From NCBI GenBank assembly GCA_963707215.1, contig CAVPPB010000002.1, positions 256,001 to 320,000 on the forward strand: a DNA stretch of 64,000 nucleotides. Reading direction: 5' to 3'. A model generated the notes under the pieces. The model was not told the DNA's origin. It did no database searches and saw only the letters and a program-made list of their open reading frames with translations. The number at the start of each line of letters is the position of its first letter. Position 1 is the first letter of the stretch. The stretch is from an uncultured Chloroflexia bacterium (GTDB lineage Bacteria > Chloroflexota > Limnocylindria > Limnocylindrales > CSP1-4). The position numbers were made by a program, and so were the translations under genes. Of the stretch, positions 1 to 64,000 are shown one piece after another.

Positions 1-1
1 G

Positions 2-1410
<1,409 letters not shown>

Positions 1411-1414
<4 letters not shown>

Positions 1415-2910
1415 CGGGCCCCCAGGGCGCCCGTCCGGGCGTTGAACTCGTCGATCCGCTGGTCCCAGGAGGCGGGCAGGCTTCGCAGATCCGCCCAGAA
1501 GTCGGGCGAGCGTCGGGCCTCGAACGCCTCCAGCGACACGCCCTGCTGTTCGACCCAGGTGTAGTAGCCCAGGTTGAAGATGCGGTCCCGGTCGGCCCGG
1601 GTGCACTCGAGCATGTGGTCCGTGTCGGCTCCCAGCAGGTGGCGTCCCACGGCCTTGGCCACGGCAGCCTCGTCGACCCCCCGCGGGAAGTCCCGGGCGG
1701 TCAGCCGGTCGACCTCGGTCGCGTAGAGCTCGGCGCCGTCGGTGGCCACCGTGACCAGCAGGTCGTTCGGGCCCAGGCGCTGCTGCTTGGCCGTCTTGAT
1801 GGCCGCCAGGACGTTGCAGATCGACGAGAAGCCAAGCGAGCCGAGCCGGGCGACGAGGTCCCCGTCCACGCCCATGCGCCGTTCGAGGAAGTCACGGCCC
1901 TCCGCCGTGTTGAAGACGACGAAGAGGGCGTCGGTCGCCCGGTCCGAGACGTCGACGACGACGTCGGTCGCCATGACGTCGTGGATCAGCGGGACGTGCT
2001 TGTCGCCGATGCCCTGGATGTTGTGTTCGCCGTAGCCGTTCGCCAGGAGGGTCGGGCACTCGAGCGCCTCGGCCGCTACGGTCAGCGAACCGTGGCGCTC
2101 CTTGAGGTAGTCGCCGGCGCCGATGGTGCCGGCCGATCCGGTCGCCGAGACGAACGCCCGGAGTCGCAGGTCCGGGCACCCCTGCCGCAGTGCCTCGTAC
2201 GTCCGCTCGAGGGCGCGGCCGGTCAGCTCGTAGTGGGCCACGTGATTCCCGAACTCAGCGAACTGGTTGAGGATGACCGTGTCGGGCTCCCGGGCGAGCT
2301 CGGCGCAGCGGTCATAGATCTCCTTGACGTTGCTCTCGGTCCCGGGGGTCCGGATCACGTCGGCCGGGTCGGCGACCCAGTGCTCCAGCCACTCGAAGCG
2401 CTCGCGGCTCATCCCCTCCGGAAGCACCGCCACGCCGCGACTGTCCATGATCCGGGAGATCGCCACCCCGCCCCGGCAGTAGTTCCCGGTCGAGGGCCAG
2501 ACCGCCCGCTGGATCGTCGGGTCGAAGCTGCCGGTGACGATCCGCGGTGCCAGGACGCCGTAGGCCGCGATGACCTTGTGCGAGCGGATCATCGGGAAGC
2601 GGTCGCCGAGCAGCGTGACGATGGGGGCATCGACGCCGGTCAGCTCCGACGGCAGGACGACGTGCTCCGGGACGTCGACCCGGCCGGCCCGCGTCGCGTC
2701 GTTGAACCAGTGGACGCGGAAGAGGTTGAGCGGGTGTGGGGCATCCGGGTCGATGTCTGCCAGGGCCTCGACGATGCCGGCCGGGATGCGCTCCGGCTCG
2801 GCCAGCTGGGCGAAGGTCGGCAGGGCGATGCGGTCGCGCCGGAACCTCTCCACGGCTCGCTCGTAGACCGTCGCGTCGACCAGCTCGCGGTCCAACCCGA
2901 GACCCTGCAT
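1411..2910 (-). CDS. PLP-dependent enzyme (fold type II, Trp synthase beta/cysteine synthase superfamily)
   Basis: RSHKVIAAY (PLP lysine), [19 protein letters not shown] phosphate loop, HNIQGIG. Confidence 0.85.
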
Positions 2911-3099
2911 CGTCCCTCCTCGTCGTGCCCGACGGGCTCGCCGCTGCGTCCGACGGGTACCCGTCGTGGTAGGCCCGATGGGGTCCGACCAGCGGGTCAG
3001 TCGGCACGGTCGCCTCGTCGACCGGCTCTCTACGATTGAGGTCCGCGCGGCCGCCTGCTAGGGCCAGAGGGCCCGGGGACGGCCCGCCCGGAAGGTCCG

Positions 3100-5798
<2,699 letters not shown>

Positions 5799-5802
<4 letters not shown>

Positions 5803-6821
5803 CCGCCGTCACGCCGGGCCTGGTCTGCGCCCATCACCACCTGTACTCGACCCTCGCCCGCGGGATGCCGGCACCGCCCCGCACCCCGACCTCCTTCCAG
5901 GAGATCCTCGAGCTGGTCTGGTGGCGGCTCGACGCCGCGCTCGATCTCGAGATGATCCGTTGGTCGGCGATGCTGGGCGCCCTCGAGGCGCTCGAGACCG
6001 GGACGACGGCGATCGTCGACCATCACGAGTCGCCGAACGCCATCGAGGGCAGCCTCGACGTCATCGCCGAGGCCTGTGCCGAGGTCGGCGTCCGGTCGCT
6101 CCTCGCCTACGGCATCACCGACCGTCACGGGCCCGACGGCGCTCGCCGCGGCCTGTCCGAGAACGAGCGCTTCCTGCGGGCCGGGGGCCGGGGCCTGATC
6201 GGGATCCATGCCGCATTCACCTGCTCGGACGCGTCGCTGGAGGCGGCCGCTGGCTTGGCCCGCGACCTCGGGGTCGGCGTCCACGTCCACGTCTGCGAGG
6301 GACCGGGCGACGTCGATGCGCCGGCCCGGCTGGCTGGCCTGACCCGCAAGGACTGGCTGCTGGCCCATGCCGTCCATCTGCCGACGGACCACGACCTGCA
6401 AGGGACGATCCTCCACAACCCCATGTCGAACCTGAACAACGCCGTCGGCTATGCGGATCCGGCCCGCTTCGCGAACCCGGTCGCGCTCGGGACCGACGGC
6501 ATCGGTGGCAACGTCGTGGAGGCGTTCCGGTTGGCCTACGTCCTCCAGCGTTCGGTCGACGTGACCGCCAGCCCGGAGACCGCCTGGTCGTGGCTGGCGA
6601 ACGGCTGGTACCTCGTCCCGGAGGCCCGCGAGGACGAGGTGACCTGGTCGTACGACCCGATGGACCCGTGGCACGTCGCCTTCACACCGGGGATCCGGCC
6701 GCTCCGGGTCGTCGTCGGCGGCGAGGTCGTCCTGGACGGTGGTCGCCCCACCCGGGTCGACGCGGCCGAGATCCGGGCCAGGGCCCGCGAGCAGGCCGCC
6801 CGCCTGCACGCCCGGCTCTGA
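5799..6821 (+). CDS. ssnA: SsnA-like metal-dependent amidohydrolase
   Basis: PGLVCAHHHLYS, GTTAIVDHH, HVHVCE, NPMSNLNNAVG, LGTDG; position between xdh and ygfK; ATGA overlap. Confidence 0.8.
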
Positions 6822-6850
6822 AGGCCGGGACGGGCGCCGGGAGGCCGACG

Positions 6851-9800
6851 ATGTCCGACCGCTTCCATCCGCTGACCTTCGAGCAGCTCGTCGACTGGGC
6901 GGCGGTCGAGCTCGCCGAACGCGGCTCGATCTTCGGCGTCCCCCGGGAGGGCTTCTTCGTCCCCCGTCCCGAGGACCGCTTCCGGGCGCGGATGGCCGGG
7001 GTCGAGCTGGAGACGCCGTTCGGAGTGGCTGCCGGTCCGCACACCCAGATGGCCCAGAACGTCGTCGCCGCCTGGCTCTGCGGCGCCAGGGTCATCGAGC
7101 TCAAGACGGTCCAGACCCTCGACGAGCTCGAGGTCCACAAGCCCTGCATCGACGTGACCGACGAGGGCTACAACGTCGAGTGGAGCCAGGAGCTGCGGGT
7201 CCACGAGTCGTTCGACGAGTACGCGCGGGCCTGGGTCCTGGTGCATGCCCTCCATCGGCTGCTCGGGTTCCCCGGCGAGCGGCCCGGCGTCGTCTTCGAC
7301 ATGAGCGTCGGCTACGACCTTGCCGGCATCCGCCGGCCGAACGTCCAGTGGTACCTGGACGCGATGGCCGATGCCTCCGAGCATCTGCCGGCGTACCTGG
7401 CCGTCGTCGCCCATCGCTGGCCCGCGCTCCGCGACCTCGCGGTGCCGGCCCGGATCTCCTCGACGGTCACCCTCTCGACGATGCACGGCTGCCCGCCCGA
7501 CGAGATCGAGCGGATCGCCGGCTACCTCATGGAGGAGCGCGAGCTGCACACGGCGGTCAAGTGCAACCCGACCCTTCTGGGCGCCGAGCGGGTCCGCGGC
7601 ATCGTCAACGACGAGCTGGGCTACGTGGACGTGCCGATCCCCGACGAGGCCTTCGGCCACGACCTTCGCTACGAGGACGCCCTGCCGATGTTCGAGCGGC
7701 TGGCCGGCGTGGCGGCCGCCCGGGGCCTGCGCTTCGGGCTCAAGCTGTCGAACACGCTCGAGGTCCGCAACTGGCGCGGGGTCTTCGCCCGGGACGAGAC
7801 GATGTACCTATCGGGGCGTGCCCTCCACCCGGTGACCGTCAACCTCGCGGCGACCCTGGCCGACGACCTGGCGGCTGTCGGCGGTGCGGCGGCCGCGATC
7901 CCGCTCTCCTTCGCCGGCGGCGCTGACGCGTTCAACGTCGCCGACTTGCTGGCAGGCGGTCTCGCCACGGTCACGGTCTGCTCGGACCTGCTCAAGACCG
8001 GCGGCTACCTCCGGCTGCGCCAGTACCCGGAGCGGATCGACGCGGCGCTCGACGCTGTCGGGGCGGAGGACACCGCCGACCTCATCCGGGGCACGGCCCG
8101 GGCCCACGGCTTCGCCGAGCATGCCGACCTGGGCGCCTGCGCCCGCTTCAATCTACGCCGCTACGCCGCGACGACCCGTGGCGACGCGCGCTACCGCAAG
8201 GAGACGTTCCGGACGGACCGCTCGAAGACCGTCTCGATCGCTGGGGCTGTTCGACTGCATCCAGGCTCCCTGCCTGGACGAGTGCCCGGTCGACCAGCAG
8301 GTGCCCCGCTACATGCGCGCGGTCCGCGACGGCGACCTGGCCGAGGCGGTCCGGATCACCCGCATCGACAACCCCCTCGCGTCCGTCCTCGGGAGCGTCT
8401 GCGACCACCTGTGCGAGCGGACCTGCGTCCGCACCCACCTCGACGAGCCGCTCGCCATCCGCCACCTCAAGCGCTTCATCATGGAGCACGAGGTGGAAGG
8501 GACCCCGGTAGGGGTCGCACCGCCGAGCGCGGCCTCCCCGGCGACCGCCCGGGTCGCCGTCGTCGGCGCCGGCCCGGCCGGCCTGGCGGCCGCCGAGGCC
8601 CTGGCCCGGGCCGGTGTCTCGGTCACCATCCTGGAAGAGCATCCCTATCCCGGCGGCATGGTCGGTGGCGCGATCCCCGTGTACCGCCTGCCCGGCGCCC
8701 GGGTCGCCCAGGACCTGGCCGTGCTCGAGCGGCTTGGCGTGGAGCTCCGCTACGGTCAGCGGGCCGGCCGCGACGTCACTCTTGATGACCTCCATGACCA
8801 GGGGTTCGCCGCGATCCTCGTCGCCATCGGAGCCCAGCGGGCGAAGACCCTCGGTCTCGACGGCGAGGATGCGACCGGCGTCCTCGACGGGGTGGCGTTC
8901 CTGCGGGCCGTCCGCGAAGGCCGACCGCCGACGATCGGGCCGCGGGTGGCTGTCATCGGCGCGGGTGACACCGCCATGGACTGCGCCCGCTCGGCGCGGC
9001 GCCTCGGTGCATCGGTGACGCTCGTCTACCGGCGCACGATCGACCAGATGCCGGCCGACCGCGAGGAGGTCCACGCACTCGGTGAGGAGGGCATCGAGGT
9101 CCTGCAGCTGGCGCGCCCGACGGGTCTCAGCGTCGAGGACGGGCGGCTCACCGGCCTGGCCTGCATCCGGACCGAGTACCGGGGTGATCGCGACGACGCC
9201 GGTCGGAAGATCCCTCACGATGCCGCCGGCTCGGAGCTGGGGATCGGGCTCGACACCTTGATCGTGGCGGTCAGCCAGGACGCGGTCCTCGACCTCTTCG
9301 GCGACCGCCCGCCCCAGCTGACCGAGGACGGCTTCATCGCCACCGACCCGGAGACCCTGGCGACCTCGATCCCGGGCGTCTTCGCCGCCGGCGACGTGGC
9401 CGCTCACGGCCCGGCCTCCATCGTCCGCGCAGCTGCCGACGGGAAGCGGGCGGCCGCAGCCATCCTGGCCTCGCTCGGCTCCGAGGGCGAGGGCCCGCGA
9501 GACGTCCGGGAGCCCACCACGGTGCCTGGCAGCCCCGGCTCCGCGGAGCTCCACGACCTGGTGCTCCGGCGGGCGCGCCGCGAGTACCGGGTCCCGATCC
9601 GATCCACGCCGCCGGACGAGCGGTCCGGGTTCGCCGAGACGACCCTCGGGTACACGGTCGACGAGGCGACCCGCGAGGCCGGCCGATGCCTCGATTGTGA
9701 CGCGCTCTGCAGTCTCTGCGCCGGGGTCTGCCCGAACATGGCGATCCTCACCTACGAGGTCGCCACCGGTCACCTCGACGTCCCGGTGCTGGCCGTGGCC

Positions 9801-10307
9801 GGGACCGGGCTGGAAGCCGCCGGATCGACCCGGTTCAGTGTCGAGCAGGGCTACCAGGTCGCCGTCCTGACCGACCTCTGCAACGAGTGCGGGAACTGCG
9901 TCACGGCCTGCCCGACCGCCGGCACGCCGTACCGCGACAAGCCTCGCCTCTACCTCGACCGGGCCGATTTCGAGGCCGAGGCGTCGAACGCCTTCCTGCT
10001 GGCCGGCGGCGGCGCGCTCGAGGGCCGCTTCGACGGCGCGACCCATCGGATCGTCGCACGGGACGGTCGCCTGGTCTATCGAGCGCCGGGCCTCGAGGCG
10101 ATGCTCGATGCGGCCTCGCTCACCGTGGTCGAGGTGACCGGGTCCGGACCCGACGACGGCGGACCGCCGTCGCTCGAGCCGGCCGCCGTCATGGCGACGA
10201 TCCTGGACGGGATCTCGCGTTCGCTGCCGCATCTGCCGACCGTGTCGGGCCGTGGCACCCGCGTCCGGCCGGACGGCCGAGGGCCGTCCGCCCCCTCCGA
10301 TGAATGA
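6851..10307 (+). CDS. ygfK: YgfK-like Fe-S flavoprotein ('putative selenate reductase'), apparent +1 frameshift near 8230
   Basis: The N-half (frame of ATG 6851) has AAGPHTQMAQN, KPCID, NVEWSQEL, TLSTMHGCPP, KLSNT and MYLSG. The C-half (other frame) has FDCIQAPC..CP, GAGPAG, GAGDTAMD, YRR and CNECGNCVTACP. The frame switches at ...RSKT/xRSLGLFDC. Confidence 0.85.
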
Positions 10308-10376
10308 CCCGCGGCCCTGTCGGCGTATGGTGGGACCTGCCGACACTGCCCGCCTAGGCAGCCGAAGGAGACGGCC

Positions 10377-10778
10377 ATGACCCGCGTCCTCGTCGTCCAC
10401 CATGACATCGACCTTGCCGACCAGGAGGTCGACTCCCTTCGACGCCGTGGCTACGAAGTGACCCAGTGCGCGGGGCCGATCGGCGCCTCGGCCGGCTGCC
10501 CGGTCATGTTCGGCCAGTCGTGCGGGCTGGCCGAGGACGCCGACGTCCTGGTCTACGACGCCTGGGCCAGCGGTGAGCCCGATGGCGCCCAGGCCCTCAT
10601 CGAGGGCCTGCGCGACACGCACCCGGATACGCCGATCGTGCTCCTTGCGACCGGCATGGAGCCGGCCTGGGTCGAGACGGCCGGGGTCCATGGCGTCACC
10701 CCGCTCGTCGGCTCGCCGACCGGCGAGCGCCTTGCGGCGGCCATCGAGGAGGCCCTCGCGAGCCGGTCGAGCGACTGA
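10377..10778 (+). CDS. Stand-alone atypical receiver (REC-like) protein with Cys-containing insert
   Basis: RVLVVHHD, GYEV, ADVLVYD and TPIVLL follow the CheY-like pattern; AAGGAG RBS. Confidence 0.6.
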   Translation: MTRVLVVHHDIDLADQEVDSLRRRGYEVTQCAGPIGASAGCPVMFGQSCGLAEDADVLVYDAWASGEPDGAQALIEGLRDTHPDTPIVLLATGMEPAWVETAGVHGVTPLVGSPTGERLAAAIEEALASRSSD

Positions 10779-10904
10779 TCGGCGCGCGGGGGGCGTGCAG
10801 CTCGTCGCGGGGCCGCTGACGGTGTGCGCCCACGGTCATCCGGCGCCGCAGCCGACTGCGGCCCGTCGGCCCGATGCCCGGATGCCGTGTAGAGTCCGGG
10901 TCCG

Positions 10905-11666
10905 ATGACCCGCTCGAACCGTCGGCGCGAACCGCGATCGGACCCCTGGCCGCTCATCGTCGTCGTGCTCGGCGCGGTCCTCCTCGCCCTTCTGGGCCTG
11001 GCAGCCCTCACCTTCCTGGGTAGCGGCCCCGGGGACGTGGCGTCGTCCCCGACCCCGGCCGGCTCACCGTCCGGATCGGCCGTCGCCAGCCCGTCCGCCA
11101 CACCGGCGCCGAGCACCTCGCCCATGCCGGCCGGCCCGTCGCCCGACCCGAGCTCTACCGTCGAGCCCAGTCCCGCGCCGAGCGCTTCGCCGACCACCGG
11201 CACCAGCCCGACCCCGGTCGCGAGTCCGTCGCCCGGGGTCGATCCTGTCACCGCCTGCACGGGCTCCGACGAGAACCGCGAGTTCTTCAGCCTGGCCGCG
11301 GACCAGCTCCCGTTCGACGTCTACTGTGGTTCCCTGCCGGGTGGCTGGACGTTGACCAGCGGCAGCTACCGGGGCACCGACGGTGGCCGCCTGCTCGTTG
11401 CCTATCAGCGCTCGGGCGGGGCAGCACTCTTCCTGCGGGAGGGCAACTTCTGCGCCGGCGCCGCCGGTGACCTGGCGTGTCTCCCCCAGGGGACCCCGCT
11501 CGGTCCCGCCCAATTCGGCGATCTCGAGGCCGACTTCGTGGCCACCGAGGGCGGGTACGCTGTCGTCGTGCGCGTCTCCCCGAAGCTGGCCTACGTCCTC
11601 GAGGCGATCGGCGTCGGCGAGGAGGGCACCCGCACCTACGCCGAGGACCTGGTCCTCGTCCCCTGA
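10905..11666 (+). CDS. Hypothetical membrane-anchored protein with Ser/Pro-rich linker and Cys-containing extracellular domain
   Basis: N-terminal TM helix, SPxP-rich linker, four Cys in the C-terminal domain. Confidence 0.7.
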   Translation: MTRSNRRREPRSDPWPLIVVVLGAVLLALLGLAALTFLGSGPGDVASSPTPAGSPSGSAVASPSATPAPSTSPMPAGPSPDPSSTVEPSPAPSASPTTGTSPTPVASPSPGVDPVTACTGSDENREFFSLAADQLPFDVYCGSLPGGWTLTSGSYRGTDGGRLLVAYQRSGGAALFLREGNFCAGAAGDLACLPQGTPLGPAQFGDLEADFVATEGGYAVVVRVSPKLAYVLEAIGVGEEGTRTYAEDLVLVP

Positions 11667-11712
11667 GCGGCGGTCCGGAGCCGGAGGCCCCGAGCCGGTG
11701 ACGGCGAGGGAT

Positions 11713-12084
11713 TCAGCCCGCGACGGTCACGTAGAGCTTGCGGACCGTCTCGACGATGTCCCAGCGCCCCGACCAGCCCTTCGGCAGCACGATGGCGTCA
11801 CCCTCGGTGAGATCGTGGACGCGGCCGTCGGCGTCGGTGATCCGAGCCCGACCCTCCAGGATGTGGACGGTCTCCGTGTCCGGTCGATCGACGATCGCCC
11901 AGCCGCCGGGCGTGCACTGCCAGATGCCGACCTGGATCCCGCCGTCCGGCGACTGGAAGATGACCCGGGTCCAGGTCTCGGGGTGGCCGCGGTCGGCGCC
12001 GGCCCGGGGGCCGGTCGGCTCCAGCTCCCCGAACAGGGTGTCGGTGAGTGCCGCGACGGCGGTGGGGATGGTGGTCTCGGTCAT
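11713..12084 (-). CDS. Cupin domain protein (DUF861/EutQ-like)
   Basis: GIWQCTPG, ETVHILEGRARI, LPKGWSGRWDIVETVRKLYV; GGAGG RBS before ATG 12084. Confidence 0.85.
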   Translation of the reverse strand: MTETTIPTAVAALTDTLFGELEPTGPRAGADRGHPETWTRVIFQSPDGGIQVGIWQCTPGGWAIVDRPDTETVHILEGRARITDADGRVHDLTEGDAIVLPKGWSGRWDIVETVRKLYVTVAG

Positions 12085-12380
12085 CGTGGTCCTCCGGGTG
12101 GTACGCCGATGGTAGCTTGGGCCGGCCACCGGATTCGCGGGCTTCGGGCCACGATCCGCGACGCCATCGGGCCTCCTTCGCCCAGGTATCGGCGTCACCG
12201 ATGCAGTTCGGGGTCAGTGAGCGCGGCGGTGAGCGAGAGCCGGCGTATCCAGGCTCGCATCAGGCACGCTGAGCCACCATCCCATCGTCGGCGCCGATAG
12301 CCGCGGGCGCCGGCTGGCGCGGTATGCGGCGGGCGCGGGCAGACCAACGGCCCGGGGCCGACGACCGTCGGCAGGCCGGC

Positions 12381-13769
12381 TCAGTGGCTGGCGATGCGCT
12401 CGGCGAGGGATCGGCCGCTCGGTGGCTGGTCGGTCTGTTCGGCCTTCTCGTCCACCTTGCCGATCGCCCATTGCGCGTAGCGGACGCCGATGTAGCGGAG
12501 CGGCTCGGGCTCCCAGTCTCGGGAGCGGTGGTTGGCAAGCGGCAGCTCGGTCAGCTCCGACGGCGTCCCCAGGACGAGGTCGGCCAGGGTCCGCCCGGCC
12601 AGGTTCGCCGTCGAGACCCCGTGGCCGATGTAGCCGCGAGCCGTCCCGATCCCGGTTCGCGGATCGTAGGCGACCGTCGGGTGCCAGTCGCGGGGCATGC
12701 CCAGCGGTCCGCCCCAGGCGTGGCTGAAGCGCACCTCGCGAAGGGCCGGGAACCATGACCTCGCCATCCGCCGCAGCCGCTCGTGGGTCACCTCGTGGTG
12801 GTCGTACTCGTCACGGATCGGCGACCCGAAGCGGTATGGCGCCCCCCGCCCGCCGAACAGGATCCGATCGTCTTCGGTCCGCGACAGGTAGTCGACGGTC
12901 AGCCGGGTCGAGGCGAGGACCTCGCGGTCGGCCCAGCCGATCCGCTCCCACTGGGCCGCGGTCAGCGGCTCGGTCAGGACGATGAGCGACCAGACCGGGA
13001 TGAGCGAGCGGTGGAGCCGCGGCAGCCCGGTGAGGTAGGCCTCGCCGGTCAGCAGCACCTGTTCGGCCCGGACCTCGCCACACGGCGTCACGAGGGTCGC
13101 CCGACCCGAGGCGTCGCGGCCCCGCCAGTCGGTGACCTCGGTCTGCTCGACGATCCGGCCGCCCCGCCGTTCCACGAGCGACCCCAGGCCCCGGGCCAGC
13201 CGTCCGGGGTGGACGACAGCGGCGGTCGGGGAGGCCAGGCCGCGGACGGCGCCCTCGATCCGGACCCGCTCGGCGACCGCGGCCGCGTCGAGAAGCTCAT
13301 AGCGATGGCCGAACCCGAACCGCTCGTACTCGCGGTAGGCCTCCTCGAGCGACGGCACGCCGTAGGCACCGCGGGCGACGATCAGGCTGCCGCCCTTGTG
13401 GAAGCCGATGTCGAGCCCCTCGTCGGCGGCCACCCTGCCGACCTCGTCCACGGCGTCGTAGGTCGCCTGCTGGGTACGCCGGGCCGCCGTGAAGCCGTGC
13501 AGGCGCTCGAGGCGCGACATCGAGATGTTGAGGTCCGGGGCGCACCAGGCGCCGTTCCGTCCGGAGGCTCCGAAGCCGGCGATCTCGCGCTCCACGACCA
13601 GGACCCGCAGCGACGGCTCACGGCGAAGGAGGTAGTAGGCGGTCCAAAGCCCCGAGTAGCCGGCGCCGAGGATCGCCACGTCGACATCGGTCGAACCATC
13701 CAGCGCCGGCCGCGGGGTCAGGTCGCCGGCCGTCTCGAGCCAGAAGGACACGTCGCGGTAGTCACGCAC
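12381..13769 (-). CDS. FAD-dependent oxidoreductase, DAO/PuuB (gamma-glutamylputrescine oxidase-like) family
   Basis: SFWLET, DVAILGAGYSGLWTAY, GFGASGRNG, HAWGG, GYIGHGV; GTG start preceded by TACGCT. Confidence 0.85.
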   Translation of the reverse strand: MRDYRDVSFWLETAGDLTPRPALDGSTDVDVAILGAGYSGLWTAYYLLRREPSLRVLVVEREIAGFGASGRNGAWCAPDLNISMSRLERLHGFTAARRTQQATYDAVDEVGRVAADEGLDIGFHKGGSLIVARGAYGVPSLEEAYREYERFGFGHRYELLDAAAVAERVRIEGAVRGLASPTAAVVHPGRLARGLGSLVERRGGRIVEQTEVTDWRGRDASGRATLVTPCGEVRAEQVLLTGEAYLTGLPRLHRSLIPVWSLIVLTEPLTAAQWERIGWADREVLASTRLTVDYLSRTEDDRILFGGRGAPYRFGSPIRDEYDHHEVTHERLRRMARSWFPALREVRFSHAWGGPLGMPRDWHPTVAYDPRTGIGTARGYIGHGVSTANLAGRTLADLVLGTPSELTELPLANHRSRDWEPEPLRYIGVRYAQWAIGKVDEKAEQTDQPPSGRSLAERIASH

Positions 13770-13828
13770 GGCCGGCAGCGTAGCGAGGGCGGTCGTGCCC
13801 GGCGGTGCCCGTCGCACGCGGTGGGTCG

Positions 13829-15067
13829 TCAGCCTCGGGCCGGCAGGTCGAAGCGCTGCTGGGCCCGATCGGCCAGCTCGCGGGCGATGGCCAGCGAGGC
13901 CGTGGCCGCCGGCGACGGGGCGTTGCGAACGTGGAGGACCCTGCCGGTGCCGCCGAGGCGGAAGTCGTCGACCAGCGAGCCGTCGGGGTCCAGCGCCTGG
14001 GCTCGCACGCCCGACGGCCCGAAGACCAGATGCTCTGAGCGAAGCTCGGGGACGAACCGCTGGAGCTCGGCCAGGAAGGCCGGCTTGCGCCAGTCGCGCC
14101 ACATCTCGCCGAGCCCGGTCCGCCAGAACCGCCGGGCCAGCCGCAGGAAGCCGCGGTCGGCCAGGATTCCGGCCAGCTCGCGCGGGGCGAGGTCACGGCG
14201 CCGATAGCCCTCTCGGGCGAACGCCAGGACCGCGTTCGGACCGGCCCAGACCTCGCCGTCGATGCGCTTGGTGAAGTGGACGCCCAGGAACGGGAACCGC
14301 GGGTCCGGTACCGGGTAGACGAGCCCGCGGACGAGGTGGCGGGCTTCGGGGGTGAGCGTGTAGTAGTCGCCGCGGAACGGGACGATCCGCTCCGGGCCGG
14401 TGTCGCCGGTCAGCGCGGCGACCCGGTCGGCCCACAGCCCTGCGCAGGCGACGACGCCACGGGCCCGGACCTCGTCGCCGGGACTGCCGTCGTCGCGCTC
14501 CGTCCGGACGATCAGCTCGGCGTCCCGCTGCTCGATCGAGGCCACGCGCGCGCCCGTCCGGATCTCCCCGCCGGCCGCCCGGACGTCCTCGGCGCAGGCC
14601 TGGGCGACCCGCCGGAAGTCGACGATCCCGGTGGTCGGGCTCCACAGCCCGCGGACCCCGACGACGTGCGGCTCGAGCTCGCGCATCCGCTGGGGGCCGA
14701 CGAGCTCGAGCCCGGGCACGCCGTTCTGCTCGGCCCGGGCACGGAGCGCCTCCAGTCCCGGCACCTCGGCCTCGGTCACGGCGACCACCAGCTTGCCGCA
14801 GCGCTCCAGCGGGATGTCCCGCTCATCGGCGAGGCGCTCAAGGGCCGCCTTGCCTTCGCGGCAGAGCCGGGCCTTCAACGATCCCGGGGCGTAGTACAGC
14901 CCGGCGTGGACGACCCCGCTATTGCGGCCGGTCTGGTGGGTCGCCAGCTCGGCCTCCTTCTCGAGGACGACGAGCCGGCCACCGGGCGACCGGGCGAGCA
15001 GCTCGCGGGCCGTCGCCAACCCCAGGATGCCGCCGCCGATGACGGCGACGTCGAACGCCTCGCTCAC
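13829..15067 (-). CDS. lhgO: L-2-hydroxyglutarate oxidase
   Basis: AVIGGGILG, HQTGRNSGVVHAGLYY, PFRGDYY, VYPVPDPRFPFLGVHFT, GVRAQA, NAPSPAATASL; start could extend to about 15109. Confidence 0.9.
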   Translation of the reverse strand: MSEAFDVAVIGGGILGLATARELLARSPGGRLVVLEKEAELATHQTGRNSGVVHAGLYYAPGSLKARLCREGKAALERLADERDIPLERCGKLVVAVTEAEVPGLEALRARAEQNGVPGLELVGPQRMRELEPHVVGVRGLWSPTTGIVDFRRVAQACAEDVRAAGGEIRTGARVASIEQRDAELIVRTERDDGSPGDEVRARGVVACAGLWADRVAALTGDTGPERIVPFRGDYYTLTPEARHLVRGLVYPVPDPRFPFLGVHFTKRIDGEVWAGPNAVLAFAREGYRRRDLAPRELAGILADRGFLRLARRFWRTGLGEMWRDWRKPAFLAELQRFVPELRSEHLVFGPSGVRAQALDPDGSLVDDFRLGGTGRVLHVRNAPSPAATASLAIARELADRAQQRFDLPARG

Positions 15068-15171
15068 CGAGGGCCTGCCTCGGCTGACCCGACCCGCTCG
15101 ATCCACCATCGCCCCAGCATCTCGCTGGCAGGGTACGCTCAACGGACCAGCGACGGAGGGAGACAACGACC

Positions 15172-16164
15172 GTGACGACGATCGGCTACGCCGCGATGCT
15201 CGAGCAGTTCCACCCGACCGACCTGCTCGACTGGTGCGAGGCCGCCGAGGGGGCCGGCTTCTCGGCCGGCTTCATGGTCTCCGAACACTTCCACCCCTGG
15301 ACCCCGCAGCAGGGCCAGAGCGCCTTCGCCTGGTCGTTCATGGGTGCGCTCGGTCAACGGACCAGCCTGCCGTTCGGCTGCGCCGTCACCTGCCCGGGGT
15401 TCCGATATCACCCGGCGGTCATCGCCCATGCCGCGGCGACCCTCGGTGCGATGTACCCGGGTCGCTTCTGGCTCGGCCTCGGCGCCGGCGAGGCGCTGAA
15501 CGAGCACATCCTCGGCGGCGAGTGGCCGGAGATCGGCGTCCGCAGCTCGATGCTCTTCGAGGCCATCGAGGTCATCGACAAGCTGTTCACGGGCAAGGTC
15601 GTCCGCCACCGCGGCGAGCACTTCAAGCTCGAGAGCGCCCGGCTGTACACGATCCCGCCGGAGGGCCAGCGGGTCCCGATCTTCGTGGCGACCGCGGGAC
15701 CCCTCAACGCGAAGCGCACCGGCCGGTACGCCGACGGGATGATCACCGTCGGGGCTGCCGACGAGAAGATCAAGATGCTCTGGCAGAAGTGTGACGAGGG
15801 CTGCGCCGAGGCGAACAAGCCGCTCGGTACGCCGAAGCTCCTGCAGGTCCACGTCTCCTGGGCCCGGACGGACGAGGAGGCGGTCGACCAGGCGGTGCGG
15901 GAGTGGCCCAACGGCGGGATGCCCTTCCCCAAGCAGGACATCAAGAACCCCGAGGACTTCGCCGCGATGGCCAAGCTGGTCGGACCGGAGGACTTCGTCA
16001 ACCGGGTCCTGATGACCAGCGACCTCGATGCCCATCGGGCCCACATCCAGCACTACATCGACATGGGCTTCGACGAGGTCCACGTCCACAACGTCGGTCG
16101 CAACCAGGCCGAGTTCATCGAGGCCTTCGGCGCGGAGGTCCTGCCGGCCCTTCGGCTCGACTGA
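15172..16164 (+). CDS. LLM-class F420-dependent oxidoreductase (G6PDH-like family)
   Basis: IGYAAMLEQFHP, SEHFHPW..QGQSAFAWS, AVTCPGFRYHPA, GAGEALNE. Confidence 0.85.
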   Translation: MTTIGYAAMLEQFHPTDLLDWCEAAEGAGFSAGFMVSEHFHPWTPQQGQSAFAWSFMGALGQRTSLPFGCAVTCPGFRYHPAVIAHAAATLGAMYPGRFWLGLGAGEALNEHILGGEWPEIGVRSSMLFEAIEVIDKLFTGKVVRHRGEHFKLESARLYTIPPEGQRVPIFVATAGPLNAKRTGRYADGMITVGAADEKIKMLWQKCDEGCAEANKPLGTPKLLQVHVSWARTDEEAVDQAVREWPNGGMPFPKQDIKNPEDFAAMAKLVGPEDFVNRVLMTSDLDAHRAHIQHYIDMGFDEVHVHNVGRNQAEFIEAFGAEVLPALRLD

Positions 16165-16203
16165 GGCCGGCGCGGCCGGTGAGCGACGGCTCTCCGTCCC
16201 CGG

Positions 16204-17617
16204 TCAGCCCGCCTTCCGATACCGCCGGGCGATCAGCGCGTAGGCCGGCAGCCGGGCCGCCAGCGCCTCGCTGACCGGCGGGGCCGGGCGGCCGTCGCGT
16301 CCTTCGACGGCCAGCAGCAGATCCGTCGCCGTCGCGTCCGCCGGCCGGGCGTCGACCTCGGCCAGGTCGATCGCGACCTGGCCCGGAACCGCCCCACCGA
16401 GCTCCGCGATCCGGTCGTCCGGCCGCCTGCCGGCCTCGTACTCGAGCCGCAGCTCGGCCTCCGAGCGCCAGGTCGGGCGGCGCAGCAGGATGGCCCGCCA
16501 GGCGTCGGCCACAACCGGTTCGACCGTCCCGTCGCCCGGCCGTGGCGTCGACGACAGCCGCTCGCCGCGGGCCCACAGGGCGGCCTGGTGGAGCAGGGCG
16601 TACTCGTCGAGGTCGGCGTAGTCGGACAGCCGCTCGGCCGGCGAACCCTCGCCGAAGATGGCCCGGACGCTCGGCCCGAAGACCCCGGCCAGGTCGAGGT
16701 CGATGGCCCGCACGGTGCGGTGGAAGTAGACGTTCCGGTACATGAACAGGCGGGCCGTCAGGAACATCTCGAGCGCCCCCAGGCCCGGCTCGTAGAGCGT
16801 CAGCCCACGCTCCGAGACGAACGTGTAGCGGCGCAGGCGCTCGACGTCGACCGGCCCGATGGCGACCCCCGTCAGGTAGGCGTCGCGGCGGACGAAGTCG
16901 AGGTTGTCGACGGTGAAGACGCCCGAGAAGAGCGGCTGGAGCCAGCGCACCCAGCGTGGCATCGCTGGGTCGGCCAGGGCCGGCTTGGAGACGAGGAAGG
17001 CGACCCAGCGCGGGTCGATCGACTCGCCGTCCGCGAAGGCGTCGAGCTCGGGGCGTCCGCCCGGCGCCCGGCGCAGCGCCCGGATGAGCCCAGCCAGCTC
17101 GGCCTCGATGATCCGCTGCGAGAGATCCTCGTGGGAGAGCGGCTTGCCGGCCGGCCGGCGCGGGTCGCTCGGGGGCAGGGTAGGCGGCCAGGACCTGCTC
17201 GTCGAAGAAGTGGGCGAACGGCCCATGGCCGACGTCGTGGAGCAGCCCGGCGACGCGGAGGGTCTCGACGACGAGGCCCTCCGAGGGGATCAGCTCCGTC
17301 GGCGCCACCGCCGCGAGTGCCTGCCGCAGCGACGGATACAGCGAGCGGCCCCAGAGGCCGGCCTCGTGCATGACGCCCAGGCCGTGGGTGAACCGCGAGT
17401 GCTCGGCGGTCGGGAAGACCCAGCGGCCGCTCTGGAGCTGGCTGATCCGGCGGAGGCGCTGGAGCCAGGTCGTGTCGAGGAGGTCCTCCTCGGCGACGTC
17501 CTCGGCGGCCAGCCCGGCCGCCGCCGCCTCGTCGGGCCCGAGCCGCTTCGTCAGCTCGACGTAGCCATGGATGGGATCCGAGATGAGGTTCACCGCACTG
17601 AACGGATGGCGGCGCAT
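16204..17617 (-). CDS. HD-domain phosphohydrolase, SAMHD1/YwfO-like dNTP triphosphohydrolase family; apparent +1 frameshift near 17172 (G5 run)
   Basis: ISDPIHGYV, LQRLRRISQL, EHSRFTHGLG and LLHDVGHGPFAH, then after the shift SHE, VDNLDFVRRD and RLFMYRNVYFH. Confidence 0.85.
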
Positions 17618-18628
17618 CAGCCGTCCTCGCCGTCGCTCGGGTAGAGGTCGGCCATCCGGCTGGCCGTCGCGGCGACGTCGGCACGAAGGTCGGGCGGTCC
17701 GAGCACCTCGACGTCGTCGCCCCAGGACAGGATCCAGAGCCGGACCTCGATGGTCCCGCTGACGATCGCCCGCCAGACGATCGAGCCGTCGGGCTCGGCC
17801 TCCACCCGCTGGCTCGGATGCCAGGTGGCCTCCTGGACGCGGGCGGCGACCGCGGGGCGGAAGCGCAGGACGATCTCCGTCGGCGGCTGGTCGGCGATGA
17901 TGTCCCAGGCCAGCGGGAGCGAGTCCTCGACCGTCGCCTCGGTCGGCTCGAAGGTCTCCGCCGTGACCGTCAGCTCGCGGATCCGCTCGATCTTGAACGT
18001 CCTGACGGCGCCGCGTGACTCGTCGAAGCCGATGAGGTAGAGCGCATGGGTGACCAGGGACGGCTCGATGAGGTACGGGCGGACCCTGGCCTGCCGGGGC
18101 GTCGCGTCGCGGCCCTCGTAGGCGACCCGGCTCATAGGTCAGGTCGACGATCCGTCGGTCGGCCCAGGCCCTGGTCAGCTGGTGGACGTGCCGCTCGAAT
18201 CGCTCGTCCCGCGGCCGCTCGGCCATGCCCTGGAGGGTCCGCTCCACGTGGGCGGCCAGCGTCGGCGGCAGGACCTCGCGCAGCTTCTGGAAGGCCGCTG
18301 CCAGGTCGGGGTCGTAGCTGTCCGCGTAGCGGGCCATGAGGCGTGACGACAGGACGACCGCCATCGCCTCCGGCAGGGTCAGCTTGAGCGGCGGCAGGAA
18401 GCCCTCGCCCGCCACGCCCCAGCGGCCGGCCCCGTCGCTCCAGACCGGGACTCCGATCTCGTCCTCGAGCGCCCGCAGGTCGCGGTAGACCGTCCGTCGA
18501 CTGACCCCGACCCGTCGGGCGATCTCGTCGATGCGGACCCCGGCCTCGCCGTGGCCCTGGAGGACCTGGACGACCCGGTAGAACCGGGCCAATCGGTCGC
18601 GCTTGCCGCCGCGTTCGTCCTCGAGCAT
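17617..18628 (-). CDS. HTH-WYL-WCX transcriptional regulator (YafY/PafBC/DriD-like); apparent +1 frameshift near 18126
   Basis: N-terminal wHTH GVSRRTVYRDLRAL, LTLPEAMA; after the shift RVRPYLI..LYLIG..VRTFKIERI (WYL), WHPSQ and WILSWGDDVEVLGP (WCX). Confidence 0.85.
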
Positions 18629-18641
18629 CCGTCCTCCCCCT

Positions 18642-19823
18642 TCAGTTCGGCCGCGGGATCGAGACCGGCTCGCCCCGGCGCGTCGCGTCGAGGGTCACCC
18701 GGATCGTTCCCAGGACGCCGGCCGGCGTCATCGCCGCACCCTCGCCGTTGAGATAGCCATCCAGCCGCCCCAGCTGGCTGTCGGCGAAGACCCAGTAGTC
18801 CAGCTCGCCGCGCCAGCGCTCGACGGCCTCCGGGTCGACGAGCCAGTCGATCTGCGGGAAGGCGGCCCGGAAGGTCGGACCGTCGACGGCGATCCGACAG
18901 CGTCGAGCGAGGGCGCCCTCCACCAGGTCCGTGCCGCGATCCTCGGCCGCGACCCGGTTCCCGGCGGTGAGGGCGGTGGCCACGACGTTGAGGTCGAGCA
19001 GGCTCGGATCGAGCGAAGCGGGATCCACCGGGGTCCATCCGCTGCCGGGCGCCAGGACCCAGCCCTGGTCGCCCCGGCGGACGACCCCATGCGGGCCCAG
19101 GACGATCCCCGATGCCGCGAACCCGGACCAGCGGACGTCGGAGCCGTCCCGGACGCCCTCGGCCTCGCCCCAGCCCGCGGCCCGCTGGTCGACGGTCGAG
19201 CGGAGCTCGAGTCGGACGCGGGCGGTCGTCCCGGCAGCCAGCGGCCCGTCGCATGGCGGCGGCTCGAGCTCGGGGTCGGTGGGACCGTACGGCGAGCTCG
19301 CCGCGGGTCGATCGCGGACGGCCCGGTCGTTGGCGATCGCGGCCGTGGCGAACGGGACCGCCGCCACCAGGAGGAGGCCCGCGGCGATGCCCGAGCCCAG
19401 GGTCAGGCGCGGACGGCGCAGGCTCGACTCGCCCAGGATCCGCCGGGCCACGCCCAGGCCCGCGAACAGGGCCGTGCCAGCCATCGCGAGGAGCCAGGGG
19501 TAGCCGGCCTCGACCGACGGCAGGAGCGTCTGCGGGCCCCCCGAGGTGAGCTGCTCGACGAGCGCCAGGATCGACGGGGTGAGCAGGAGGGCGGCCCCGA
19601 TCCCGAGCCACGCCACGACGGCGAATGCCCGGTCGCCGCGGGCGACCGGCGGCCAGGCCAGGGCCAGGCCCGCGACGATGACCGCGGGGATAGCCGCCAG
19701 GCCGACGAGGAGATCGGCCGGACCGCCCGGCCGGTAGCCGACCAGGACGAGGACGGCAGCCGCCGCCCAGGCGATCGTCAGGATCCCGGCCAGGAGGCGG
19801 AGCTCGAAGCGTCTGACGCGCAT
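18642..19823 (-). CDS. Hypothetical membrane protein (about 5 TM) with C-terminal extracytoplasmic domain
   Basis: Hydrophobic helices in the N-terminal half; TAGACT 7 nt before ATG 19823. Confidence 0.7.
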   Translation of the reverse strand: MRVRRFELRLLAGILTIAWAAAAVLVLVGYRPGGPADLLVGLAAIPAVIVAGLALAWPPVARGDRAFAVVAWLGIGAALLLTPSILALVEQLTSGGPQTLLPSVEAGYPWLLAMAGTALFAGLGVARRILGESSLRRPRLTLGSGIAAGLLLVAAVPFATAAIANDRAVRDRPAASSPYGPTDPELEPPPCDGPLAAGTTARVRLELRSTVDQRAAGWGEAEGVRDGSDVRWSGFAASGIVLGPHGVVRRGDQGWVLAPGSGWTPVDPASLDPSLLDLNVVATALTAGNRVAAEDRGTDLVEGALARRCRIAVDGPTFRAAFPQIDWLVDPEAVERWRGELDYWVFADSQLGRLDGYLNGEGAAMTPAGVLGTIRVTLDATRRGEPVSIPRPN

Positions 19824-20153
19824 CGCCGCCAGTCTAGCGGCCGCATCTGCCCGTACCCCCATCGCCCAGGACCCATGGGTCATCGACGTGACCCGGTGGC
19901 GATGCCATCGTCACCGCACCACACCGGACCGGGTCCCATCGACCTGGACCCACCGGACCGAAAAGCCACCGCCGCCCCGGTCCCTCCCCGTGGCGTCGGC
20001 TCCCTCCCGAAGCGGCGCGATCCCTCCTCCCGCGCCGCTTCGGCGTGTTCGCGGTCCGCATCGGCAGTCGCGCCGCGCCTGGGACGAGGGCGCCGGGTGG
20101 GCTAGAATCGCCGCTCCGCCCGCCTGGCGGATCAGAAACGGAGTGAGGATGAC

Positions 20154-21419
20154 ATGACCGAACGCGAACCCGGGGACCCGGGCGCGACCCCGGAGCCGTC
20201 GGGCGACGCTCCGGCCGCCCCGGAGCCGACCCCCACCGAGCCGACCCCCACCGAGCCGACCCCCACCGAGCCCACCTCGGCCGCAGGCGATGCGGCCGCC
20301 GCCACGGCCGCCGCCGGCGCGACCGGCGCAGCCGCCGGGGCAGGTACCCCTGCGCCGAGCAGCCCTCCGCCACCCACGACGCCACCCACGTCCACGACCA
20401 CGACGGCCGGCCCGACCGGCGGGGACAACCGCACCCTGCTCCTCCTCGGCCTCGCCGTCATCGTCATCGCGGTCATCGCTGCCCTGCTCCTGCTCAACCA
20501 GGGGAACGGTGAGAGCGGCGCCACTCCCGAGCCGTCCGCTTCTGCCAGCGCCGAGGCCAGCGCGTCGCCGGAGGCCAGCCCGTCCGAAGAGCCGTCGCCT
20601 GAGCCGAGCCTCGACGCCTGCGCGATCGAGAACCTGGCCGTGGCGACCGCCGGCCAGCTGACCGTCGGCACCGACAACCCGGCCTACCCGCCGTACTTCG
20701 AGGCCGGCGACGGCCCCTTCACCGAGCCGTGGGAGGACCTCGGCTTCACCGGCGATCCGGGCAGCGGCAAGGGCTTCGAGAGCGCGGTCGCCTACGCCGT
20801 GGCCGAGGAGCTCGGCTTCGGCGCCGACGAGGTCAGCTGGGTCGTCGTGCCGTTCGCCAACGCCTTCGCCCCGGGACCCAAGGAGTTCGACTTCGTCATC
20901 AACCAGGTCTCCTACAAGCCTGAGCGGGCCGAGGCCGTCGACCTGACCGAGGGCTACTACGAGCTCAACCAGGCCGTCGTCGCCCTCAAGGACAACCCGG
21001 CAGCCGCCGCGACCACGCTCGCCGAGCTGAAGGCGTTCAAGTTCGGTGCCCAGGTCGGGACGACCAGCTACGACGCGATCATCAACGTCATCGCGCCGGC
21101 AACGGACCCGTCGGTCTACGACACGAACGACGCCGCGATCGAGGCGCTCAAGGCGAAGCAGATCGACGCTATCGTCGTCGACCTGCCGACGTCGGACTTC
21201 ATCACCCGGGTCCAGATCGACGATGGCTCGGCGACGATCGTCGGCCAGCTCGAGCCCTTCGGCGGGACCCCCGAGTACTTCAGCCTGGTCATCGAGAAGG
21301 ACAGCGCGCTGACGGACTGCGTCAACGCGGCGCTCGGCTCGCTCCGCGATGCCGGCGCGCTCGACGACCTTGCCGCCGAGTGGCTCCCGTTCCAGGAGGA
21401 CGTCCCGTTCATCAAGTAG
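20154..21419 (+). CDS. Polar amino acid ABC transporter substrate-binding protein, TM-anchored
   Basis: LTVGTDNPAYPP, GFE..VAYAVA, ERAEAVD..YY, GAQVGTT, IDAIVVD (SBP_bac_3 pattern). Confidence 0.9.
   Translation: MTEREPGDPGATPEPSGDAPAAPEPTPTEPTPTEPTPTEPTSAAGDAAAATAAAGATGAAAGAGTPAPSSPPPPTTPPTSTTTTAGPTGGDNRTLLLLGLAVIVIAVIAALLLLNQGNGESGATPEPSASASAEASASPEASPSEEPSPEPSLDACAIENLAVATAGQLTVGTDNPAYPPYFEAGDGPFTEPWEDLGFTGDPGSGKGFESAVAYAVAEELGFGADEVSWVVVPFANAFAPGPKEFDFVINQVSYKPERAEAVDLTEGYYELNQAVVALKDNPAAAATTLAELKAFKFGAQVGTTSYDAIINVIAPATDPSVYDTNDAAIEALKAKQIDAIVVDLPTSDFITRVQIDDGSATIVGQLEPFGGTPEYFSLVIEKDSALTDCVNAALGSLRDAGALDDLAAEWLPFQEDVPFIK
20223..20276 (+). repeat. In-frame 15-bp tandem repeat (GAGCCGACCCCCACC x3.6; EPTPT)
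   Basis: Read directly in the sequence, inside the SBP N-terminus. Confidence 0.9.
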
Positions 21420-21438
21420 CGACCGCCGACCAGCCGTC

Positions 21439-22320
21439 GTGAGCTCCGGTCCCGGCCTGTCCGACCTCGGCCCCACCGTGGGTCCCCCGTCGGACAGGCC
21501 GGTCCGCGTCCGGCGCCGTCGACGCCGCGTGTCGTGGCGCTCGCTCGTCGTCGCCGCGGTCAGCACGGTCGTCTTCTTCTCGGCCCTCGGCTGGATCGTG
21601 GTCAATGCCCCGGGCTGGACGGCGTTCCAGGAGTCGTTCCTCGACGCCGAGATCTTCTGGGCTTCGCTGCCCGACGTCGTCGAGGCATTCTGGGTCAACA
21701 TCCGCCTGTTCATGATCGCCGAGGTCATCATCCTGGCCTTCGGCCTGGTGCTGGCCGTCCTTCGGAGCCTGCCGGGGCCGGTCTTCTTCCCGGTCCGCCT
21801 GCTCGCCACCGTCTACGTCGACCTCTTCCGAGCGCTCCCGGGCGTCCTGGTCATCTTCATGCTGGGCTTCGGGATCCCGGGGCTCGGCATCGCCGGTGTC
21901 CCGGTGGAGCCGTTCCTGTGGGGCGTCGTGACGCTCTCGCTCCTGTACTCGGCCTACGTCTCCGAGGTCTACCGGGCCGGCATCGAGTCGGTCCACCCAA
22001 GCCAGGAGGCGGCCGCCCGGTCGCTCGGCCTCAGCCGCTTCCAGGCGCTCCGCCACGTGATCCTGCCGCAGGCTGTGCGGCGGGTCGTCCCGCCACTGCT
22101 CAATGACTTCATCGGGCTCCAGAAGGACACCGTGCTCGTCTCGTTCATCGGCGTCGTCGAGATCTTCCGGACCGCCCAGATCAAGCAGGCCGCGACGTTC
22201 AACTTCACCCCCTACCTCGCGGTCGCGCTCGTCTTCATCCTCGTGACCTTCCCGCTCGCCCGACTCACCGATTGGCTCGTTGCCCGGGACCGGGCGAAGG
22301 CCGCGACGGGAGCGCGCTGA
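21439..22320 (+). CDS. Polar amino acid ABC transporter permease
   Basis: YVDLFRALP, AYVSEVYRAGIESV..QEAAARSLG (EAA motif), LPQAVRR, LQKDT. Confidence 0.9.
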   Translation: MSSGPGLSDLGPTVGPPSDRPVRVRRRRRRVSWRSLVVAAVSTVVFFSALGWIVVNAPGWTAFQESFLDAEIFWASLPDVVEAFWVNIRLFMIAEVIILAFGLVLAVLRSLPGPVFFPVRLLATVYVDLFRALPGVLVIFMLGFGIPGLGIAGVPVEPFLWGVVTLSLLYSAYVSEVYRAGIESVHPSQEAAARSLGLSRFQALRHVILPQAVRRVVPPLLNDFIGLQKDTVLVSFIGVVEIFRTAQIKQAATFNFTPYLAVALVFILVTFPLARLTDWLVARDRAKAATGAR

Positions 22321-23075
22321 TGCCGCCAGCCGGCGAGGCCCTCAGGATCGAGGGCCTCCACAAGTCCTTCGGGGAGTTGGAGGTCCTGCGCGGAATCGAC
22401 CTCGTGGTCGCCGAGCACGAGGTCATCTGCCTGATCGGGGCCTCCGGCTCGGGCAAGTCGACCCTGCTGCGATGCGTGAACCTGCTCGAGGAGATCGACG
22501 CGGGTCGCATCGTCGTCGAGGGCGAGGAGATCACGGCCCCGAAGGTCGACGTCGACCGGATCCGCCGGCGGATCGGCATCGTCTTCCAGGCCTTCAACCT
22601 GTTCCCCCACATGAGCGTCCTGGACAACGTCGCCCTGGCTCCCCGGAAGGTGCTGCGCAAGCCGCGGAGGGAGGCCGAGGCCGAGGCGCTCGCCCTGCTC
22701 GAGCGGTTCGGCCTGGCCGACAAGCGGGCCGAGTTCCCCGATCGACTCTCGGGCGGCCAGCAGCAGCGCGTCGCCATCGTCCGGGCCCTGGCGATGCAGC
22801 CCGACCTGCTGCTGCTCGACGAGGTCACCAGCGCCCTCGACCCCGAGCTCGTGGCCGAGGTCCTCGACGTCATCCGAGAGCTGGCCGCCGGCGGGATGAC
22901 GATGGTCATCGCGACCCACGAGATGGGCTTCGCCCGCGACATCGCCAACAGAGTCTGCTTCCTCGACGCCGGCCGGATCCTCGAAGAGGGGCCGCCCGAC
23001 CGGATCTTCAGCGATCCTCGCGAGGAGCGGACCCAACGCTTCCTCCAGCGGATCATCGACGCCGGGCGGCTCTAG
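22320..23075 (+). CDS. Polar amino acid ABC transporter ATP-binding protein (GlnQ-like)
   Basis: GASGSGKST, LSGGQQQR, LLLDEVTSALDPE, THEMGFA. Confidence 0.92.
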   Translation: MPPAGEALRIEGLHKSFGELEVLRGIDLVVAEHEVICLIGASGSGKSTLLRCVNLLEEIDAGRIVVEGEEITAPKVDVDRIRRRIGIVFQAFNLFPHMSVLDNVALAPRKVLRKPRREAEAEALALLERFGLADKRAEFPDRLSGGQQQRVAIVRALAMQPDLLLLDEVTSALDPELVAEVLDVIRELAAGGMTMVIATHEMGFARDIANRVCFLDAGRILEEGPPDRIFSDPREERTQRFLQRIIDAGRL

Positions 23076-23111
23076 CGGACATCTGTTCGCCCGGGCTCGG
23101 CCCGTGGCCCG

Positions 23112-23858
23112 TCAGCCCGGGGCCGGCTCCTCGCGCCGACAGGCCTCGACGAACGCCGCCCACAGCCGCTCGAAGACCGTCGGCGTCGACTCGATCCGCT
23201 CCGGGTGGCACTGGACGCCGACGACGAATTGCTCGCCGGGCGCCTCGAGCCCTTCGACCACCCGGAGCCCGCCGGTGTCGGCCATCGCCGCGATCCGGAG
23301 GCCCGGAGCCAGCCCATCGGGGGTCACTGCCTGGTGGTGGTAGGAGTTGACCTCGAGCGTCTGTTCGGGCCCCGCGGGCAGGAGGATCGCTGCGAGCCGC
23401 GTCCCGGGCACGAGCGTGATCGGGTGCATGAGCGCCGGCCCGTGCCCGTATGCCGCTCCCCGGTGGCCCTCCACGTGCTGGGCGAGCGTTCCGCCCATCA
23501 GCACGTTGATCTCGTGCATCCCGCGGCACAATCCCAGGACGGGCAGGCCCCGGGCCTCGGCCTCCTGCCAGGCTGCCGCCTCGAGTTCGTCGCGCTCCGT
23601 CTCGACGTCGACCGCCCCGGCGGGGCTCTGGCCGTACCGACCGGGGTCGACGTCGGCCCCACCCGTCAGCACCAGGCCGTCCATCCGGGCGAAGGCCGAA
23701 TCGCGCATGACCGCGCTCGACGACCCGTCGACGAGGACGGGATCGCCGCCGGCATGCCGGACCGACTCCGCGTAGAGCCGGTTCTTGCGCTCGGCAAGGT
23801 CCGACTCGGAGAGCCGGGTCGGCACCGTTACCGTGAGGACGATCCGCGGCCGCGTCAT
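23112..23858 (-). CDS. Gamma-glutamyl-gamma-aminobutyrate hydrolase family (PuuD-like, peptidase C26)
   Basis: GLVLTGGADVDP, RDELE, LGLCRG (nucleophile), VNSYHHQ, QCHPE. Confidence 0.88.
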   Translation of the reverse strand: MTRPRIVLTVTVPTRLSESDLAERKNRLYAESVRHAGGDPVLVDGSSSAVMRDSAFARMDGLVLTGGADVDPGRYGQSPAGAVDVETERDELEAAAWQEAEARGLPVLGLCRGMHEINVLMGGTLAQHVEGHRGAAYGHGPALMHPITLVPGTRLAAILLPAGPEQTLEVNSYHHQAVTPDGLAPGLRIAAMADTGGLRVVEGLEAPGEQFVVGVQCHPERIESTPTVFERLWAAFVEACRREEPAPG

Positions 23859-24100
23859 GGACGCAGCATAGCCGCGCGTCAGCCGCCGGACCTCGTTCGC
23901 AGCGCGACTGGTTCGAGACCGCGGTCCCGGAGCCCGTCGACGACCCGCCGCAGCGCCTCGAGCGTGAAGGAGCCGCCGACCCGCATCAGGTGACCGAGCC
24001 GCCGCGTGCCCGCCTGAGGAACCGGCCACGATGTCGTCGGCGGTGGGCCCGCCATCCTCGACCGGCTTCCAGTCTCGGGGTGACAGGTCCCAGGGGTCAG

Positions 24101-26995
24101 CTAGCGCCGCTCGACCGGGCGCTCGCCGGCCGTGGTGACCGGGACGGCGGCCGGCGCGGCTACCAGGGTCGGCGGATCGATCGGGGTGGGCTCCGAGAGC
24201 ACGAGCTCGTCGACCAGGGCCAGCCCCTCGGCGGCGCCGACGACACGCCCACGACCCGTCCGCTTGGCGGCGATGCAGGCCCGATCGGCGGCCAGGAGGA
24301 TCTCTTCCGCGGTGGCCCCGTCCTCCGGGAAGGACGCCAGTCCGACCGAGCAGTCGACGACCGTCCCGTCGGTGCCTTCCGCCGATGCGCTGGCCCCTCG
24401 GACGGCTCCCCGGATCCGCTCCGCCACGGATCGGGCGCCGGTCTCGTCGGCCCCCGACAGGATCATGGTGAATTCGTCTCCGCCGTAGCGGAAGGCAAGG
24501 TCGCCCTCCCGGCCGACCCCCAGGATCGCGCCGCCGACGACGCTGAGGAAGCGATCCCCGGCCTGGTGGCCGAGTCGGTTGTTCACGGTCCGGAAGTGGT
24601 CGAGGTCCACCATGACCAGGCCGAAGGGCGCACCGGCGTCGACGGCCCGGGCCAGGTGCTCGACGAAGGCCCCGTGGTTGAGGAGGCCGGTCCGGTCGTC
24701 GGTCAGGGCCCGGGCCTCGACCGCGGCGTGGACGGTCGCGTTCTGGAGGGCGATGGAGACCTGCGCGGCGAACAGCCGGACGAGCTCGAATTCGTCGGGG
24801 GCGAACGGCCGCTCGGCGCCTAGCCGCTCTACGAGAAGGACCCCGGACACGCCGGACCGATCGCGCAGCGGCGCGACGATCAGGCTGGCCTCGCGCAGCT
24901 CGAGCCCGGGGACCGCCCTGATCCTCGGGTCGTCTCGGACGTCCGGCACCAGGACCGGAGCGTCGTTGGCGAGGACCCAGCCGGCGATCCCGGTGTCCGC
25001 CGGCTGGGCATCGGCCAGGTAGGCCGGCGCGTCGACGCCGCGAGCGGCCAGCGGTCGGAGCACTCCCGCTACCCGGTCCCAGTGCTCGAGCCAGAGGTTG
25101 TCGTGGCGGACAAGGCCGTCGAGCCGGCTGGCGACCTGGTCGAGGACAGCGGCGGGGTCGAGGGTCGTCAGCAGGGATTCCGTGAGGCGCAGCAACTCCC
25201 GCTGGCCATCGAGCTGCCGCTCCAGGGCCGCGGACTGGTCTCGCAGGCGCTCGGTCGCATCGGCGTTGGCCATCGCCCCGGCCGCCAGGCTGGCGTAGAT
25301 CTCGAGGATCCGGAGGTCGTCCGCCGTGAAGCGGTCGATGCCGAGCTTCGAGAGGACCAGGACGCCGAGGACCTGGTTCTCGTGGATCATCGGGGCCAGG
25401 AGCATCGACTCCGGCAGGTCGTCCTCGGTGCCCGGGATCGTGTGCGACCTCGGGTCTGCCGCTGCGTCGGACAGGTACTGGGCGATCCCGTGCCGGGCGA
25501 CCCAGCCGGTGATGCCCTGCCCGACCTTCAGGCGCAGCTGTTCGAACGTTTCGTCCTCGTACTCGCCCACCTGGCCTCGGATGGCGACCGGGACGAGGTC
25601 GTCGCCGTCCGCGCGATACACCCGGACGTTGTGGTTGTCGATCAGCTCACGGAGCTCGCTCGCGATCGCCTCGCCGATCTCTCGGACGGTCGTGAGGTGG
25701 TTCAGCCGAGCGCCCAGCGCCTGGATCGACTGGAGCTGCGCGGCCCACGTCGCCATCTGCTGGTAGTCGGCTGCGGCCTTGATCGCCACGCTCGCCTGGG
25801 CGCTGAAGGCCTCGATCGTCTCGAGCTCCTCGCGGCCCCAGGCGTGAGGTTGGTCGTGGTACACGGCCAGGACCCCGAGGACGTCGCCGCCGGACAGCAA
25901 CGGAGCGACGCAGATGGTGTCGAAGCCCTCCTGGACCACGGCCGCCCGGAGCGCGGCTCCGCGCGGATCGTCGCGGTAGCCGACGGCGAAGGTGGTCCGC
26001 CGGGTCTCCAGGACCTCGGCCACGAGGGAGGGACTCCGGAACTCCCGGGTCGCGGCTACGTACGCTGTCGAGAGGCCCCGGCTGACCTCTGCCGCTACGC
26101 GGCCGTCAGGCCGGCGGAGGAAGAGCGCTGCTCGATCAGCCTCGAACAGGACGAGGAGGTGGTCGGCCAGGCCCCCCAGGATCCGGTCGAGGTCGAGGCG
26201 GCTGCCGATGTCGCTGGCGACCCGCCGCAGGGCATCGGCTCGGTGTAGCCGATGGGCGACCTCCTCCGCGCGGCGGCCGGACCGTACGGCCGAAGCGACG
26301 ACGCGGGCTGCGGCCTCGGCCGGTTCCACCTCGGGATCGCCAAGGGTCCCGTCGGCGCCGGCCGCCAGCCAGAGCACCCCCCAGGCCTCGTCAGCGCCGG
26401 GGATCGGCGTCGCGAGCTCGGGCCCGTGTCCCGGCAGGATCGCCTCGCCGTCGAGCTCCCGGCTCCCGAGCACGACGGCGGCCCGGGCCTCCAGGCACCG
26501 ACCGGCGATGCCGAAGGTCTCGGGAAGCTCGACCGCCCGCCCCGCCCCTGCCATCGCCCTCGGCACGAGGCGACCACCAAGTCGCTCCCAGATCCCTACG
26601 GCCTCCAGTCCCCAGGCATCGCGCAGGATCCTGGCGCAACCCGAGAGACTGGCATCGAGTGGTCGTCCGGTCGCGACGGCGTCGGCCAGGAGCACAAGCA
26701 GGCTGAGATCGGGGTGAGCGCCCTCCCTGGGGTCGGGCCACGACGAAGCGTGCCTGCCCGCCGCGCTCGCACCCGCCGGGCGAGGCTCCGAGGCCGTGCC
26801 ACCCGCCTCGACCGGACCGTGACCCGAGTTGATGAAGCGCTCCAGGTCACCGAGTCGATAACGTCGGTCGCCTCGGGCGTTGATCCGATAGCAGCGCAGC
26901 CTCCCCTGGTCGCTCCAGGCCCGCACCGTGTTCGGGTGCACCCCGAGGAACCGCGCCGCGCGGGTCACGGAGAGCGTCGCGTCGGGGGGTCGCAT
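24101..26995 (-). CDS. Excisionase/MerR-type HTH + multiple GAF domains + GGDEF diguanylate cyclase
   Basis: LSVTRAARFLGVHPNTVRAWSDQG..RGDRRY at the N-terminus; about 4 GAF repeats; DDRTGLLN, DLDHFRTVNNRLGH..GD, REGD I-site, RYGGDEF. Confidence 0.88.
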   Translation of the reverse strand: MRPPDATLSVTRAARFLGVHPNTVRAWSDQGRLRCYRINARGDRRYRLGDLERFINSGHGPVEAGGTASEPRPAGASAAGRHASSWPDPREGAHPDLSLLVLLADAVATGRPLDASLSGCARILRDAWGLEAVGIWERLGGRLVPRAMAGAGRAVELPETFGIAGRCLEARAAVVLGSRELDGEAILPGHGPELATPIPGADEAWGVLWLAAGADGTLGDPEVEPAEAAARVVASAVRSGRRAEEVAHRLHRADALRRVASDIGSRLDLDRILGGLADHLLVLFEADRAALFLRRPDGRVAAEVSRGLSTAYVAATREFRSPSLVAEVLETRRTTFAVGYRDDPRGAALRAAVVQEGFDTICVAPLLSGGDVLGVLAVYHDQPHAWGREELETIEAFSAQASVAIKAAADYQQMATWAAQLQSIQALGARLNHLTTVREIGEAIASELRELIDNHNVRVYRADGDDLVPVAIRGQVGEYEDETFEQLRLKVGQGITGWVARHGIAQYLSDAAADPRSHTIPGTEDDLPESMLLAPMIHENQVLGVLVLSKLGIDRFTADDLRILEIYASLAAGAMANADATERLRDQSAALERQLDGQRELLRLTESLLTTLDPAAVLDQVASRLDGLVRHDNLWLEHWDRVAGVLRPLAARGVDAPAYLADAQPADTGIAGWVLANDAPVLVPDVRDDPRIRAVPGLELREASLIVAPLRDRSGVSGVLLVERLGAERPFAPDEFELVRLFAAQVSIALQNATVHAAVEARALTDDRTGLLNHGAFVEHLARAVDAGAPFGLVMVDLDHFRTVNNRLGHQAGDRFLSVVGGAILGVGREGDLAFRYGGDEFTMILSGADETGARSVAERIRGAVRGASASAEGTDGTVVDCSVGLASFPEDGATAEEILLAADRACIAAKRTGRGRVVGAAEGLALVDELVLSEPTPIDPPTLVAAPAAVPVTTAGERPVERR

Positions 26996-27042
26996 CGTCT
27001 CGAGGGGTCGCTCGCTGGAGGATTTGGTAAGTCGGCCCGGCG

Positions 27043-27092
27043 AGCGTAGGCAGGCTCACAGTTCCTGCCAATAGGACCCTCGTACGGGGTCC
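27043..27092 (-). promoter_or_regulatory. Sigma70-type promoter TTGGCA-N17-TACGCT with overlapping inverted repeats
   Basis: -35 at 27066-27071 and -10 at 27043-27048; GGCAGG-N9-CCTGCC at 27049-27069; GGACCC-N7-GGGTCC at 27074-27092. Confidence 0.55.
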
Positions 27093-27096
27093 GAGG

Positions 27097-27486
27097 TCAG
27101 GGGCGATCGTCCGGGCGCCCGGTCAGGCGCACATACCCAAGGGTCGCTACCAGTGCCGCGGCCCCCAGCGCGGCGACGGCCATGACGGCAAGCCAGGGCT
27201 CGCCGACCACGCTGGGAGTGCCGGACGGGACCCTGGGGTCGCCGACCGGATCGGCCGATGCTCCGACCGACCCTGCCGGCGTGATCATCGGCGTCGGCTC
27301 CGCAGCCGCGACCGAGGTGTCCTGGCGGCCCGAGACAGCCGGACCGAGGCCGACGGCCACGGCCAGGGCGACGCCCAGTGCTGCCGCGAGCAGGGCGGCT
27401 CTCCCCGGGTGCAGCCGCGGCCGCTCGCTCGTGGTGCCGGCTCGCCGCGCGGCGAGCCTGGATCCGTCGCCCGGCGGCCTCCTCAC
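27097..27486 (-). CDS. Small hypothetical membrane protein (2 TM)
   Basis: GTGA overlap with the upstream gene; N- and C-terminal hydrophobic helices. Confidence 0.55.
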   Translation of the reverse strand: MRRPPGDGSRLAARRAGTTSERPRLHPGRAALLAAALGVALAVAVGLGPAVSGRQDTSVAAAEPTPMITPAGSVGASADPVGDPRVPSGTPSVVGEPWLAVMAVAALGAAALVATLGYVRLTGRPDDRP

Positions 27487-28202
27487 CCCAGGAGCGCCTG
27501 GGCGGATGCCATCAGCAGGCCGACGACCACGAGGACGACGCCGGCGCCGAGCAGGAGGGCCACCGAGGTCGCGCGCCACCGTCCACCTCCGGCGAGCACC
27601 CGCATGGCCTCGTCCCGCTCGAGGGTCGACAGGATGAGCGGTCGCCCCGTCCCGGCGGTCAACACGATGGAGCCGTTCGCCCGTCGGGTCGGCACGCCCA
27701 GGGCGATGGCGTGCTCCACGGCGGAGACCTGCTGGATGACGATCCGGGCCCGGGTGTCGGGCGCGGTGCCGGCAGGGACGCGGTCCGCCAGATCGCCGGC
27801 GATGCCGGTGGATTCACGGGGGAGCACGACGAGCCCCGGTCCCAGCGCGTCCTGGTCGACGGCGATCTCCTCGAGCCCCTCGCGGAGCGAGAACGGGACG
27901 GCCTCACGGCCGTCCTCGACCGTGACCCAGCGGCCGCGACGGTGCAGCTCGACCCGGGTCCGGCGGCATACCAACGGCCGATCGGCCGCGTCGGTGAACG
28001 CCGTCTCGCTGTCGATCCTCCCTTCGACGGCGACGTAGCCGGCTCGCCCCGACTCGGCCGCCTCGACGGCCGCGGCGATCGGAACGATCGGCGTCGCTGC
28101 CAGCAGCCGGCCCAGCCGGTAGCCGGATCCGAAGCTGAGCAGGGTCAGCACCCCGGCCGCGAGCGCGACGAAGCCGGCGACGATCAGGATCTGGGGGTCC
28201 AC
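27483..28202 (-). CDS. Hypothetical membrane protein, possibly GIDE-domain-like
   Basis: TM, then a soluble domain (LAATP..YVAVEGRI..W..VPF.L), then a second TM; TATCAT 6 nt before GTG. Confidence 0.65.
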   Translation of the reverse strand: MDPQILIVAGFVALAAGVLTLLSFGSGYRLGRLLAATPIVPIAAAVEAAESGRAGYVAVEGRIDSETAFTDAADRPLVCRRTRVELHRRGRWVTVEDGREAVPFSLREGLEEIAVDQDALGPGLVVLPRESTGIAGDLADRVPAGTAPDTRARIVIQQVSAVEHAIALGVPTRRANGSIVLTAGTGRPLILSTLERDEAMRVLAGGGRWRATSVALLLGAGVVLVVVGLLMASAQALLG

Positions 28203-28384
28203 GGCCGGATGATAGCCGCGGCGAGAAGGTCGGCCACGGGCCGAAGCCCCGGTGCCGGACATGAGAACGCCCGAAGGAACCGCTCCGACGCGTGGGCGTT
28301 GATGCGATCGCCGCCGTTAGCGTCCTTGGGCCCCTCCGGGCTGGGATGAACGGTAGGCGCCGTGAGCGGCTCGGTCAATCGAGT

Positions 28385-28435
28385 TCATCCACGAATCGAG
28401 GCCGCGAGATCCGACTTTTCCACCGCTCATCCACA
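28385..28435 (+). promoter_or_regulatory. Cluster of three DnaA-box-like nonamers
   Basis: TCATCCACG 28385, TTTTCCACC 28416 and TCATCCACA 28427, versus consensus TTWTNCACA. Confidence 0.35.
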
Positions 28436-28466
28436 GTCGGCCGGTCACTCGCGTCCCGGCGTGAGC

Positions 28467-29036
28467 TCAGTCGGTCGCCCGCCCGGTCGCCGGGTCGAGC
28501 GCCGACATCATGCCGCCGTAGCTGGTCAGGACGAGGCGGCCGCCGACGAGCTCGGCCGAGGCGACGACGTCGGAGTGAGCCGCTCTCCAGGCCACCGAGC
28601 CATCGGCCTCGATGGCGAAGGTCTCGATCTCCGCCTGGACGAGCACGTGGTCGAGTCTTGCGGACCCGAGGACCGCGACGATCGGGCTGTGTGACCGGTG
28701 CCACCAGCGCAGCTGGCCGCTCCGGGCCTCGAACCCGTACGTGTGGAAGCCATAGGCCACCACGAGGAGCCCGGCCGTGTCCCAGTAGACGGCCCTGGGC
28801 CGATCGTGGATAGCGCTGGCGACCCGGGCGACCCAGGTGGCACCGGGGGCGTCGACGCGCAGCTCGGCTCGACAGAGGCGATCCGGTTCGGCGGCGACCA
28901 GGCTTCCGTGATCCTGGAGGGCGCCGCCAGCTTCCGTCAGGGCGAAGATCTCGGCCGCCTGGCCGCTCCCGCCCCATCGAAGGCGTGCCCGGATCGCACC
29001 CGGGAACCGGACGACCGCATCGAGCGGCTCGGCCAC
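28467..29036 (-). CDS. Hypothetical protein with PQQ-like beta-propeller repeats
   Basis: SGQLRW, DGSVAW and ALDPATG Trp-docking-like motifs. Confidence 0.6.
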   Translation of the reverse strand: MAEPLDAVVRFPGAIRARLRWGGSGQAAEIFALTEAGGALQDHGSLVAAEPDRLCRAELRVDAPGATWVARVASAIHDRPRAVYWDTAGLLVVAYGFHTYGFEARSGQLRWWHRSHSPIVAVLGSARLDHVLVQAEIETFAIEADGSVAWRAAHSDVVASAELVGGRLVLTSYGGMMSALDPATGRATD

Positions 29037-29048
29037 CGGGATCGCCGG

Positions 29049-29666
29049 TCAGGCGCCGGCGCCGTGGGCGGCCGGATCGGGCGCGGTCAGGATCGCAACG
29101 GGGTCCGGGTCGGCGACCGATGACGCCGGCCGGTCGTTGGCGGCCTCAGCGGCGACGTCGGCTGGACGTCGGGTCTCGGCGATCGGCGCGACCGTCGCGT
29201 TCGCGAGCATCCGCAGGGCCGCCGGTGAGGCCGGGAAGACGGCGGTCGCCGTGCCCGCGGCGGCCCAGACGATCGTGTACCGGCCGAGATCGGGGTCCAT
29301 GAACGCCCGGATGAGCCGCTGATGGCCGATCGGTGGGATCCCACCGATGGTGAAGCCGGTCAGCTCGGCGGCCTCGCGGGCCGTCGCTCGCCGCACGTCC
29401 GACTTCCCGACCACCGCTGCCAGCCGGCCCAGGTCGACGCGATCGACCCCCGCCACGAGGCAGAGGATCGGCTCGAGCGTATCGCCGTCGGGGACGACGA
29501 AGACCAGCGACTTCACGATCTGCCCGAGCTCGACCCCGAGGGCGGCCGCCGCTTGCTCGGCCGTGTGGGTCGACTCGTCGAAGGTGGTCACCTCGAGCGT
29601 CACGCCCTTGCGGGCGGCCGCCTCGAGCACCCGCTGGATGGCTGGATGCGCGGGATCCTGCGGCAC
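29049..29666 (-). CDS. YbaK/EbsC family aminoacyl-tRNA deacylase
   Basis: THTAEQAA, QIVKSLVF, TGFTIGGIPPIGH, WAAAG. Confidence 0.9.
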   Translation of the reverse strand: MPQDPAHPAIQRVLEAAARKGVTLEVTTFDESTHTAEQAAAALGVELGQIVKSLVFVVPDGDTLEPILCLVAGVDRVDLGRLAAVVGKSDVRRATAREAAELTGFTIGGIPPIGHQRLIRAFMDPDLGRYTIVWAAAGTATAVFPASPAALRMLANATVAPIAETRRPADVAAEAANDRPASSVADPDPVAILTAPDPAAHGAGA

Positions 29667-29672
29667 GGCCCG

Positions 29673-29715
29673 AGTCTAGCACCGGCGATGCGCGCGGCCG
29701 GGCTCGCGGTAGCAT
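29673..29715. promoter_or_regulatory. Back-to-back divergent -10 elements of probable leaderless genes
   Basis: TAGACT (minus, 29673-78) and TAGCAT (plus, 29710-15), each 6 nt from a GTG start, with no SD sequence. Confidence 0.55.
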
Positions 29716-29721
29716 CGGGGC

Positions 29722-30372
29722 GTGAAGTCGATCCTCTTCGACTGGGACGGCACGCTCGTCGACTCGCTGGGGGCCTATTTCGAGGCCAACCGCTGGGTCC
29801 TGGACCAATTCGGCCTGCCCTTCGACGAAGAGCTCTACCGGCTCCACTACGCCCCTGACTGGCGGATCCAGTACCGGGCCCTCGGGGTACCCGAGGATCG
29901 ACTGCCCGAGGCCCACGAGCTCTGGCGGGCGCGCTTCTCCCTTCAGGATGCCCGGCTCCTGCCCGGTGCTGACGAGGCGCTGGTCGCGCTCGCGGCGGCC
30001 GGCTATCGCCTCGGCCTGGTGACCGCGACCGAGCGCGACTCCGCGGAGCCGCTCATCGCCAGGCTCGGCCTCGACGACCTCCTGGAGGCGCGGGTCTACG
30101 GCGACGACCTGCTCGTCCACAAGCCCGATCCGGAGCCGTTGCGCCTGGCGCTCCGGCGGCTCGGGCACGACGGTGCTCCAGCGAGCGCGATCTACGTCGG
30201 CGACGCCGTGCCCGACATGCTGATGGCCCGGGCCGTCGGGACGCGGGCGATCGGCGTCCGGTCGATCCTCGGCGACCCCGACGAGCTGCGGGCCGCCGGA
30301 GCCGAGACCGTGGTCGCGTCCGTCGCGGCCTGGACCGCCGATCTGCTGGGTCGGCCCGCCCCCGTGGCCTGA
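29722..30372 (+). CDS. HAD-family hydrolase (phosphoglycolate phosphatase-like)
   Basis: LFDWDGTLVDS, KPDPEP, YVGD. Confidence 0.9.
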   Translation: MKSILFDWDGTLVDSLGAYFEANRWVLDQFGLPFDEELYRLHYAPDWRIQYRALGVPEDRLPEAHELWRARFSLQDARLLPGADEALVALAAAGYRLGLVTATERDSAEPLIARLGLDDLLEARVYGDDLLVHKPDPEPLRLALRRLGHDGAPASAIYVGDAVPDMLMARAVGTRAIGVRSILGDPDELRAAGAETVVASVAAWTADLLGRPAPVA

Positions 30373-30374
30373 TC

Positions 30375-31061
30375 GTGCACGTCATCGTCGTCGCCGACGG
30401 GGACACGCCTACCCGGGCCGCCCTCGACGACGCCTGGCCCGGCTGGGCCGACGACGTGGGACTCGTCGTCGCGGCCGACGGCGGCGCGACGGCCTGCCCG
30501 ACGCTCGGCCTCGCCCCCGACCTGGTCGTCGGCGACGGGGATTCGCTGGGGCCCGGCGGTTGGGAGCGGCTCGAGCGGTCCGGCATCGCGGTCGAGGTCG
30601 CGCCGGTCGACAAGGACGAGTCGGACCTCGAGCTTGCTCTCGCGGCGGCGGTCCGGCGCGGCGCCGATCGGATCACGGTCCTCGGCGCCTTCGGTGGTGG
30701 GCGCCTCGACCACGAGCTCGCCAACATCGCCCTGCTGGCCCATCCGGTCGTGGACCGGGTGGCGGTCGACCTGCTCGACGAGCGGAACCGGATGGCGCTC
30801 CTGCGTGGACCGGCGCCTGGAGGTGGGCGGGCCCGGCGCTCGCTTCCCGGCCCGCTCGGTGCGATCGTTTCGCTCCTGCCGGTCGGCGGCGGGGTCGATG
30901 GGGTGACCACGACCGGCATGCGCTATCCCCTGGACGACGAGCCGCTTCCGTACGGTCCGGCCCGCGGGCTGTCCAACGTCCGCGTCGCCCACGACGCGGC
31001 GGTCTCGATCCGGCGTGGCCTCCTGCTCATCGTGGAGTCGCCTGCTACGCTCGGAGCATGA
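30375..31061 (+). CDS. thiN: Thiamine pyrophosphokinase
   Basis: AADGGA, PDLVVGDGDS, KDESDLELAL, GGRLDHELANI, GLSN. Confidence 0.9.
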   Translation: MHVIVVADGDTPTRAALDDAWPGWADDVGLVVAADGGATACPTLGLAPDLVVGDGDSLGPGGWERLERSGIAVEVAPVDKDESDLELALAAAVRRGADRITVLGAFGGGRLDHELANIALLAHPVVDRVAVDLLDERNRMALLRGPAPGGGRARRSLPGPLGAIVSLLPVGGGVDGVTTTGMRYPLDDEPLPYGPARGLSNVRVAHDAAVSIRRGLLLIVESPATLGA

Positions 31062-31558
31062 CGACGCTTCAGCCAGGCGACCTCGCCCCCTCGATCGAGC
31101 TCCCCGATGAGACGGGGACGACCCATCGGCTGGCCGATCAACGCGGCCGCTGGACGGTCGTCTACTTCTACCCGCAGGACGACACGCCCGGTTGCACCAC
31201 CGAGGCCTGCCAGTTCCGCGATCGCGGGGCCGATATCGCCGCCGAGTCGGCCGACGTGTGGGGCATCAGTCCGGATGGGGCGGCCAGCCACGCGGCCTTC
31301 CGGGCCCGGTTCCAGCTCCCGTTCGTCCTGCTCAGCGACGAGGACCACGCGGTCGCCGAGCGATACGGCGCGTGGGGGCTGAAGAAGAACTACGGCCGCG
31401 AGTATGAGGGGATCATCCGTTCGACCTTCCTCGTCGACCCCGACGGGCGGATCGCCCGGGTCTGGCCCCGGGTCAAGGCGGACGGCCACGCCGATCGCGT
31501 GCTGGAGACGCTTCGCGAGCTGGCGGCCGCATGGCCCGGCTTGCGGGTGGACGCGTGA
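31058..31558 (+). CDS. bcp: Thioredoxin-dependent peroxiredoxin (BCP/PrxQ)
   Basis: YFYPQDDTPGCTTEACQFRD, GISPD, RSTFLVD. Confidence 0.92.
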   Translation: MTTLQPGDLAPSIELPDETGTTHRLADQRGRWTVVYFYPQDDTPGCTTEACQFRDRGADIAAESADVWGISPDGAASHAAFRARFQLPFVLLSDEDHAVAERYGAWGLKKNYGREYEGIIRSTFLVDPDGRIARVWPRVKADGHADRVLETLRELAAAWPGLRVDA

Positions 31559-31663
31559 GCGCGGCGACTGCCGTCGCGCGCGACCGTCCCAGGCGAAGGG
31601 CGGCCTCGCCCGTGGGGGGAGACGGGCGAGGCCACGCTCCGAATCCTACTAGAGGGCGTCGCC

Positions 31664-32464
31664 GTGGGTGAGCTCGGGTCTCAAGTCGACCACCGGGACC
31701 ATGCCTGGCGGCCGGAGCGCTTCATGGTCGTCGCGGCGCATCCGGACGACGCCGACTTCGGGCCGGCGGCCACGGCCGCTCGCTGGATCGATGCGGGCTC
31801 GGTGGGACGGCTCGTCTGCTGCACGAGCGGCGACGCCGGCGGCACCGACCCCGACCAGGATCCCCTCGAGCTCGCCGCCCTCCGGGAGTCGGAGCAGGCG
31901 GCGGCCGCCGCGATCATCGGCTACGAGGGCGTCGCGTTCCTCCACCAGCCTGACGGCGCCCTTGCCAACGACCTCGCCCTGCGCGAACAGCTGGTCCGCG
32001 AGATCCGGACCTTCAGGCCGGATGCGGTCCTCTGCACCGATCCCGAAGTCATCTTCTACCGCGGCGGTGGGGTCAACCACGCCGATCATCGCGCCGCCGG
32101 GATGGCCGCGGTCGATGCCGTGTACCCGGCCGCCCGCAACCCGATGGCCTTTCCTGCCCTCGCCCGCGCCGGGCTCGAGGCCCACATCGTGCGTCGGCTC
32201 TACCTGTTCTGGTCGGAGCACCCCACCGCCTGGGTCGACGTGACGGCCACGATGGATCGGAAGCTCGACGCGCTCAGGGCCCACGCCAGCCAGATCCGCG
32301 ACCCTGAGCGCCTGATCAGCTGGATCGGCGAGTGGGCCCACGAGGAGGGGGAGGCGATCGGCGTGGCTGCCGGCGAGGCCTTCCGGGTCATCGTCATCGA
32401 GGATGACGATGACGAGGGCCCGACCGGCCAGGCGGCGACCGAGCACGACGACGCGGCCGACTGA
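31664..32464 (+). CDS. PIG-L/LmbE family deacetylase
   Basis: AHPDD, TSGDAG, NHADHR, ALRAHASQ. Confidence 0.88.
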   Translation: MGELGSQVDHRDHAWRPERFMVVAAHPDDADFGPAATAARWIDAGSVGRLVCCTSGDAGGTDPDQDPLELAALRESEQAAAAAIIGYEGVAFLHQPDGALANDLALREQLVREIRTFRPDAVLCTDPEVIFYRGGGVNHADHRAAGMAAVDAVYPAARNPMAFPALARAGLEAHIVRRLYLFWSEHPTAWVDVTATMDRKLDALRAHASQIRDPERLISWIGEWAHEEGEAIGVAAGEAFRVIVIEDDDDEGPTGQAATEHDDAAD

Positions 32465-32516
32465 AGGCGGGACCATAGGAGAGCGGTGCCCGCCGAGGGG
32501 GCGGTCGCCTGCCGGC

Positions 32517-34239
32517 TCAGCCGGTCGCCAGGAGCGCCGGACGGACCCGGCCCCAGTCGTTCCAGACCGCGGTCAGACCCTCGGCACGGCGGCCCAGCAG
32601 GTCCACCATCTCGCCGAGCCCAAGGTCGCCAGCGGCCTCGATCAGGTAGTCGTCGGCGGCGACGCGGCAGCCGGCGAACAGGTCCGGCATCTCGCGCCTC
32701 CGTCGGCCAGATCCGGATGCGCATCGGGTCCTGGCCCGCGTAGCCCACCGCGAGCGAGAGGTCGCGCTGGCTGGGCACCCGACCATCCACGAATGCGCCG
32801 AGCCCATCGAAGCGGAAACCGAGGGACGCGAGGGCGGCGGCGATCTCGCGGCGCTCGGCCCCGGTGAACATGCCCCAGAACGGATGATCGTCCGGGAGGT
32901 CGAGCAGCGACGCGTCGATGGCCGAGGCCATGATGGCGTCGACCAGACCCGAAAGCGCCAGCTGCCAATCCCTCCGAGCCTCCTGGTCCTCGCCCGCGAG
33001 CTCGGCCACGAGGTCGCTCATCGCCCGGTCGTCCCCCCGAAGGAGCCGAAGGATGCGCGGCGACCCCGCCCCTGCGATCGTCTGCTCCAGCTCCGGCCGG
33101 TCCTCCGGGTAGTCGCCCAGACGCGGCACCGCGACCGGGACCTCGGCGGCCTGGCGGGCCACGGCTTCCCGGCAATCGGCCACCGCCTGCCGAGCCGTGA
33201 GGCAGGCGTCAGCCGCCGACTCGGCCGCGATCCGGGCCGCGTCCGCCTCGACCGTTCGGCGCTCCAGCGTCCCGGCCAGCTCGGCTGCCAGGCCTCGCTC
33301 GCGCTCGATGTCGACCGCGGCCCGCCGTGCCTCCGCGTTGATCCGGTTCACCTCCTCGAGCCAGCCGGCGGCGGCCGCGTCGAGCTCGTCCCGATCAGTC
33401 GCGCCGTCGCGAGCGGCTCGGAAGCGGACGTGGGCCTCTTCCTTGGCCGCCCGGATGAGCCGCGGGTCGGTCCGTCGCTCGGCTTCCTCGGCCCGGACGA
33501 GGTGCTCGTCGTAGGCGCGCCGCGTTTCGCCGAGCGTGGCCGCGGCAGCCTCCGCCGTAGCGCGTGCCCGCTCGGCGACCGAGCAGCGATCCTCGGCGAC
33601 CGCGATCAGCGTGCCACAGGGGTCATCTGACGAGGTCACGTCCTGTCCCTGGGCCGTCGAGGCGTCCCCGGTCGGTACGGGCCAGGCGGAGGCGGCGACC
33701 GGGTCAGCCGCGGCGAGCGCCGTCGCGGCCCCGCCCTGCTCCGTCGCGCTCGCGATCGCCGCACCGGTGCCAGTGAGTGAGGGATCCTCGCTCCACGATG
33801 GCCCGGCCATCGGGACGGGCGACTCGCCCAGCGCGGCTGCGGCCGATCGGGCACCGACGGGATCGGCCACGACGGGAACCGCGACCCATGGGCGACCCTC
33901 CAGCAACGGAACGGGTGTTCGAGACCGCGCGCCCCCGGACGTCGTCGCGACGGCTCCAGCCACGGCGAGCGGCAGGCCCAGCGGCGCACGGGGCGGTGGC
34001 ATCGAGCGGTCCAGCTCGCGTCGATCGGCCGGCCCGCCCCGGGCCGGGCCCTCCACCGCGGCCGCGAAGGGATCGTTGGCGAGCGTGACCCCGCGCCGGG
34101 GCACGCTGTCGGGGGCGACGGTCACCCGCACCTCGCGGGGCGGCAGCGGCCGCGTCCGGTAGACGGCGACGAAGGCCGCGCCGGATGCCACGCCGAGGAC
34201 CAGGCCCAGCGCCAGGAAGGCGAACTCGCCCGCGGTCAC
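32517..34239 (-). CDS. Hypothetical membrane-anchored coiled-coil protein; apparent +1 frameshift near 32697
   Basis: GGAGG RBS, N-terminal TM, Ala/Glu/Arg coiled-coil region; the C-terminus (EMPDLF..PALLATG*) is in a shifted frame. Confidence 0.65.
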
Positions 34240-34511
34240 CGCCGTCGTCCTCCTCTCGCGCCCGGCGACGGGCACCGACCCATCTCCGGACGACCACGAC
34301 CTGCGGCGGAGCGTAGCTGCGCCCGGCGGGGGGGTCAACCCGGACGACGGTCACCAGCTTGGGCCCGATGGTCGGAGGTGCGAACGCGCACCGCCGCGCT
34401 GCGCTTTTGCGCCACGCCTGAGCCGGGTGGTAGATTCGGCCCCGCGTCCCGCCGTCCCTTCCTGCCCCGAGCCTGTCCACTCACGAGCCTCGACGAGGAA
34501 AGGCACGCCTG

Positions 34512-36347
34512 TTGGCCATCGACCCGAACCAGGAGTTCCTCGTCCAGCCGGTCGACGCCTCCTGGCTCCAGTGCAACATCGAGTGCCAGGAAGCCTGCCC
34601 GGTGGGGACGAACTGCCGCGGCTACCTCAACCTGGCCGCCGAGGGGCGCTTCGAGGAGGGCTACATCCTCTCCCGGGAGCCGAACCCGGTCGCGGCGATG
34701 TGCTCGTACGTCTGCTCTGCCCCCTGCGAGCGAGCCTGCCGCCGCGGCGACATCGATCGGCCGCTGGCGATCCGGGCGATGAAGCGCTTCCTGGTCGAAT
34801 GGCACGAGGCGTCCGGCATCCCCGACGTCATGCCGGAGATCACGCCCCGCGACGAGCGGGTCGCCGTCATCGGCGCTGGGCCGGCTGGGCTGGCCGTCGC
34901 CCGGGAGCTCGGCGTCAAGGGCTACCAGGTCACGGTCTTCGACTCCCTCCCGTTCGGCGGCGGGACGATGCTCATCGGCGTCCCGGCGTTCCGGCTGCCG
35001 CGCGAGGCGATCGAGATGGACGTCCGCCTCGTCGAGCGGCTTGGGGTGACCTTCCGCTACAACACGACGATCGGTGCGGACGTCCCGTTCGAGGACCTCC
35101 AGCGCGATTTCGACGCCATCGCCATCACCGCCGGCGCCATGAACGCGGTCGTCCTCGACCTGCCCGGGGCCGAGCTCGAGGGCGTCCAGTACGGCGTCGA
35201 CTTCATGAAGAAGGCCAACCTGGGACAGGAGCTGACGGTCGGCAAGGACGTCGTCGTCATCGGCGGCGGCTACACCGCGATGGACTGCTCGCGGACGAGC
35301 CTCCGTCACGGTGCCGAGCGGGTGACGATCGCCTACCGGCGGACCCGGTCGGAGCTGGTGGTCGACGAGGAGGAGCTCGGCGAGACCGAGCGTGAGGGCG
35401 TCCGGATGGAGTTCCTCGCCAGCCCGGTCGAGATCCTCGGCGAGGACGGCCGGGTCACGGGTGTGAAGTTCGTCCGCAACCGGCTCGGCGAGCCGGATGC
35501 CTCGGGGCGGCGCTCGCCGGTCCCCATCGAGGGCTCCGAGTTCATCGTCCCGGCCGACACGGTCATCCCGGCCGTCTCCCAGGCGGCCGACCTGACCTTC
35601 CTGCCGGTCGAGTCGGACTTCGAGGTCGGTCGTGGCCGGGTCAAGGTCGATCCGGCGACCTACGCGACGAACGTCCGCGGCGTCTTCGCCTGTGGCGACT
35701 TCGTGACCGGCCCGACGACGCTCATCGAGGCGGCCGGGCACGGCAAGAAATGCGCCTACGCGATCGACCGTTACCTGGGCGCCCAGGCGGAGGTCGCCGT
35801 GGCCGCCAACGTCCGCATCACCAGCTCGTGGCGCCACGACATGCCCGAGTTCTACGACGTGCTGCCGCGACAGCACATCCCCATGGTCCCGCTCCAGGCT
35901 CGGATGCCCTCGACCGACCCGGAGGTCAACTTCACGACCCCGGTCGAGCTGGGCTACACGGCGACCCAGGCCGTCGCCGAGTCGACCCGCTGCCTGATGT
36001 GCAACTACAACATCTGGTTCGACCCCTTCCGCTGCGTCCTCTGCGGCGCCTGCGCGGACGTCTGCCCGGAGGGGGTCATCCACATGGTCGACATCAACCA
36101 GCTCAAGACCGAGGGCCTGCTGCCGGAGGTCGAGGAGGCCTACGGCTGGGAGAACGGCGCGGCGATGATCCTCGACGAGGAGCGCTGCATCCGCTGCGCA
36201 CTCTGCGTCAAGCGGTGCCCGTTCGACGCCATTACGATGGAGCGGTTCGAGCTGCAGGAAGTCTCGGACGACGGCCGGCTCTACAAGGAGTCGTACCGTG
36301 ACGCCCAGCTGGCCGGCTGGGCAGGCATCGCAGGAGGGGCCAGGTGA
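34512..36347 (+). CDS. NAD(P)H-dependent Fe-S flavoprotein (GltD/NfnB/DsrL-like) with C-terminal 2x[4Fe-4S] ferredoxin domain
   Basis: CQEACP and CSYVC..PCERACRR N-terminal clusters; GAGPAG (FAD); GGGYTAMD and YRR (NADP-type); RCLMC; CVLCGACADVCP; CIRCALCVKRCP. TTG start after GAGGAAAGG. Confidence 0.9.
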   Translation: MAIDPNQEFLVQPVDASWLQCNIECQEACPVGTNCRGYLNLAAEGRFEEGYILSREPNPVAAMCSYVCSAPCERACRRGDIDRPLAIRAMKRFLVEWHEASGIPDVMPEITPRDERVAVIGAGPAGLAVARELGVKGYQVTVFDSLPFGGGTMLIGVPAFRLPREAIEMDVRLVERLGVTFRYNTTIGADVPFEDLQRDFDAIAITAGAMNAVVLDLPGAELEGVQYGVDFMKKANLGQELTVGKDVVVIGGGYTAMDCSRTSLRHGAERVTIAYRRTRSELVVDEEELGETEREGVRMEFLASPVEILGEDGRVTGVKFVRNRLGEPDASGRRSPVPIEGSEFIVPADTVIPAVSQAADLTFLPVESDFEVGRGRVKVDPATYATNVRGVFACGDFVTGPTTLIEAAGHGKKCAYAIDRYLGAQAEVAVAANVRITSSWRHDMPEFYDVLPRQHIPMVPLQARMPSTDPEVNFTTPVELGYTATQAVAESTRCLMCNYNIWFDPFRCVLCGACADVCPEGVIHMVDINQLKTEGLLPEVEEAYGWENGAAMILDEERCIRCALCVKRCPFDAITMERFELQEVSDDGRLYKESYRDAQLAGWAGIAGGAR

Positions 36348-37072
36348 GTTTCCTCGAGCGGGTGGACCAGGGCATCCGCCGGAGCGCCGTGTGGCGCTCG
36401 TTGTTCCGCCAGCCGTACCCCAACGACGAGCGGTCGCGGGCGTACGCGGTCATGAACAACGTCTTCCTGCACATCCACCCGGTCCGGGTACGCCAGCACG
36501 CGGTGAAGTTCGCCTACACCTTCTGCCTGGGCGGGTTGTCGTTCTTCCTGTTCCTGGTCCTGACGGTGACCGGCGTCTACCTGATGTTCTACTACGTGCC
36601 GTCGGCGTCCCAGGCCTACGCGAACATCCTGGAGATCCAGAGCGAGGTGACCTTCGGGCTGCTGACCCGGAACATCCACCGCTGGGCCGCCCACCTGATG
36701 GTCTTCTTCGTCTTCCTGCACATGATGCGGGTCTTCTACCACGGGGCCTACAAGCCGCCCCGCGAGTTCAACTGGGTCGTCGGCGTCGTCCTGCTGTTCC
36801 TGACGATCATGCTGAGCTTCACCGGCTATCTCCTGCCGTGGGACCAGATCGCCTACTGGGCCATCACCATCGGCGGCAACATGGCCGGCTACGCCCCGCT
36901 CTTCAACACGCCCTCCAAGCTGCTCCTGCTGGGCAGCCTGGAGGTCAGCCAGAACACCCTGCTCCGCTTCTACGTGCTCCACATCATGGTCTTCCCGCTC
37001 GTCGCAGCCGTCTTCCTCGCGGTCCACTTCTGGCGGATCCGCAAGGACGGCGGGATCAGCGGCCCGCTGTGA
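36344..37072 (+). CDS. petB: Cytochrome b6-type subunit of Rieske/cyt b complex
   Basis: TFCLGG (heme ci Cys), IHRW..LHMMR, TGYLLPWDQ, LH-x14-H in helix D, C-terminal GISGPL. Confidence 0.92.
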   Translation: MSFLERVDQGIRRSAVWRSLFRQPYPNDERSRAYAVMNNVFLHIHPVRVRQHAVKFAYTFCLGGLSFFLFLVLTVTGVYLMFYYVPSASQAYANILEIQSEVTFGLLTRNIHRWAAHLMVFFVFLHMMRVFYHGAYKPPREFNWVVGVVLLFLTIMLSFTGYLLPWDQIAYWAITIGGNMAGYAPLFNTPSKLLLLGSLEVSQNTLLRFYVLHIMVFPLVAAVFLAVHFWRIRKDGGISGPL

Positions 37073-37098
37073 TCGTCGCCAGGTAGCGGACGGATCCG

Positions 37099-37701
37099 AT
37101 GACCGACACCAAGTCCCCGCCCGAGCGCCGCGTCGTCCTCCCGGTCGATCCGACCAGGCGGACGGAGATCGACAAGCAGCGCGTGCCGATGGCGGCCCGC
37201 CCGTACCGGCTGCTCGCGCTCGTCAAGCAGGACGCCGTCGTCCGGGTCCAGAAGGAGCCCGACGACACGGTCATGACCTGGCCGCACCTGCTGACGATCG
37301 AGTTCCTGGCGGCGGCCATGATCAGCATCTTCCTGCTTCTCATGGGCCTCTTCATGAACGCCCCGCTCGAAGAGCTGGCGAACCCGAACGTGACGCCGGC
37401 GGTGGCCAAGGCCCCCTGGTACTTCCTGGGCCTCCAGGAGCTCCTGGCTTACTTCCACCCGACCGTCTCGGGCGTCCTGGCGCCGACGTTCGTGCTCGTG
37501 GGTGCCGCCCTGCTGCCGTACGTGGATCGGGGCAACGTGCTGGCCAACCGGCCGTCCGACCGCAAGACGGCGGTCGTGCTGTTCACCCTGCTCTGCATCC
37601 TTGGCCTGACGCTGACCTTCATCGGCGTCTTCTTCCGCGGCCCCGGCTACGCGTTCGCGATCCCATACGTGACCACGGCCGGCTTCCACTTCGCGCTGTG
37701 A
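37099..37701 (+). CDS. petD: Rieske/cyt b complex subunit IV (PetD/QcrC-like)
   Basis: TWPHLL, ANPNVTP..KAPWYF (PEWY position), LLPYVDR, 3 TM. Confidence 0.85.
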   Translation: MTDTKSPPERRVVLPVDPTRRTEIDKQRVPMAARPYRLLALVKQDAVVRVQKEPDDTVMTWPHLLTIEFLAAAMISIFLLLMGLFMNAPLEELANPNVTPAVAKAPWYFLGLQELLAYFHPTVSGVLAPTFVLVGAALLPYVDRGNVLANRPSDRKTAVVLFTLLCILGLTLTFIGVFFRGPGYAFAIPYVTTAGFHFAL

Positions 37702-37717
37702 GCCAACGAGACGTCCC

Positions 37718-38392
37718 ATGAGCAACTACCAGGTCGAACCAGCCAGCAAGCCCCAGGCCATCTCGAAGGAGGCCATCAAGGCGCTGCGCCAGGAGCAGGT
37801 CCAGGGCCTCTCGCGGCGCCAGATCCTGCGCGGCTCGATCGCCGGCGCGATGCTCCTCTGGATCGCCGAGGTGTCGGCCGGCTCGATCGGCTTCCTCTGG
37901 CCGAACCTGGCCGGCGGCTTCGGGGGGCGGGTCCGCATCGGTACCATCGACGACGTCAAGCTGGCCAACTCCGAGGTCCCGATCGAGGAGGGCTTCCCCG
38001 GCTACTACCCGGACGCCCGCGCCTACGTCGTCCTGGTCGACCCCGCCGTCCAGCAGTTCCTGCCCGGGACCAGCGAGGACGGCGACGGGACGGCGCTCAA
38101 CGTCCGGGGCCTCTACCAGCGCTGCCCGCATCTCGGCTGCCGGCCGAACCCGTGCGAGCGGAACTTCTGGATGGAGTGCCCCTGCCACGGCTCGCGTTTC
38201 GACCGCCTGGGCATCAAGGTCGCCGGCGAGCAGTACGGCCCGGCGCCGCGGAGCATGGACCGCTTCGCGAGCGAGGTCGACGGTGAGGGGGTCCTGACCC
38301 TCGACACCGGCCGGATCACCCTGGGGCCGCTGCCGATCGCTCTCGGCCAGCCCGGCGTCATCCCACCGAAGGCACCGACCGGATGCATCTGA
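37718..38392 (+). CDS. petC: Rieske [2Fe-2S] protein, Tat-exported
   Basis: SRRQILR Tat motif + TM, CPHLGC, CPCHGSRF, GPAPRSMD. Confidence 0.92.
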   Translation: MSNYQVEPASKPQAISKEAIKALRQEQVQGLSRRQILRGSIAGAMLLWIAEVSAGSIGFLWPNLAGGFGGRVRIGTIDDVKLANSEVPIEEGFPGYYPDARAYVVLVDPAVQQFLPGTSEDGDGTALNVRGLYQRCPHLGCRPNPCERNFWMECPCHGSRFDRLGIKVAGEQYGPAPRSMDRFASEVDGEGVLTLDTGRITLGPLPIALGQPGVIPPKAPTGCI

Positions 38393-38432
38393 CCGCCCGC
38401 CCGCCATCGACCGCCGACCTGCGAGGAGATCG

Positions 38433-39509
38433 ATGACCGATCAGCCCGGCCGCGAGCCGGAGCAGCGCCTGCCCGAGCGCCGACCGGAGGCCGAGCCGCC
38501 GAGCGCCGACCGGTTCACCGCGCCGCCTCAGGCGCACAGCTTCGAGCTGACGCCGGAGCGAGCGTCGCGCATCGTCCGGGCCTCCGGTGACTCCCGGCTC
38601 ATCGGCTTCCTCGCCGTCCTCGTCGTCGGGCTCTTCGTGATCGGCTACTACTTCTACGAGCTGGCGCCCTTCGGCCTGACCGAGAGCCGTCTGGACAGCG
38701 AGGCGGCGGCCCAGCAGGTCACCGCGGTCGAGCGGGGCTACAACATCTACCAGGCCAACTGCGCCCGCTGTCACGGCGTGGACGGCGAGGGCGGCATCGG
38801 CCCGGTCCTCAACCGCCAGGACAAGCTGTTCCAGCACCTCGACGAGGCGTACCTGCACACGATCCTGCTCGTCGGCGGGCGCTACGCCTGCGGCGACCCG
38901 AACAGCCTCATGCCCCTCTGGTCGAACGAGGGATCGCCGCCGGGACCGCTCAACTACGAGCAGATCAATGAGCTGATCGAGTTCATCCGGGCGTCCAAGG
39001 ACGAGACCTTCATCGTCCGGGATCCCGAGCTCTTCGAGCCGCTCATCGACCCCGCCACCGGCGAGCCCCGGACCTTCACCGGCTGGGTCGATCCGAACTA
39101 CACGCCGGAGCCGGGCGCGACCCCGTATCCGGATTGCTGGCAGGACGAGTTCGCGGCGCCGCCGCCCGCATCCCCGGGGGCCAGTCCCGAGCCGGGAGCG
39201 TCGGCGGCGCCATCGGAGGCGCCGGGTGACGGTGCCGTCCTCGACATCAGCGCCCAGAACATCGCCTTCGACACCGACACGCTGGAGGCTCCGGCTGACA
39301 CGGCCTTCCAGATCCGCTTCGCCAACAACGACGCCGGCATCCCCCACAACGTGGAGATCCTTGACGAGGCCCGGACGTCGATCTGGAAGGGCGACATCTT
39401 CAATGGCGTCGAGACCCGGGTCTACGACGTGCCGGCCCTGCCGGCGGGCACCTACACGTTCATCTGCACGGTGCATCCGAACATGGTGGGGACCCTCACG
39501 GTCAAGTAG
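38433..39509 (+). CDS. Membrane-anchored cytochrome c fused to a C-terminal cupredoxin (type 1 Cu) domain
   Basis: TM helix, CARCH, distal Met in SLMP, then PHNV...YTFICTVHPNMVG. Confidence 0.88.
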   Translation: MTDQPGREPEQRLPERRPEAEPPSADRFTAPPQAHSFELTPERASRIVRASGDSRLIGFLAVLVVGLFVIGYYFYELAPFGLTESRLDSEAAAQQVTAVERGYNIYQANCARCHGVDGEGGIGPVLNRQDKLFQHLDEAYLHTILLVGGRYACGDPNSLMPLWSNEGSPPGPLNYEQINELIEFIRASKDETFIVRDPELFEPLIDPATGEPRTFTGWVDPNYTPEPGATPYPDCWQDEFAAPPPASPGASPEPGASAAPSEAPGDGAVLDISAQNIAFDTDTLEAPADTAFQIRFANNDAGIPHNVEILDEARTSIWKGDIFNGVETRVYDVPALPAGTYTFICTVHPNMVGTLTVK

Positions 39510-39548
39510 CTCCGGGCCGCCTGGCGGCTCCGGTCGGGATGGAGGACG

Positions 39549-41021
39549 ATGGCCCAGCAGGCACTCGAGAGCGGGGCGACGCGGAAGCGGGTCTTCTTCG
39601 GCCTGCTCGACGCGGACAGCTGGTCATGGGCGGCGGTCAAGGCCGTCTTCTGGCTCATCGTCCTGATCATGATGCTCGGCTACATCCCCGACCGCGCCTA
39701 CTATTTCACGGTATTCAGCACGATCAGCATCGGGCTCGACCCGGCCCAGCCGCCGGCCAGCGCCGTCACGCCGGTCAACCTCTGCCCGGCCGAGAACGGC
39801 GACCTGCCCTGCCCCGTGCCGACCGGCGCGATGCTCCCGTGGGAGCCGTCGCCTGCCGAGGTCGCCCTGCCGGCCGGGCGGACCGACGGCGGGGTCGTCC
39901 AGCTGGGTAGCAAGCTCGTCTACGTCGGTGGGACCGACGGGGCTGGTCCCGTCGCCGACACCTACGTCGCCCGACTCGTCGACGGCAGCACCTTCGACGC
40001 CTGGGAGCCCGGGCCGGCGCTCCCGGAGCCCCGGGCCGGCGCGGCGGTCGTCGCCTTCGGCGGCTCGGCCTACGTCATCGGCGGCTCGGACGCCGGCGGC
40101 GAGCCGACGACGACGGTCTATCGGATGACGGTCGACCTCAACACGGGCGAACTCGGCGAGTGGACCCCCGTCGAGGAGCTCGCGCTGCCCGAGGCCCGGG
40201 CTCGAGCGGCCGTCGCGGTGGCCCCCGACGGCCTGATCCTCGTCGGCGGACAGACGGGCTCAGGCTCCGTGACGTCGGTCTGGAAGAGTGACCTCGATGG
40301 CGACGAGCTGGCTGCCTGGGCGCCGAACGCGGAGATGCCGGAGGCGCGCTACGACCACGGTGCGATCGTCATCGGCGACTACCTCTGGGTCTTCGGCGGC
40401 TCGGGAGCCGACGAGGCGCCGACGGCGACCGTCCTGCGCGGGACCGTGACCGTCCCCGAGGTTCCCGAGGGCTCGCCGCCCGGCGCGACCGCCGACCCGT
40501 CCTTCGTGAGCGACTGGGCGACGAACGCCGATGCGAACCTGCCGGTGGCGCGCACCAACGCGGCGACCTTCACGGCCAACGGGATCGTCTACCTGGTCGG
40601 CGGCAGCGACGGATCGGCCCCGAAGGGCGAGGTCTACTGGGGCGTGCCCGACGGCGACGGCGACATCGACTGGACGACGCTGACGGCGTCCGATCTCCCC
40701 GACCAGGGGCTGGTCGGGGCGGCCGGTGCGGTCTCGGGCTCGACGGCGTTCGTGATCGGGGGCGAGACCCAGGGCGGTGTGCTCGCGTCCTCGGCGCGGG
40801 CCAGCCTGGCGCCCGGCAACCCGTACCTCCAGGTCGGCCTCCTGGGGATCACGATCCCGGCCCTCGGGATCCAGGGCGAGATCGGCCAGCAGATCGGCTA
40901 CCTGAACGCGGCCGGGGTCGGCACGGTCAACTTCATCATCCTGCTCCTGATCGGCGTGGCCTTCGCCCATCCCGAGCGGACGAAGGGCCTGGCCCGGCGG
41001 GTCATCGGGGTCTTCCGCTAG
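39549..41021 (+). CDS. Kelch-repeat beta-propeller membrane protein
   Basis: Repeated YV.GG...W...LP..R motifs (about 6); N- and C-terminal TM helices. Confidence 0.8.
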   Translation: MAQQALESGATRKRVFFGLLDADSWSWAAVKAVFWLIVLIMMLGYIPDRAYYFTVFSTISIGLDPAQPPASAVTPVNLCPAENGDLPCPVPTGAMLPWEPSPAEVALPAGRTDGGVVQLGSKLVYVGGTDGAGPVADTYVARLVDGSTFDAWEPGPALPEPRAGAAVVAFGGSAYVIGGSDAGGEPTTTVYRMTVDLNTGELGEWTPVEELALPEARARAAVAVAPDGLILVGGQTGSGSVTSVWKSDLDGDELAAWAPNAEMPEARYDHGAIVIGDYLWVFGGSGADEAPTATVLRGTVTVPEVPEGSPPGATADPSFVSDWATNADANLPVARTNAATFTANGIVYLVGGSDGSAPKGEVYWGVPDGDGDIDWTTLTASDLPDQGLVGAAGAVSGSTAFVIGGETQGGVLASSARASLAPGNPYLQVGLLGITIPALGIQGEIGQQIGYLNAAGVGTVNFIILLLIGVAFAHPERTKGLARRVIGVFR

Positions 41022-41069
41022 GCGGCTTCCGGCCTGCCGGCCCTGCCGGCAGGGTGGTCGCCCGGCGCG

Positions 41070-41426
41070 TCAGGCCGGCAGGTCCCCCTCGCCCGGCCCC
41101 GGGATCCCGGTCGACACCGGCAGCCCGGCCTGGTACCAGGCCACGATGCCCCCGCTGACGTTGGCCACGCGGGGGTAGCCCTGGCGGAGCAGGTACTCGG
41201 TGGCCGAGGCGGACCGCGCACCACTCTTGCAGAGCATCAGCAGTGGCCGGTCGGCCGGCAGCTCGTTGCAGCGGGCGACGAACTCCGAGAGGGGCAGCAG
41301 GACCGACCCGGCGACACGGACCTGGGCGAACTCGTCGGGTTCCCGGACGTCCACGATCAGGGCGCCGCCATCCGCGTGCGTGCTGGCGTCCTGGACGGTG
41401 ACGAAGGGCAGCGACGTCGGATCCAT
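41070..41426 (-). CDS. Rhodanese-like domain protein
   Basis: IVDVREPDEF, CKSGARS, NVSGGIVAW. Confidence 0.88.
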   Translation of the reverse strand: MDPTSLPFVTVQDASTHADGGALIVDVREPDEFAQVRVAGSVLLPLSEFVARCNELPADRPLLMLCKSGARSASATEYLLRQGYPRVANVSGGIVAWYQAGLPVSTGIPGPGEGDLPA

Positions 41427-41457
41427 CGATCGGGCTCCTGCGGGTCGCTGGCCGTGG

Positions 41458-41910
41458 TCAGCCGAGCTCGGCAAGGGGGCGACGGCCGTCGTAGCCGTCG
41501 TCGTGATCGTGCCACCAGGCGATGTCGCCCTCCCCGAGTCGCCAGCAGAGCCAGACGGGGCGACCGGCGACGAGCGCCGGCAGGTCGACCAGGCCCGTGG
41601 GGATGTCCCGCAGGACGACCTCGACCTCGTCCAGGCGGGTGACGTCGGCCTGCATCTGGTCGATGAGCCCCTGCATCCGCAGGCGGATCCGACGGAGCTC
41701 GGGGTCCCTGGCGGCGAGGTCGGCGAGCGTCTCGTCGTCCAGCGCGCGGCCGGCCGGCGGCCCCGCGGCGGATTGGACCCCGGCGAGACGCTCGACGGCG
41801 AGATCGCGCAGCGCGACGAGCGCCTCGCGCTGGTCGCGCAGGCGCTCCAGGACCTCGCGAAGCTCGGCGATGCGGGCGTTGGCGTCGTCGATGGTGTAGT
41901 AGCGTGTCAC
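41458..41910 (-). CDS. DUF2203 family protein
   Basis: YTIDDANA, LRD..GLVDLP, WLCWRLGE..WWH..G..GRRPL; TACAAT 7 nt before GTG. Confidence 0.85.
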   Translation of the reverse strand: MTRYYTIDDANARIAELREVLERLRDQREALVALRDLAVERLAGVQSAAGPPAGRALDDETLADLAARDPELRRIRLRMQGLIDQMQADVTRLDEVEVVLRDIPTGLVDLPALVAGRPVWLCWRLGEGDIAWWHDHDDGYDGRRPLAELG

Positions 41911-42050
41911 GAGCAGGATTGTAGAGCCTCGATCCGGATGGTCCGTCGGGCAGGTCCTTCGGCGGCCACTGCTCGGACCCGGCCAGCCGTCACGGGCACC
42001 ACACAGCCCGGCCCGCTGGGGGCCCGGTCGGGTAGAGTCGCCACGGCGAC

Positions 42051-42125
42051 GGGCCCGTAGCTCAGGGGCAGAGCAGGGGACTTTTAATCCTCGTGTCGTG
42101 GGTTCGAATCCCACCGGGCCCTCCA
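42051..42125 (+). tRNA. tRNA-Lys(UUU)
   Basis: GGGCCCG/CGGGCCC acceptor stem, anticodon loop CT-TTT-AA, GGTTCGAATCC T-arm, encoded CCA. Confidence 0.95.
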
Positions 42126-42401
42126 TGCCCCAGGCCGACGACCACGTCCAGGCGGAGTCAGGAGGACCGACCGCACAGCGCGACGGAGGCTCGCAGCCCA
42201 TCGGACCCTTGGCGATGATGGCCGTACGAACCACGCTGTCCCACGCTGCGCCTCGGCGCGGATCGGACCGGACCGCATCCTGTTCATCCCCCGGATACGC
42301 CATGCTCACGGCGACGGAGCAGGGTCCGGCGCCTGGCGCCGGTCCGTCCGTCGACGGTCCTCCGTCGGAGCATCGCCATCGCCCTTCATGGAGGTCCTCA
42401 G

Positions 42402-43403
42402 ATGGGCTTCGATCTCAGGGACCGCAGCTTCGTCAAGCTGCTTGACTACTCTCCGAAGGAGATCCGCTTCCTGCTTGACCTGGCCGCCGACCTGAAGGCC
42501 GCCAAGTACGCCGGCACCGAGCAGCGGCGGCTGCGGGGCAAGAACATCGCCCTCATCTTCGAGAAGACCTCCACTCGGACCCGGGTGGCCTTCGAGGTGG
42601 CCGCCTACGACCAGGGCGCCCACGTCACCTACCTCGGCCCGAGCGGGACCCAGATCGGCCACAAGGAGTCGATGAAGGACACTGCCCGGGTCCTCGGCCG
42701 CATCTTCGACGGCATCGAGTACCGGGGCTTCGGGCAGGGGATCGTGGAGGAGCTCGCGGCCTACGCCGGCGTCCCGGTCTGGAACGGGCTGACCGACGAA
42801 TTCCACCCGACCCAGATCCTGGCCGACGTGCTGACGATGACCGAGCACAGCGACAAGCCGCTGACGCGCATCTCGTACTGCTACCTGGGCGACGCCCGCA
42901 ACAACATGGGCAACTCGCTGCTGGTCGGCGGGGCGAAGCTGGGGATGGACGTCCGGCTCTGCGCTCCACGGGCGCTCTGGCCCCACGAGGACCTCGTCGA
43001 GACCTGTCGGGGCATCGCCGCCGAGACCGGCGCCCGGATCACCCTGACCGAGGATCCGGCCGAGGGCGTCAAGGACGTCGATTTTCTCTACACGGACGTC
43101 TGGGTCTCCATGGGCGAGGATCCGTCGGTCTGGGAGGAGCGGGTCAGGCTCCTCAAGCCGTACCAGGTCAACGCGGACCTGGTCGCCCTGTCCGGCAACC
43201 CCGGCGTCAAGTTCCTGCACTGCCTGCCGGCCTTCCACGACCGCGAGACGAAGGTCGGCGAGGAGATGTACGAGCGCTTCGGGCTCGACGGCATGGAGGT
43301 CACCAACGACGTGTTCGAGTCAGAGCGCTCGATCGTCTGGGACCAGGCCGAGAACCGGATGCACACGATCAAGGCGGTCATGGTCGCGACGCTCGGCGAC
43401 TGA
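42402..43403 (+). CDS. argF: Ornithine carbamoyltransferase (probably catabolic, next to ADI)
   Basis: [34 protein letters not shown]. Confidence 0.95.
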
Positions 43404-43540
43404 GCCGATCGGCTCGCTCGACGACCGGGCCTCGTCGACGGCACGGACGGCACGACCACCGTCCCCGCCAGTGGGGCCATGGCAGGATCGGAAACGGGTC
43501 GGCTCGCTGGCCGCCCGGGCCGTTGAAGGAGCGACGTGTC

Positions 43541-44800
43541 ATGACAGGGTTCGGGGTCCACTCCGAGGTCGGCAAGCTGCGCAAGGTCATCGTCCATCGG
43601 CCGGACCTCAGCCTGAGGCGGCTCACGCCCGGCAACCACGACGACCTGCTCTTCGACGACGTCCTGTGGGTCGAGCGGGCCAAGTGGGAGCACGACCAGT
43701 TCGTCGCCCGGATGCGCGAGCGCGGTGTCGAGGTCTTCTACGTCGAGGACCTCCTGACGGAGGCGCTGGCCGAGGACGAGGTCCGGCTCCGCCTGATCGA
43801 GGTCGTGACCCGCGAGCACGTCGTGGGCCCGACCCTCGTGGAGGAGGTCGCTGCGTGTCTGGCCGGATTCCCGCCGGACGTCCTGGCCGCTCACCTCATC
43901 GGGGGCCTGACCGTCGGCGAATCGGGGCTCGACCTGGGCCGCCTTGCCGGCGGCTCACTGATCGCGGCGGCGATCGAAGACGACACGACGTTCATCCTGC
44001 CGCCCCTCCCGAACACGCTCTTCACGCGCGACTCGTCGTGCTGGATCTACGGCGGCGTCTCAGTCAACCCGATGTTCTGGCCGGCTCGTCGTCGCGAGGC
44101 GTTCAACATGGCCGCCATCTACCGCGGCCACCCGATGTTCCGCGAGGCCGACTTCGAGTTCTGGTACCCGACGATGGGGGAGGACGAGCGGGTCCGGGCC
44201 GAGGACTTCGGCATGGCCTCATTGGAGGGCGGCGACGTCGAGGTCCTGGGACGTGGCACGGTGCTCATCGGCCTCTCCGAGCGGACCACCGGTCGGATGA
44301 TCGAGGAGATCGCACTGGCCCTCTTCGCCAGGGAGGCGGCCCAGCGCGTCATCGCCTGTGTGATGACCAGGGACCGGGCCCACATGCATCTCGACACCGT
44401 GTTCACCCTCCTTGACCTGGACAAGGCGACGGCCTATCCCAAGGTCGTCGAGGGGATCCGGGCGATCAGTCTTCGGCCGGGCGAGCGGCCCGGTACCCTC
44501 GACGTCCGGCCCGAGAGGGACCTCCTATCGGCGGTCACGGATGCCCTCGGCGTGCCGAAGCTGCACGTGGTCGAGACCGGCGGTGACGCCTACCAGCAGG
44601 CCCGTGAGCAATGGGACGACGGCAACAACGTCGTCGCCCTCGAGCCTGGCGTCGTCGTCGCTTACGAGCGGAACACGTTCACCATCTCGAAGATGCGCGA
44701 TGCCGGGGTCGAGGTCATCCCGATCGAGGGCTTCGAGCTGGGCAAGGGCCGCGGCGGTGGGCACTGCATGACCTGCCCGATCAGCCGCGACGCTGTCTGA
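43541..44800 (+). CDS. arcA: Arginine deiminase
   Basis: GVHSEVGKL, LLFDD, PNTLFTRD, EGGD, MHLDTV, GRGGGHCMTCP. Confidence 0.95.
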   Translation: MTGFGVHSEVGKLRKVIVHRPDLSLRRLTPGNHDDLLFDDVLWVERAKWEHDQFVARMRERGVEVFYVEDLLTEALAEDEVRLRLIEVVTREHVVGPTLVEEVAACLAGFPPDVLAAHLIGGLTVGESGLDLGRLAGGSLIAAAIEDDTTFILPPLPNTLFTRDSSCWIYGGVSVNPMFWPARRREAFNMAAIYRGHPMFREADFEFWYPTMGEDERVRAEDFGMASLEGGDVEVLGRGTVLIGLSERTTGRMIEEIALALFAREAAQRVIACVMTRDRAHMHLDTVFTLLDLDKATAYPKVVEGIRAISLRPGERPGTLDVRPERDLLSAVTDALGVPKLHVVETGGDAYQQAREQWDDGNNVVALEPGVVVAYERNTFTISKMRDAGVEVIPIEGFELGKGRGGGHCMTCPISRDAV

Positions 44801-44872
44801 GGGAGGGGCGGGTCCCGCACCTCGATCGGGCCGGCTCGTGAGCTGCCGCGTGCCCCTGCGCGGGACGATCGA

Positions 44873-45748
44873 TCAGAACGGCGTCGGGATGTACTTGAGC
44901 GGCAGGTCGGGCGAGGTGTGGCCAGCGCTCACCCTGCGCTTTGGCAGCTCCACCTCGCGAGGCTCGAGCGGCTCGTAGGGGACCTGGCTCAGCAGGTGGC
45001 TGATGATGTTGAGCCGCCCCCGCTTCTTGTCGTCGGTGCGGGCGATCCACCAGGGCGCCCACGGTGTGTCGGTCGCCGCCAGCATGGCGTCCCGGGCCCG
45101 CGAGTAGTCGTCCCAGCGGCCGTACGACTTGAGGTCCATGTCGGTCAACTTCCAGACCTTGCGGGGGTCGTTGATGCGGCCCTCGAGGCGGCGGGTCTGC
45201 TCCTCGGGGCTGACCTCCAGCCAGTACTTGAGGAGGATGATCCCGGACTCGACCATCGCCCTCTCGACGGCCGGTGCCTGCTCGAGGAACTTCTCGGTCT
45301 CCTCGGGAGTGCAGAAGCCCATGACCCGCTCGACCCCGGCCCGGTTGTACCAGCTGCGGTCGAAGATCACGACCTCGCCGCCCGCTGGGAAGTGCGGCAG
45401 GTAGCGCTGGACGTACATCTGGGACTTCTCGCGCTCGGTCGGGGCGGACAGGGCGACGACCTTGAAGACCCGCGGGCTGACCCGCTCGGTGATCCGCTTG
45501 ATGGTGCCGCCCTTGCCGGCGGTGTCCCGGCCCTCGAAGACGATGCAGACCTTGGCCCCGGTCGCCTTGACCCACTCCTGCATCGCCACGAGCTCGCCGT
45601 GGAGGCGGGTCATCTCCCGCTCGTAGTCCTTGGTCTTCATCTTCGGCGGGGGCCCGCCCGGGGACGGCTCGGATTCGCCGCCCGGGACGTCGCGGGGCGC
45701 CTGGTCCTCATGCGGCTTCCGACCCTTCTTGTCCCTCTTCTTGGTCAC
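44873..45748 (-). CDS. ppk2: Polyphosphate kinase 2
   Basis: FEGRDTAGKGG, FDRSWYNRAGVERVMG, KYWL; GGAGG RBS before GTG. Confidence 0.93.
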   Translation of the reverse strand: MTKKRDKKGRKPHEDQAPRDVPGGESEPSPGGPPPKMKTKDYEREMTRLHGELVAMQEWVKATGAKVCIVFEGRDTAGKGGTIKRITERVSPRVFKVVALSAPTEREKSQMYVQRYLPHFPAGGEVVIFDRSWYNRAGVERVMGFCTPEETEKFLEQAPAVERAMVESGIILLKYWLEVSPEEQTRRLEGRINDPRKVWKLTDMDLKSYGRWDDYSRARDAMLAATDTPWAPWWIARTDDKKRGRLNIISHLLSQVPYEPLEPREVELPKRRVSAGHTSPDLPLKYIPTPF

Positions 45749-45889
45749 GTTCTCGTCCTCCACTCGGCTCGTCGATATCGGATCCGGCTGCGGCACAGCC
45801 AGACACCTGGACGTCCGGGAGCTGGCTCGGCGGCGCCGGCTATGCCGGTCCGCCGCCGCTGCGCGGCTCCGGGACTTCGGTCCGTAGCA

Positions 45890-48652
45890 CTACGCAGTGA
45901 CGGCCACCGCCTCCGGCTCGGCCGCGACCGTCTTCTCCACCGGTTCGACCTGCCAGACGAGCTTGCGGATCTCGGAGACCACGATCACCAGCAGGCCGAC
46001 GACGATGCAGACAGCCCACTGCTCGATGGTCAGGCTGGTCGTGCTCAGCAACCGAGTGAGGACGCCCAGCTCGGTCATCAGCAGGATCGTCGCCATCGAG
46101 GCCAGGCTGGCGAGGATGAACGGGCGGTCCGCCAGGACGCCGAGGCTGAAGGCCGAGTTGCGCTCGTCCTTGGTCGCCAGCGAGAAGGCCAGGTTGCCGA
46201 TCGAGAAGGTGACCATGCCCATGGTCCGGGCGATCGTGTCGTCGTAGGTCTGGCTCGCCCAGTAGATGACGGCCAGCGAGCCCCCGCCCATGACCAGCCC
46301 CATGATGGCGAGCCAGATGAGCATCGGACGGTCGAGGAGCGCTTCCTTGGAAGGCCTCGGCAGGCGCTCCATCAGCCCTGTGGCCGGTTTGCCGAAGCCG
46401 AGGGCGATGGCCTGGAAGACCTGGATGGTGAAGTTCATGAACAGGGTCTGGGCCGGGTAGAACGGGACGCCGCCCAGGACGTTCAGGAGGCTGGAGCCCA
46501 GGAACGTCGCGATGTAGCCGATCAGGACGGCGACCTGGAACCGGATGTACTTCTTGAGGTTGTCGTAGAGGCCGCGCCCCAGCTCGACCGCCTTCACGAT
46601 CGTCGCGAAGTTGTCGTCGGTCAGGATCATGTTGGCGGCTTCCTTGGAGACCTCCGTGCCGGTGATCCCCATGGCCACGCCGATGTCGGCGCGCTTCAGC
46701 GCCGGGGCGTCGTTCACGCCGTCGCCGGTCATGGCCACGATGTGGTCCTTCTTGCGCAGGATGTCGACCAGGTGGACCTTGTCCTCGGGAGCCACCCGGG
46801 CGATGACACCGATGCCGTCGATCTCGCGCATGGCCTCGTCGTCGCTCATCGCCCGGAACTCGGCGCCGGTGATGGCCCGGCCCCGGATGCCGAGCTCGCT
46901 GGCGATCGCCCCCGCCGTCACGGCATGGTCGCCAGTGATCATCCGGACCTGGATGCCGGCGGCGTGGGCCTCCTTGATCGATGCCTTGGCCTCCGTCCGC
47001 GGCGGGTCGACGATGCCGACGAGGGCCAGCAGCGTCATCCCGTCGAGGAGGGGCAGGAGGTCGGCGTCCGGGTCGAAGGTGGACGGGTCGAAGTCCTTGC
47101 GGCCGGTCGCCATCACCCGGAGACCCTTGGCGCCCAGGCGCTCGTTCTCGTCCATGTAGCGCTGGCGGAGGTCGTCGTCCACTAGCCGGGTGCCGGACAG
47201 GTCGGGGGTGACTACCTCCGTGCCACGGGCCAGGAGCTGGTCGGGTGCGCCCTTCACGAAGCAGCGGACGACCTCGTTGCCGGACTCGTCCGTCATCCGG
47301 TGGAAGGTGGCCATCATCTTGTACTCGGCGTCGAACGGCAGCGTCGCGACCCGCGGGTAGGTCTCCCGGGTGGCGACGGTGCTGACCCCGCCCTTCTCGG
47401 CGAGGACCACCAGCGCTCCCTCCGTCGGGTCGCCGATCAGCTCGCCGTCCTTGACGACGGCGTCCGAGGCCAGGACGCAGGGCAGGAGGAACGGGTCGAG
47501 CGGGACGTCGACATCGCCGCCGACCCTGCTGATGGTGCCCTCGAACCCATAGCCCGTGCCCGAGACCGTGTGGCGCCGACCGGGGATCGTCAGCTCGGTG
47601 GCGGTCATCTGGTTGAGGGTCAGGGTGCCGGTCTTGTCCGAGTTGATGGCCGACGTCGACCCGAGGGTCTCGACGGAGCGCAGCTGCTTGACGATGGCGT
47701 GGGCCTTGGCGAGGGTCTGCGTGCCGTACGAGAGGATCGTGGTGATGACGGCCGGCAGGCCCGTCGGGATGGCCGAGACGGCGAAGGCGATGGCGGTGAC
47801 GAACAGGACGTCGAACGGCTGGTCGTACCGGAAGTAGCCGATCGCGATGGAGGCGATGAGGGCGACACCGGCGATGATCAGCAGCTGCTGGGTCAGGACG
47901 TTGATCTGGCGGGTGAGCGGGGTCTCCTCCTCGGGGGCCTCCTGGAGCATCCCGGAGATGTGGCCGACCTCGGTGCTCATGCCCGTCGCGGTGACCAGCA
48001 TCTCCCCGGAGCCGCGGGTGACGTTCGTGTTCATGAAGGCCATGTCGACGCGGTCGCCCAGCGCGGCATCGGCGGCGACCGGAGCGACCTGCTTCGATGC
48101 CGGCAGGCTCTCGCCGGTCAGGGCGGCCTCCTCGAGCTCGACGGTCGCGGCCTTGATGAGCCTTCCGTCAGCGGTGATGACGTCCCCGGCCTCGAAGGCG
48201 ACGATGTCGCCGGGGACCAGCTCCTCGGCCGGGATCTCCACCAACTCGCCGTCGCGACGGACCCGCGCCTTGACGATCATCATCTGCTGGAGGGCGGCCA
48301 CGGCGGCCGCGGCCTTGCCCTCCTGGCTAAGGCCGAGGTAGGCGTTGAAGACCGTCAGCACGATGAGCATCACGCCGGTCGAGACCTGGCCGACCGGCCA
48401 GATGCTGGCGATGCCGGCGACCAGCAGGACGATCTGCATCAGGTCCGCGTACTGGCGCAGGAAGGCCCGCCAGCGCGGCTCGGTCTCCTGCTCGGCGAAC
48501 TTGTTGGGTCCATAGGTCGAGCGTCGCGACGTGACCTCGACGGCGCTCAGGCCCCGCGCAGGATCGACACCCTGCGCTGCGAGCGCCTCCTCCACGGACA
48601 GGGCATGCCAGGCGGTCGTGGGCGCCGCAGGGGCCCCCGGTTGCTCGCTCAT
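45890..48652 (-). CDS. P-type ATPase, P2A-like scaffold with atypical membrane ion-binding site
   Basis: TGES, DKTGT, KGAP, DPPR, MITGD, GDGVNDAPALK; M4 is IPTGLP. Confidence 0.92.
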   Translation of the reverse strand: MSEQPGAPAAPTTAWHALSVEEALAAQGVDPARGLSAVEVTSRRSTYGPNKFAEQETEPRWRAFLRQYADLMQIVLLVAGIASIWPVGQVSTGVMLIVLTVFNAYLGLSQEGKAAAAVAALQQMMIVKARVRRDGELVEIPAEELVPGDIVAFEAGDVITADGRLIKAATVELEEAALTGESLPASKQVAPVAADAALGDRVDMAFMNTNVTRGSGEMLVTATGMSTEVGHISGMLQEAPEEETPLTRQINVLTQQLLIIAGVALIASIAIGYFRYDQPFDVLFVTAIAFAVSAIPTGLPAVITTILSYGTQTLAKAHAIVKQLRSVETLGSTSAINSDKTGTLTLNQMTATELTIPGRRHTVSGTGYGFEGTISRVGGDVDVPLDPFLLPCVLASDAVVKDGELIGDPTEGALVVLAEKGGVSTVATRETYPRVATLPFDAEYKMMATFHRMTDESGNEVVRCFVKGAPDQLLARGTEVVTPDLSGTRLVDDDLRQRYMDENERLGAKGLRVMATGRKDFDPSTFDPDADLLPLLDGMTLLALVGIVDPPRTEAKASIKEAHAAGIQVRMITGDHAVTAGAIASELGIRGRAITGAEFRAMSDDEAMREIDGIGVIARVAPEDKVHLVDILRKKDHIVAMTGDGVNDAPALKRADIGVAMGITGTEVSKEAANMILTDDNFATIVKAVELGRGLYDNLKKYIRFQVAVLIGYIATFLGSSLLNVLGGVPFYPAQTLFMNFTIQVFQAIALGFGKPATGLMERLPRPSKEALLDRPMLIWLAIMGLVMGGGSLAVIYWASQTYDDTIARTMGMVTFSIGNLAFSLATKDERNSAFSLGVLADRPFILASLASMATILLMTELGVLTRLLSTTSLTIEQWAVCIVVGLLVIVVSEIRKLVWQVEPVEKTVAAEPEAVAVTA

Positions 48653-48911
48653 CGTCTCCCTCGCTTCATGCGCACCGGCCCCGGCCCCGGGATCGGTCTC
48701 GAGCCAGTGTCCGAAGATGCTACCCCACGGGTCCGGGCCGACTCCGGGCCATGAGGCCCGGACGCCTGTCGCCACTAGACCCGATGGCGCGACGACGCGC
48801 ATCCTCCCTTTGGGGGGGGTATGGGACCGGCCCTGGACGCCGCGTGCGCTCGGGCGGGGCGCGACGCATCCGTCGGTGGGTCGGTCGGCGACCGAACCCG
48901 CCGATCCCCGC

Positions 48912-49715
48912 TCAGCCCAGTGAGAGCCCCTCGCCGTCGCCGAGTGGTCCGACGGGAGGGGCACCGGCCGGCAGCCAGCGGACCGATCCTGGCCCGTGGA
49001 CCCGCCAGGTGCGGCTGCGGTCCCCATCGCGTCCCTCCATCCGCTCCGTCGCTTCGACGACGGGCTCGCGGATGATGCCGGTCGCCTCGTCGAGGCCCAG
49101 CCAGCCCGGTGCATCCCGGCCGGCCGCCGTGGCTACGGAGGCTGCCCAGATGACCTGCCGGCCGCCGTCGAAGTGGGGGACCACGGCCACGCCGGGGATC
49201 AGGCCGAGGGCCCGACGCGGTCCCTCCTGCGTCCACGTCCAGCCGCCCAGGACCATGGCACCGGCACTGGCCCCGGCGACCGCGGCCCCTCGAGCGTGGG
49301 CAGCCAGGATGGCCCTCCACGCGAGGCCCTCCTCGAGGACGTCGAGGAGGTGGCTCGGGTCCCCGCCGACGAGGTAGACGACGTCGGCCCCAGCCAGCCG
49401 GCCGGCCGGGCCGCTCCGATCGGCATCCTCCCGCTCGAGGACGCCGATCCCCTCGACGCGCACGGGGATGCCGGTCTCGCCGGCCGCCTGCTCGAAGGCG
49501 GTCCGTCCGTGGGCGACGGCCAGGTCCGGTCGGCTCCGCGCGGCGGCCGTCGGCACGATCGCGACCCCCAGTCCGTCGGCGTCCCCGGCCGTGCCCACAC
49601 AGGCCCGGTCGCGGGGCCCGCGCGAGGCTGAGGCTGCCTTGAGCAGCGCCCCCAGGAAGCGCCCGTCGTCAGGTCCGAACTCGCCGCCGCCGTGCAGGCC
49701 GATCGGCCCGCTCAC
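48912..49715 (-). CDS. Peptidase S51 (cyanophycinase/dipeptidase E-like)
   Basis: LHGGGEF, IVPTAA, YLVGG, GASAGA (nucleophile Ser), VVPHFD, GLDEAT. Confidence 0.8.
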   Translation of the reverse strand: MSGPIGLHGGGEFGPDDGRFLGALLKAASASRGPRDRACVGTAGDADGLGVAIVPTAAARSRPDLAVAHGRTAFEQAAGETGIPVRVEGIGVLEREDADRSGPAGRLAGADVVYLVGGDPSHLLDVLEEGLAWRAILAAHARGAAVAGASAGAMVLGGWTWTQEGPRRALGLIPGVAVVPHFDGGRQVIWAASVATAAGRDAPGWLGLDEATGIIREPVVEATERMEGRDGDRSRTWRVHGPGSVRWLPAGAPPVGPLGDGEGLSLG

Positions 49716-50089
49716 CGTCCGCGCTTCGGCTCGGTGCCCTCGCCGCCGTCGGATCCCGTGGGCTCCCCGGACGGCTCGGGCCCCTCGGACGGCGGGGTCA
49801 CGTCCTTGATCCTGGGCTGGGCGGGCAGGGGTGGCGATCTGCGCCCGAGGAGCCGGTCCAGGCCCGGACCCAGCGTCACGAACGGGGCCAGGAAGCCGAT
49901 GATGAGGATCGGGACCAGGAAGCGGGCCGGCCCCCGGACCACGGCCGCCGCGACGGCCAGGGTGAGCATCGCCACGTAGTAGGCAAGCAGCGCCTGCTGG
50001 CTCCAGCCGGCCAGGTAGAGGCGGCGGGTCGGGATGACCATGACGAGGGCCAGGATCCCGACGAGCGCGAGCAGGATGAGTGGCGACAC
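49712..50089 (-). CDS. Small hypothetical membrane protein (3 TM)
   Basis: Hydrophobic helices; TATCAT 7 nt before GTG; GTGA coupling to the S51 gene. Confidence 0.65.
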   Translation of the reverse strand: MSPLILLALVGILALVMVIPTRRLYLAGWSQQALLAYYVAMLTLAVAAAVVRGPARFLVPILIIGFLAPFVTLGPGLDRLLGRRSPPLPAQPRIKDVTPPSEGPEPSGEPTGSDGGEGTEPKRGR

Positions 50090-50307
50090 TTCCCTGATGA
50101 TACGGGCAGGGGGATCGCGGCCGGCGCAGCCGGACGAGCCGGCCGACCGGGCGCCGGAGCGGCGCGGTCGGCCCATCTGGTGGTGACCGTCCGGGGCACC
50201 TCCTGTCACTTGGTCCCTTCCCGGGCGTCTTCACGGTGCTGGGCTACGATGGAGGCGACCGTTCCAGGGCCATCCCGGTGCCATCCCGGGCCGTCGGGGT
50301 CCCGATC

Positions 50308-51678
50308 ATGATCGATACGCTGCTCCGGCGACCGCGGGCGTGGATCGTCCGCTGGCGCCCCGTCCTGCCACTCCTCGCCGCCGAGCTCGTCGTGTGGCTC
50401 GGCTTCGGCGCGCTCCTGCCGGTCCTGCCGCTCTACTTCCGTGACCACGGCGTGGACCTGGCCACGATGGGGATCGTCATCGCCGCCTGGCCGGCGGCGC
50501 GGCTGGCGGCCGAGCCGGCCTTCGGCTGGCTGGCCGACCGGACCCGGCGGGTGCCGCTCATGCTGGCCGGCCTGCTCGTCTTCGCGGCGGCGACCGCCCT
50601 GCCGCTCGTCTTCGTCGGTCCGGCGGCCTTCCTCGTCCTGCGTGCCGTGGCCGGGCTCGCCTCGGCGGCCTACGACCCGGCTGCCCGCGGCTACCTGGCC
50701 GACGCCGTGCCCCTGGAGCGTCGCGCGGAGGCCTTCGGGATCTACGGCGCCGCCCAGATGGGCGGTCTGCTCCTGGGACCCGCGATCGGCGCCCTCGGCG
50801 CCGGGCTCTTCGGCGGCTACGAGTTCGTCTTCGGCTTCTGTGCCGTCGCCGCGGTCGTCGGCGCGATCGGGGTCGGCCTCTTCGTCAAGGAGCTCCGAGC
50901 TCCCCGGACGGCGAGCCATCCGCCCGGAGCGGGGATCGCCGGCCTGCCCATCGACGAGCCGGTCCTCTCCGAGGCGGCCGGCCGCGGCCTGGTCGAGCCG
51001 ATCGCCGAGCTGCCGTCCGATGCCGCGCGACGGCCGCCCAGCCTCCGCAACCGGATCCTCCTGGCGGCTCTCGTCATCCAGTTCGGGAGCCTCTACGCGA
51101 CCGGCGTATACGAGGTGATGTGGAGCCTGTTCCTCGAGTCCCGGGGCGCCGGGCTCGACCTGATCGGGCTGACCTTCATGATGTTCGGCGTCCCGATCCT
51201 GCTCCTCTCGCCGTACGCGGGGCGCCTGGCCGATCGCCGTGGGACCCTCGGCTTCGTCGTTCTCGGCTCGGTCGTGGCGGCGATCGCGGGGGTGCTCTAC
51301 ACGATCGTCCCGGAGGTCTGGATGGTCGTCCCGGTCATCCTGATGGAGTCGGCCGGGATCGCCTTCCTGGGCCCGGCCCTGTTCGCCATCGTGGCCGCGG
51401 GCAGCCCGGTCGGCCGATCGTCGACCGCCCAGGGGATCTTCGGGGCCGCGGGGACGATGGGCACGATCGTTGCCGCCCTGTCGGCCGGGTTCCTCGCGGA
51501 GATCGACCTGCGGCTACCGTTCTGGGCGTTCTCGGCGGTCGTGCTCGTGAGCCTCGCCATCGGCCTCGCCATCGGCGGTCGGTCGATCGCCGCCATCCAA
51601 CCGAACGCAGGCGACCGGGATCCCGCCTCGGCCATTCCCGGGGAGCCCGTCACCGCCGTCGGGGAGGCGCTGCCGTGA
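50308..51678 (+). CDS. MFS transporter (TetA/DHA1-like)
   Basis: GWLADRTRR and GRLADRRG motif A, about 12 TM. Confidence 0.9.
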   Translation: MIDTLLRRPRAWIVRWRPVLPLLAAELVVWLGFGALLPVLPLYFRDHGVDLATMGIVIAAWPAARLAAEPAFGWLADRTRRVPLMLAGLLVFAAATALPLVFVGPAAFLVLRAVAGLASAAYDPAARGYLADAVPLERRAEAFGIYGAAQMGGLLLGPAIGALGAGLFGGYEFVFGFCAVAAVVGAIGVGLFVKELRAPRTASHPPGAGIAGLPIDEPVLSEAAGRGLVEPIAELPSDAARRPPSLRNRILLAALVIQFGSLYATGVYEVMWSLFLESRGAGLDLIGLTFMMFGVPILLLSPYAGRLADRRGTLGFVVLGSVVAAIAGVLYTIVPEVWMVVPVILMESAGIAFLGPALFAIVAAGSPVGRSSTAQGIFGAAGTMGTIVAALSAGFLAEIDLRLPFWAFSAVVLVSLAIGLAIGGRSIAAIQPNAGDRDPASAIPGEPVTAVGEALP

Positions 51679-52580
51679 CCCGTCCCTCCGCGCTGGAGCC
51701 GATGCCGGGAGCGGGTCCACGGTCCTGGAGCGACGACCCGATGCGCGTGACCCCGGTCGTCCTCGTCATCGGCGGCTTCCTGTCCTCACCACCGATGCAC
51801 GCCGGCTTCCGCCGACGGCTCCTGGATCGTGGCGCGGCCGACGTCGTCGTGGCCCCGCTCTGGCTGCCGGATTGGCTGCTGGCGGCCTACCGCCACGATG
51901 CCGGCCGGCTCGTGACCCGGGCCGGCCGGGCACTGCTCGAGGCTGGTCGGCGGTCGGGCGCTTCGCCGGCATCCCGTGGCGCCCCGGTCCTCGTCGTCGG
52001 GCACTCGGCCGGTGGCGGTCTGGCCCGGCTGTTGACCTCGCCGGAGCCGTTCGAGGGTCGGCGTCTGGGAGCTGCCGGGAGGATCGGAGCGCTGGTGACC
52101 CTGGGAACGCCCAATCACGTCCACCCGTCCGGCGACTTCGGCGGGCGCCTGTCGACGGTGGCGACGACGTTCCTCGACCGCGTCGCCCCCGGGCCTGCCT
52201 TCGCGCCGACGACCGGATACCTGACGGTGGGCTCGCGTGTGGACGTCGCCCATCGGCACGGGGATCGCGGCGAGCGACGCCAGCACCGCTTCTACGCCGG
52301 GCTCATCGGCCCCGGGGCGCCCGACGAGATCCGTGGCGACGGGGTGGTGCCGCTCGAGTGCGCCCTGCTCCACGACACGCCGGCCATCGTCTTCGACGAC
52401 ATCTACCACGGACCCGGGGGGATCTGGTACGGCAGCCGTCGGGCGCTCGACGGCTGGTGGCCGGCGGCCCTGGAGACCTGGCGGGCCGCGCTCGTCGCCC
52501 GGCTGGAGCGGCCGGCCGCGTCGCTCGATCCGGATGGGCCGCCGCTCCGCGCGTTTGACGGCGCGCCGGTCGGCGGCTAG
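51675..52580 (+). CDS. Alpha/beta hydrolase (PGAP1/lipase-like)
   Basis: VVGHSAGG, LVTLGTP, GDGVVP, H in IYHG; GTGA overlap. Confidence 0.8.
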   Translation: MTRPSALEPMPGAGPRSWSDDPMRVTPVVLVIGGFLSSPPMHAGFRRRLLDRGAADVVVAPLWLPDWLLAAYRHDAGRLVTRAGRALLEAGRRSGASPASRGAPVLVVGHSAGGGLARLLTSPEPFEGRRLGAAGRIGALVTLGTPNHVHPSGDFGGRLSTVATTFLDRVAPGPAFAPTTGYLTVGSRVDVAHRHGDRGERRQHRFYAGLIGPGAPDEIRGDGVVPLECALLHDTPAIVFDDIYHGPGGIWYGSRRALDGWWPAALETWRAALVARLERPAASLDPDGPPLRAFDGAPVGG

Positions 52581-52588
52581 GATTCTTT

Positions 52589-52663
52589 CGCGGGGTGGAG
52601 CAGCGGCAGCTCGTTGGGCTCATAACCCAAAGGTCGGCGGTTCGAATCCGCCCCCCGCAACCA
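52589..52663 (+). tRNA. Initiator tRNA-fMet(CAU)
   Basis: C1:A72 mismatch, three G-C pairs in the anticodon stem (GGG-CTCATAA-CCC), TTCGAAT, encoded CCA. Confidence 0.95.
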
Positions 52664-52676
52664 ACACGGACGATCA

Positions 52677-52701
52677 AGGACCGGCCCTCGGGCCGGTCCT
52701 C
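52677..52701. terminator. GC-rich hairpin between the tRNA and the convergent gene (no U-tract)
   Basis: AGGACCGGCCC-TC-GGGCCGGTCCT. Confidence 0.45.
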
Positions 52702-52724
52702 GTGATTCCAGGGCCCGTCGACGG

Positions 52725-55274
52725 CTAGAGCGCAGCGACGGTCGCCTCGAGCCTGGTGGTCGCGCTCGCCGGGTCCGTCGTGGCGTCGAAACGGATCGGT
52801 TGGCCGACGACGATCTCGACCTCGCCGCGGAGCGGAGCCGGGAGCCGCCGCCGGTCGATGATGCTCATCCGGTGGATGACGACCTTGACCGGGACCACCG
52901 GCGTGGCCCCTTCGACCGCGATCAGGCCGACGCCGGCCTTGAAGGGCTGGAGCGGGCCGCCGACGGTCAGCTTCCCCTCCGGATAGATGAGGACGTTGAA
53001 GCCGGCATCGAGGCGGGTGCCGAGCATCTCGAGGCTCTTCCGGACGGAACCCTCGCGGGCCAGCGGGAAGGCATTCGCGAGGACCGAGGCCAGCACGCCC
53101 TGGACCGGGTTGTCATAGATGGTCTCGGCGGCCGCGGCGACGGACAGCCTCCAGCGGATGCCGAGGGGCAGGCGGCTGAGGATGATCGCGTTGTCCAGGT
53201 GGAGACAGTGGTTGGGCGTGAACAGGACCGGGCCGTCCAGGGCCCCCAGTCGTTCGAGGCCGCTGGTTCGAACGCGGTAGAACAGGGCGACGGTCGGGTA
53301 CATCAGGAGCGTCTGGAAGGCAAGGCCGACCGCCCGGACGCCTGGGCGCAGGGGCCACGACCACGAGCCCGGCTTCCGCCGCTCGCCGCGAGCCACCTCG
53401 ACCAGCGCCTGCAGGTCGCGGACGCTGGCACCGGGCTGGAGCGCGTCGTCGTCCACGTAGACCCCGAGCTCCTCCTCGATCACCCCGAGGAGCTCGACGC
53501 GACGCAGCGAGTCAAGCTCCAGGTCCTCCGACAGACGGGCAGCAGGCGTGATCCGGTCCGGGCCAAGGCCGGCGACCGAGGCGACCACCGCGACGACAGG
53601 GTCGACCGGGGCGTCGTCGGCGCGGGCTGCGATCCGGCGGGTGTCCGGGACCACTGGCGTCTCCGCCCCGTCGAGCTCGGCGAGCCGGGCGAGCACGTCG
53701 GGTTTGCGGATCTTCAGGGTGTGCGTCCGGGGCAGGTCCGGATCCGGCCAGACCGTCGTGCCCCGGATCCGCTGGTGCGGCGCCAGCCGATCGTTGGCGA
53801 CCCGGACGACGTCGTCGGCGACGGCCGGGTCGGCGAGGAGCAGCACCGCGTGGACCCGCAGGTCCGGGCCCGGTGGCCAGCCGACGATGGCCGCGTCCTC
53901 GACCCGCTCGTCCTGGCGCAGGATCGCCTCGACGTCTTCGGCGTAGACCTTCTGGCCGTCGGGCAGGGCCAGCATGTCCTTCTTGCGGCCCCGGAAGACG
54001 AGGAAGCCGTCGGGCGTCATCGCGCCGAGGTCGCCGGAGTGGTACCAGCCATCGGCATCGATGGCCGCAGCGGTCGCCTCCGGGTTGCGCCAGTAGCCCA
54101 TGAAGCGGTTCGGGCCCCGGGCCAGGATCTCGCCGTCAGCGGCCAGCCGGATCTCGACGCCCGGGATCGGCTCGCCGACGGTATCGAGCCGGTTCCGCTC
54201 GGGCCGGGTGAAGGTCGCGACCGGCCCCATCTCCGTCGCCCCGTAGCCCTGGAGCACCTCGATCCCCATGTCCATCCAGCGCTGGGCGACGTCGAGCTCG
54301 ATCGCCGACGCGCCGACGCCGATGGCCTTCAGACGTCCGCCGAACTGCTCGTGGACGGACCGGAAGAGGAGACGGCGGACCCATCGCGGGGATCGTCGCG
54401 CGATGCGGTGCAGGCGCTCCCAGGACGCACGTCGACCGGACTGGTCGACCTTCCGCTCGATGGCGTTGTCGAGGAGCCTGAGCCCCTGGGGCACGATCAG
54501 CAGCAGGGACGCCCGATAGTCGCGGAACGTCCGGAGGATCACGGCCGGTTGGCGGCTCACGGGGTAGACCACGCTTGCGCCCTTGAGCAGCGGCGCGATG
54601 AAGCCCAGGACCTGTTCGTACAGGTGGGACAGCGGCAGGACGGACAGGAGTCGGTCCGACGCCCCGAACGGCAGCAGGGAAGCCATCGAGGCCGCGCAGG
54701 CGAGCAGGTTGCGGTGCGAGAGCATCGCGCCCTTCGGCTCGCCGGTCGTTCCGCTCGTGAACACGATCTCGGCCAGGTCGTCCGGCGCGACCGCGGCCGC
54801 GGGGAGCGGCTCCAGGCGACGGGCGAGGTCGGGGAGCGACTCGACGAGCAGGACCGGCAGCCCGAGTTCGCTGGCTGGGGCCTCGGTCTGGCGGCAGGCG
54901 ACCACCAGGCGGGCCTCGGTTCGGGTGGCGACCTTCCGTCCGAACTCGACCGTGTGGCGGACGTCCAGCGGGACCGAGACTGCTCCGGCGTGGGCGATCG
55001 CCAGGAAGGCCAGCCCCCACTCCGGCCGATTGACCGACCAGATGATGACCCGATCTCCCGGGACGACGCCGGCCTCGACGAACGCCCGGGCCGCCCGCGG
55101 CACCTCCCGGGCCAGATCGCGGTACCGCCAGGTACGTGTCCGGAACGACGGCCGGATGAGCAGCGCCGGCCGCCTGGCGAACCTCTCCCGGCCGACCGTG
55201 ACGAGGTCGACGAGCGTCTCCACGCGGGCTGGATCGGAGCGCGAGCGGCGGGGAGCGGCGCCCGGGTCGGTCAT
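52725..55274 (-). CDS. Fatty acyl-AMP/CoA ligase + acyl carrier + PlsC acyltransferase fusion (Aas-like)
   Basis: FTSGTTGEPKG, QGYGATE, SGDLG; ACP motif LDSL; NHCLHLD and YPEG. Confidence 0.88.
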   Translation of the reverse strand: MTDPGAAPRRSRSDPARVETLVDLVTVGRERFARRPALLIRPSFRTRTWRYRDLAREVPRAARAFVEAGVVPGDRVIIWSVNRPEWGLAFLAIAHAGAVSVPLDVRHTVEFGRKVATRTEARLVVACRQTEAPASELGLPVLLVESLPDLARRLEPLPAAAVAPDDLAEIVFTSGTTGEPKGAMLSHRNLLACAASMASLLPFGASDRLLSVLPLSHLYEQVLGFIAPLLKGASVVYPVSRQPAVILRTFRDYRASLLLIVPQGLRLLDNAIERKVDQSGRRASWERLHRIARRSPRWVRRLLFRSVHEQFGGRLKAIGVGASAIELDVAQRWMDMGIEVLQGYGATEMGPVATFTRPERNRLDTVGEPIPGVEIRLAADGEILARGPNRFMGYWRNPEATAAAIDADGWYHSGDLGAMTPDGFLVFRGRKKDMLALPDGQKVYAEDVEAILRQDERVEDAAIVGWPPGPDLRVHAVLLLADPAVADDVVRVANDRLAPHQRIRGTTVWPDPDLPRTHTLKIRKPDVLARLAELDGAETPVVPDTRRIAARADDAPVDPVVAVVASVAGLGPDRITPAARLSEDLELDSLRRVELLGVIEEELGVYVDDDALQPGASVRDLQALVEVARGERRKPGSWSWPLRPGVRAVGLAFQTLLMYPTVALFYRVRTSGLERLGALDGPVLFTPNHCLHLDNAIILSRLPLGIRWRLSVAAAAETIYDNPVQGVLASVLANAFPLAREGSVRKSLEMLGTRLDAGFNVLIYPEGKLTVGGPLQPFKAGVGLIAVEGATPVVPVKVVIHRMSIIDRRRLPAPLRGEVEIVVGQPIRFDATTDPASATTRLEATVAAL

Positions 55275-55942
55275 CCATCGGCCTCCGTCGTCGCGGCCAG
55301 CTCGGCCAGCACCTCGTTGGCGTCCTCGCGCAGGGTCGGGAAGTGGGCGAAGACGATCATCTGGACGTCGAGGCGGGCAAGACGTTGCACGCTCCGACGT
55401 GCGGCAGCGTGGTCGTCGGAGTAGAGCCCGCTGGCGAAGGACACCCGACCTCGTCGTCGTTGGAGGACGTCGCCGGTGAACAGGATGCGGTCACGGATCC
55501 CGTAGAGGCAGATGCTCCCTGGCGTGTGACCGGGCGTGTGGACGACCCGAAGGCCGCCGAGTACCGGAAGGACATCGCCGTCGCCGACGGGCGTCACCGC
55601 TGCCGGCCGCGGCGTCACCGCCGCGAAGAAGCGGCCCCGCGACGGATGGCGGATCGCATCCGCGAGGCCGACCCGCAGTCCCTCGGCGTCAGCCGGATGC
55701 ATGAGCAGCTCGACCCCGCGGCGGGCGAGCTCGCGGGCGCCACCGGCGTGGTCCGGGTGCCCGTGAGTGATGATGACCCGGCGGACCTCGTCGAGCGACC
55801 GCCCGACCCGGGCGAGATAGCGCTCGATGCCACGCCGCGACCCGGGCAGCCCAGCGTCGATCAGGGTGATCTCGTCCTCGAGGATGGCGTGGACGCGGAC
55901 CGACGTCAGATGGATCGCGTGGACGTCCGGGGCGATCTCCAC
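55271..55942 (-). CDS. MBL-fold metallo-hydrolase
   Basis: LIDAG, THGHPDHAG, TPGHTPGS, FTGD; ATGA coupling to the ligase. Confidence 0.88.
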   Translation of the reverse strand: MEIAPDVHAIHLTSVRVHAILEDEITLIDAGLPGSRRGIERYLARVGRSLDEVRRVIITHGHPDHAGGARELARRGVELLMHPADAEGLRVGLADAIRHPSRGRFFAAVTPRPAAVTPVGDGDVLPVLGGLRVVHTPGHTPGSICLYGIRDRILFTGDVLQRRRGRVSFASGLYSDDHAAARRSVQRLARLDVQMIVFAHFPTLREDANEVLAELAATTEADG

Positions 55943-56092
55943 GACGCCTCCCGTGGGCCATGGCCTGGCGTCCGCTCCCGGCCGCCGGGCGCGGCTCGGG
56001 ACGGGCGCGCGCGAACGATAGGCTCGTGCCGGCGTCGTGGGAAGGACCGAATGGCGTGCCGGGCCTGGTGGACCCGAGGCCCGACGGGGCGG

Positions 56093-57103
56093 TCAGCCGG
56101 CGGCGTGCGCCGCGGCCAGCCAGGCGTCGATCCGCGCGACCGTGAAGACGTGCGCGGCGATGTCCCGGACCCAGTGCTCCGAGCGAGCCCGGTCCTCTGC
56201 GGAGGCTGACGGGTCGAGAGCTCGCTCCGCGTACCAGGCGACGAGGTTGGCCTGGAAGGCCAGGGTCATGGCGAAGGACGAGCGATCCCGGAGGATCGCC
56301 GGCCCGCCGGCTTGCCCGTAGGCGCGCAGGAAGGCCCGGGTCGCGCTCACATCCGGCACGAATTCGGCGAGCGTCGACGCCAGCTCCTGCTCGGCCGAGG
56401 CCGGGCCCGAGTTCTCCCAGTCGACGACGACCGGGTGTCCCTGCCTGTCGACCAGCACGTTCTCCGGGTTGAAGTCGAGGTGGCAGCGGATCGTCGACTC
56501 GTGGCTCCCGGCCGCGACGATGGCATCGCCCTCGCGGAGCAGCGGCACGAGCCCGCCGAGCGTGTCGGCCCAGCTCGCCCGCGCGGCGCGGGCCGCGGCC
56601 ACGAGCCCCTCCAGGTCCCCGGGTCCCGGCGCGGCCGTGAACCACGGGTCGACCGGCCCACGGGCCGGGAATGCCAGCGCGTGGAGCCGGCCCAGGATCG
56701 CCGCCGCATCCGCGATCGCTGGGCGGACCTCACGTCCGGCCAGGTCGACCCAGGTGTAGACCCGCACCTCGACCCGCCGGTCCGGGGCCGGGACCTCGGA
56801 GATGACCCGGCCGTCGGGAGCCGGGATCGGCCGGGGCATCGGGACGCCCGCGGCGAGGGCCGCCTCCTGGAACGCGACGTCCTCCCGGGCGGCTGTCTCG
56901 TCGGCGGGCCGCAGCAGCTCCTTGACCGCCCATCGCCCGGTCGAGGTCTCCAGGCGCCAGATGCGGCCGAGCTCACCCCGCGCCGCCAGGGCGATCAGTC
57001 CCGTCGGCCGGCCCAGGCCGTAGGCCCTGGCGACCGCGACGGCATCGGGAGGGTCGGCTGGCGCCGGTTCTGGAGGACCCGTCGGAACGCGCGGATCGGC
57101 CAT
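56093..57103 (-). CDS. Aminoglycoside phosphotransferase/kinase-like protein
   Basis: WAVK, CHLDFNPENV (Brenner motif), VVDWE. Confidence 0.8.
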   Translation of the reverse strand: MADPRVPTGPPEPAPADPPDAVAVARAYGLGRPTGLIALAARGELGRIWRLETSTGRWAVKELLRPADETAAREDVAFQEAALAAGVPMPRPIPAPDGRVISEVPAPDRRVEVRVYTWVDLAGREVRPAIADAAAILGRLHALAFPARGPVDPWFTAAPGPGDLEGLVAAARAARASWADTLGGLVPLLREGDAIVAAGSHESTIRCHLDFNPENVLVDRQGHPVVVDWENSGPASAEQELASTLAEFVPDVSATRAFLRAYGQAGGPAILRDRSSFAMTLAFQANLVAWYAERALDPSASAEDRARSEHWVRDIAAHVFTVARIDAWLAAAHAAG

Positions 57104-57216
57104 CGGCACAGGGTACCGTCCGCTCGTCGCCGCGATATTTCGAACGCTGGCGCGGCGCCCGGCCCCATAGTGTCTCGGAAGGCGTCCCCGCTGGGCGCCA
57201 GCGAGGGACGGCGCAG

Positions 57217-57768
57217 GTGGATCGCGATCTCGTCGAGGCGGCCCGCGGTGGGGACAGGGAGGCGTATGCCGACCTGGTCCGCAGCCGTGGCGACCGGCTC
57301 TTCGCGATCGCCCAGCGGATCCTGCGCGACGTCGACCGGACCGAGGATGCCGTGCAGGAGGCGCTGGTGATCGCCTGGCGCGACCTGCCCGGGCTCCGCG
57401 ATCCGGACCGGTTCGACGCCTGGCTGCACCGTCTCCTCGTTCGCTCCTGCATCACCGAGGCCAAGCGCGAGCGCCGCCTGGCGGCGAACGTGCGGATCCT
57501 CCCCTTCGACATGCCCGCGGCGGCGGACGACTACCTGTCCGTCGCCGACCGGGACCAGCTCGACCGCGGCTTCCGGCGCCTGCCTCCGGAGCAGCGGGCC
57601 CTGCTGGTCCTCCGCCACTTCGCCGGCCTCGAGCCGACGGAGATCGCCGAGACCCTCGGCATCCCCGCCGGCACGGTCCGATCCCGACTCCACCATGCCC
57701 ACCGGGCGATGCGCGCCGCGCTCGACGCGGATGCCCGCTCGACCACGATCAGGGGAGTCTCGGCGTGA
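57217..57768 (+). CDS. ECF sigma factor (sigma-24 family)
   Basis: EDAVQEAL..AW, FDAWL, EIAETLGIPAGTVRSRLHHA. Confidence 0.92.
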   Translation: MDRDLVEAARGGDREAYADLVRSRGDRLFAIAQRILRDVDRTEDAVQEALVIAWRDLPGLRDPDRFDAWLHRLLVRSCITEAKRERRLAANVRILPFDMPAAADDYLSVADRDQLDRGFRRLPPEQRALLVLRHFAGLEPTEIAETLGIPAGTVRSRLHHAHRAMRAALDADARSTTIRGVSA

Positions 57769-59138
57769 CGCGAGAACGAGACATCGAGCGCGTCCTCGAC
57801 GCCTGGCTCACCGACGGCGCCACGCAGATGCCCGACCGGCTCTACGTGACGGTCCTCGATCGGGTCGACCGGACCCCGCAGCGGCGCCTCGCCCGGCTCA
57901 AGCTGAGGTTCTCCGAGATGCGTCCTGTCATCCGGGTCGCGGCGGTCGCCGCGGTCCTCGTTCTCACCCTGGGGGTAGGGGCGGCGGTCGTCGGGGGTGC
58001 GTTCGACGCGGACGCGCCCGGCCCGACGCCGGAGCCGTCACCCGCCGTCTCGCCCGGCCCCTCTCCGAGCCCGGCGGCCGCGCTGCCGGACGAGCTCGGC
58101 CACATCTGGATCGGCGGCGAGCGACCGCTCGCGGCCCTCGGGATGACCACCCCGGCGCTGGTCGTCCTCGATCTCGATCCGGACGTCGGGACGAGCCCGT
58201 ATGCCGAGCTCAACGTGGACCTTGGATCGCCGATCTTCGCTTCGCATCCATCCCTCCCGGCGGTGGGTCAGCTGCGCTTCGAGACGGCCATCGGCGACGC
58301 CGGCTGCTCCACCGGCGACGTCGGGACCTACGACTACTCGCTGTCACCGAACGGCATGATCCTGTCCCTCCAGACCGTCGAGGATGCCTGCGCGAACCGC
58401 GCCGACGCCTTCAGCGGCGACTGGACCCGGTCGCAGTGCAAGAACCCGGACGACTACTGCCTGGGCGAGGTCCCCGCCGGGACGTACGTCTCGACGTTCC
58501 TCGATCCGTACCGGGCGCCGGGCGGTGAGAGACCGCCCCGCGGCGACTTCGGCCGCCTGCGCTTCACCGTCCCGGACGGCTGGGCCAACAGCGGGGACTG
58601 GCCCCAGGAATACGCCCTCGAGCCGCTCGGAACCGTGGCCGAGAACCCCGCCTCCGGTGACAAGACGACCTGGCACGGCATCTACGTCAACACGCGGGCG
58701 TCCGCCGCGCTCCAGGACGAGCAGTGCAACGACTTCGAGCAGCCCGGCGTGCCCCGGACGCTCGACGCGCTGACGACCTTCCTCCGGGAGCGTCCCGGGC
58801 TGGAGGTCTCGAACCCGGTCGAGCTGACGATCGGCGGTCGCCGGGCCACGATGACCGACATCGCCATCGCCCCGGACTGGACCCAGACCTGCCCCGATGC
58901 GGTCGGCGGCCATCCCGTCGTGACCCTGTTCCGGGAGGCTGACACGGCGGCGGATTCGGGCTGGGGCTGGGGGATCGGCTGGCCCGGGAACACCGAGCGG
59001 CAGCGGGTCATCCTCGTCGAGCTCGAGCCCGCCAACGTCCTGCACATCGCCCTCGACGACACGTCCACGCCGTCGCGCTTCGACGAGCTCGTTGCCGCCG
59101 CGATGCCGACCGTCGAGTCCTTCGAGTTCCCCGAATGA
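57765..59138 (+). CDS. Putative anti-sigma factor: short cytoplasmic N-terminus, TM, large Cys-containing extracellular domain
   Basis: GTGA overlap with the ECF gene; topology inferred from hydrophobicity. Confidence 0.7.
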   Translation: MTRERDIERVLDAWLTDGATQMPDRLYVTVLDRVDRTPQRRLARLKLRFSEMRPVIRVAAVAAVLVLTLGVGAAVVGGAFDADAPGPTPEPSPAVSPGPSPSPAAALPDELGHIWIGGERPLAALGMTTPALVVLDLDPDVGTSPYAELNVDLGSPIFASHPSLPAVGQLRFETAIGDAGCSTGDVGTYDYSLSPNGMILSLQTVEDACANRADAFSGDWTRSQCKNPDDYCLGEVPAGTYVSTFLDPYRAPGGERPPRGDFGRLRFTVPDGWANSGDWPQEYALEPLGTVAENPASGDKTTWHGIYVNTRASAALQDEQCNDFEQPGVPRTLDALTTFLRERPGLEVSNPVELTIGGRRATMTDIAIAPDWTQTCPDAVGGHPVVTLFREADTAADSGWGWGIGWPGNTERQRVILVELEPANVLHIALDDTSTPSRFDELVAAAMPTVESFEFPE

Positions 59139-59239
59139 ACGGCCCGGTGCGGCAGCGACACCACATCCCATCGGCGATCCGCGGCGTGAGCCGGGCGATG
59201 TCCGCCCGGCCCGCCGGTCGAGACCTGGAGGTCCGTCCC

Positions 59240-59668
59240 ATGCGCGTCCCGTTCCTCCGCCTGGCCGCGGCCGGGCTCCTGGCCCTCGCCTTCGCGATGC
59301 CCGTCGACGCAGGGGGCTCGAAGGTCGAGATCATCCTCTACGTGGACAACGGCTCCGAGACCTTCGATGCCGAAGGGGGCTTCTGCTCGGCCGGCACCGC
59401 GCTCTCGAGCGGCTTCTTCTTCGCCGGCGGCGGCCGGGCCGGCACGTACCACCTCGTCAAGACCCTCGACTGCGCCGACGGCTCGGGCACCCTGGTGATC
59501 AACGTCGACGCCGCCACCGCCAACGGGGCCCCGCAGGACCAGGGCGGCTGGTCGGTCATCGCCGGGACCGGCGATTGGGCCGGTGCTCGAGGCGGCGGCA
59601 ACCTCGTCGGCTACTTCGACCGAGCCGTCGACATCGAGGACCACTACACGGGCGTCATCGTCCGGTAG
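59240..59668 (+). CDS. Small secreted beta-rich hypothetical protein
   Basis: GGAGG RBS, signal peptide, W.V..GTG.W.G.RG.G motif. Confidence 0.7.
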   Translation: MRVPFLRLAAAGLLALAFAMPVDAGGSKVEIILYVDNGSETFDAEGGFCSAGTALSSGFFFAGGGRAGTYHLVKTLDCADGSGTLVINVDAATANGAPQDQGGWSVIAGTGDWAGARGGGNLVGYFDRAVDIEDHYTGVIVR

Positions 59669-59778
59669 CGATCCCCGGGCGCCGCGTCGGCGACGCTCAA
59701 GACGTCCCGCGGATCCGGACCCCGGGTGGACCACCCGGGGTCCGACCGCGTCCGGCGGGCGTGGGGATGACTTCCGGG

Positions 59779-60285
59779 CTAGGCCCGCTCGTCGTCGGCG
59801 CCGACCAGGCGGCTGCGACGCTCCAGGATGACCACGTCTCGCCAGCGACCGGACGGGTCCTTGCCCAACCGCTCGCGGACCCCGATGACCCGGAAGCCGG
59901 CGTGTCGGTGGAGGGCGAGACTGGCCTCGTTCTCCGGGTGGATGCCGGCCTGGAGCGTCCAGATGCCGACCGCCTCGGACGCCTCGATGAGCGCCGCCAT
60001 GAGGGCTCGCCCCACGCCGCGCCCGCGAGCGTCTTCCGCGACGTACACGGAGACTTCCGCGACGCCCTCGTAGACGCAGCGCCCGGAAGCCGGCGTGAGG
60101 GCGACCCAGCCCAGAACGTGCTCGTCGTCGCGGGCGACGAACCGGCCGTACGGTCGATGCTCCTCGTCCCAGGCCTCCCACGACGGCGCCCCTGCCTCGA
60201 GCGTGGCGTTGCCGGTGGCGATGCCCTGCTCGTAGATGGCCCGGACGGCCGGCCAGTCGGCCGGGGCGAGCGCCTCGATCCTCAT
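59779..60285 (-). CDS. GNAT N-acetyltransferase (phosphinothricin/YncA-like)
   Basis: IYEQGIATGNAT, EVSVYV..ARGRGVG, NEASLALH..GF. Confidence 0.9.
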   Translation of the reverse strand: MRIEALAPADWPAVRAIYEQGIATGNATLEAGAPSWEAWDEEHRPYGRFVARDDEHVLGWVALTPASGRCVYEGVAEVSVYVAEDARGRGVGRALMAALIEASEAVGIWTLQAGIHPENEASLALHRHAGFRVIGVRERLGKDPSGRWRDVVILERRSRLVGADDERA

Positions 60286-60318
60286 GGACCGGGAGTCTAG
60301 CCGGACCGGGTCGGGCGT

Positions 60319-61998
60319 CTAGTCGGGGCGATGCGACCGATCGTGATGGGCGATCCGCTCGCCGGGCATGACCTCGTAGCGGGGCGGGGCAGCGACCCCG
60401 TCGGCCTGCCACGAAGGCGAGTGCCGCTGGTCGCGATCCCGGCGGGTCGGGCGCGCCTGGTCTCGCTGGCCCGGACCCGCCTGTCCATGGCGGCCTGCGT
60501 AGGGCTGACCGCCGTTCCTCGGCGCCGACGGATGTCGGCCGCGGTCCCTGGTCCGATGCTCGACCGTATGGTCCGGGTGGCGGTCGGGCGTTCGGGCGGA
60601 ACGCTGGCCCGGTCCCCGATCGGCACGCTGACCGGGTCCGCCATCCGGGCGGTAGCTGGGCGCACGATCGGGACGTTGGCCGGGCGCACGGTCCTGGCGG
60701 AAGCCGCCACTGCGGTCCTGGCGGAAGCCGCCACTGCGGTCCTGGCGGAAGCCGCCGCCTCGATGCCCGCTCCCACGGACGCCGGCTCGGCCCCGACCGC
60801 GGGATGGCACGCCGCTCACGGGACGGGCCGGCCTGGGCGGGAGCGCCTCGCCTGGTGCGAAGCCGTCAACGACCTCGCTGGCGATCGGTCGCCTCAGGAG
60901 GTCCTCGATGGCCCACAGGAGCGGGGCCTCGTCCGCGCCGACCAGCGAGACGGCGTCGCCTTCCATTCCGGCCCGGCCGGTGCGGCCGATGCGATGGATG
61001 TAGTCCTCGGGCACGTGCGGCAGCTCGAAGTTGACGACGTGGGGCAGGGCGTCGATGTCGAGGCCGCGGGCGGCGATGTCGGTCGCCACGAGGACCGAGA
61101 CACGCCGCGCCTTGAAGTCGCCGAGGGCGCGGATCCGCTGGGACTGGCTCTTGTTGCCGTGGATGGCGGCCGCGGCGATGCCGTCACGGAAGAGTTGCTC
61201 GGCCAGCCGGTCGGCGCCGTGCTTGGTGCGGGTGAAGACCAGCGCATGGTCGATCCGGCCGGAGCGCACGAGGTGGCTCAAGAGGGCTCGCTTGCGCCCT
61301 CGATCGATCGGGTGGACGACCTGGCGGACAAGCTCGGCAGAGCTGTTCCGCGGCGTCACCTGGACCGAGGCGGGCTGATCGAGGAGGCCGTCGGCAAGGC
61401 GCCGGATCTCGTCGGAGAAGGTCGCCGAGAAGAGCAGGTTCTGGCGTCGCGGCGGCAGGACGGCGAGGATCCGCCGGATGTCGTGGATGAAGCCCATGTC
61501 GAGCATCCGGTCGGCCTCGTCGAGGATCAGGACCTCGACCGTCGAGAGGTCGATCGCCCGCTGGTCGAGGTGGTCGAGCAGGCGGCCCGGCGTCGCGACG
61601 ACGACCTCGGCCCCGGCCCGGATGGCCTTGATCTGGGGCCCGTAGGGCACGCCCCCGAAGATCGTCATCGAGCGGACCGGGCGGTGCGCGCCGTAGGTGC
61701 GGACGGATTGCTCGACCTGGATCGCCAGCTCGCGGGTGGGGGTGAGGACCAGCACCCGGACGGGCTGCCGCCGCTTCTCGCGGGGGTCGTGCGGGCGGCG
61801 GGTCGCGTGGAGGTGCTGGATGACCGGCAGCACGAAGGCGGCCGTCTTGCCGGTGCCGGTCTGGGCGCCGGCCAGCAGGTCGCGACCGGCGAGGACGAAG
61901 GGGATCGCCTCGCGCTGGACGGGGGTGGGGTGTTCGTACCCCTGGTCCGCGACAGCGCGGACAAGCTCGGGCGTCAGCCCGAGAGCATCGAAGGACAC
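60319..61998 (-). CDS. rhlE: DEAD-box RNA helicase (RhlE-like)
   Basis: [37 protein letters not shown]; long basic C-terminal tail. Confidence 0.9.
60689..60756 (-). repeat. In-frame 24-bp tandem repeat x2.8 (GGFRQDRS) in the helicase tail
   Basis: CGGTCCTGGCGGAAGCCGCCACTG repeated on the + strand. Confidence 0.9.
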
Positions 61999-62277
61999 AG
62001 GAAGCTCCTGACGAGGGCCCTCCCGCGAGTCACGGGGCCCGGTCAGGGCGTTGGATGGATCGGGATCGGCGGTGTTCAGGACCGGGGCGCTGACCGGAGC
62101 GCCCATCGAGCACGAGGTGCGAACCATACATGAGAACCGAGGACGGCGCTCGGACCGCACGAGCCGGCCTCGAGTCGCGCTCGGCGGAACGCGACGCAAC
62201 GAGAGCGGATGACCAGCGTCCACCTGCACAGACCGCCGTCGCGCGCCTTCGCGCGCCAGGGGGATCGGAGGTATGCC

Positions 62278-64000
62278 ATGCCCGGACGGACCATCCTCAG
62301 CCGACTCGGTACGTTCCTCTGCGGTGCGGCCGTCGTCATCGCCCTCGCGCTGCCCACGGGCAGCGTCGCGGCCGCCGAGCCTTCAGCCGGGCCCGCCGTC
62401 CAGACCCTCGAGGGCGTCATCGAGACCGCCGCGCCTGCTGGCCGCGTCAACGCGCGAGCTGCGGCGGGGCTGGGCCTCAGGGAGCCCACGAGCGTCGGCC
62501 CGTCACTACCGCTCCCGGCCGGCCCGGTGAGCGCGCTGACGGCCCCGGTCGAGCCCTCGGCGGCACCCCCCGTCGCCACCGTCACTGGGCCGGCGGATCT
62601 CGCGTCCGTCGGCTTCGCCGGACTCGACTCGAGCAGCCTCCCGGCCGGGTGGGCTGAGAACCCCGGGTGGTCGGGCGTCGCCGTCGGCCCGTACGACGTC
62701 GTCCAGACGACGAGCTCCGGGTTCCGTTTCTCGGATCGAGCAGGTCGCGGCGCCTGGGAGGTGACCTACACGGACTTCCTCGGCTCGAGCCAGATCTCGG
62801 TCGCGCTCGACGGGCGAGTCGCCTGGGACGCGGAACATGAGCGCTGGATCGCCGTGGCGACCGCGGTGCGGTGCGGCTGGTGGCCCGAGGGCTACCTCAT
62901 GATCGCGGTCTCCGAGACCACGGACCCACAGTGGTTCTGGTCGTACTGGCTCCTCTCTACCGGGGACATCCCTCCCGATCGTGCCGACGTTGGGCAGCTC
63001 GAGCAACAAGGTGGTCGTCGGCTACTACGGTGCGCCGATCACCGGCTCGGGCTCCTGCTTCGACTGGGCAGGGGACGCACAGCACTAGCCCTCGTCGTGT
63101 GGACTGGTCGTCGCTGATCCCGCCCGGGACCTCGACTTCTACTGAACGGGTCCAGCAGCATCCGGGGGATCGGTGGCCGTGGCGACCGGCCCTGAACGAT
63201 CCGGGCAGCCGGCCGCGCCGGCCTATGCGGTCGCTCGCGACGCCGACGGCATCGAGCTCGCGACGATCACGGGACGGTGGCGTCGGGCATCGTGTGTCGG
63301 TCGACGAGCTCGTGGGGCGTTGCGCCGCCCCGACCCCCGATTGGTCCGGCCCGACCCGACGTCGTTCGGCGGGGAACCGAGCTCTTCATGGTCGCCAGGC
63401 GATCTCTGCGACCCGGCCCTCGACGGGACCGCTCCGTGCGTGCGCATCTCCTCGGTGTCGACGAGCGGCACGAGCTGGCTGCAGGACTTCACGATCGGGA
63501 TCGAGGGTCAGGACGTGTCCCAGGGCGCTGTCGAGGTGGCCGGCGACGGGACGCTGCACGTGACGTTCAGCGCCCGCCCATCGAGCCCGCAGGCTGGCGT
63601 CGGTGCATCGACCTGGGCCGTCCACCAGGCCAAGACCGCGCCGGCCGGGACGGTCAGCCCCCCGACGCTGATCGCTCGGGGTGCCTACCTGCCGTCGGGC
63701 GACGTCCTCGGCGGCGTCAGCAGGCTCGCGCCCGACCCGAGCGACCCACATGCGGTCTGGCAGGCCGACGCCTACGGCGGCCGCCCCGGCGGCGGCTGGT
63801 CGACCTGGGTCTCGCAGCTCCGGACGGGCGTGCCGGAGGCCCCGGCAGGCTTGCTCTCGATCGAGTCCGGGCGACCCACGACCCACGCCCTCGATGTCCG
63901 GCTCTCCGCCGTCCCGGCCAGCGGGTCCCGGATCCTGCTCTCGAGCTCCAACGCCACGGCTGCCGGGAAGCTGTCGCATGCGCTGGACCTCGAGCCGTCG
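62278..64000 (+). CDS. Secreted hypothetical protein, several frameshifts around 62990-63450, runs off the window
   Basis: GGAGG RBS and signal peptide; coherent protein to about 62990 and again from about 63450 ([18 protein letters not shown]) in another frame. Confidence 0.5.

Follow-up and report, generated by a model that had tools for sequence, protein, structure and literature searches.

The analysed stretch of DNA (the window) comprises 64,000 nucleotides from a soil member of the Chloroflexota, class Limnocylindria, and six co-oriented open reading frames (ORFs) lie on its + strand at 34512-41021 (Table 1). The first-pass annotation had placed six genes at these coordinates from an ORF list with translations; domains were called here through Pfam and NCBIfam profile searches. 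The GC3 of the six ORFs (0.93-0.98) is typical for real genes of a 73% GC genome, and all six are confirmed as genuine genes. The first two genes are translationally coupled: the flavoprotein stop and the cytochrome b6 start share GTGA at 36344-36347, an overlap already noted and now read directly in the DNA, and GGAGGGG is located at 36333-36339, upstream of the b6 GTG start. The order is flavoprotein, b6, subunit IV (SUIV), and Rieske protein; the position of the Rieske gene after cytochrome b, previously remarked upon, is real, and the b6-SUIV-Rieske order recurs in another Chloroflexota class (locus L095). Soil RNA-library contigs from relatives cover the cluster genes, and two of them (X17 record 21 and X19 record 28) bridge the flavoprotein/b6 junction; this evidence is weak, since an assembled contig is no proof of one continuous transcript and such libraries may contain DNA.

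Table 1. Genes of the flavoprotein-cytochrome b6 cluster (positions in the window).
Feature	Coordinates	Strand	Domain matches
Fe-S flavoprotein, 611 aa	34512..36347	+	Pfam Fer4_20 + Pyr_redox_2 + two C-terminal Fer4
Cytochrome b6, 242 aa	36344..37072	+	Pfam Cytochrome_B 1.6e-45
Subunit IV (SUIV), 200 aa	37099..37701	+	Pfam Cytochrom_B_C
Rieske [2Fe-2S] protein, 224 aa	37718..38392	+	Pfam Rieske
Cytochrome c-cupredoxin fusion, 358 aa	38433..39509	+	Pfam Cytochrom_C, Cupredoxin_1, Copper-bind
Kelch beta-propeller protein, 490 aa	39549..41021	+	Pfam Kelch families

The flavoprotein is assigned to the NfnB/GltD family and is predicted to be cytoplasmic, an assignment supported by its domain layout and closest solved relatives; its translation includes neither a signal peptide nor a membrane helix. 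It consists of an N-terminal Fe-S domain with eight cysteines, an FAD site, an NADP(H)-type YRR site, a C-terminal 2x[4Fe-4S] ferredoxin domain, and a 30-aa tail, and the glycine motifs GAGPAG and GGGYTA as well as AYRRTRSE, which includes the YRR, are present in the translation. The earlier description of an NfnB-like protein with an NADP-type YRR motif and a two-cluster ferredoxin domain is thus supported by Pfam, by solved relatives, and by alignment. Among solved structures, 9bov_A/9bp5 is the best match (4e-109), followed by NfnA 9n5u_A (1.5e-107), NfnB 4ylf_B (5.5e-85), and GltD 2vdc_G (2e-68). Y275, R276, R277, and ten C-terminal cysteines are invariant in the alignments, as are G121, G123, G126, G251, and G253 in alignment A6. 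The b6-linked clade has three extra cysteines in the N-terminal domain (C21, C35, and C64) that are missing from the five unlinked homologs aligned, and outside the class Limnocylindria no relative exceeds 44% identity among the best 150 cluster representatives. Paralogs of 37-42% identity are found in other contexts of the same genome. One of these lies inside the window at 7884-10307, adjoining a xanthine-dehydrogenase-type Mo enzyme.

Cytochrome b6 is of the four-helix type and aligns over its full length with spinach b6 (6rqf_I, 1.2e-52). Its TFCLGG aligns with YCLGG of 6rqf_I, i.e., with the CxGG motif whose cysteine binds haem cn (ci) covalently, and C61, G63, and G64 are invariant in 21/21 sequences, supporting its classification as a putative haem-cn-type b6. 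The two histidine pairs for haems bp and bn (H112, H126, H213, and H228) are likewise invariant in the 21 sequences. H43, H45, and H52 are also invariant in the 21-sequence alignment, the first two being present in three unlinked b6 sequences aligned as well; an N-terminal histidine, His43 of Kuste4571, is described as a proposed ligand of an additional haem b located on the dimer axis (PMC12954380). Alignment to PetD (1q90_D, 2zt9_B, and 1vf5_B) gives SUIV three membrane helices; it is 200 aa long, compared with 160 aa for PetD. Its APWY, within a KAPWY invariant in 21/21 sequences, occupies the position of the PEWY quinol site of PetD, and Glu68, also invariant in all 21, lies beside the position of PetD Phe40. 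The only difference seen between linked and unlinked b6 (three sequences against three) is that the linked form lacks a C-terminal extension of 25-30 aa. Chloroflexota clusters that lack the link conserve H43/H45 of b6 just as strongly, and likewise, in SUIV, Glu68 and the N-terminal RxLAxVxQ segment; the membrane subunits thus show no clear flavoprotein-specific adaptation, which counts against attachment. The b6 sequence also scores 295.6 bits against Geobacter ExtP (NCBIfam NF040969/NF040970 pair; cut-off 290), whereas SUIV reaches only 53.7 bits against ExtQ (cut-off 150); the Ext selenite/tellurite reduction cytochrome b pair was rejected on these scores, and no other Ext-type gene was seen in the cluster.

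The Rieske protein has the cluster boxes CPHLGC and CPCHGS, with Ser present and Phe at the Tyr position, and its best solved relatives are 9rk4_A (9.6e-10) and 9rk3_A (2.1e-9). Both chains are described as Kuenenia Rieske proteins, 9rk3 being Kustd1480 with a measured potential of +335 mV (PMC12954380). The next gene encodes a membrane-anchored monohaem cytochrome c (one CxxCH, CARCH) fused to a cupredoxin, with the type-1 copper ligands H..C..H..M in the translation, and is presumed to be the electron exit. L098 has the same fusion, as does L095 of another class; at this position in family f3 (L097), only a cytochrome c domain is seen. The Kelch protein has hydrophobic stretches near both ends and is called membrane-anchored. 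Within the class sample its gene occurs only in Limnocylindrales (10/17 genomes of family f1 plus the present one, and 3/3 of f2) and is absent from f3 (0/20), f69 (0/19), and f70 (0/1). Where found, it adjoins the cluster at an identity of only 45-57%, and it is considered an order-specific sixth gene.

A synteny survey, proposed in the first-pass annotation, showed the flavoprotein gene to be directly upstream of b6 in 37/37 relatives having an ortholog and in 54/61 genomes of the class sample, spread over five families. Six of the remaining class genomes are without b6, SUIV, and the C-terminal part of the flavoprotein, and one has b6 at a contig edge, so that adjacency is kept in 54/54 class genomes having the flavoprotein C-terminus. 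Furthermore, the 4/41 relatives without b6 are the same ones without a flavoprotein ortholog, which supports joint loss of the two genes. The gaps between them are below about 210 nt, with the 4-nt overlap present here and in L097, and flavoprotein identity is 82-96% in 37/41 relatives. The protein is thereby conserved to the same degree as b6 (83-96% against 83-97%), even in genomes of 1.0-1.4 Mb. With adjacency kept to this degree, the arrangement is far beyond chance. Outside the class, a sample of 268 Chloroflexota genomes contains clusters with b6 of the same type but without an adjacent flavoprotein. Of these 268 genomes, 42 have a stand-alone homolog with the architecture of the flavoprotein (42-48% identity). 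Extra b6 copies were seen in G022 and, in the class sample, G360, with no flavoprotein match beside the extra copy among the matches listed for either genome, which counts against attachment.

COX1 of the haem-copper oxidase is found in 3/3 cluster carriers tested and in 0/7 non-carriers; the cluster thus tracks haem-copper oxidase. Five genomes of 1.0-1.4 Mb have exactly one Cytochrome_B match each, within the cluster, and two of the five have no NrfD-type (ACIII-like) match. The cluster probably serves as complex III, because it holds the sole Cytochrome_B match in these small genomes and because, among the genomes tested, COX1 was found only in carriers. NuoD (complex I) and PntB occur whether or not a genome carries the cluster, and no metabolic gap for the flavoprotein to fill was found, which also counts against the subunit reading. 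The carriers look like aerobic heterotrophs, and the earlier view of the host as a non-anammox organism is supported, COX1 marking an aerobic-type bacterium.

In the best reading, the six genes make up a single operon encoding a menaquinol:cytochrome c/blue-copper oxidoreductase, i.e., an aerobic complex III of the b6 type with haem cn. The odds are judged slightly better than even that the flavoprotein is a redox subunit of this complex, whichever way electrons flow; it would add a cytoplasmic NAD(P)(H) subunit to complex III, by analogy with the Kuenenia complexes. NADP(H) would bind at the putative YRR site, single electrons would pass via FAD and about four Fe-S clusters acting as a wire, and the flavoprotein would dock on the cytoplasmic face of b6/SUIV and exchange them with the n-side haems (bn/cn) of b6. 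As to direction, we lean slightly and tentatively toward electron delivery from NAD(P)H to the Qn side, an NAD(P)H:menaquinone entry resembling FNR-b6f, with the enzyme acting as an NAD(P)H:cytochrome c/Cu oxidoreductase. This direction is downhill, suits an aerobic heterotroph-type organism with complex I and PntB, and is in line with a membrane core identical in type to that of unlinked relatives.

The opposite direction, in which quinol bifurcation at Qo would drive NADP+ reduction by the attached flavoprotein, is rather unlikely. One menaquinol electron would run via Rieske and cytochrome c/Cu to oxygen and the other via bp, bn/cn, the Fe-S wire, and FAD to NADP+. The architecture fits what is proposed for Kuste4569-4574 and Kustd1480-1485 (PMC12954380), a high-potential exit is available (blue copper and a genomic haem-copper oxidase), and the Rieske protein shares with Kustd1480 the Phe at the Tyr position and has the hydrogen-bonding Ser of CPCHGS. 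However, the membrane core does not differ from that of unlinked relatives, and reverse flow to NADP+ answers no obvious need, since the carriers have NuoD and PntB and resemble aerobic heterotrophs. If the flavoprotein is not attached, it could be a soluble, co-expressed NADPH-dependent reductase serving the complex, for example by supplying reductant to attach haem cn covalently or to maintain it on the cytoplasmic side, or as a ferredoxin-type shuttle, which we consider improbable. The haem cn insertion system outside the cyanobacterial lineage is described as unknown (Dibrova 2017, PMC5600118), leaving room for such a role, and 38/42 genomes with a stand-alone homolog also have a b6 cluster, only a hint because the genomes are related. 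Against it, G066 has a homolog though its b6 reads GLGG rather than CLGG, families f7, f17, and f26 have b6 without a homolog at E<=1e-115, and an assembly factor would hardly be expected to be a 611-aa, four-cluster flavoprotein, 85% conserved and encoded at the head of the operon.

Some features of the flavoprotein are those of its family: the linker, ferredoxin domain, and CLxC motif are shared with stand-alone homologs among unrelated neighbours, which counts against a dedicated subunit. An unrelated enzyme merely adjoining a bc operon (glutamate synthase small subunit, NfnB, DsrL, or dihydropyrimidine dehydrogenase-type) would accord with the paralogs found in other contexts of the same genome and with high-scoring GltD, NfnB-like, YgfK, and AegA models, none of which passes its NCBIfam cut-off (best, PRK12771, 426.2 bits against 516; gltA TIGR01316, 327.8 against 471.75). 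Such an enzyme is nevertheless already disfavoured and very improbable given the class-wide adjacency, the start/stop overlap, and the co-loss with b6. The neighbours scanned include no NfnA-, GltB-, DsrAB-, PreA-, or hydrogenase/formate-dehydrogenase-type gene. A glutamate synthase small subunit was rejected in particular: G025 (1.2 Mb) keeps the flavoprotein, yet its only GltB-type match (PF01645) scores 20.5 bits, and in the genome studied GltB is on contig C1 and the cluster on C2, so that the glutamate synthase (GOGAT) partner, whose pairing would have spoken against the original proposal, is absent.

Overall, the first interpretation is partly supported: the protein family, the translational coupling, the conserved adjacency with co-loss, and the missing GOGAT partner bear it out, while docking at the Qi/haem ci side and coupling to the Q cycle are proposals. 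The domain order and motifs are common to NfnB/GltD/Bfu-type NfnABC modules, and the matches to solved members extend from 4e-109 to 2e-68, but those modules differ in their NfnA-, GltB-, or hydrogenase/formate-dehydrogenase-type partners, none of which is nearby here. Ferredoxin:NADP+ reductase (FNR), a small flavoprotein of unrelated origin, has no Fe-S clusters and is not known to be encoded alongside petB/petD. The cyanobacterial/chloroplast b6f with bound FNR (Zhang et al., 2001, cited in PMC5600118) resembles the present system in that an NADP(H) flavoenzyme is associated with the n side of a haem cn-bearing b6 complex, an association that is putative here, and differs in being photosynthetic. 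The closest precedent is that of the Kuenenia stuttgartiensis complexes Kuste4569-4574 and Kustd1480-1485, reported to have NAD(P) oxidoreductase subunits (Kartal 2013 and de Almeida 2016, cited in PMC12954380 and PMC5600118); co-migration of the flavoprotein with the complex is attributed by Hauser 2025 to its reference 9 (PMC12954380). As described there, both systems combine a four-helix b6-type cytochrome b bearing the haem cn motif with a distinct SUIV, a Rieske protein, and a flavoprotein gene inside the Rieske/cytochrome b operon, the product being cytoplasmic with FAD and about four Fe-S clusters, and the nearest solved structures given for the Kuenenia flavoprotein (9bp5 and 5t5i) are those of the present one. 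By contrast, Kuenenia is described with a five-helix SUIV (three here), an exit through hexa-/octahaem cytochromes and an HAO-like protein (a monohaem c-cupredoxin fusion here), and a different gene order; furthermore, the host here is aerobic and the b of the cluster is the only cytochrome b detected in the small genomes. The novelty is smaller than was thought, because, planctomycetes aside, short cytochromes b are already stated to be accompanied "in many other cases" by large NAD(P)-binding Fe-S oxidoreductases (Dibrova 2017, PMC5600118). Cytochrome b 'subfamily G' (Dibrova et al. 2013, 2017) lies next to or co-occurs with such oxidoreductases in several phyla, a pattern read by those authors as a membrane-anchored dehydrogenase; the 2017 paper lists Ktedonobacteria, and its main text does not use the word Chloroflexi. 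The cluster follows this general pattern of a short cytochrome b beside an NAD(P)-binding Fe-S oxidoreductase, and shows, in an otherwise ordinary-looking respiratory cluster, a gene arrangement that has until now been considered chiefly in the context of anammox.

The six co-oriented genes that the first-pass annotation had placed at 34512-41021 were found as plus-strand ORFs at exactly these positions, and their products were assigned with Pfam and NCBIfam (see table). The proposed overlap of the flavoprotein and cytochrome b6 genes can be read directly in the sequence at 36344-36347, where GTGA contains the TGA of the former and the GTG of the latter and is preceded by GGAGGGG. The translations contain the claimed motifs, i.e., YRR, the glycine-rich FAD and NADPH motifs, the Rieske boxes, CARCH, and the His/Cys/His/Met copper ligands. 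The third-position G+C of the six cluster ORFs is 0.93-0.98; the window, G000:C2:256001-320000, has 73% G+C and comes from a genome of 3.26 Mb in 5 contigs. A promoter scan detected no promoter-like site, and a terminator scan returned two terminator-like matches, both inside b6 and in a number no higher than in shuffles. The ~2 kb upstream of the operon (window 32465-34511) contains no convincing gene, no ORF passing the GC3 filter, and no Rfam family match; neither the 712-aa ORF on the minus strand (32200-34338) nor one of 248 aa is matched by Pfam.

Location of the cluster genes, of other loci in the window, and of related loci elsewhere
Feature	Location	Strand	Remarks
Flavoprotein	window 34512-36347	+	611 aa; Fer4_20, Pyr_redox_2, two C-terminal Fer4
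Cytochrome b6	window 36344-37072	+	
Subunit IV (SUIV)	window 37099-37701	+	
Rieske protein	window 37718-38392	+	
Cytochrome c-cupredoxin fusion	window 38433-39509	+	
Kelch-repeat protein	window 39549-41021	+	
Xanthine-dehydrogenase-type molybdenum enzyme	window 3100-5802		
Amidohydrolase	window 5799-6821		
Flavoprotein paralog	window 7884-10307		807 aa; Fer4_20 + Pyr_redox_2; ~38% identity
Regulator-like protein	window 24101-26995		964 aa; MerR/HTH, three GAF, GGDEF domains
Rhodanese	window 41070-41474	-	converges on operon end
DUF2203 ORF	window 41458-42309	-	Pfam match spans residues 136-279 only
tRNA	window 42051-42122	+	within 5' part of DUF2203 ORF
Ornithine carbamoyltransferase, arginine deiminase, PPK2 polyphosphate kinase, P-type cation ATPase (1074 aa)	window 42402-49114		downstream of cluster
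Second tRNA	window 52589-52660		
Oxidase, own genome	C2:325729-327063		~29 kb downstream of cluster
PntB match, own genome	G000:C2:124625-125995		outside window; four pieces, different frames
Second Rieske/cyt b-type locus, own genome (L101)	G000:C1:855371-858907		outside window
Flavoprotein paralog, own genome	G000:C3:1702601-1708801		outside window; 38% identity, 913-aa open frame, ~4 kb from NuoD match
Second b6 copy (L100)	G022:C1:3297906-3298631		87-88% identity
Second b6 copy	G360:C3:1388975-1389700		87-88% identity
Family f3 flavoprotein	L097:7118-9073		651 aa

The window b6 aligns with spinach b6 over its full length (1.2e-52), and its TFCLGG falls on the spinach YCLGG, whose cysteine carries haem cn. 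In the 21 class members aligned, neither this cysteine nor any of the four histidines for haem b varies. SUIV aligns with PetD across three helices, with APWY occupying the PEWY position. Furthermore, Glu68 of SUIV, invariant among the class members aligned, lies beside the position of PetD Phe40 by alignment. In menaquinol-type complexes haem cn is ligated by a glutamate of this region; with the SUIV alignment one residue off, Glu68 may be its counterpart. The closest solved structures of the Rieske protein are 9rk4 and 9rk3, both of Kuenenia Rieske proteins.

The first-pass annotation had named a lack of conservation of the flavoprotein-b6 adjacency in relatives as a refutation; in the order- and class-level samples, the adjacency holds in every genome in which the flavoprotein ortholog or its C-terminal part was found. 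In public sequence, 562 relatives were confirmed, the best 80 at 87-96% identity. In an order-level sample of 41 genomes (own genome and 40 relatives), in which adjacency was judged by hand from match coordinates, a flavoprotein ortholog of 82-96% identity occurs in 37 genomes; the same 37 carry b6, and the two genes lie head to tail on one strand in 37/37, overlapping or at most 48 nt apart, with a contig end or frame break cutting through the pair in three. The b6-less genomes (G004, G005, G009, and G015) have flavoprotein paralogs only, of ~40% identity. The class-level sample comprised 60 genomes plus own (61 in all) and was searched with the C-terminal part of the flavoprotein, which was found in 54 genomes and directly upstream of b6 in 54/54. 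By family, this part occurs in 11/17 genomes of f1 plus own, 3/3 of f2, 20/20 of f3, 18/19 of f69, and 1/1 of f70. Both b6 and SUIV are present in 55/61; b6 is interrupted by a contig break in G340 and G348, and in G354 it begins 484 nt from a contig end, so that the gene upstream is out of view. All three (b6, SUIV, and the flavoprotein part) are absent in six of the 61 genomes, five of genus g9 and one of g15. Two relatives, G022 and G360, have a second b6 copy (see table), with no flavoprotein match beside the extra copy among the matches listed (for G022, in a search of which 19 further matches were unlisted).

The phylum-level sample comprised 301 Chloroflexota genomes, including four marked as unpublished (G078, G209, G262, and G306) that count in these tallies only. 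It contains b6 in 115 genomes (E<=1e-60) and a flavoprotein homolog in 69 (E<=1e-115). Outside the class, b6 occurs in 88/268 genomes at 40-67% identity and a homolog in 42/268 at 42-48%; 38 genomes have both and none has them side by side, the two sharing a contig at distances of 146 kb to 3.1 Mb in four (G201, G150, G175, and G307) and lying on separate contigs in the remaining 34. The stand-alone homologs of G201 and G150 sit among unrelated neighbours. The locus of G201, a member of another Chloroflexota class (L095), has the order b6, SUIV, Rieske, and cytochrome c-cupredoxin and lacks the upstream flavoprotein; such loci outside the class show that the four-gene core occurs widely in Chloroflexota in this unusual order, the flavoprotein gene having been added to it in Limnocylindria. 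Among the best 150 matches from a library of 1.84 billion protein cluster representatives, one full-length representative matches the flavoprotein at 85%, several fragments at 64-92%, and one representative at 50% identity, and the remaining full-length matches stay at or below 49%, mostly at 36-47%; one of the library proteins, P0013 of Nitrospinota (40% identity), taken as the nearest outside homolog, has no adjoining cytochrome b in its locus L122.

The composition of the cluster varies. The cupredoxin fusion is found in the own cluster, in L098 of the family with small genomes, and in L095, and the corresponding gene of family f3 (L097) has a cytochrome c domain only. The Kelch gene, at 45-57% identity far less conserved than the other cluster genes, is confined in the class sample to Limnocylindrales (10/17 genomes of f1 plus own, 3/3 of f2) and occurs in 0/40 genomes of f3, f69, and f70; in L095 and L097, no similarity was seen in the ORFs chosen downstream, a choice that may be wrong in high-GC DNA. 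The f3 flavoprotein has a ~45-residue insertion in the FAD/NADPH domain compared with the window protein. The N-terminal domain has eight cysteines in three flavoproteins linked to b6, against only five that are common to five unlinked ones. Within the class the C-terminal tail is conserved, and it was considered as a specific docking motif; stand-alone homologs have tails of similar length, and thus no such motif can be claimed.

Limnocylindria are common in soil and freshwater. Soil RNA libraries of four runs contain contigs covering the genes for the flavoprotein, b6, and SUIV with a likeness of 85-99%; the figures for runs X15 and X16 are almost the same, and these two runs could represent a single data set. 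The flavoprotein/b6 junction is spanned by two of the contigs (X17 record 21 and X19 record 28), which extend over more than 31 letters to either side of it. The support for expression is weak, because the contigs derive from relatives and not from the own strain, cannot prove a single transcript, and come from libraries that can contain DNA. DNA runs labelled estuary or sediment show a 0.22-0.34 share of sampled words, which is no basis for a habitat claim.

The sister family within the same order has genomes of 1.0-1.4 Mb. Five small genomes (91-93% complete) have exactly one Cytochrome_B family match each, in this cluster, and two of the five lack an NrfD-type match, a pointer to alternative complex III. 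COX1 is present in 3/3 carriers of the cluster tested (G000, G025, and G327) and in 0/7 non-carriers tested, at 87-95% completeness. The cluster therefore shows the behaviour expected of complex III in an aerobic chain, with the flavoprotein travelling with it. NuoD and PntB are found alike in carriers and non-carriers. The flavoprotein does not pair with a glutamate synthase large subunit, a pairing that the first-pass annotation had named as a refutation: the own-genome copy of this subunit sits on another contig, and in G025, which keeps the flavoprotein, the subunit is undetectable above ~20 bits.

Several other loci were recorded. The L101 locus of the own genome encodes a long cytochrome b of 365 aa, a fusion of b and a SUIV-like part, and after it a c7/c3-type multihaem cytochrome c of 490 aa. 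The paralog in the window adjoins the molybdenum enzyme and the amidohydrolase, a different and probably catabolic context, and paralogs of ~850-990 aa like that on contig C3 recur in many relatives. The PntB match, one piece in four relatives, is split in the own genome, which points to a broken gene or assembly indel errors. The real DUF2203 gene probably starts further downstream, since its Pfam match leaves out the 5' part of the ORF.

The reading with the best support takes the cluster as a b6-type menaquinol:cytochrome c/Cu oxidoreductase to which the flavoprotein is added as a cytoplasmic subunit; this subunit would connect NADP(H) with the n-side haems through FAD and some four Fe-S clusters. 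Gene-level evidence argues strongly for a functional tie between flavoprotein and complex, and it is highly improbable that the flavoprotein is an unrelated enzyme. By analogy with the Kuenenia complexes, we infer that the flavoprotein would dock on the complex and exchange electrons with it. Linked and unlinked b6/SUIV have in common the conserved N-terminal segments, His43/His45, and Glu68, which argues against a specially adapted interface; the sole b6 difference seen is a C-terminal extension of 25-30 aa in three unlinked proteins, missing in three linked ones. A structure prediction of the b6 dimer, the SUIV dimer (29-200), and flavoprotein residues 441-611, with 21-row alignments each, gave scores of 0.27 and 0.12, the mark being 0.32; these scores count neither for nor against binding. 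A co-expressed, unattached helper, e.g., in haem cn maturation, is an unlikely role for the flavoprotein; the maturation machinery outside cyanobacteria is called unknown in PMC5600118.

With the flavoprotein as a subunit, electron flow from NAD(P)H to Qn is tentatively favoured, because it is downhill and suits aerobes in which complex I and PntB are present already. A bifurcation-driven reduction of NADP+, the opposite direction, is in keeping with the serine in the Rieske box and with an exit of high potential, and appears rather doubtful. The wider proposal stands somewhat below an even chance: class-wide, the housekeeping aerobic complex III would be a three-module enzyme with an NAD(P) Fe-S flavoprotein wired into the n-side haems and a Q cycle directly coupled to NADP(H), working either as an NAD(P)H:cytochrome c/Cu oxidoreductase in fused form or as an NADP+ reductase that is driven by oxygen and bifurcates quinol. 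If the flavoprotein is a subunit, models of the Limnocylindria respiratory chain would have to include an additional entry or exit for NAD(P)(H), and if the three-module reading is true, a design proposed for anammox would leave its niche.

It has long been debated whether haem cn, on the cytoplasmic side, can serve as an electron entry or exit of a Rieske/cytochrome b complex, a question that bears on cyclic electron flow in chloroplasts as well as on the complexes of anammox bacteria. The anammox case is summarised by Hauser et al. 2025 (PMC12954380), where co-migration of the flavoprotein with the Kuenenia complexes is cited and AlphaFold3 models are published; the evidence behind the proposal still consists of gene clusters, co-migration, and models. 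According to Dibrova et al. 2017 (PMC5600118), such complexes "do exist", and in their tree such genes lie in proximity "in many other cases"; therefore, this kind of system is already known. A limited literature search found no description from Chloroflexota or Limnocylindria. The present case shows that the arrangement is not bound to anammox chemistry, and a class-wide aerobic version, with monohaem c/blue copper and as the sole cytochrome b complex in small genomes, offers a much simpler test system. The cluster shares with the known flavoprotein-linked kind the same flavoprotein family and the b6 core. It departs from that kind in that SUIV has three helices, the exit is of the monohaem c/blue-copper type, and the host is aerobic, and also in that it is conserved class-wide and constitutes the sole cytochrome b complex of streamlined genomes.
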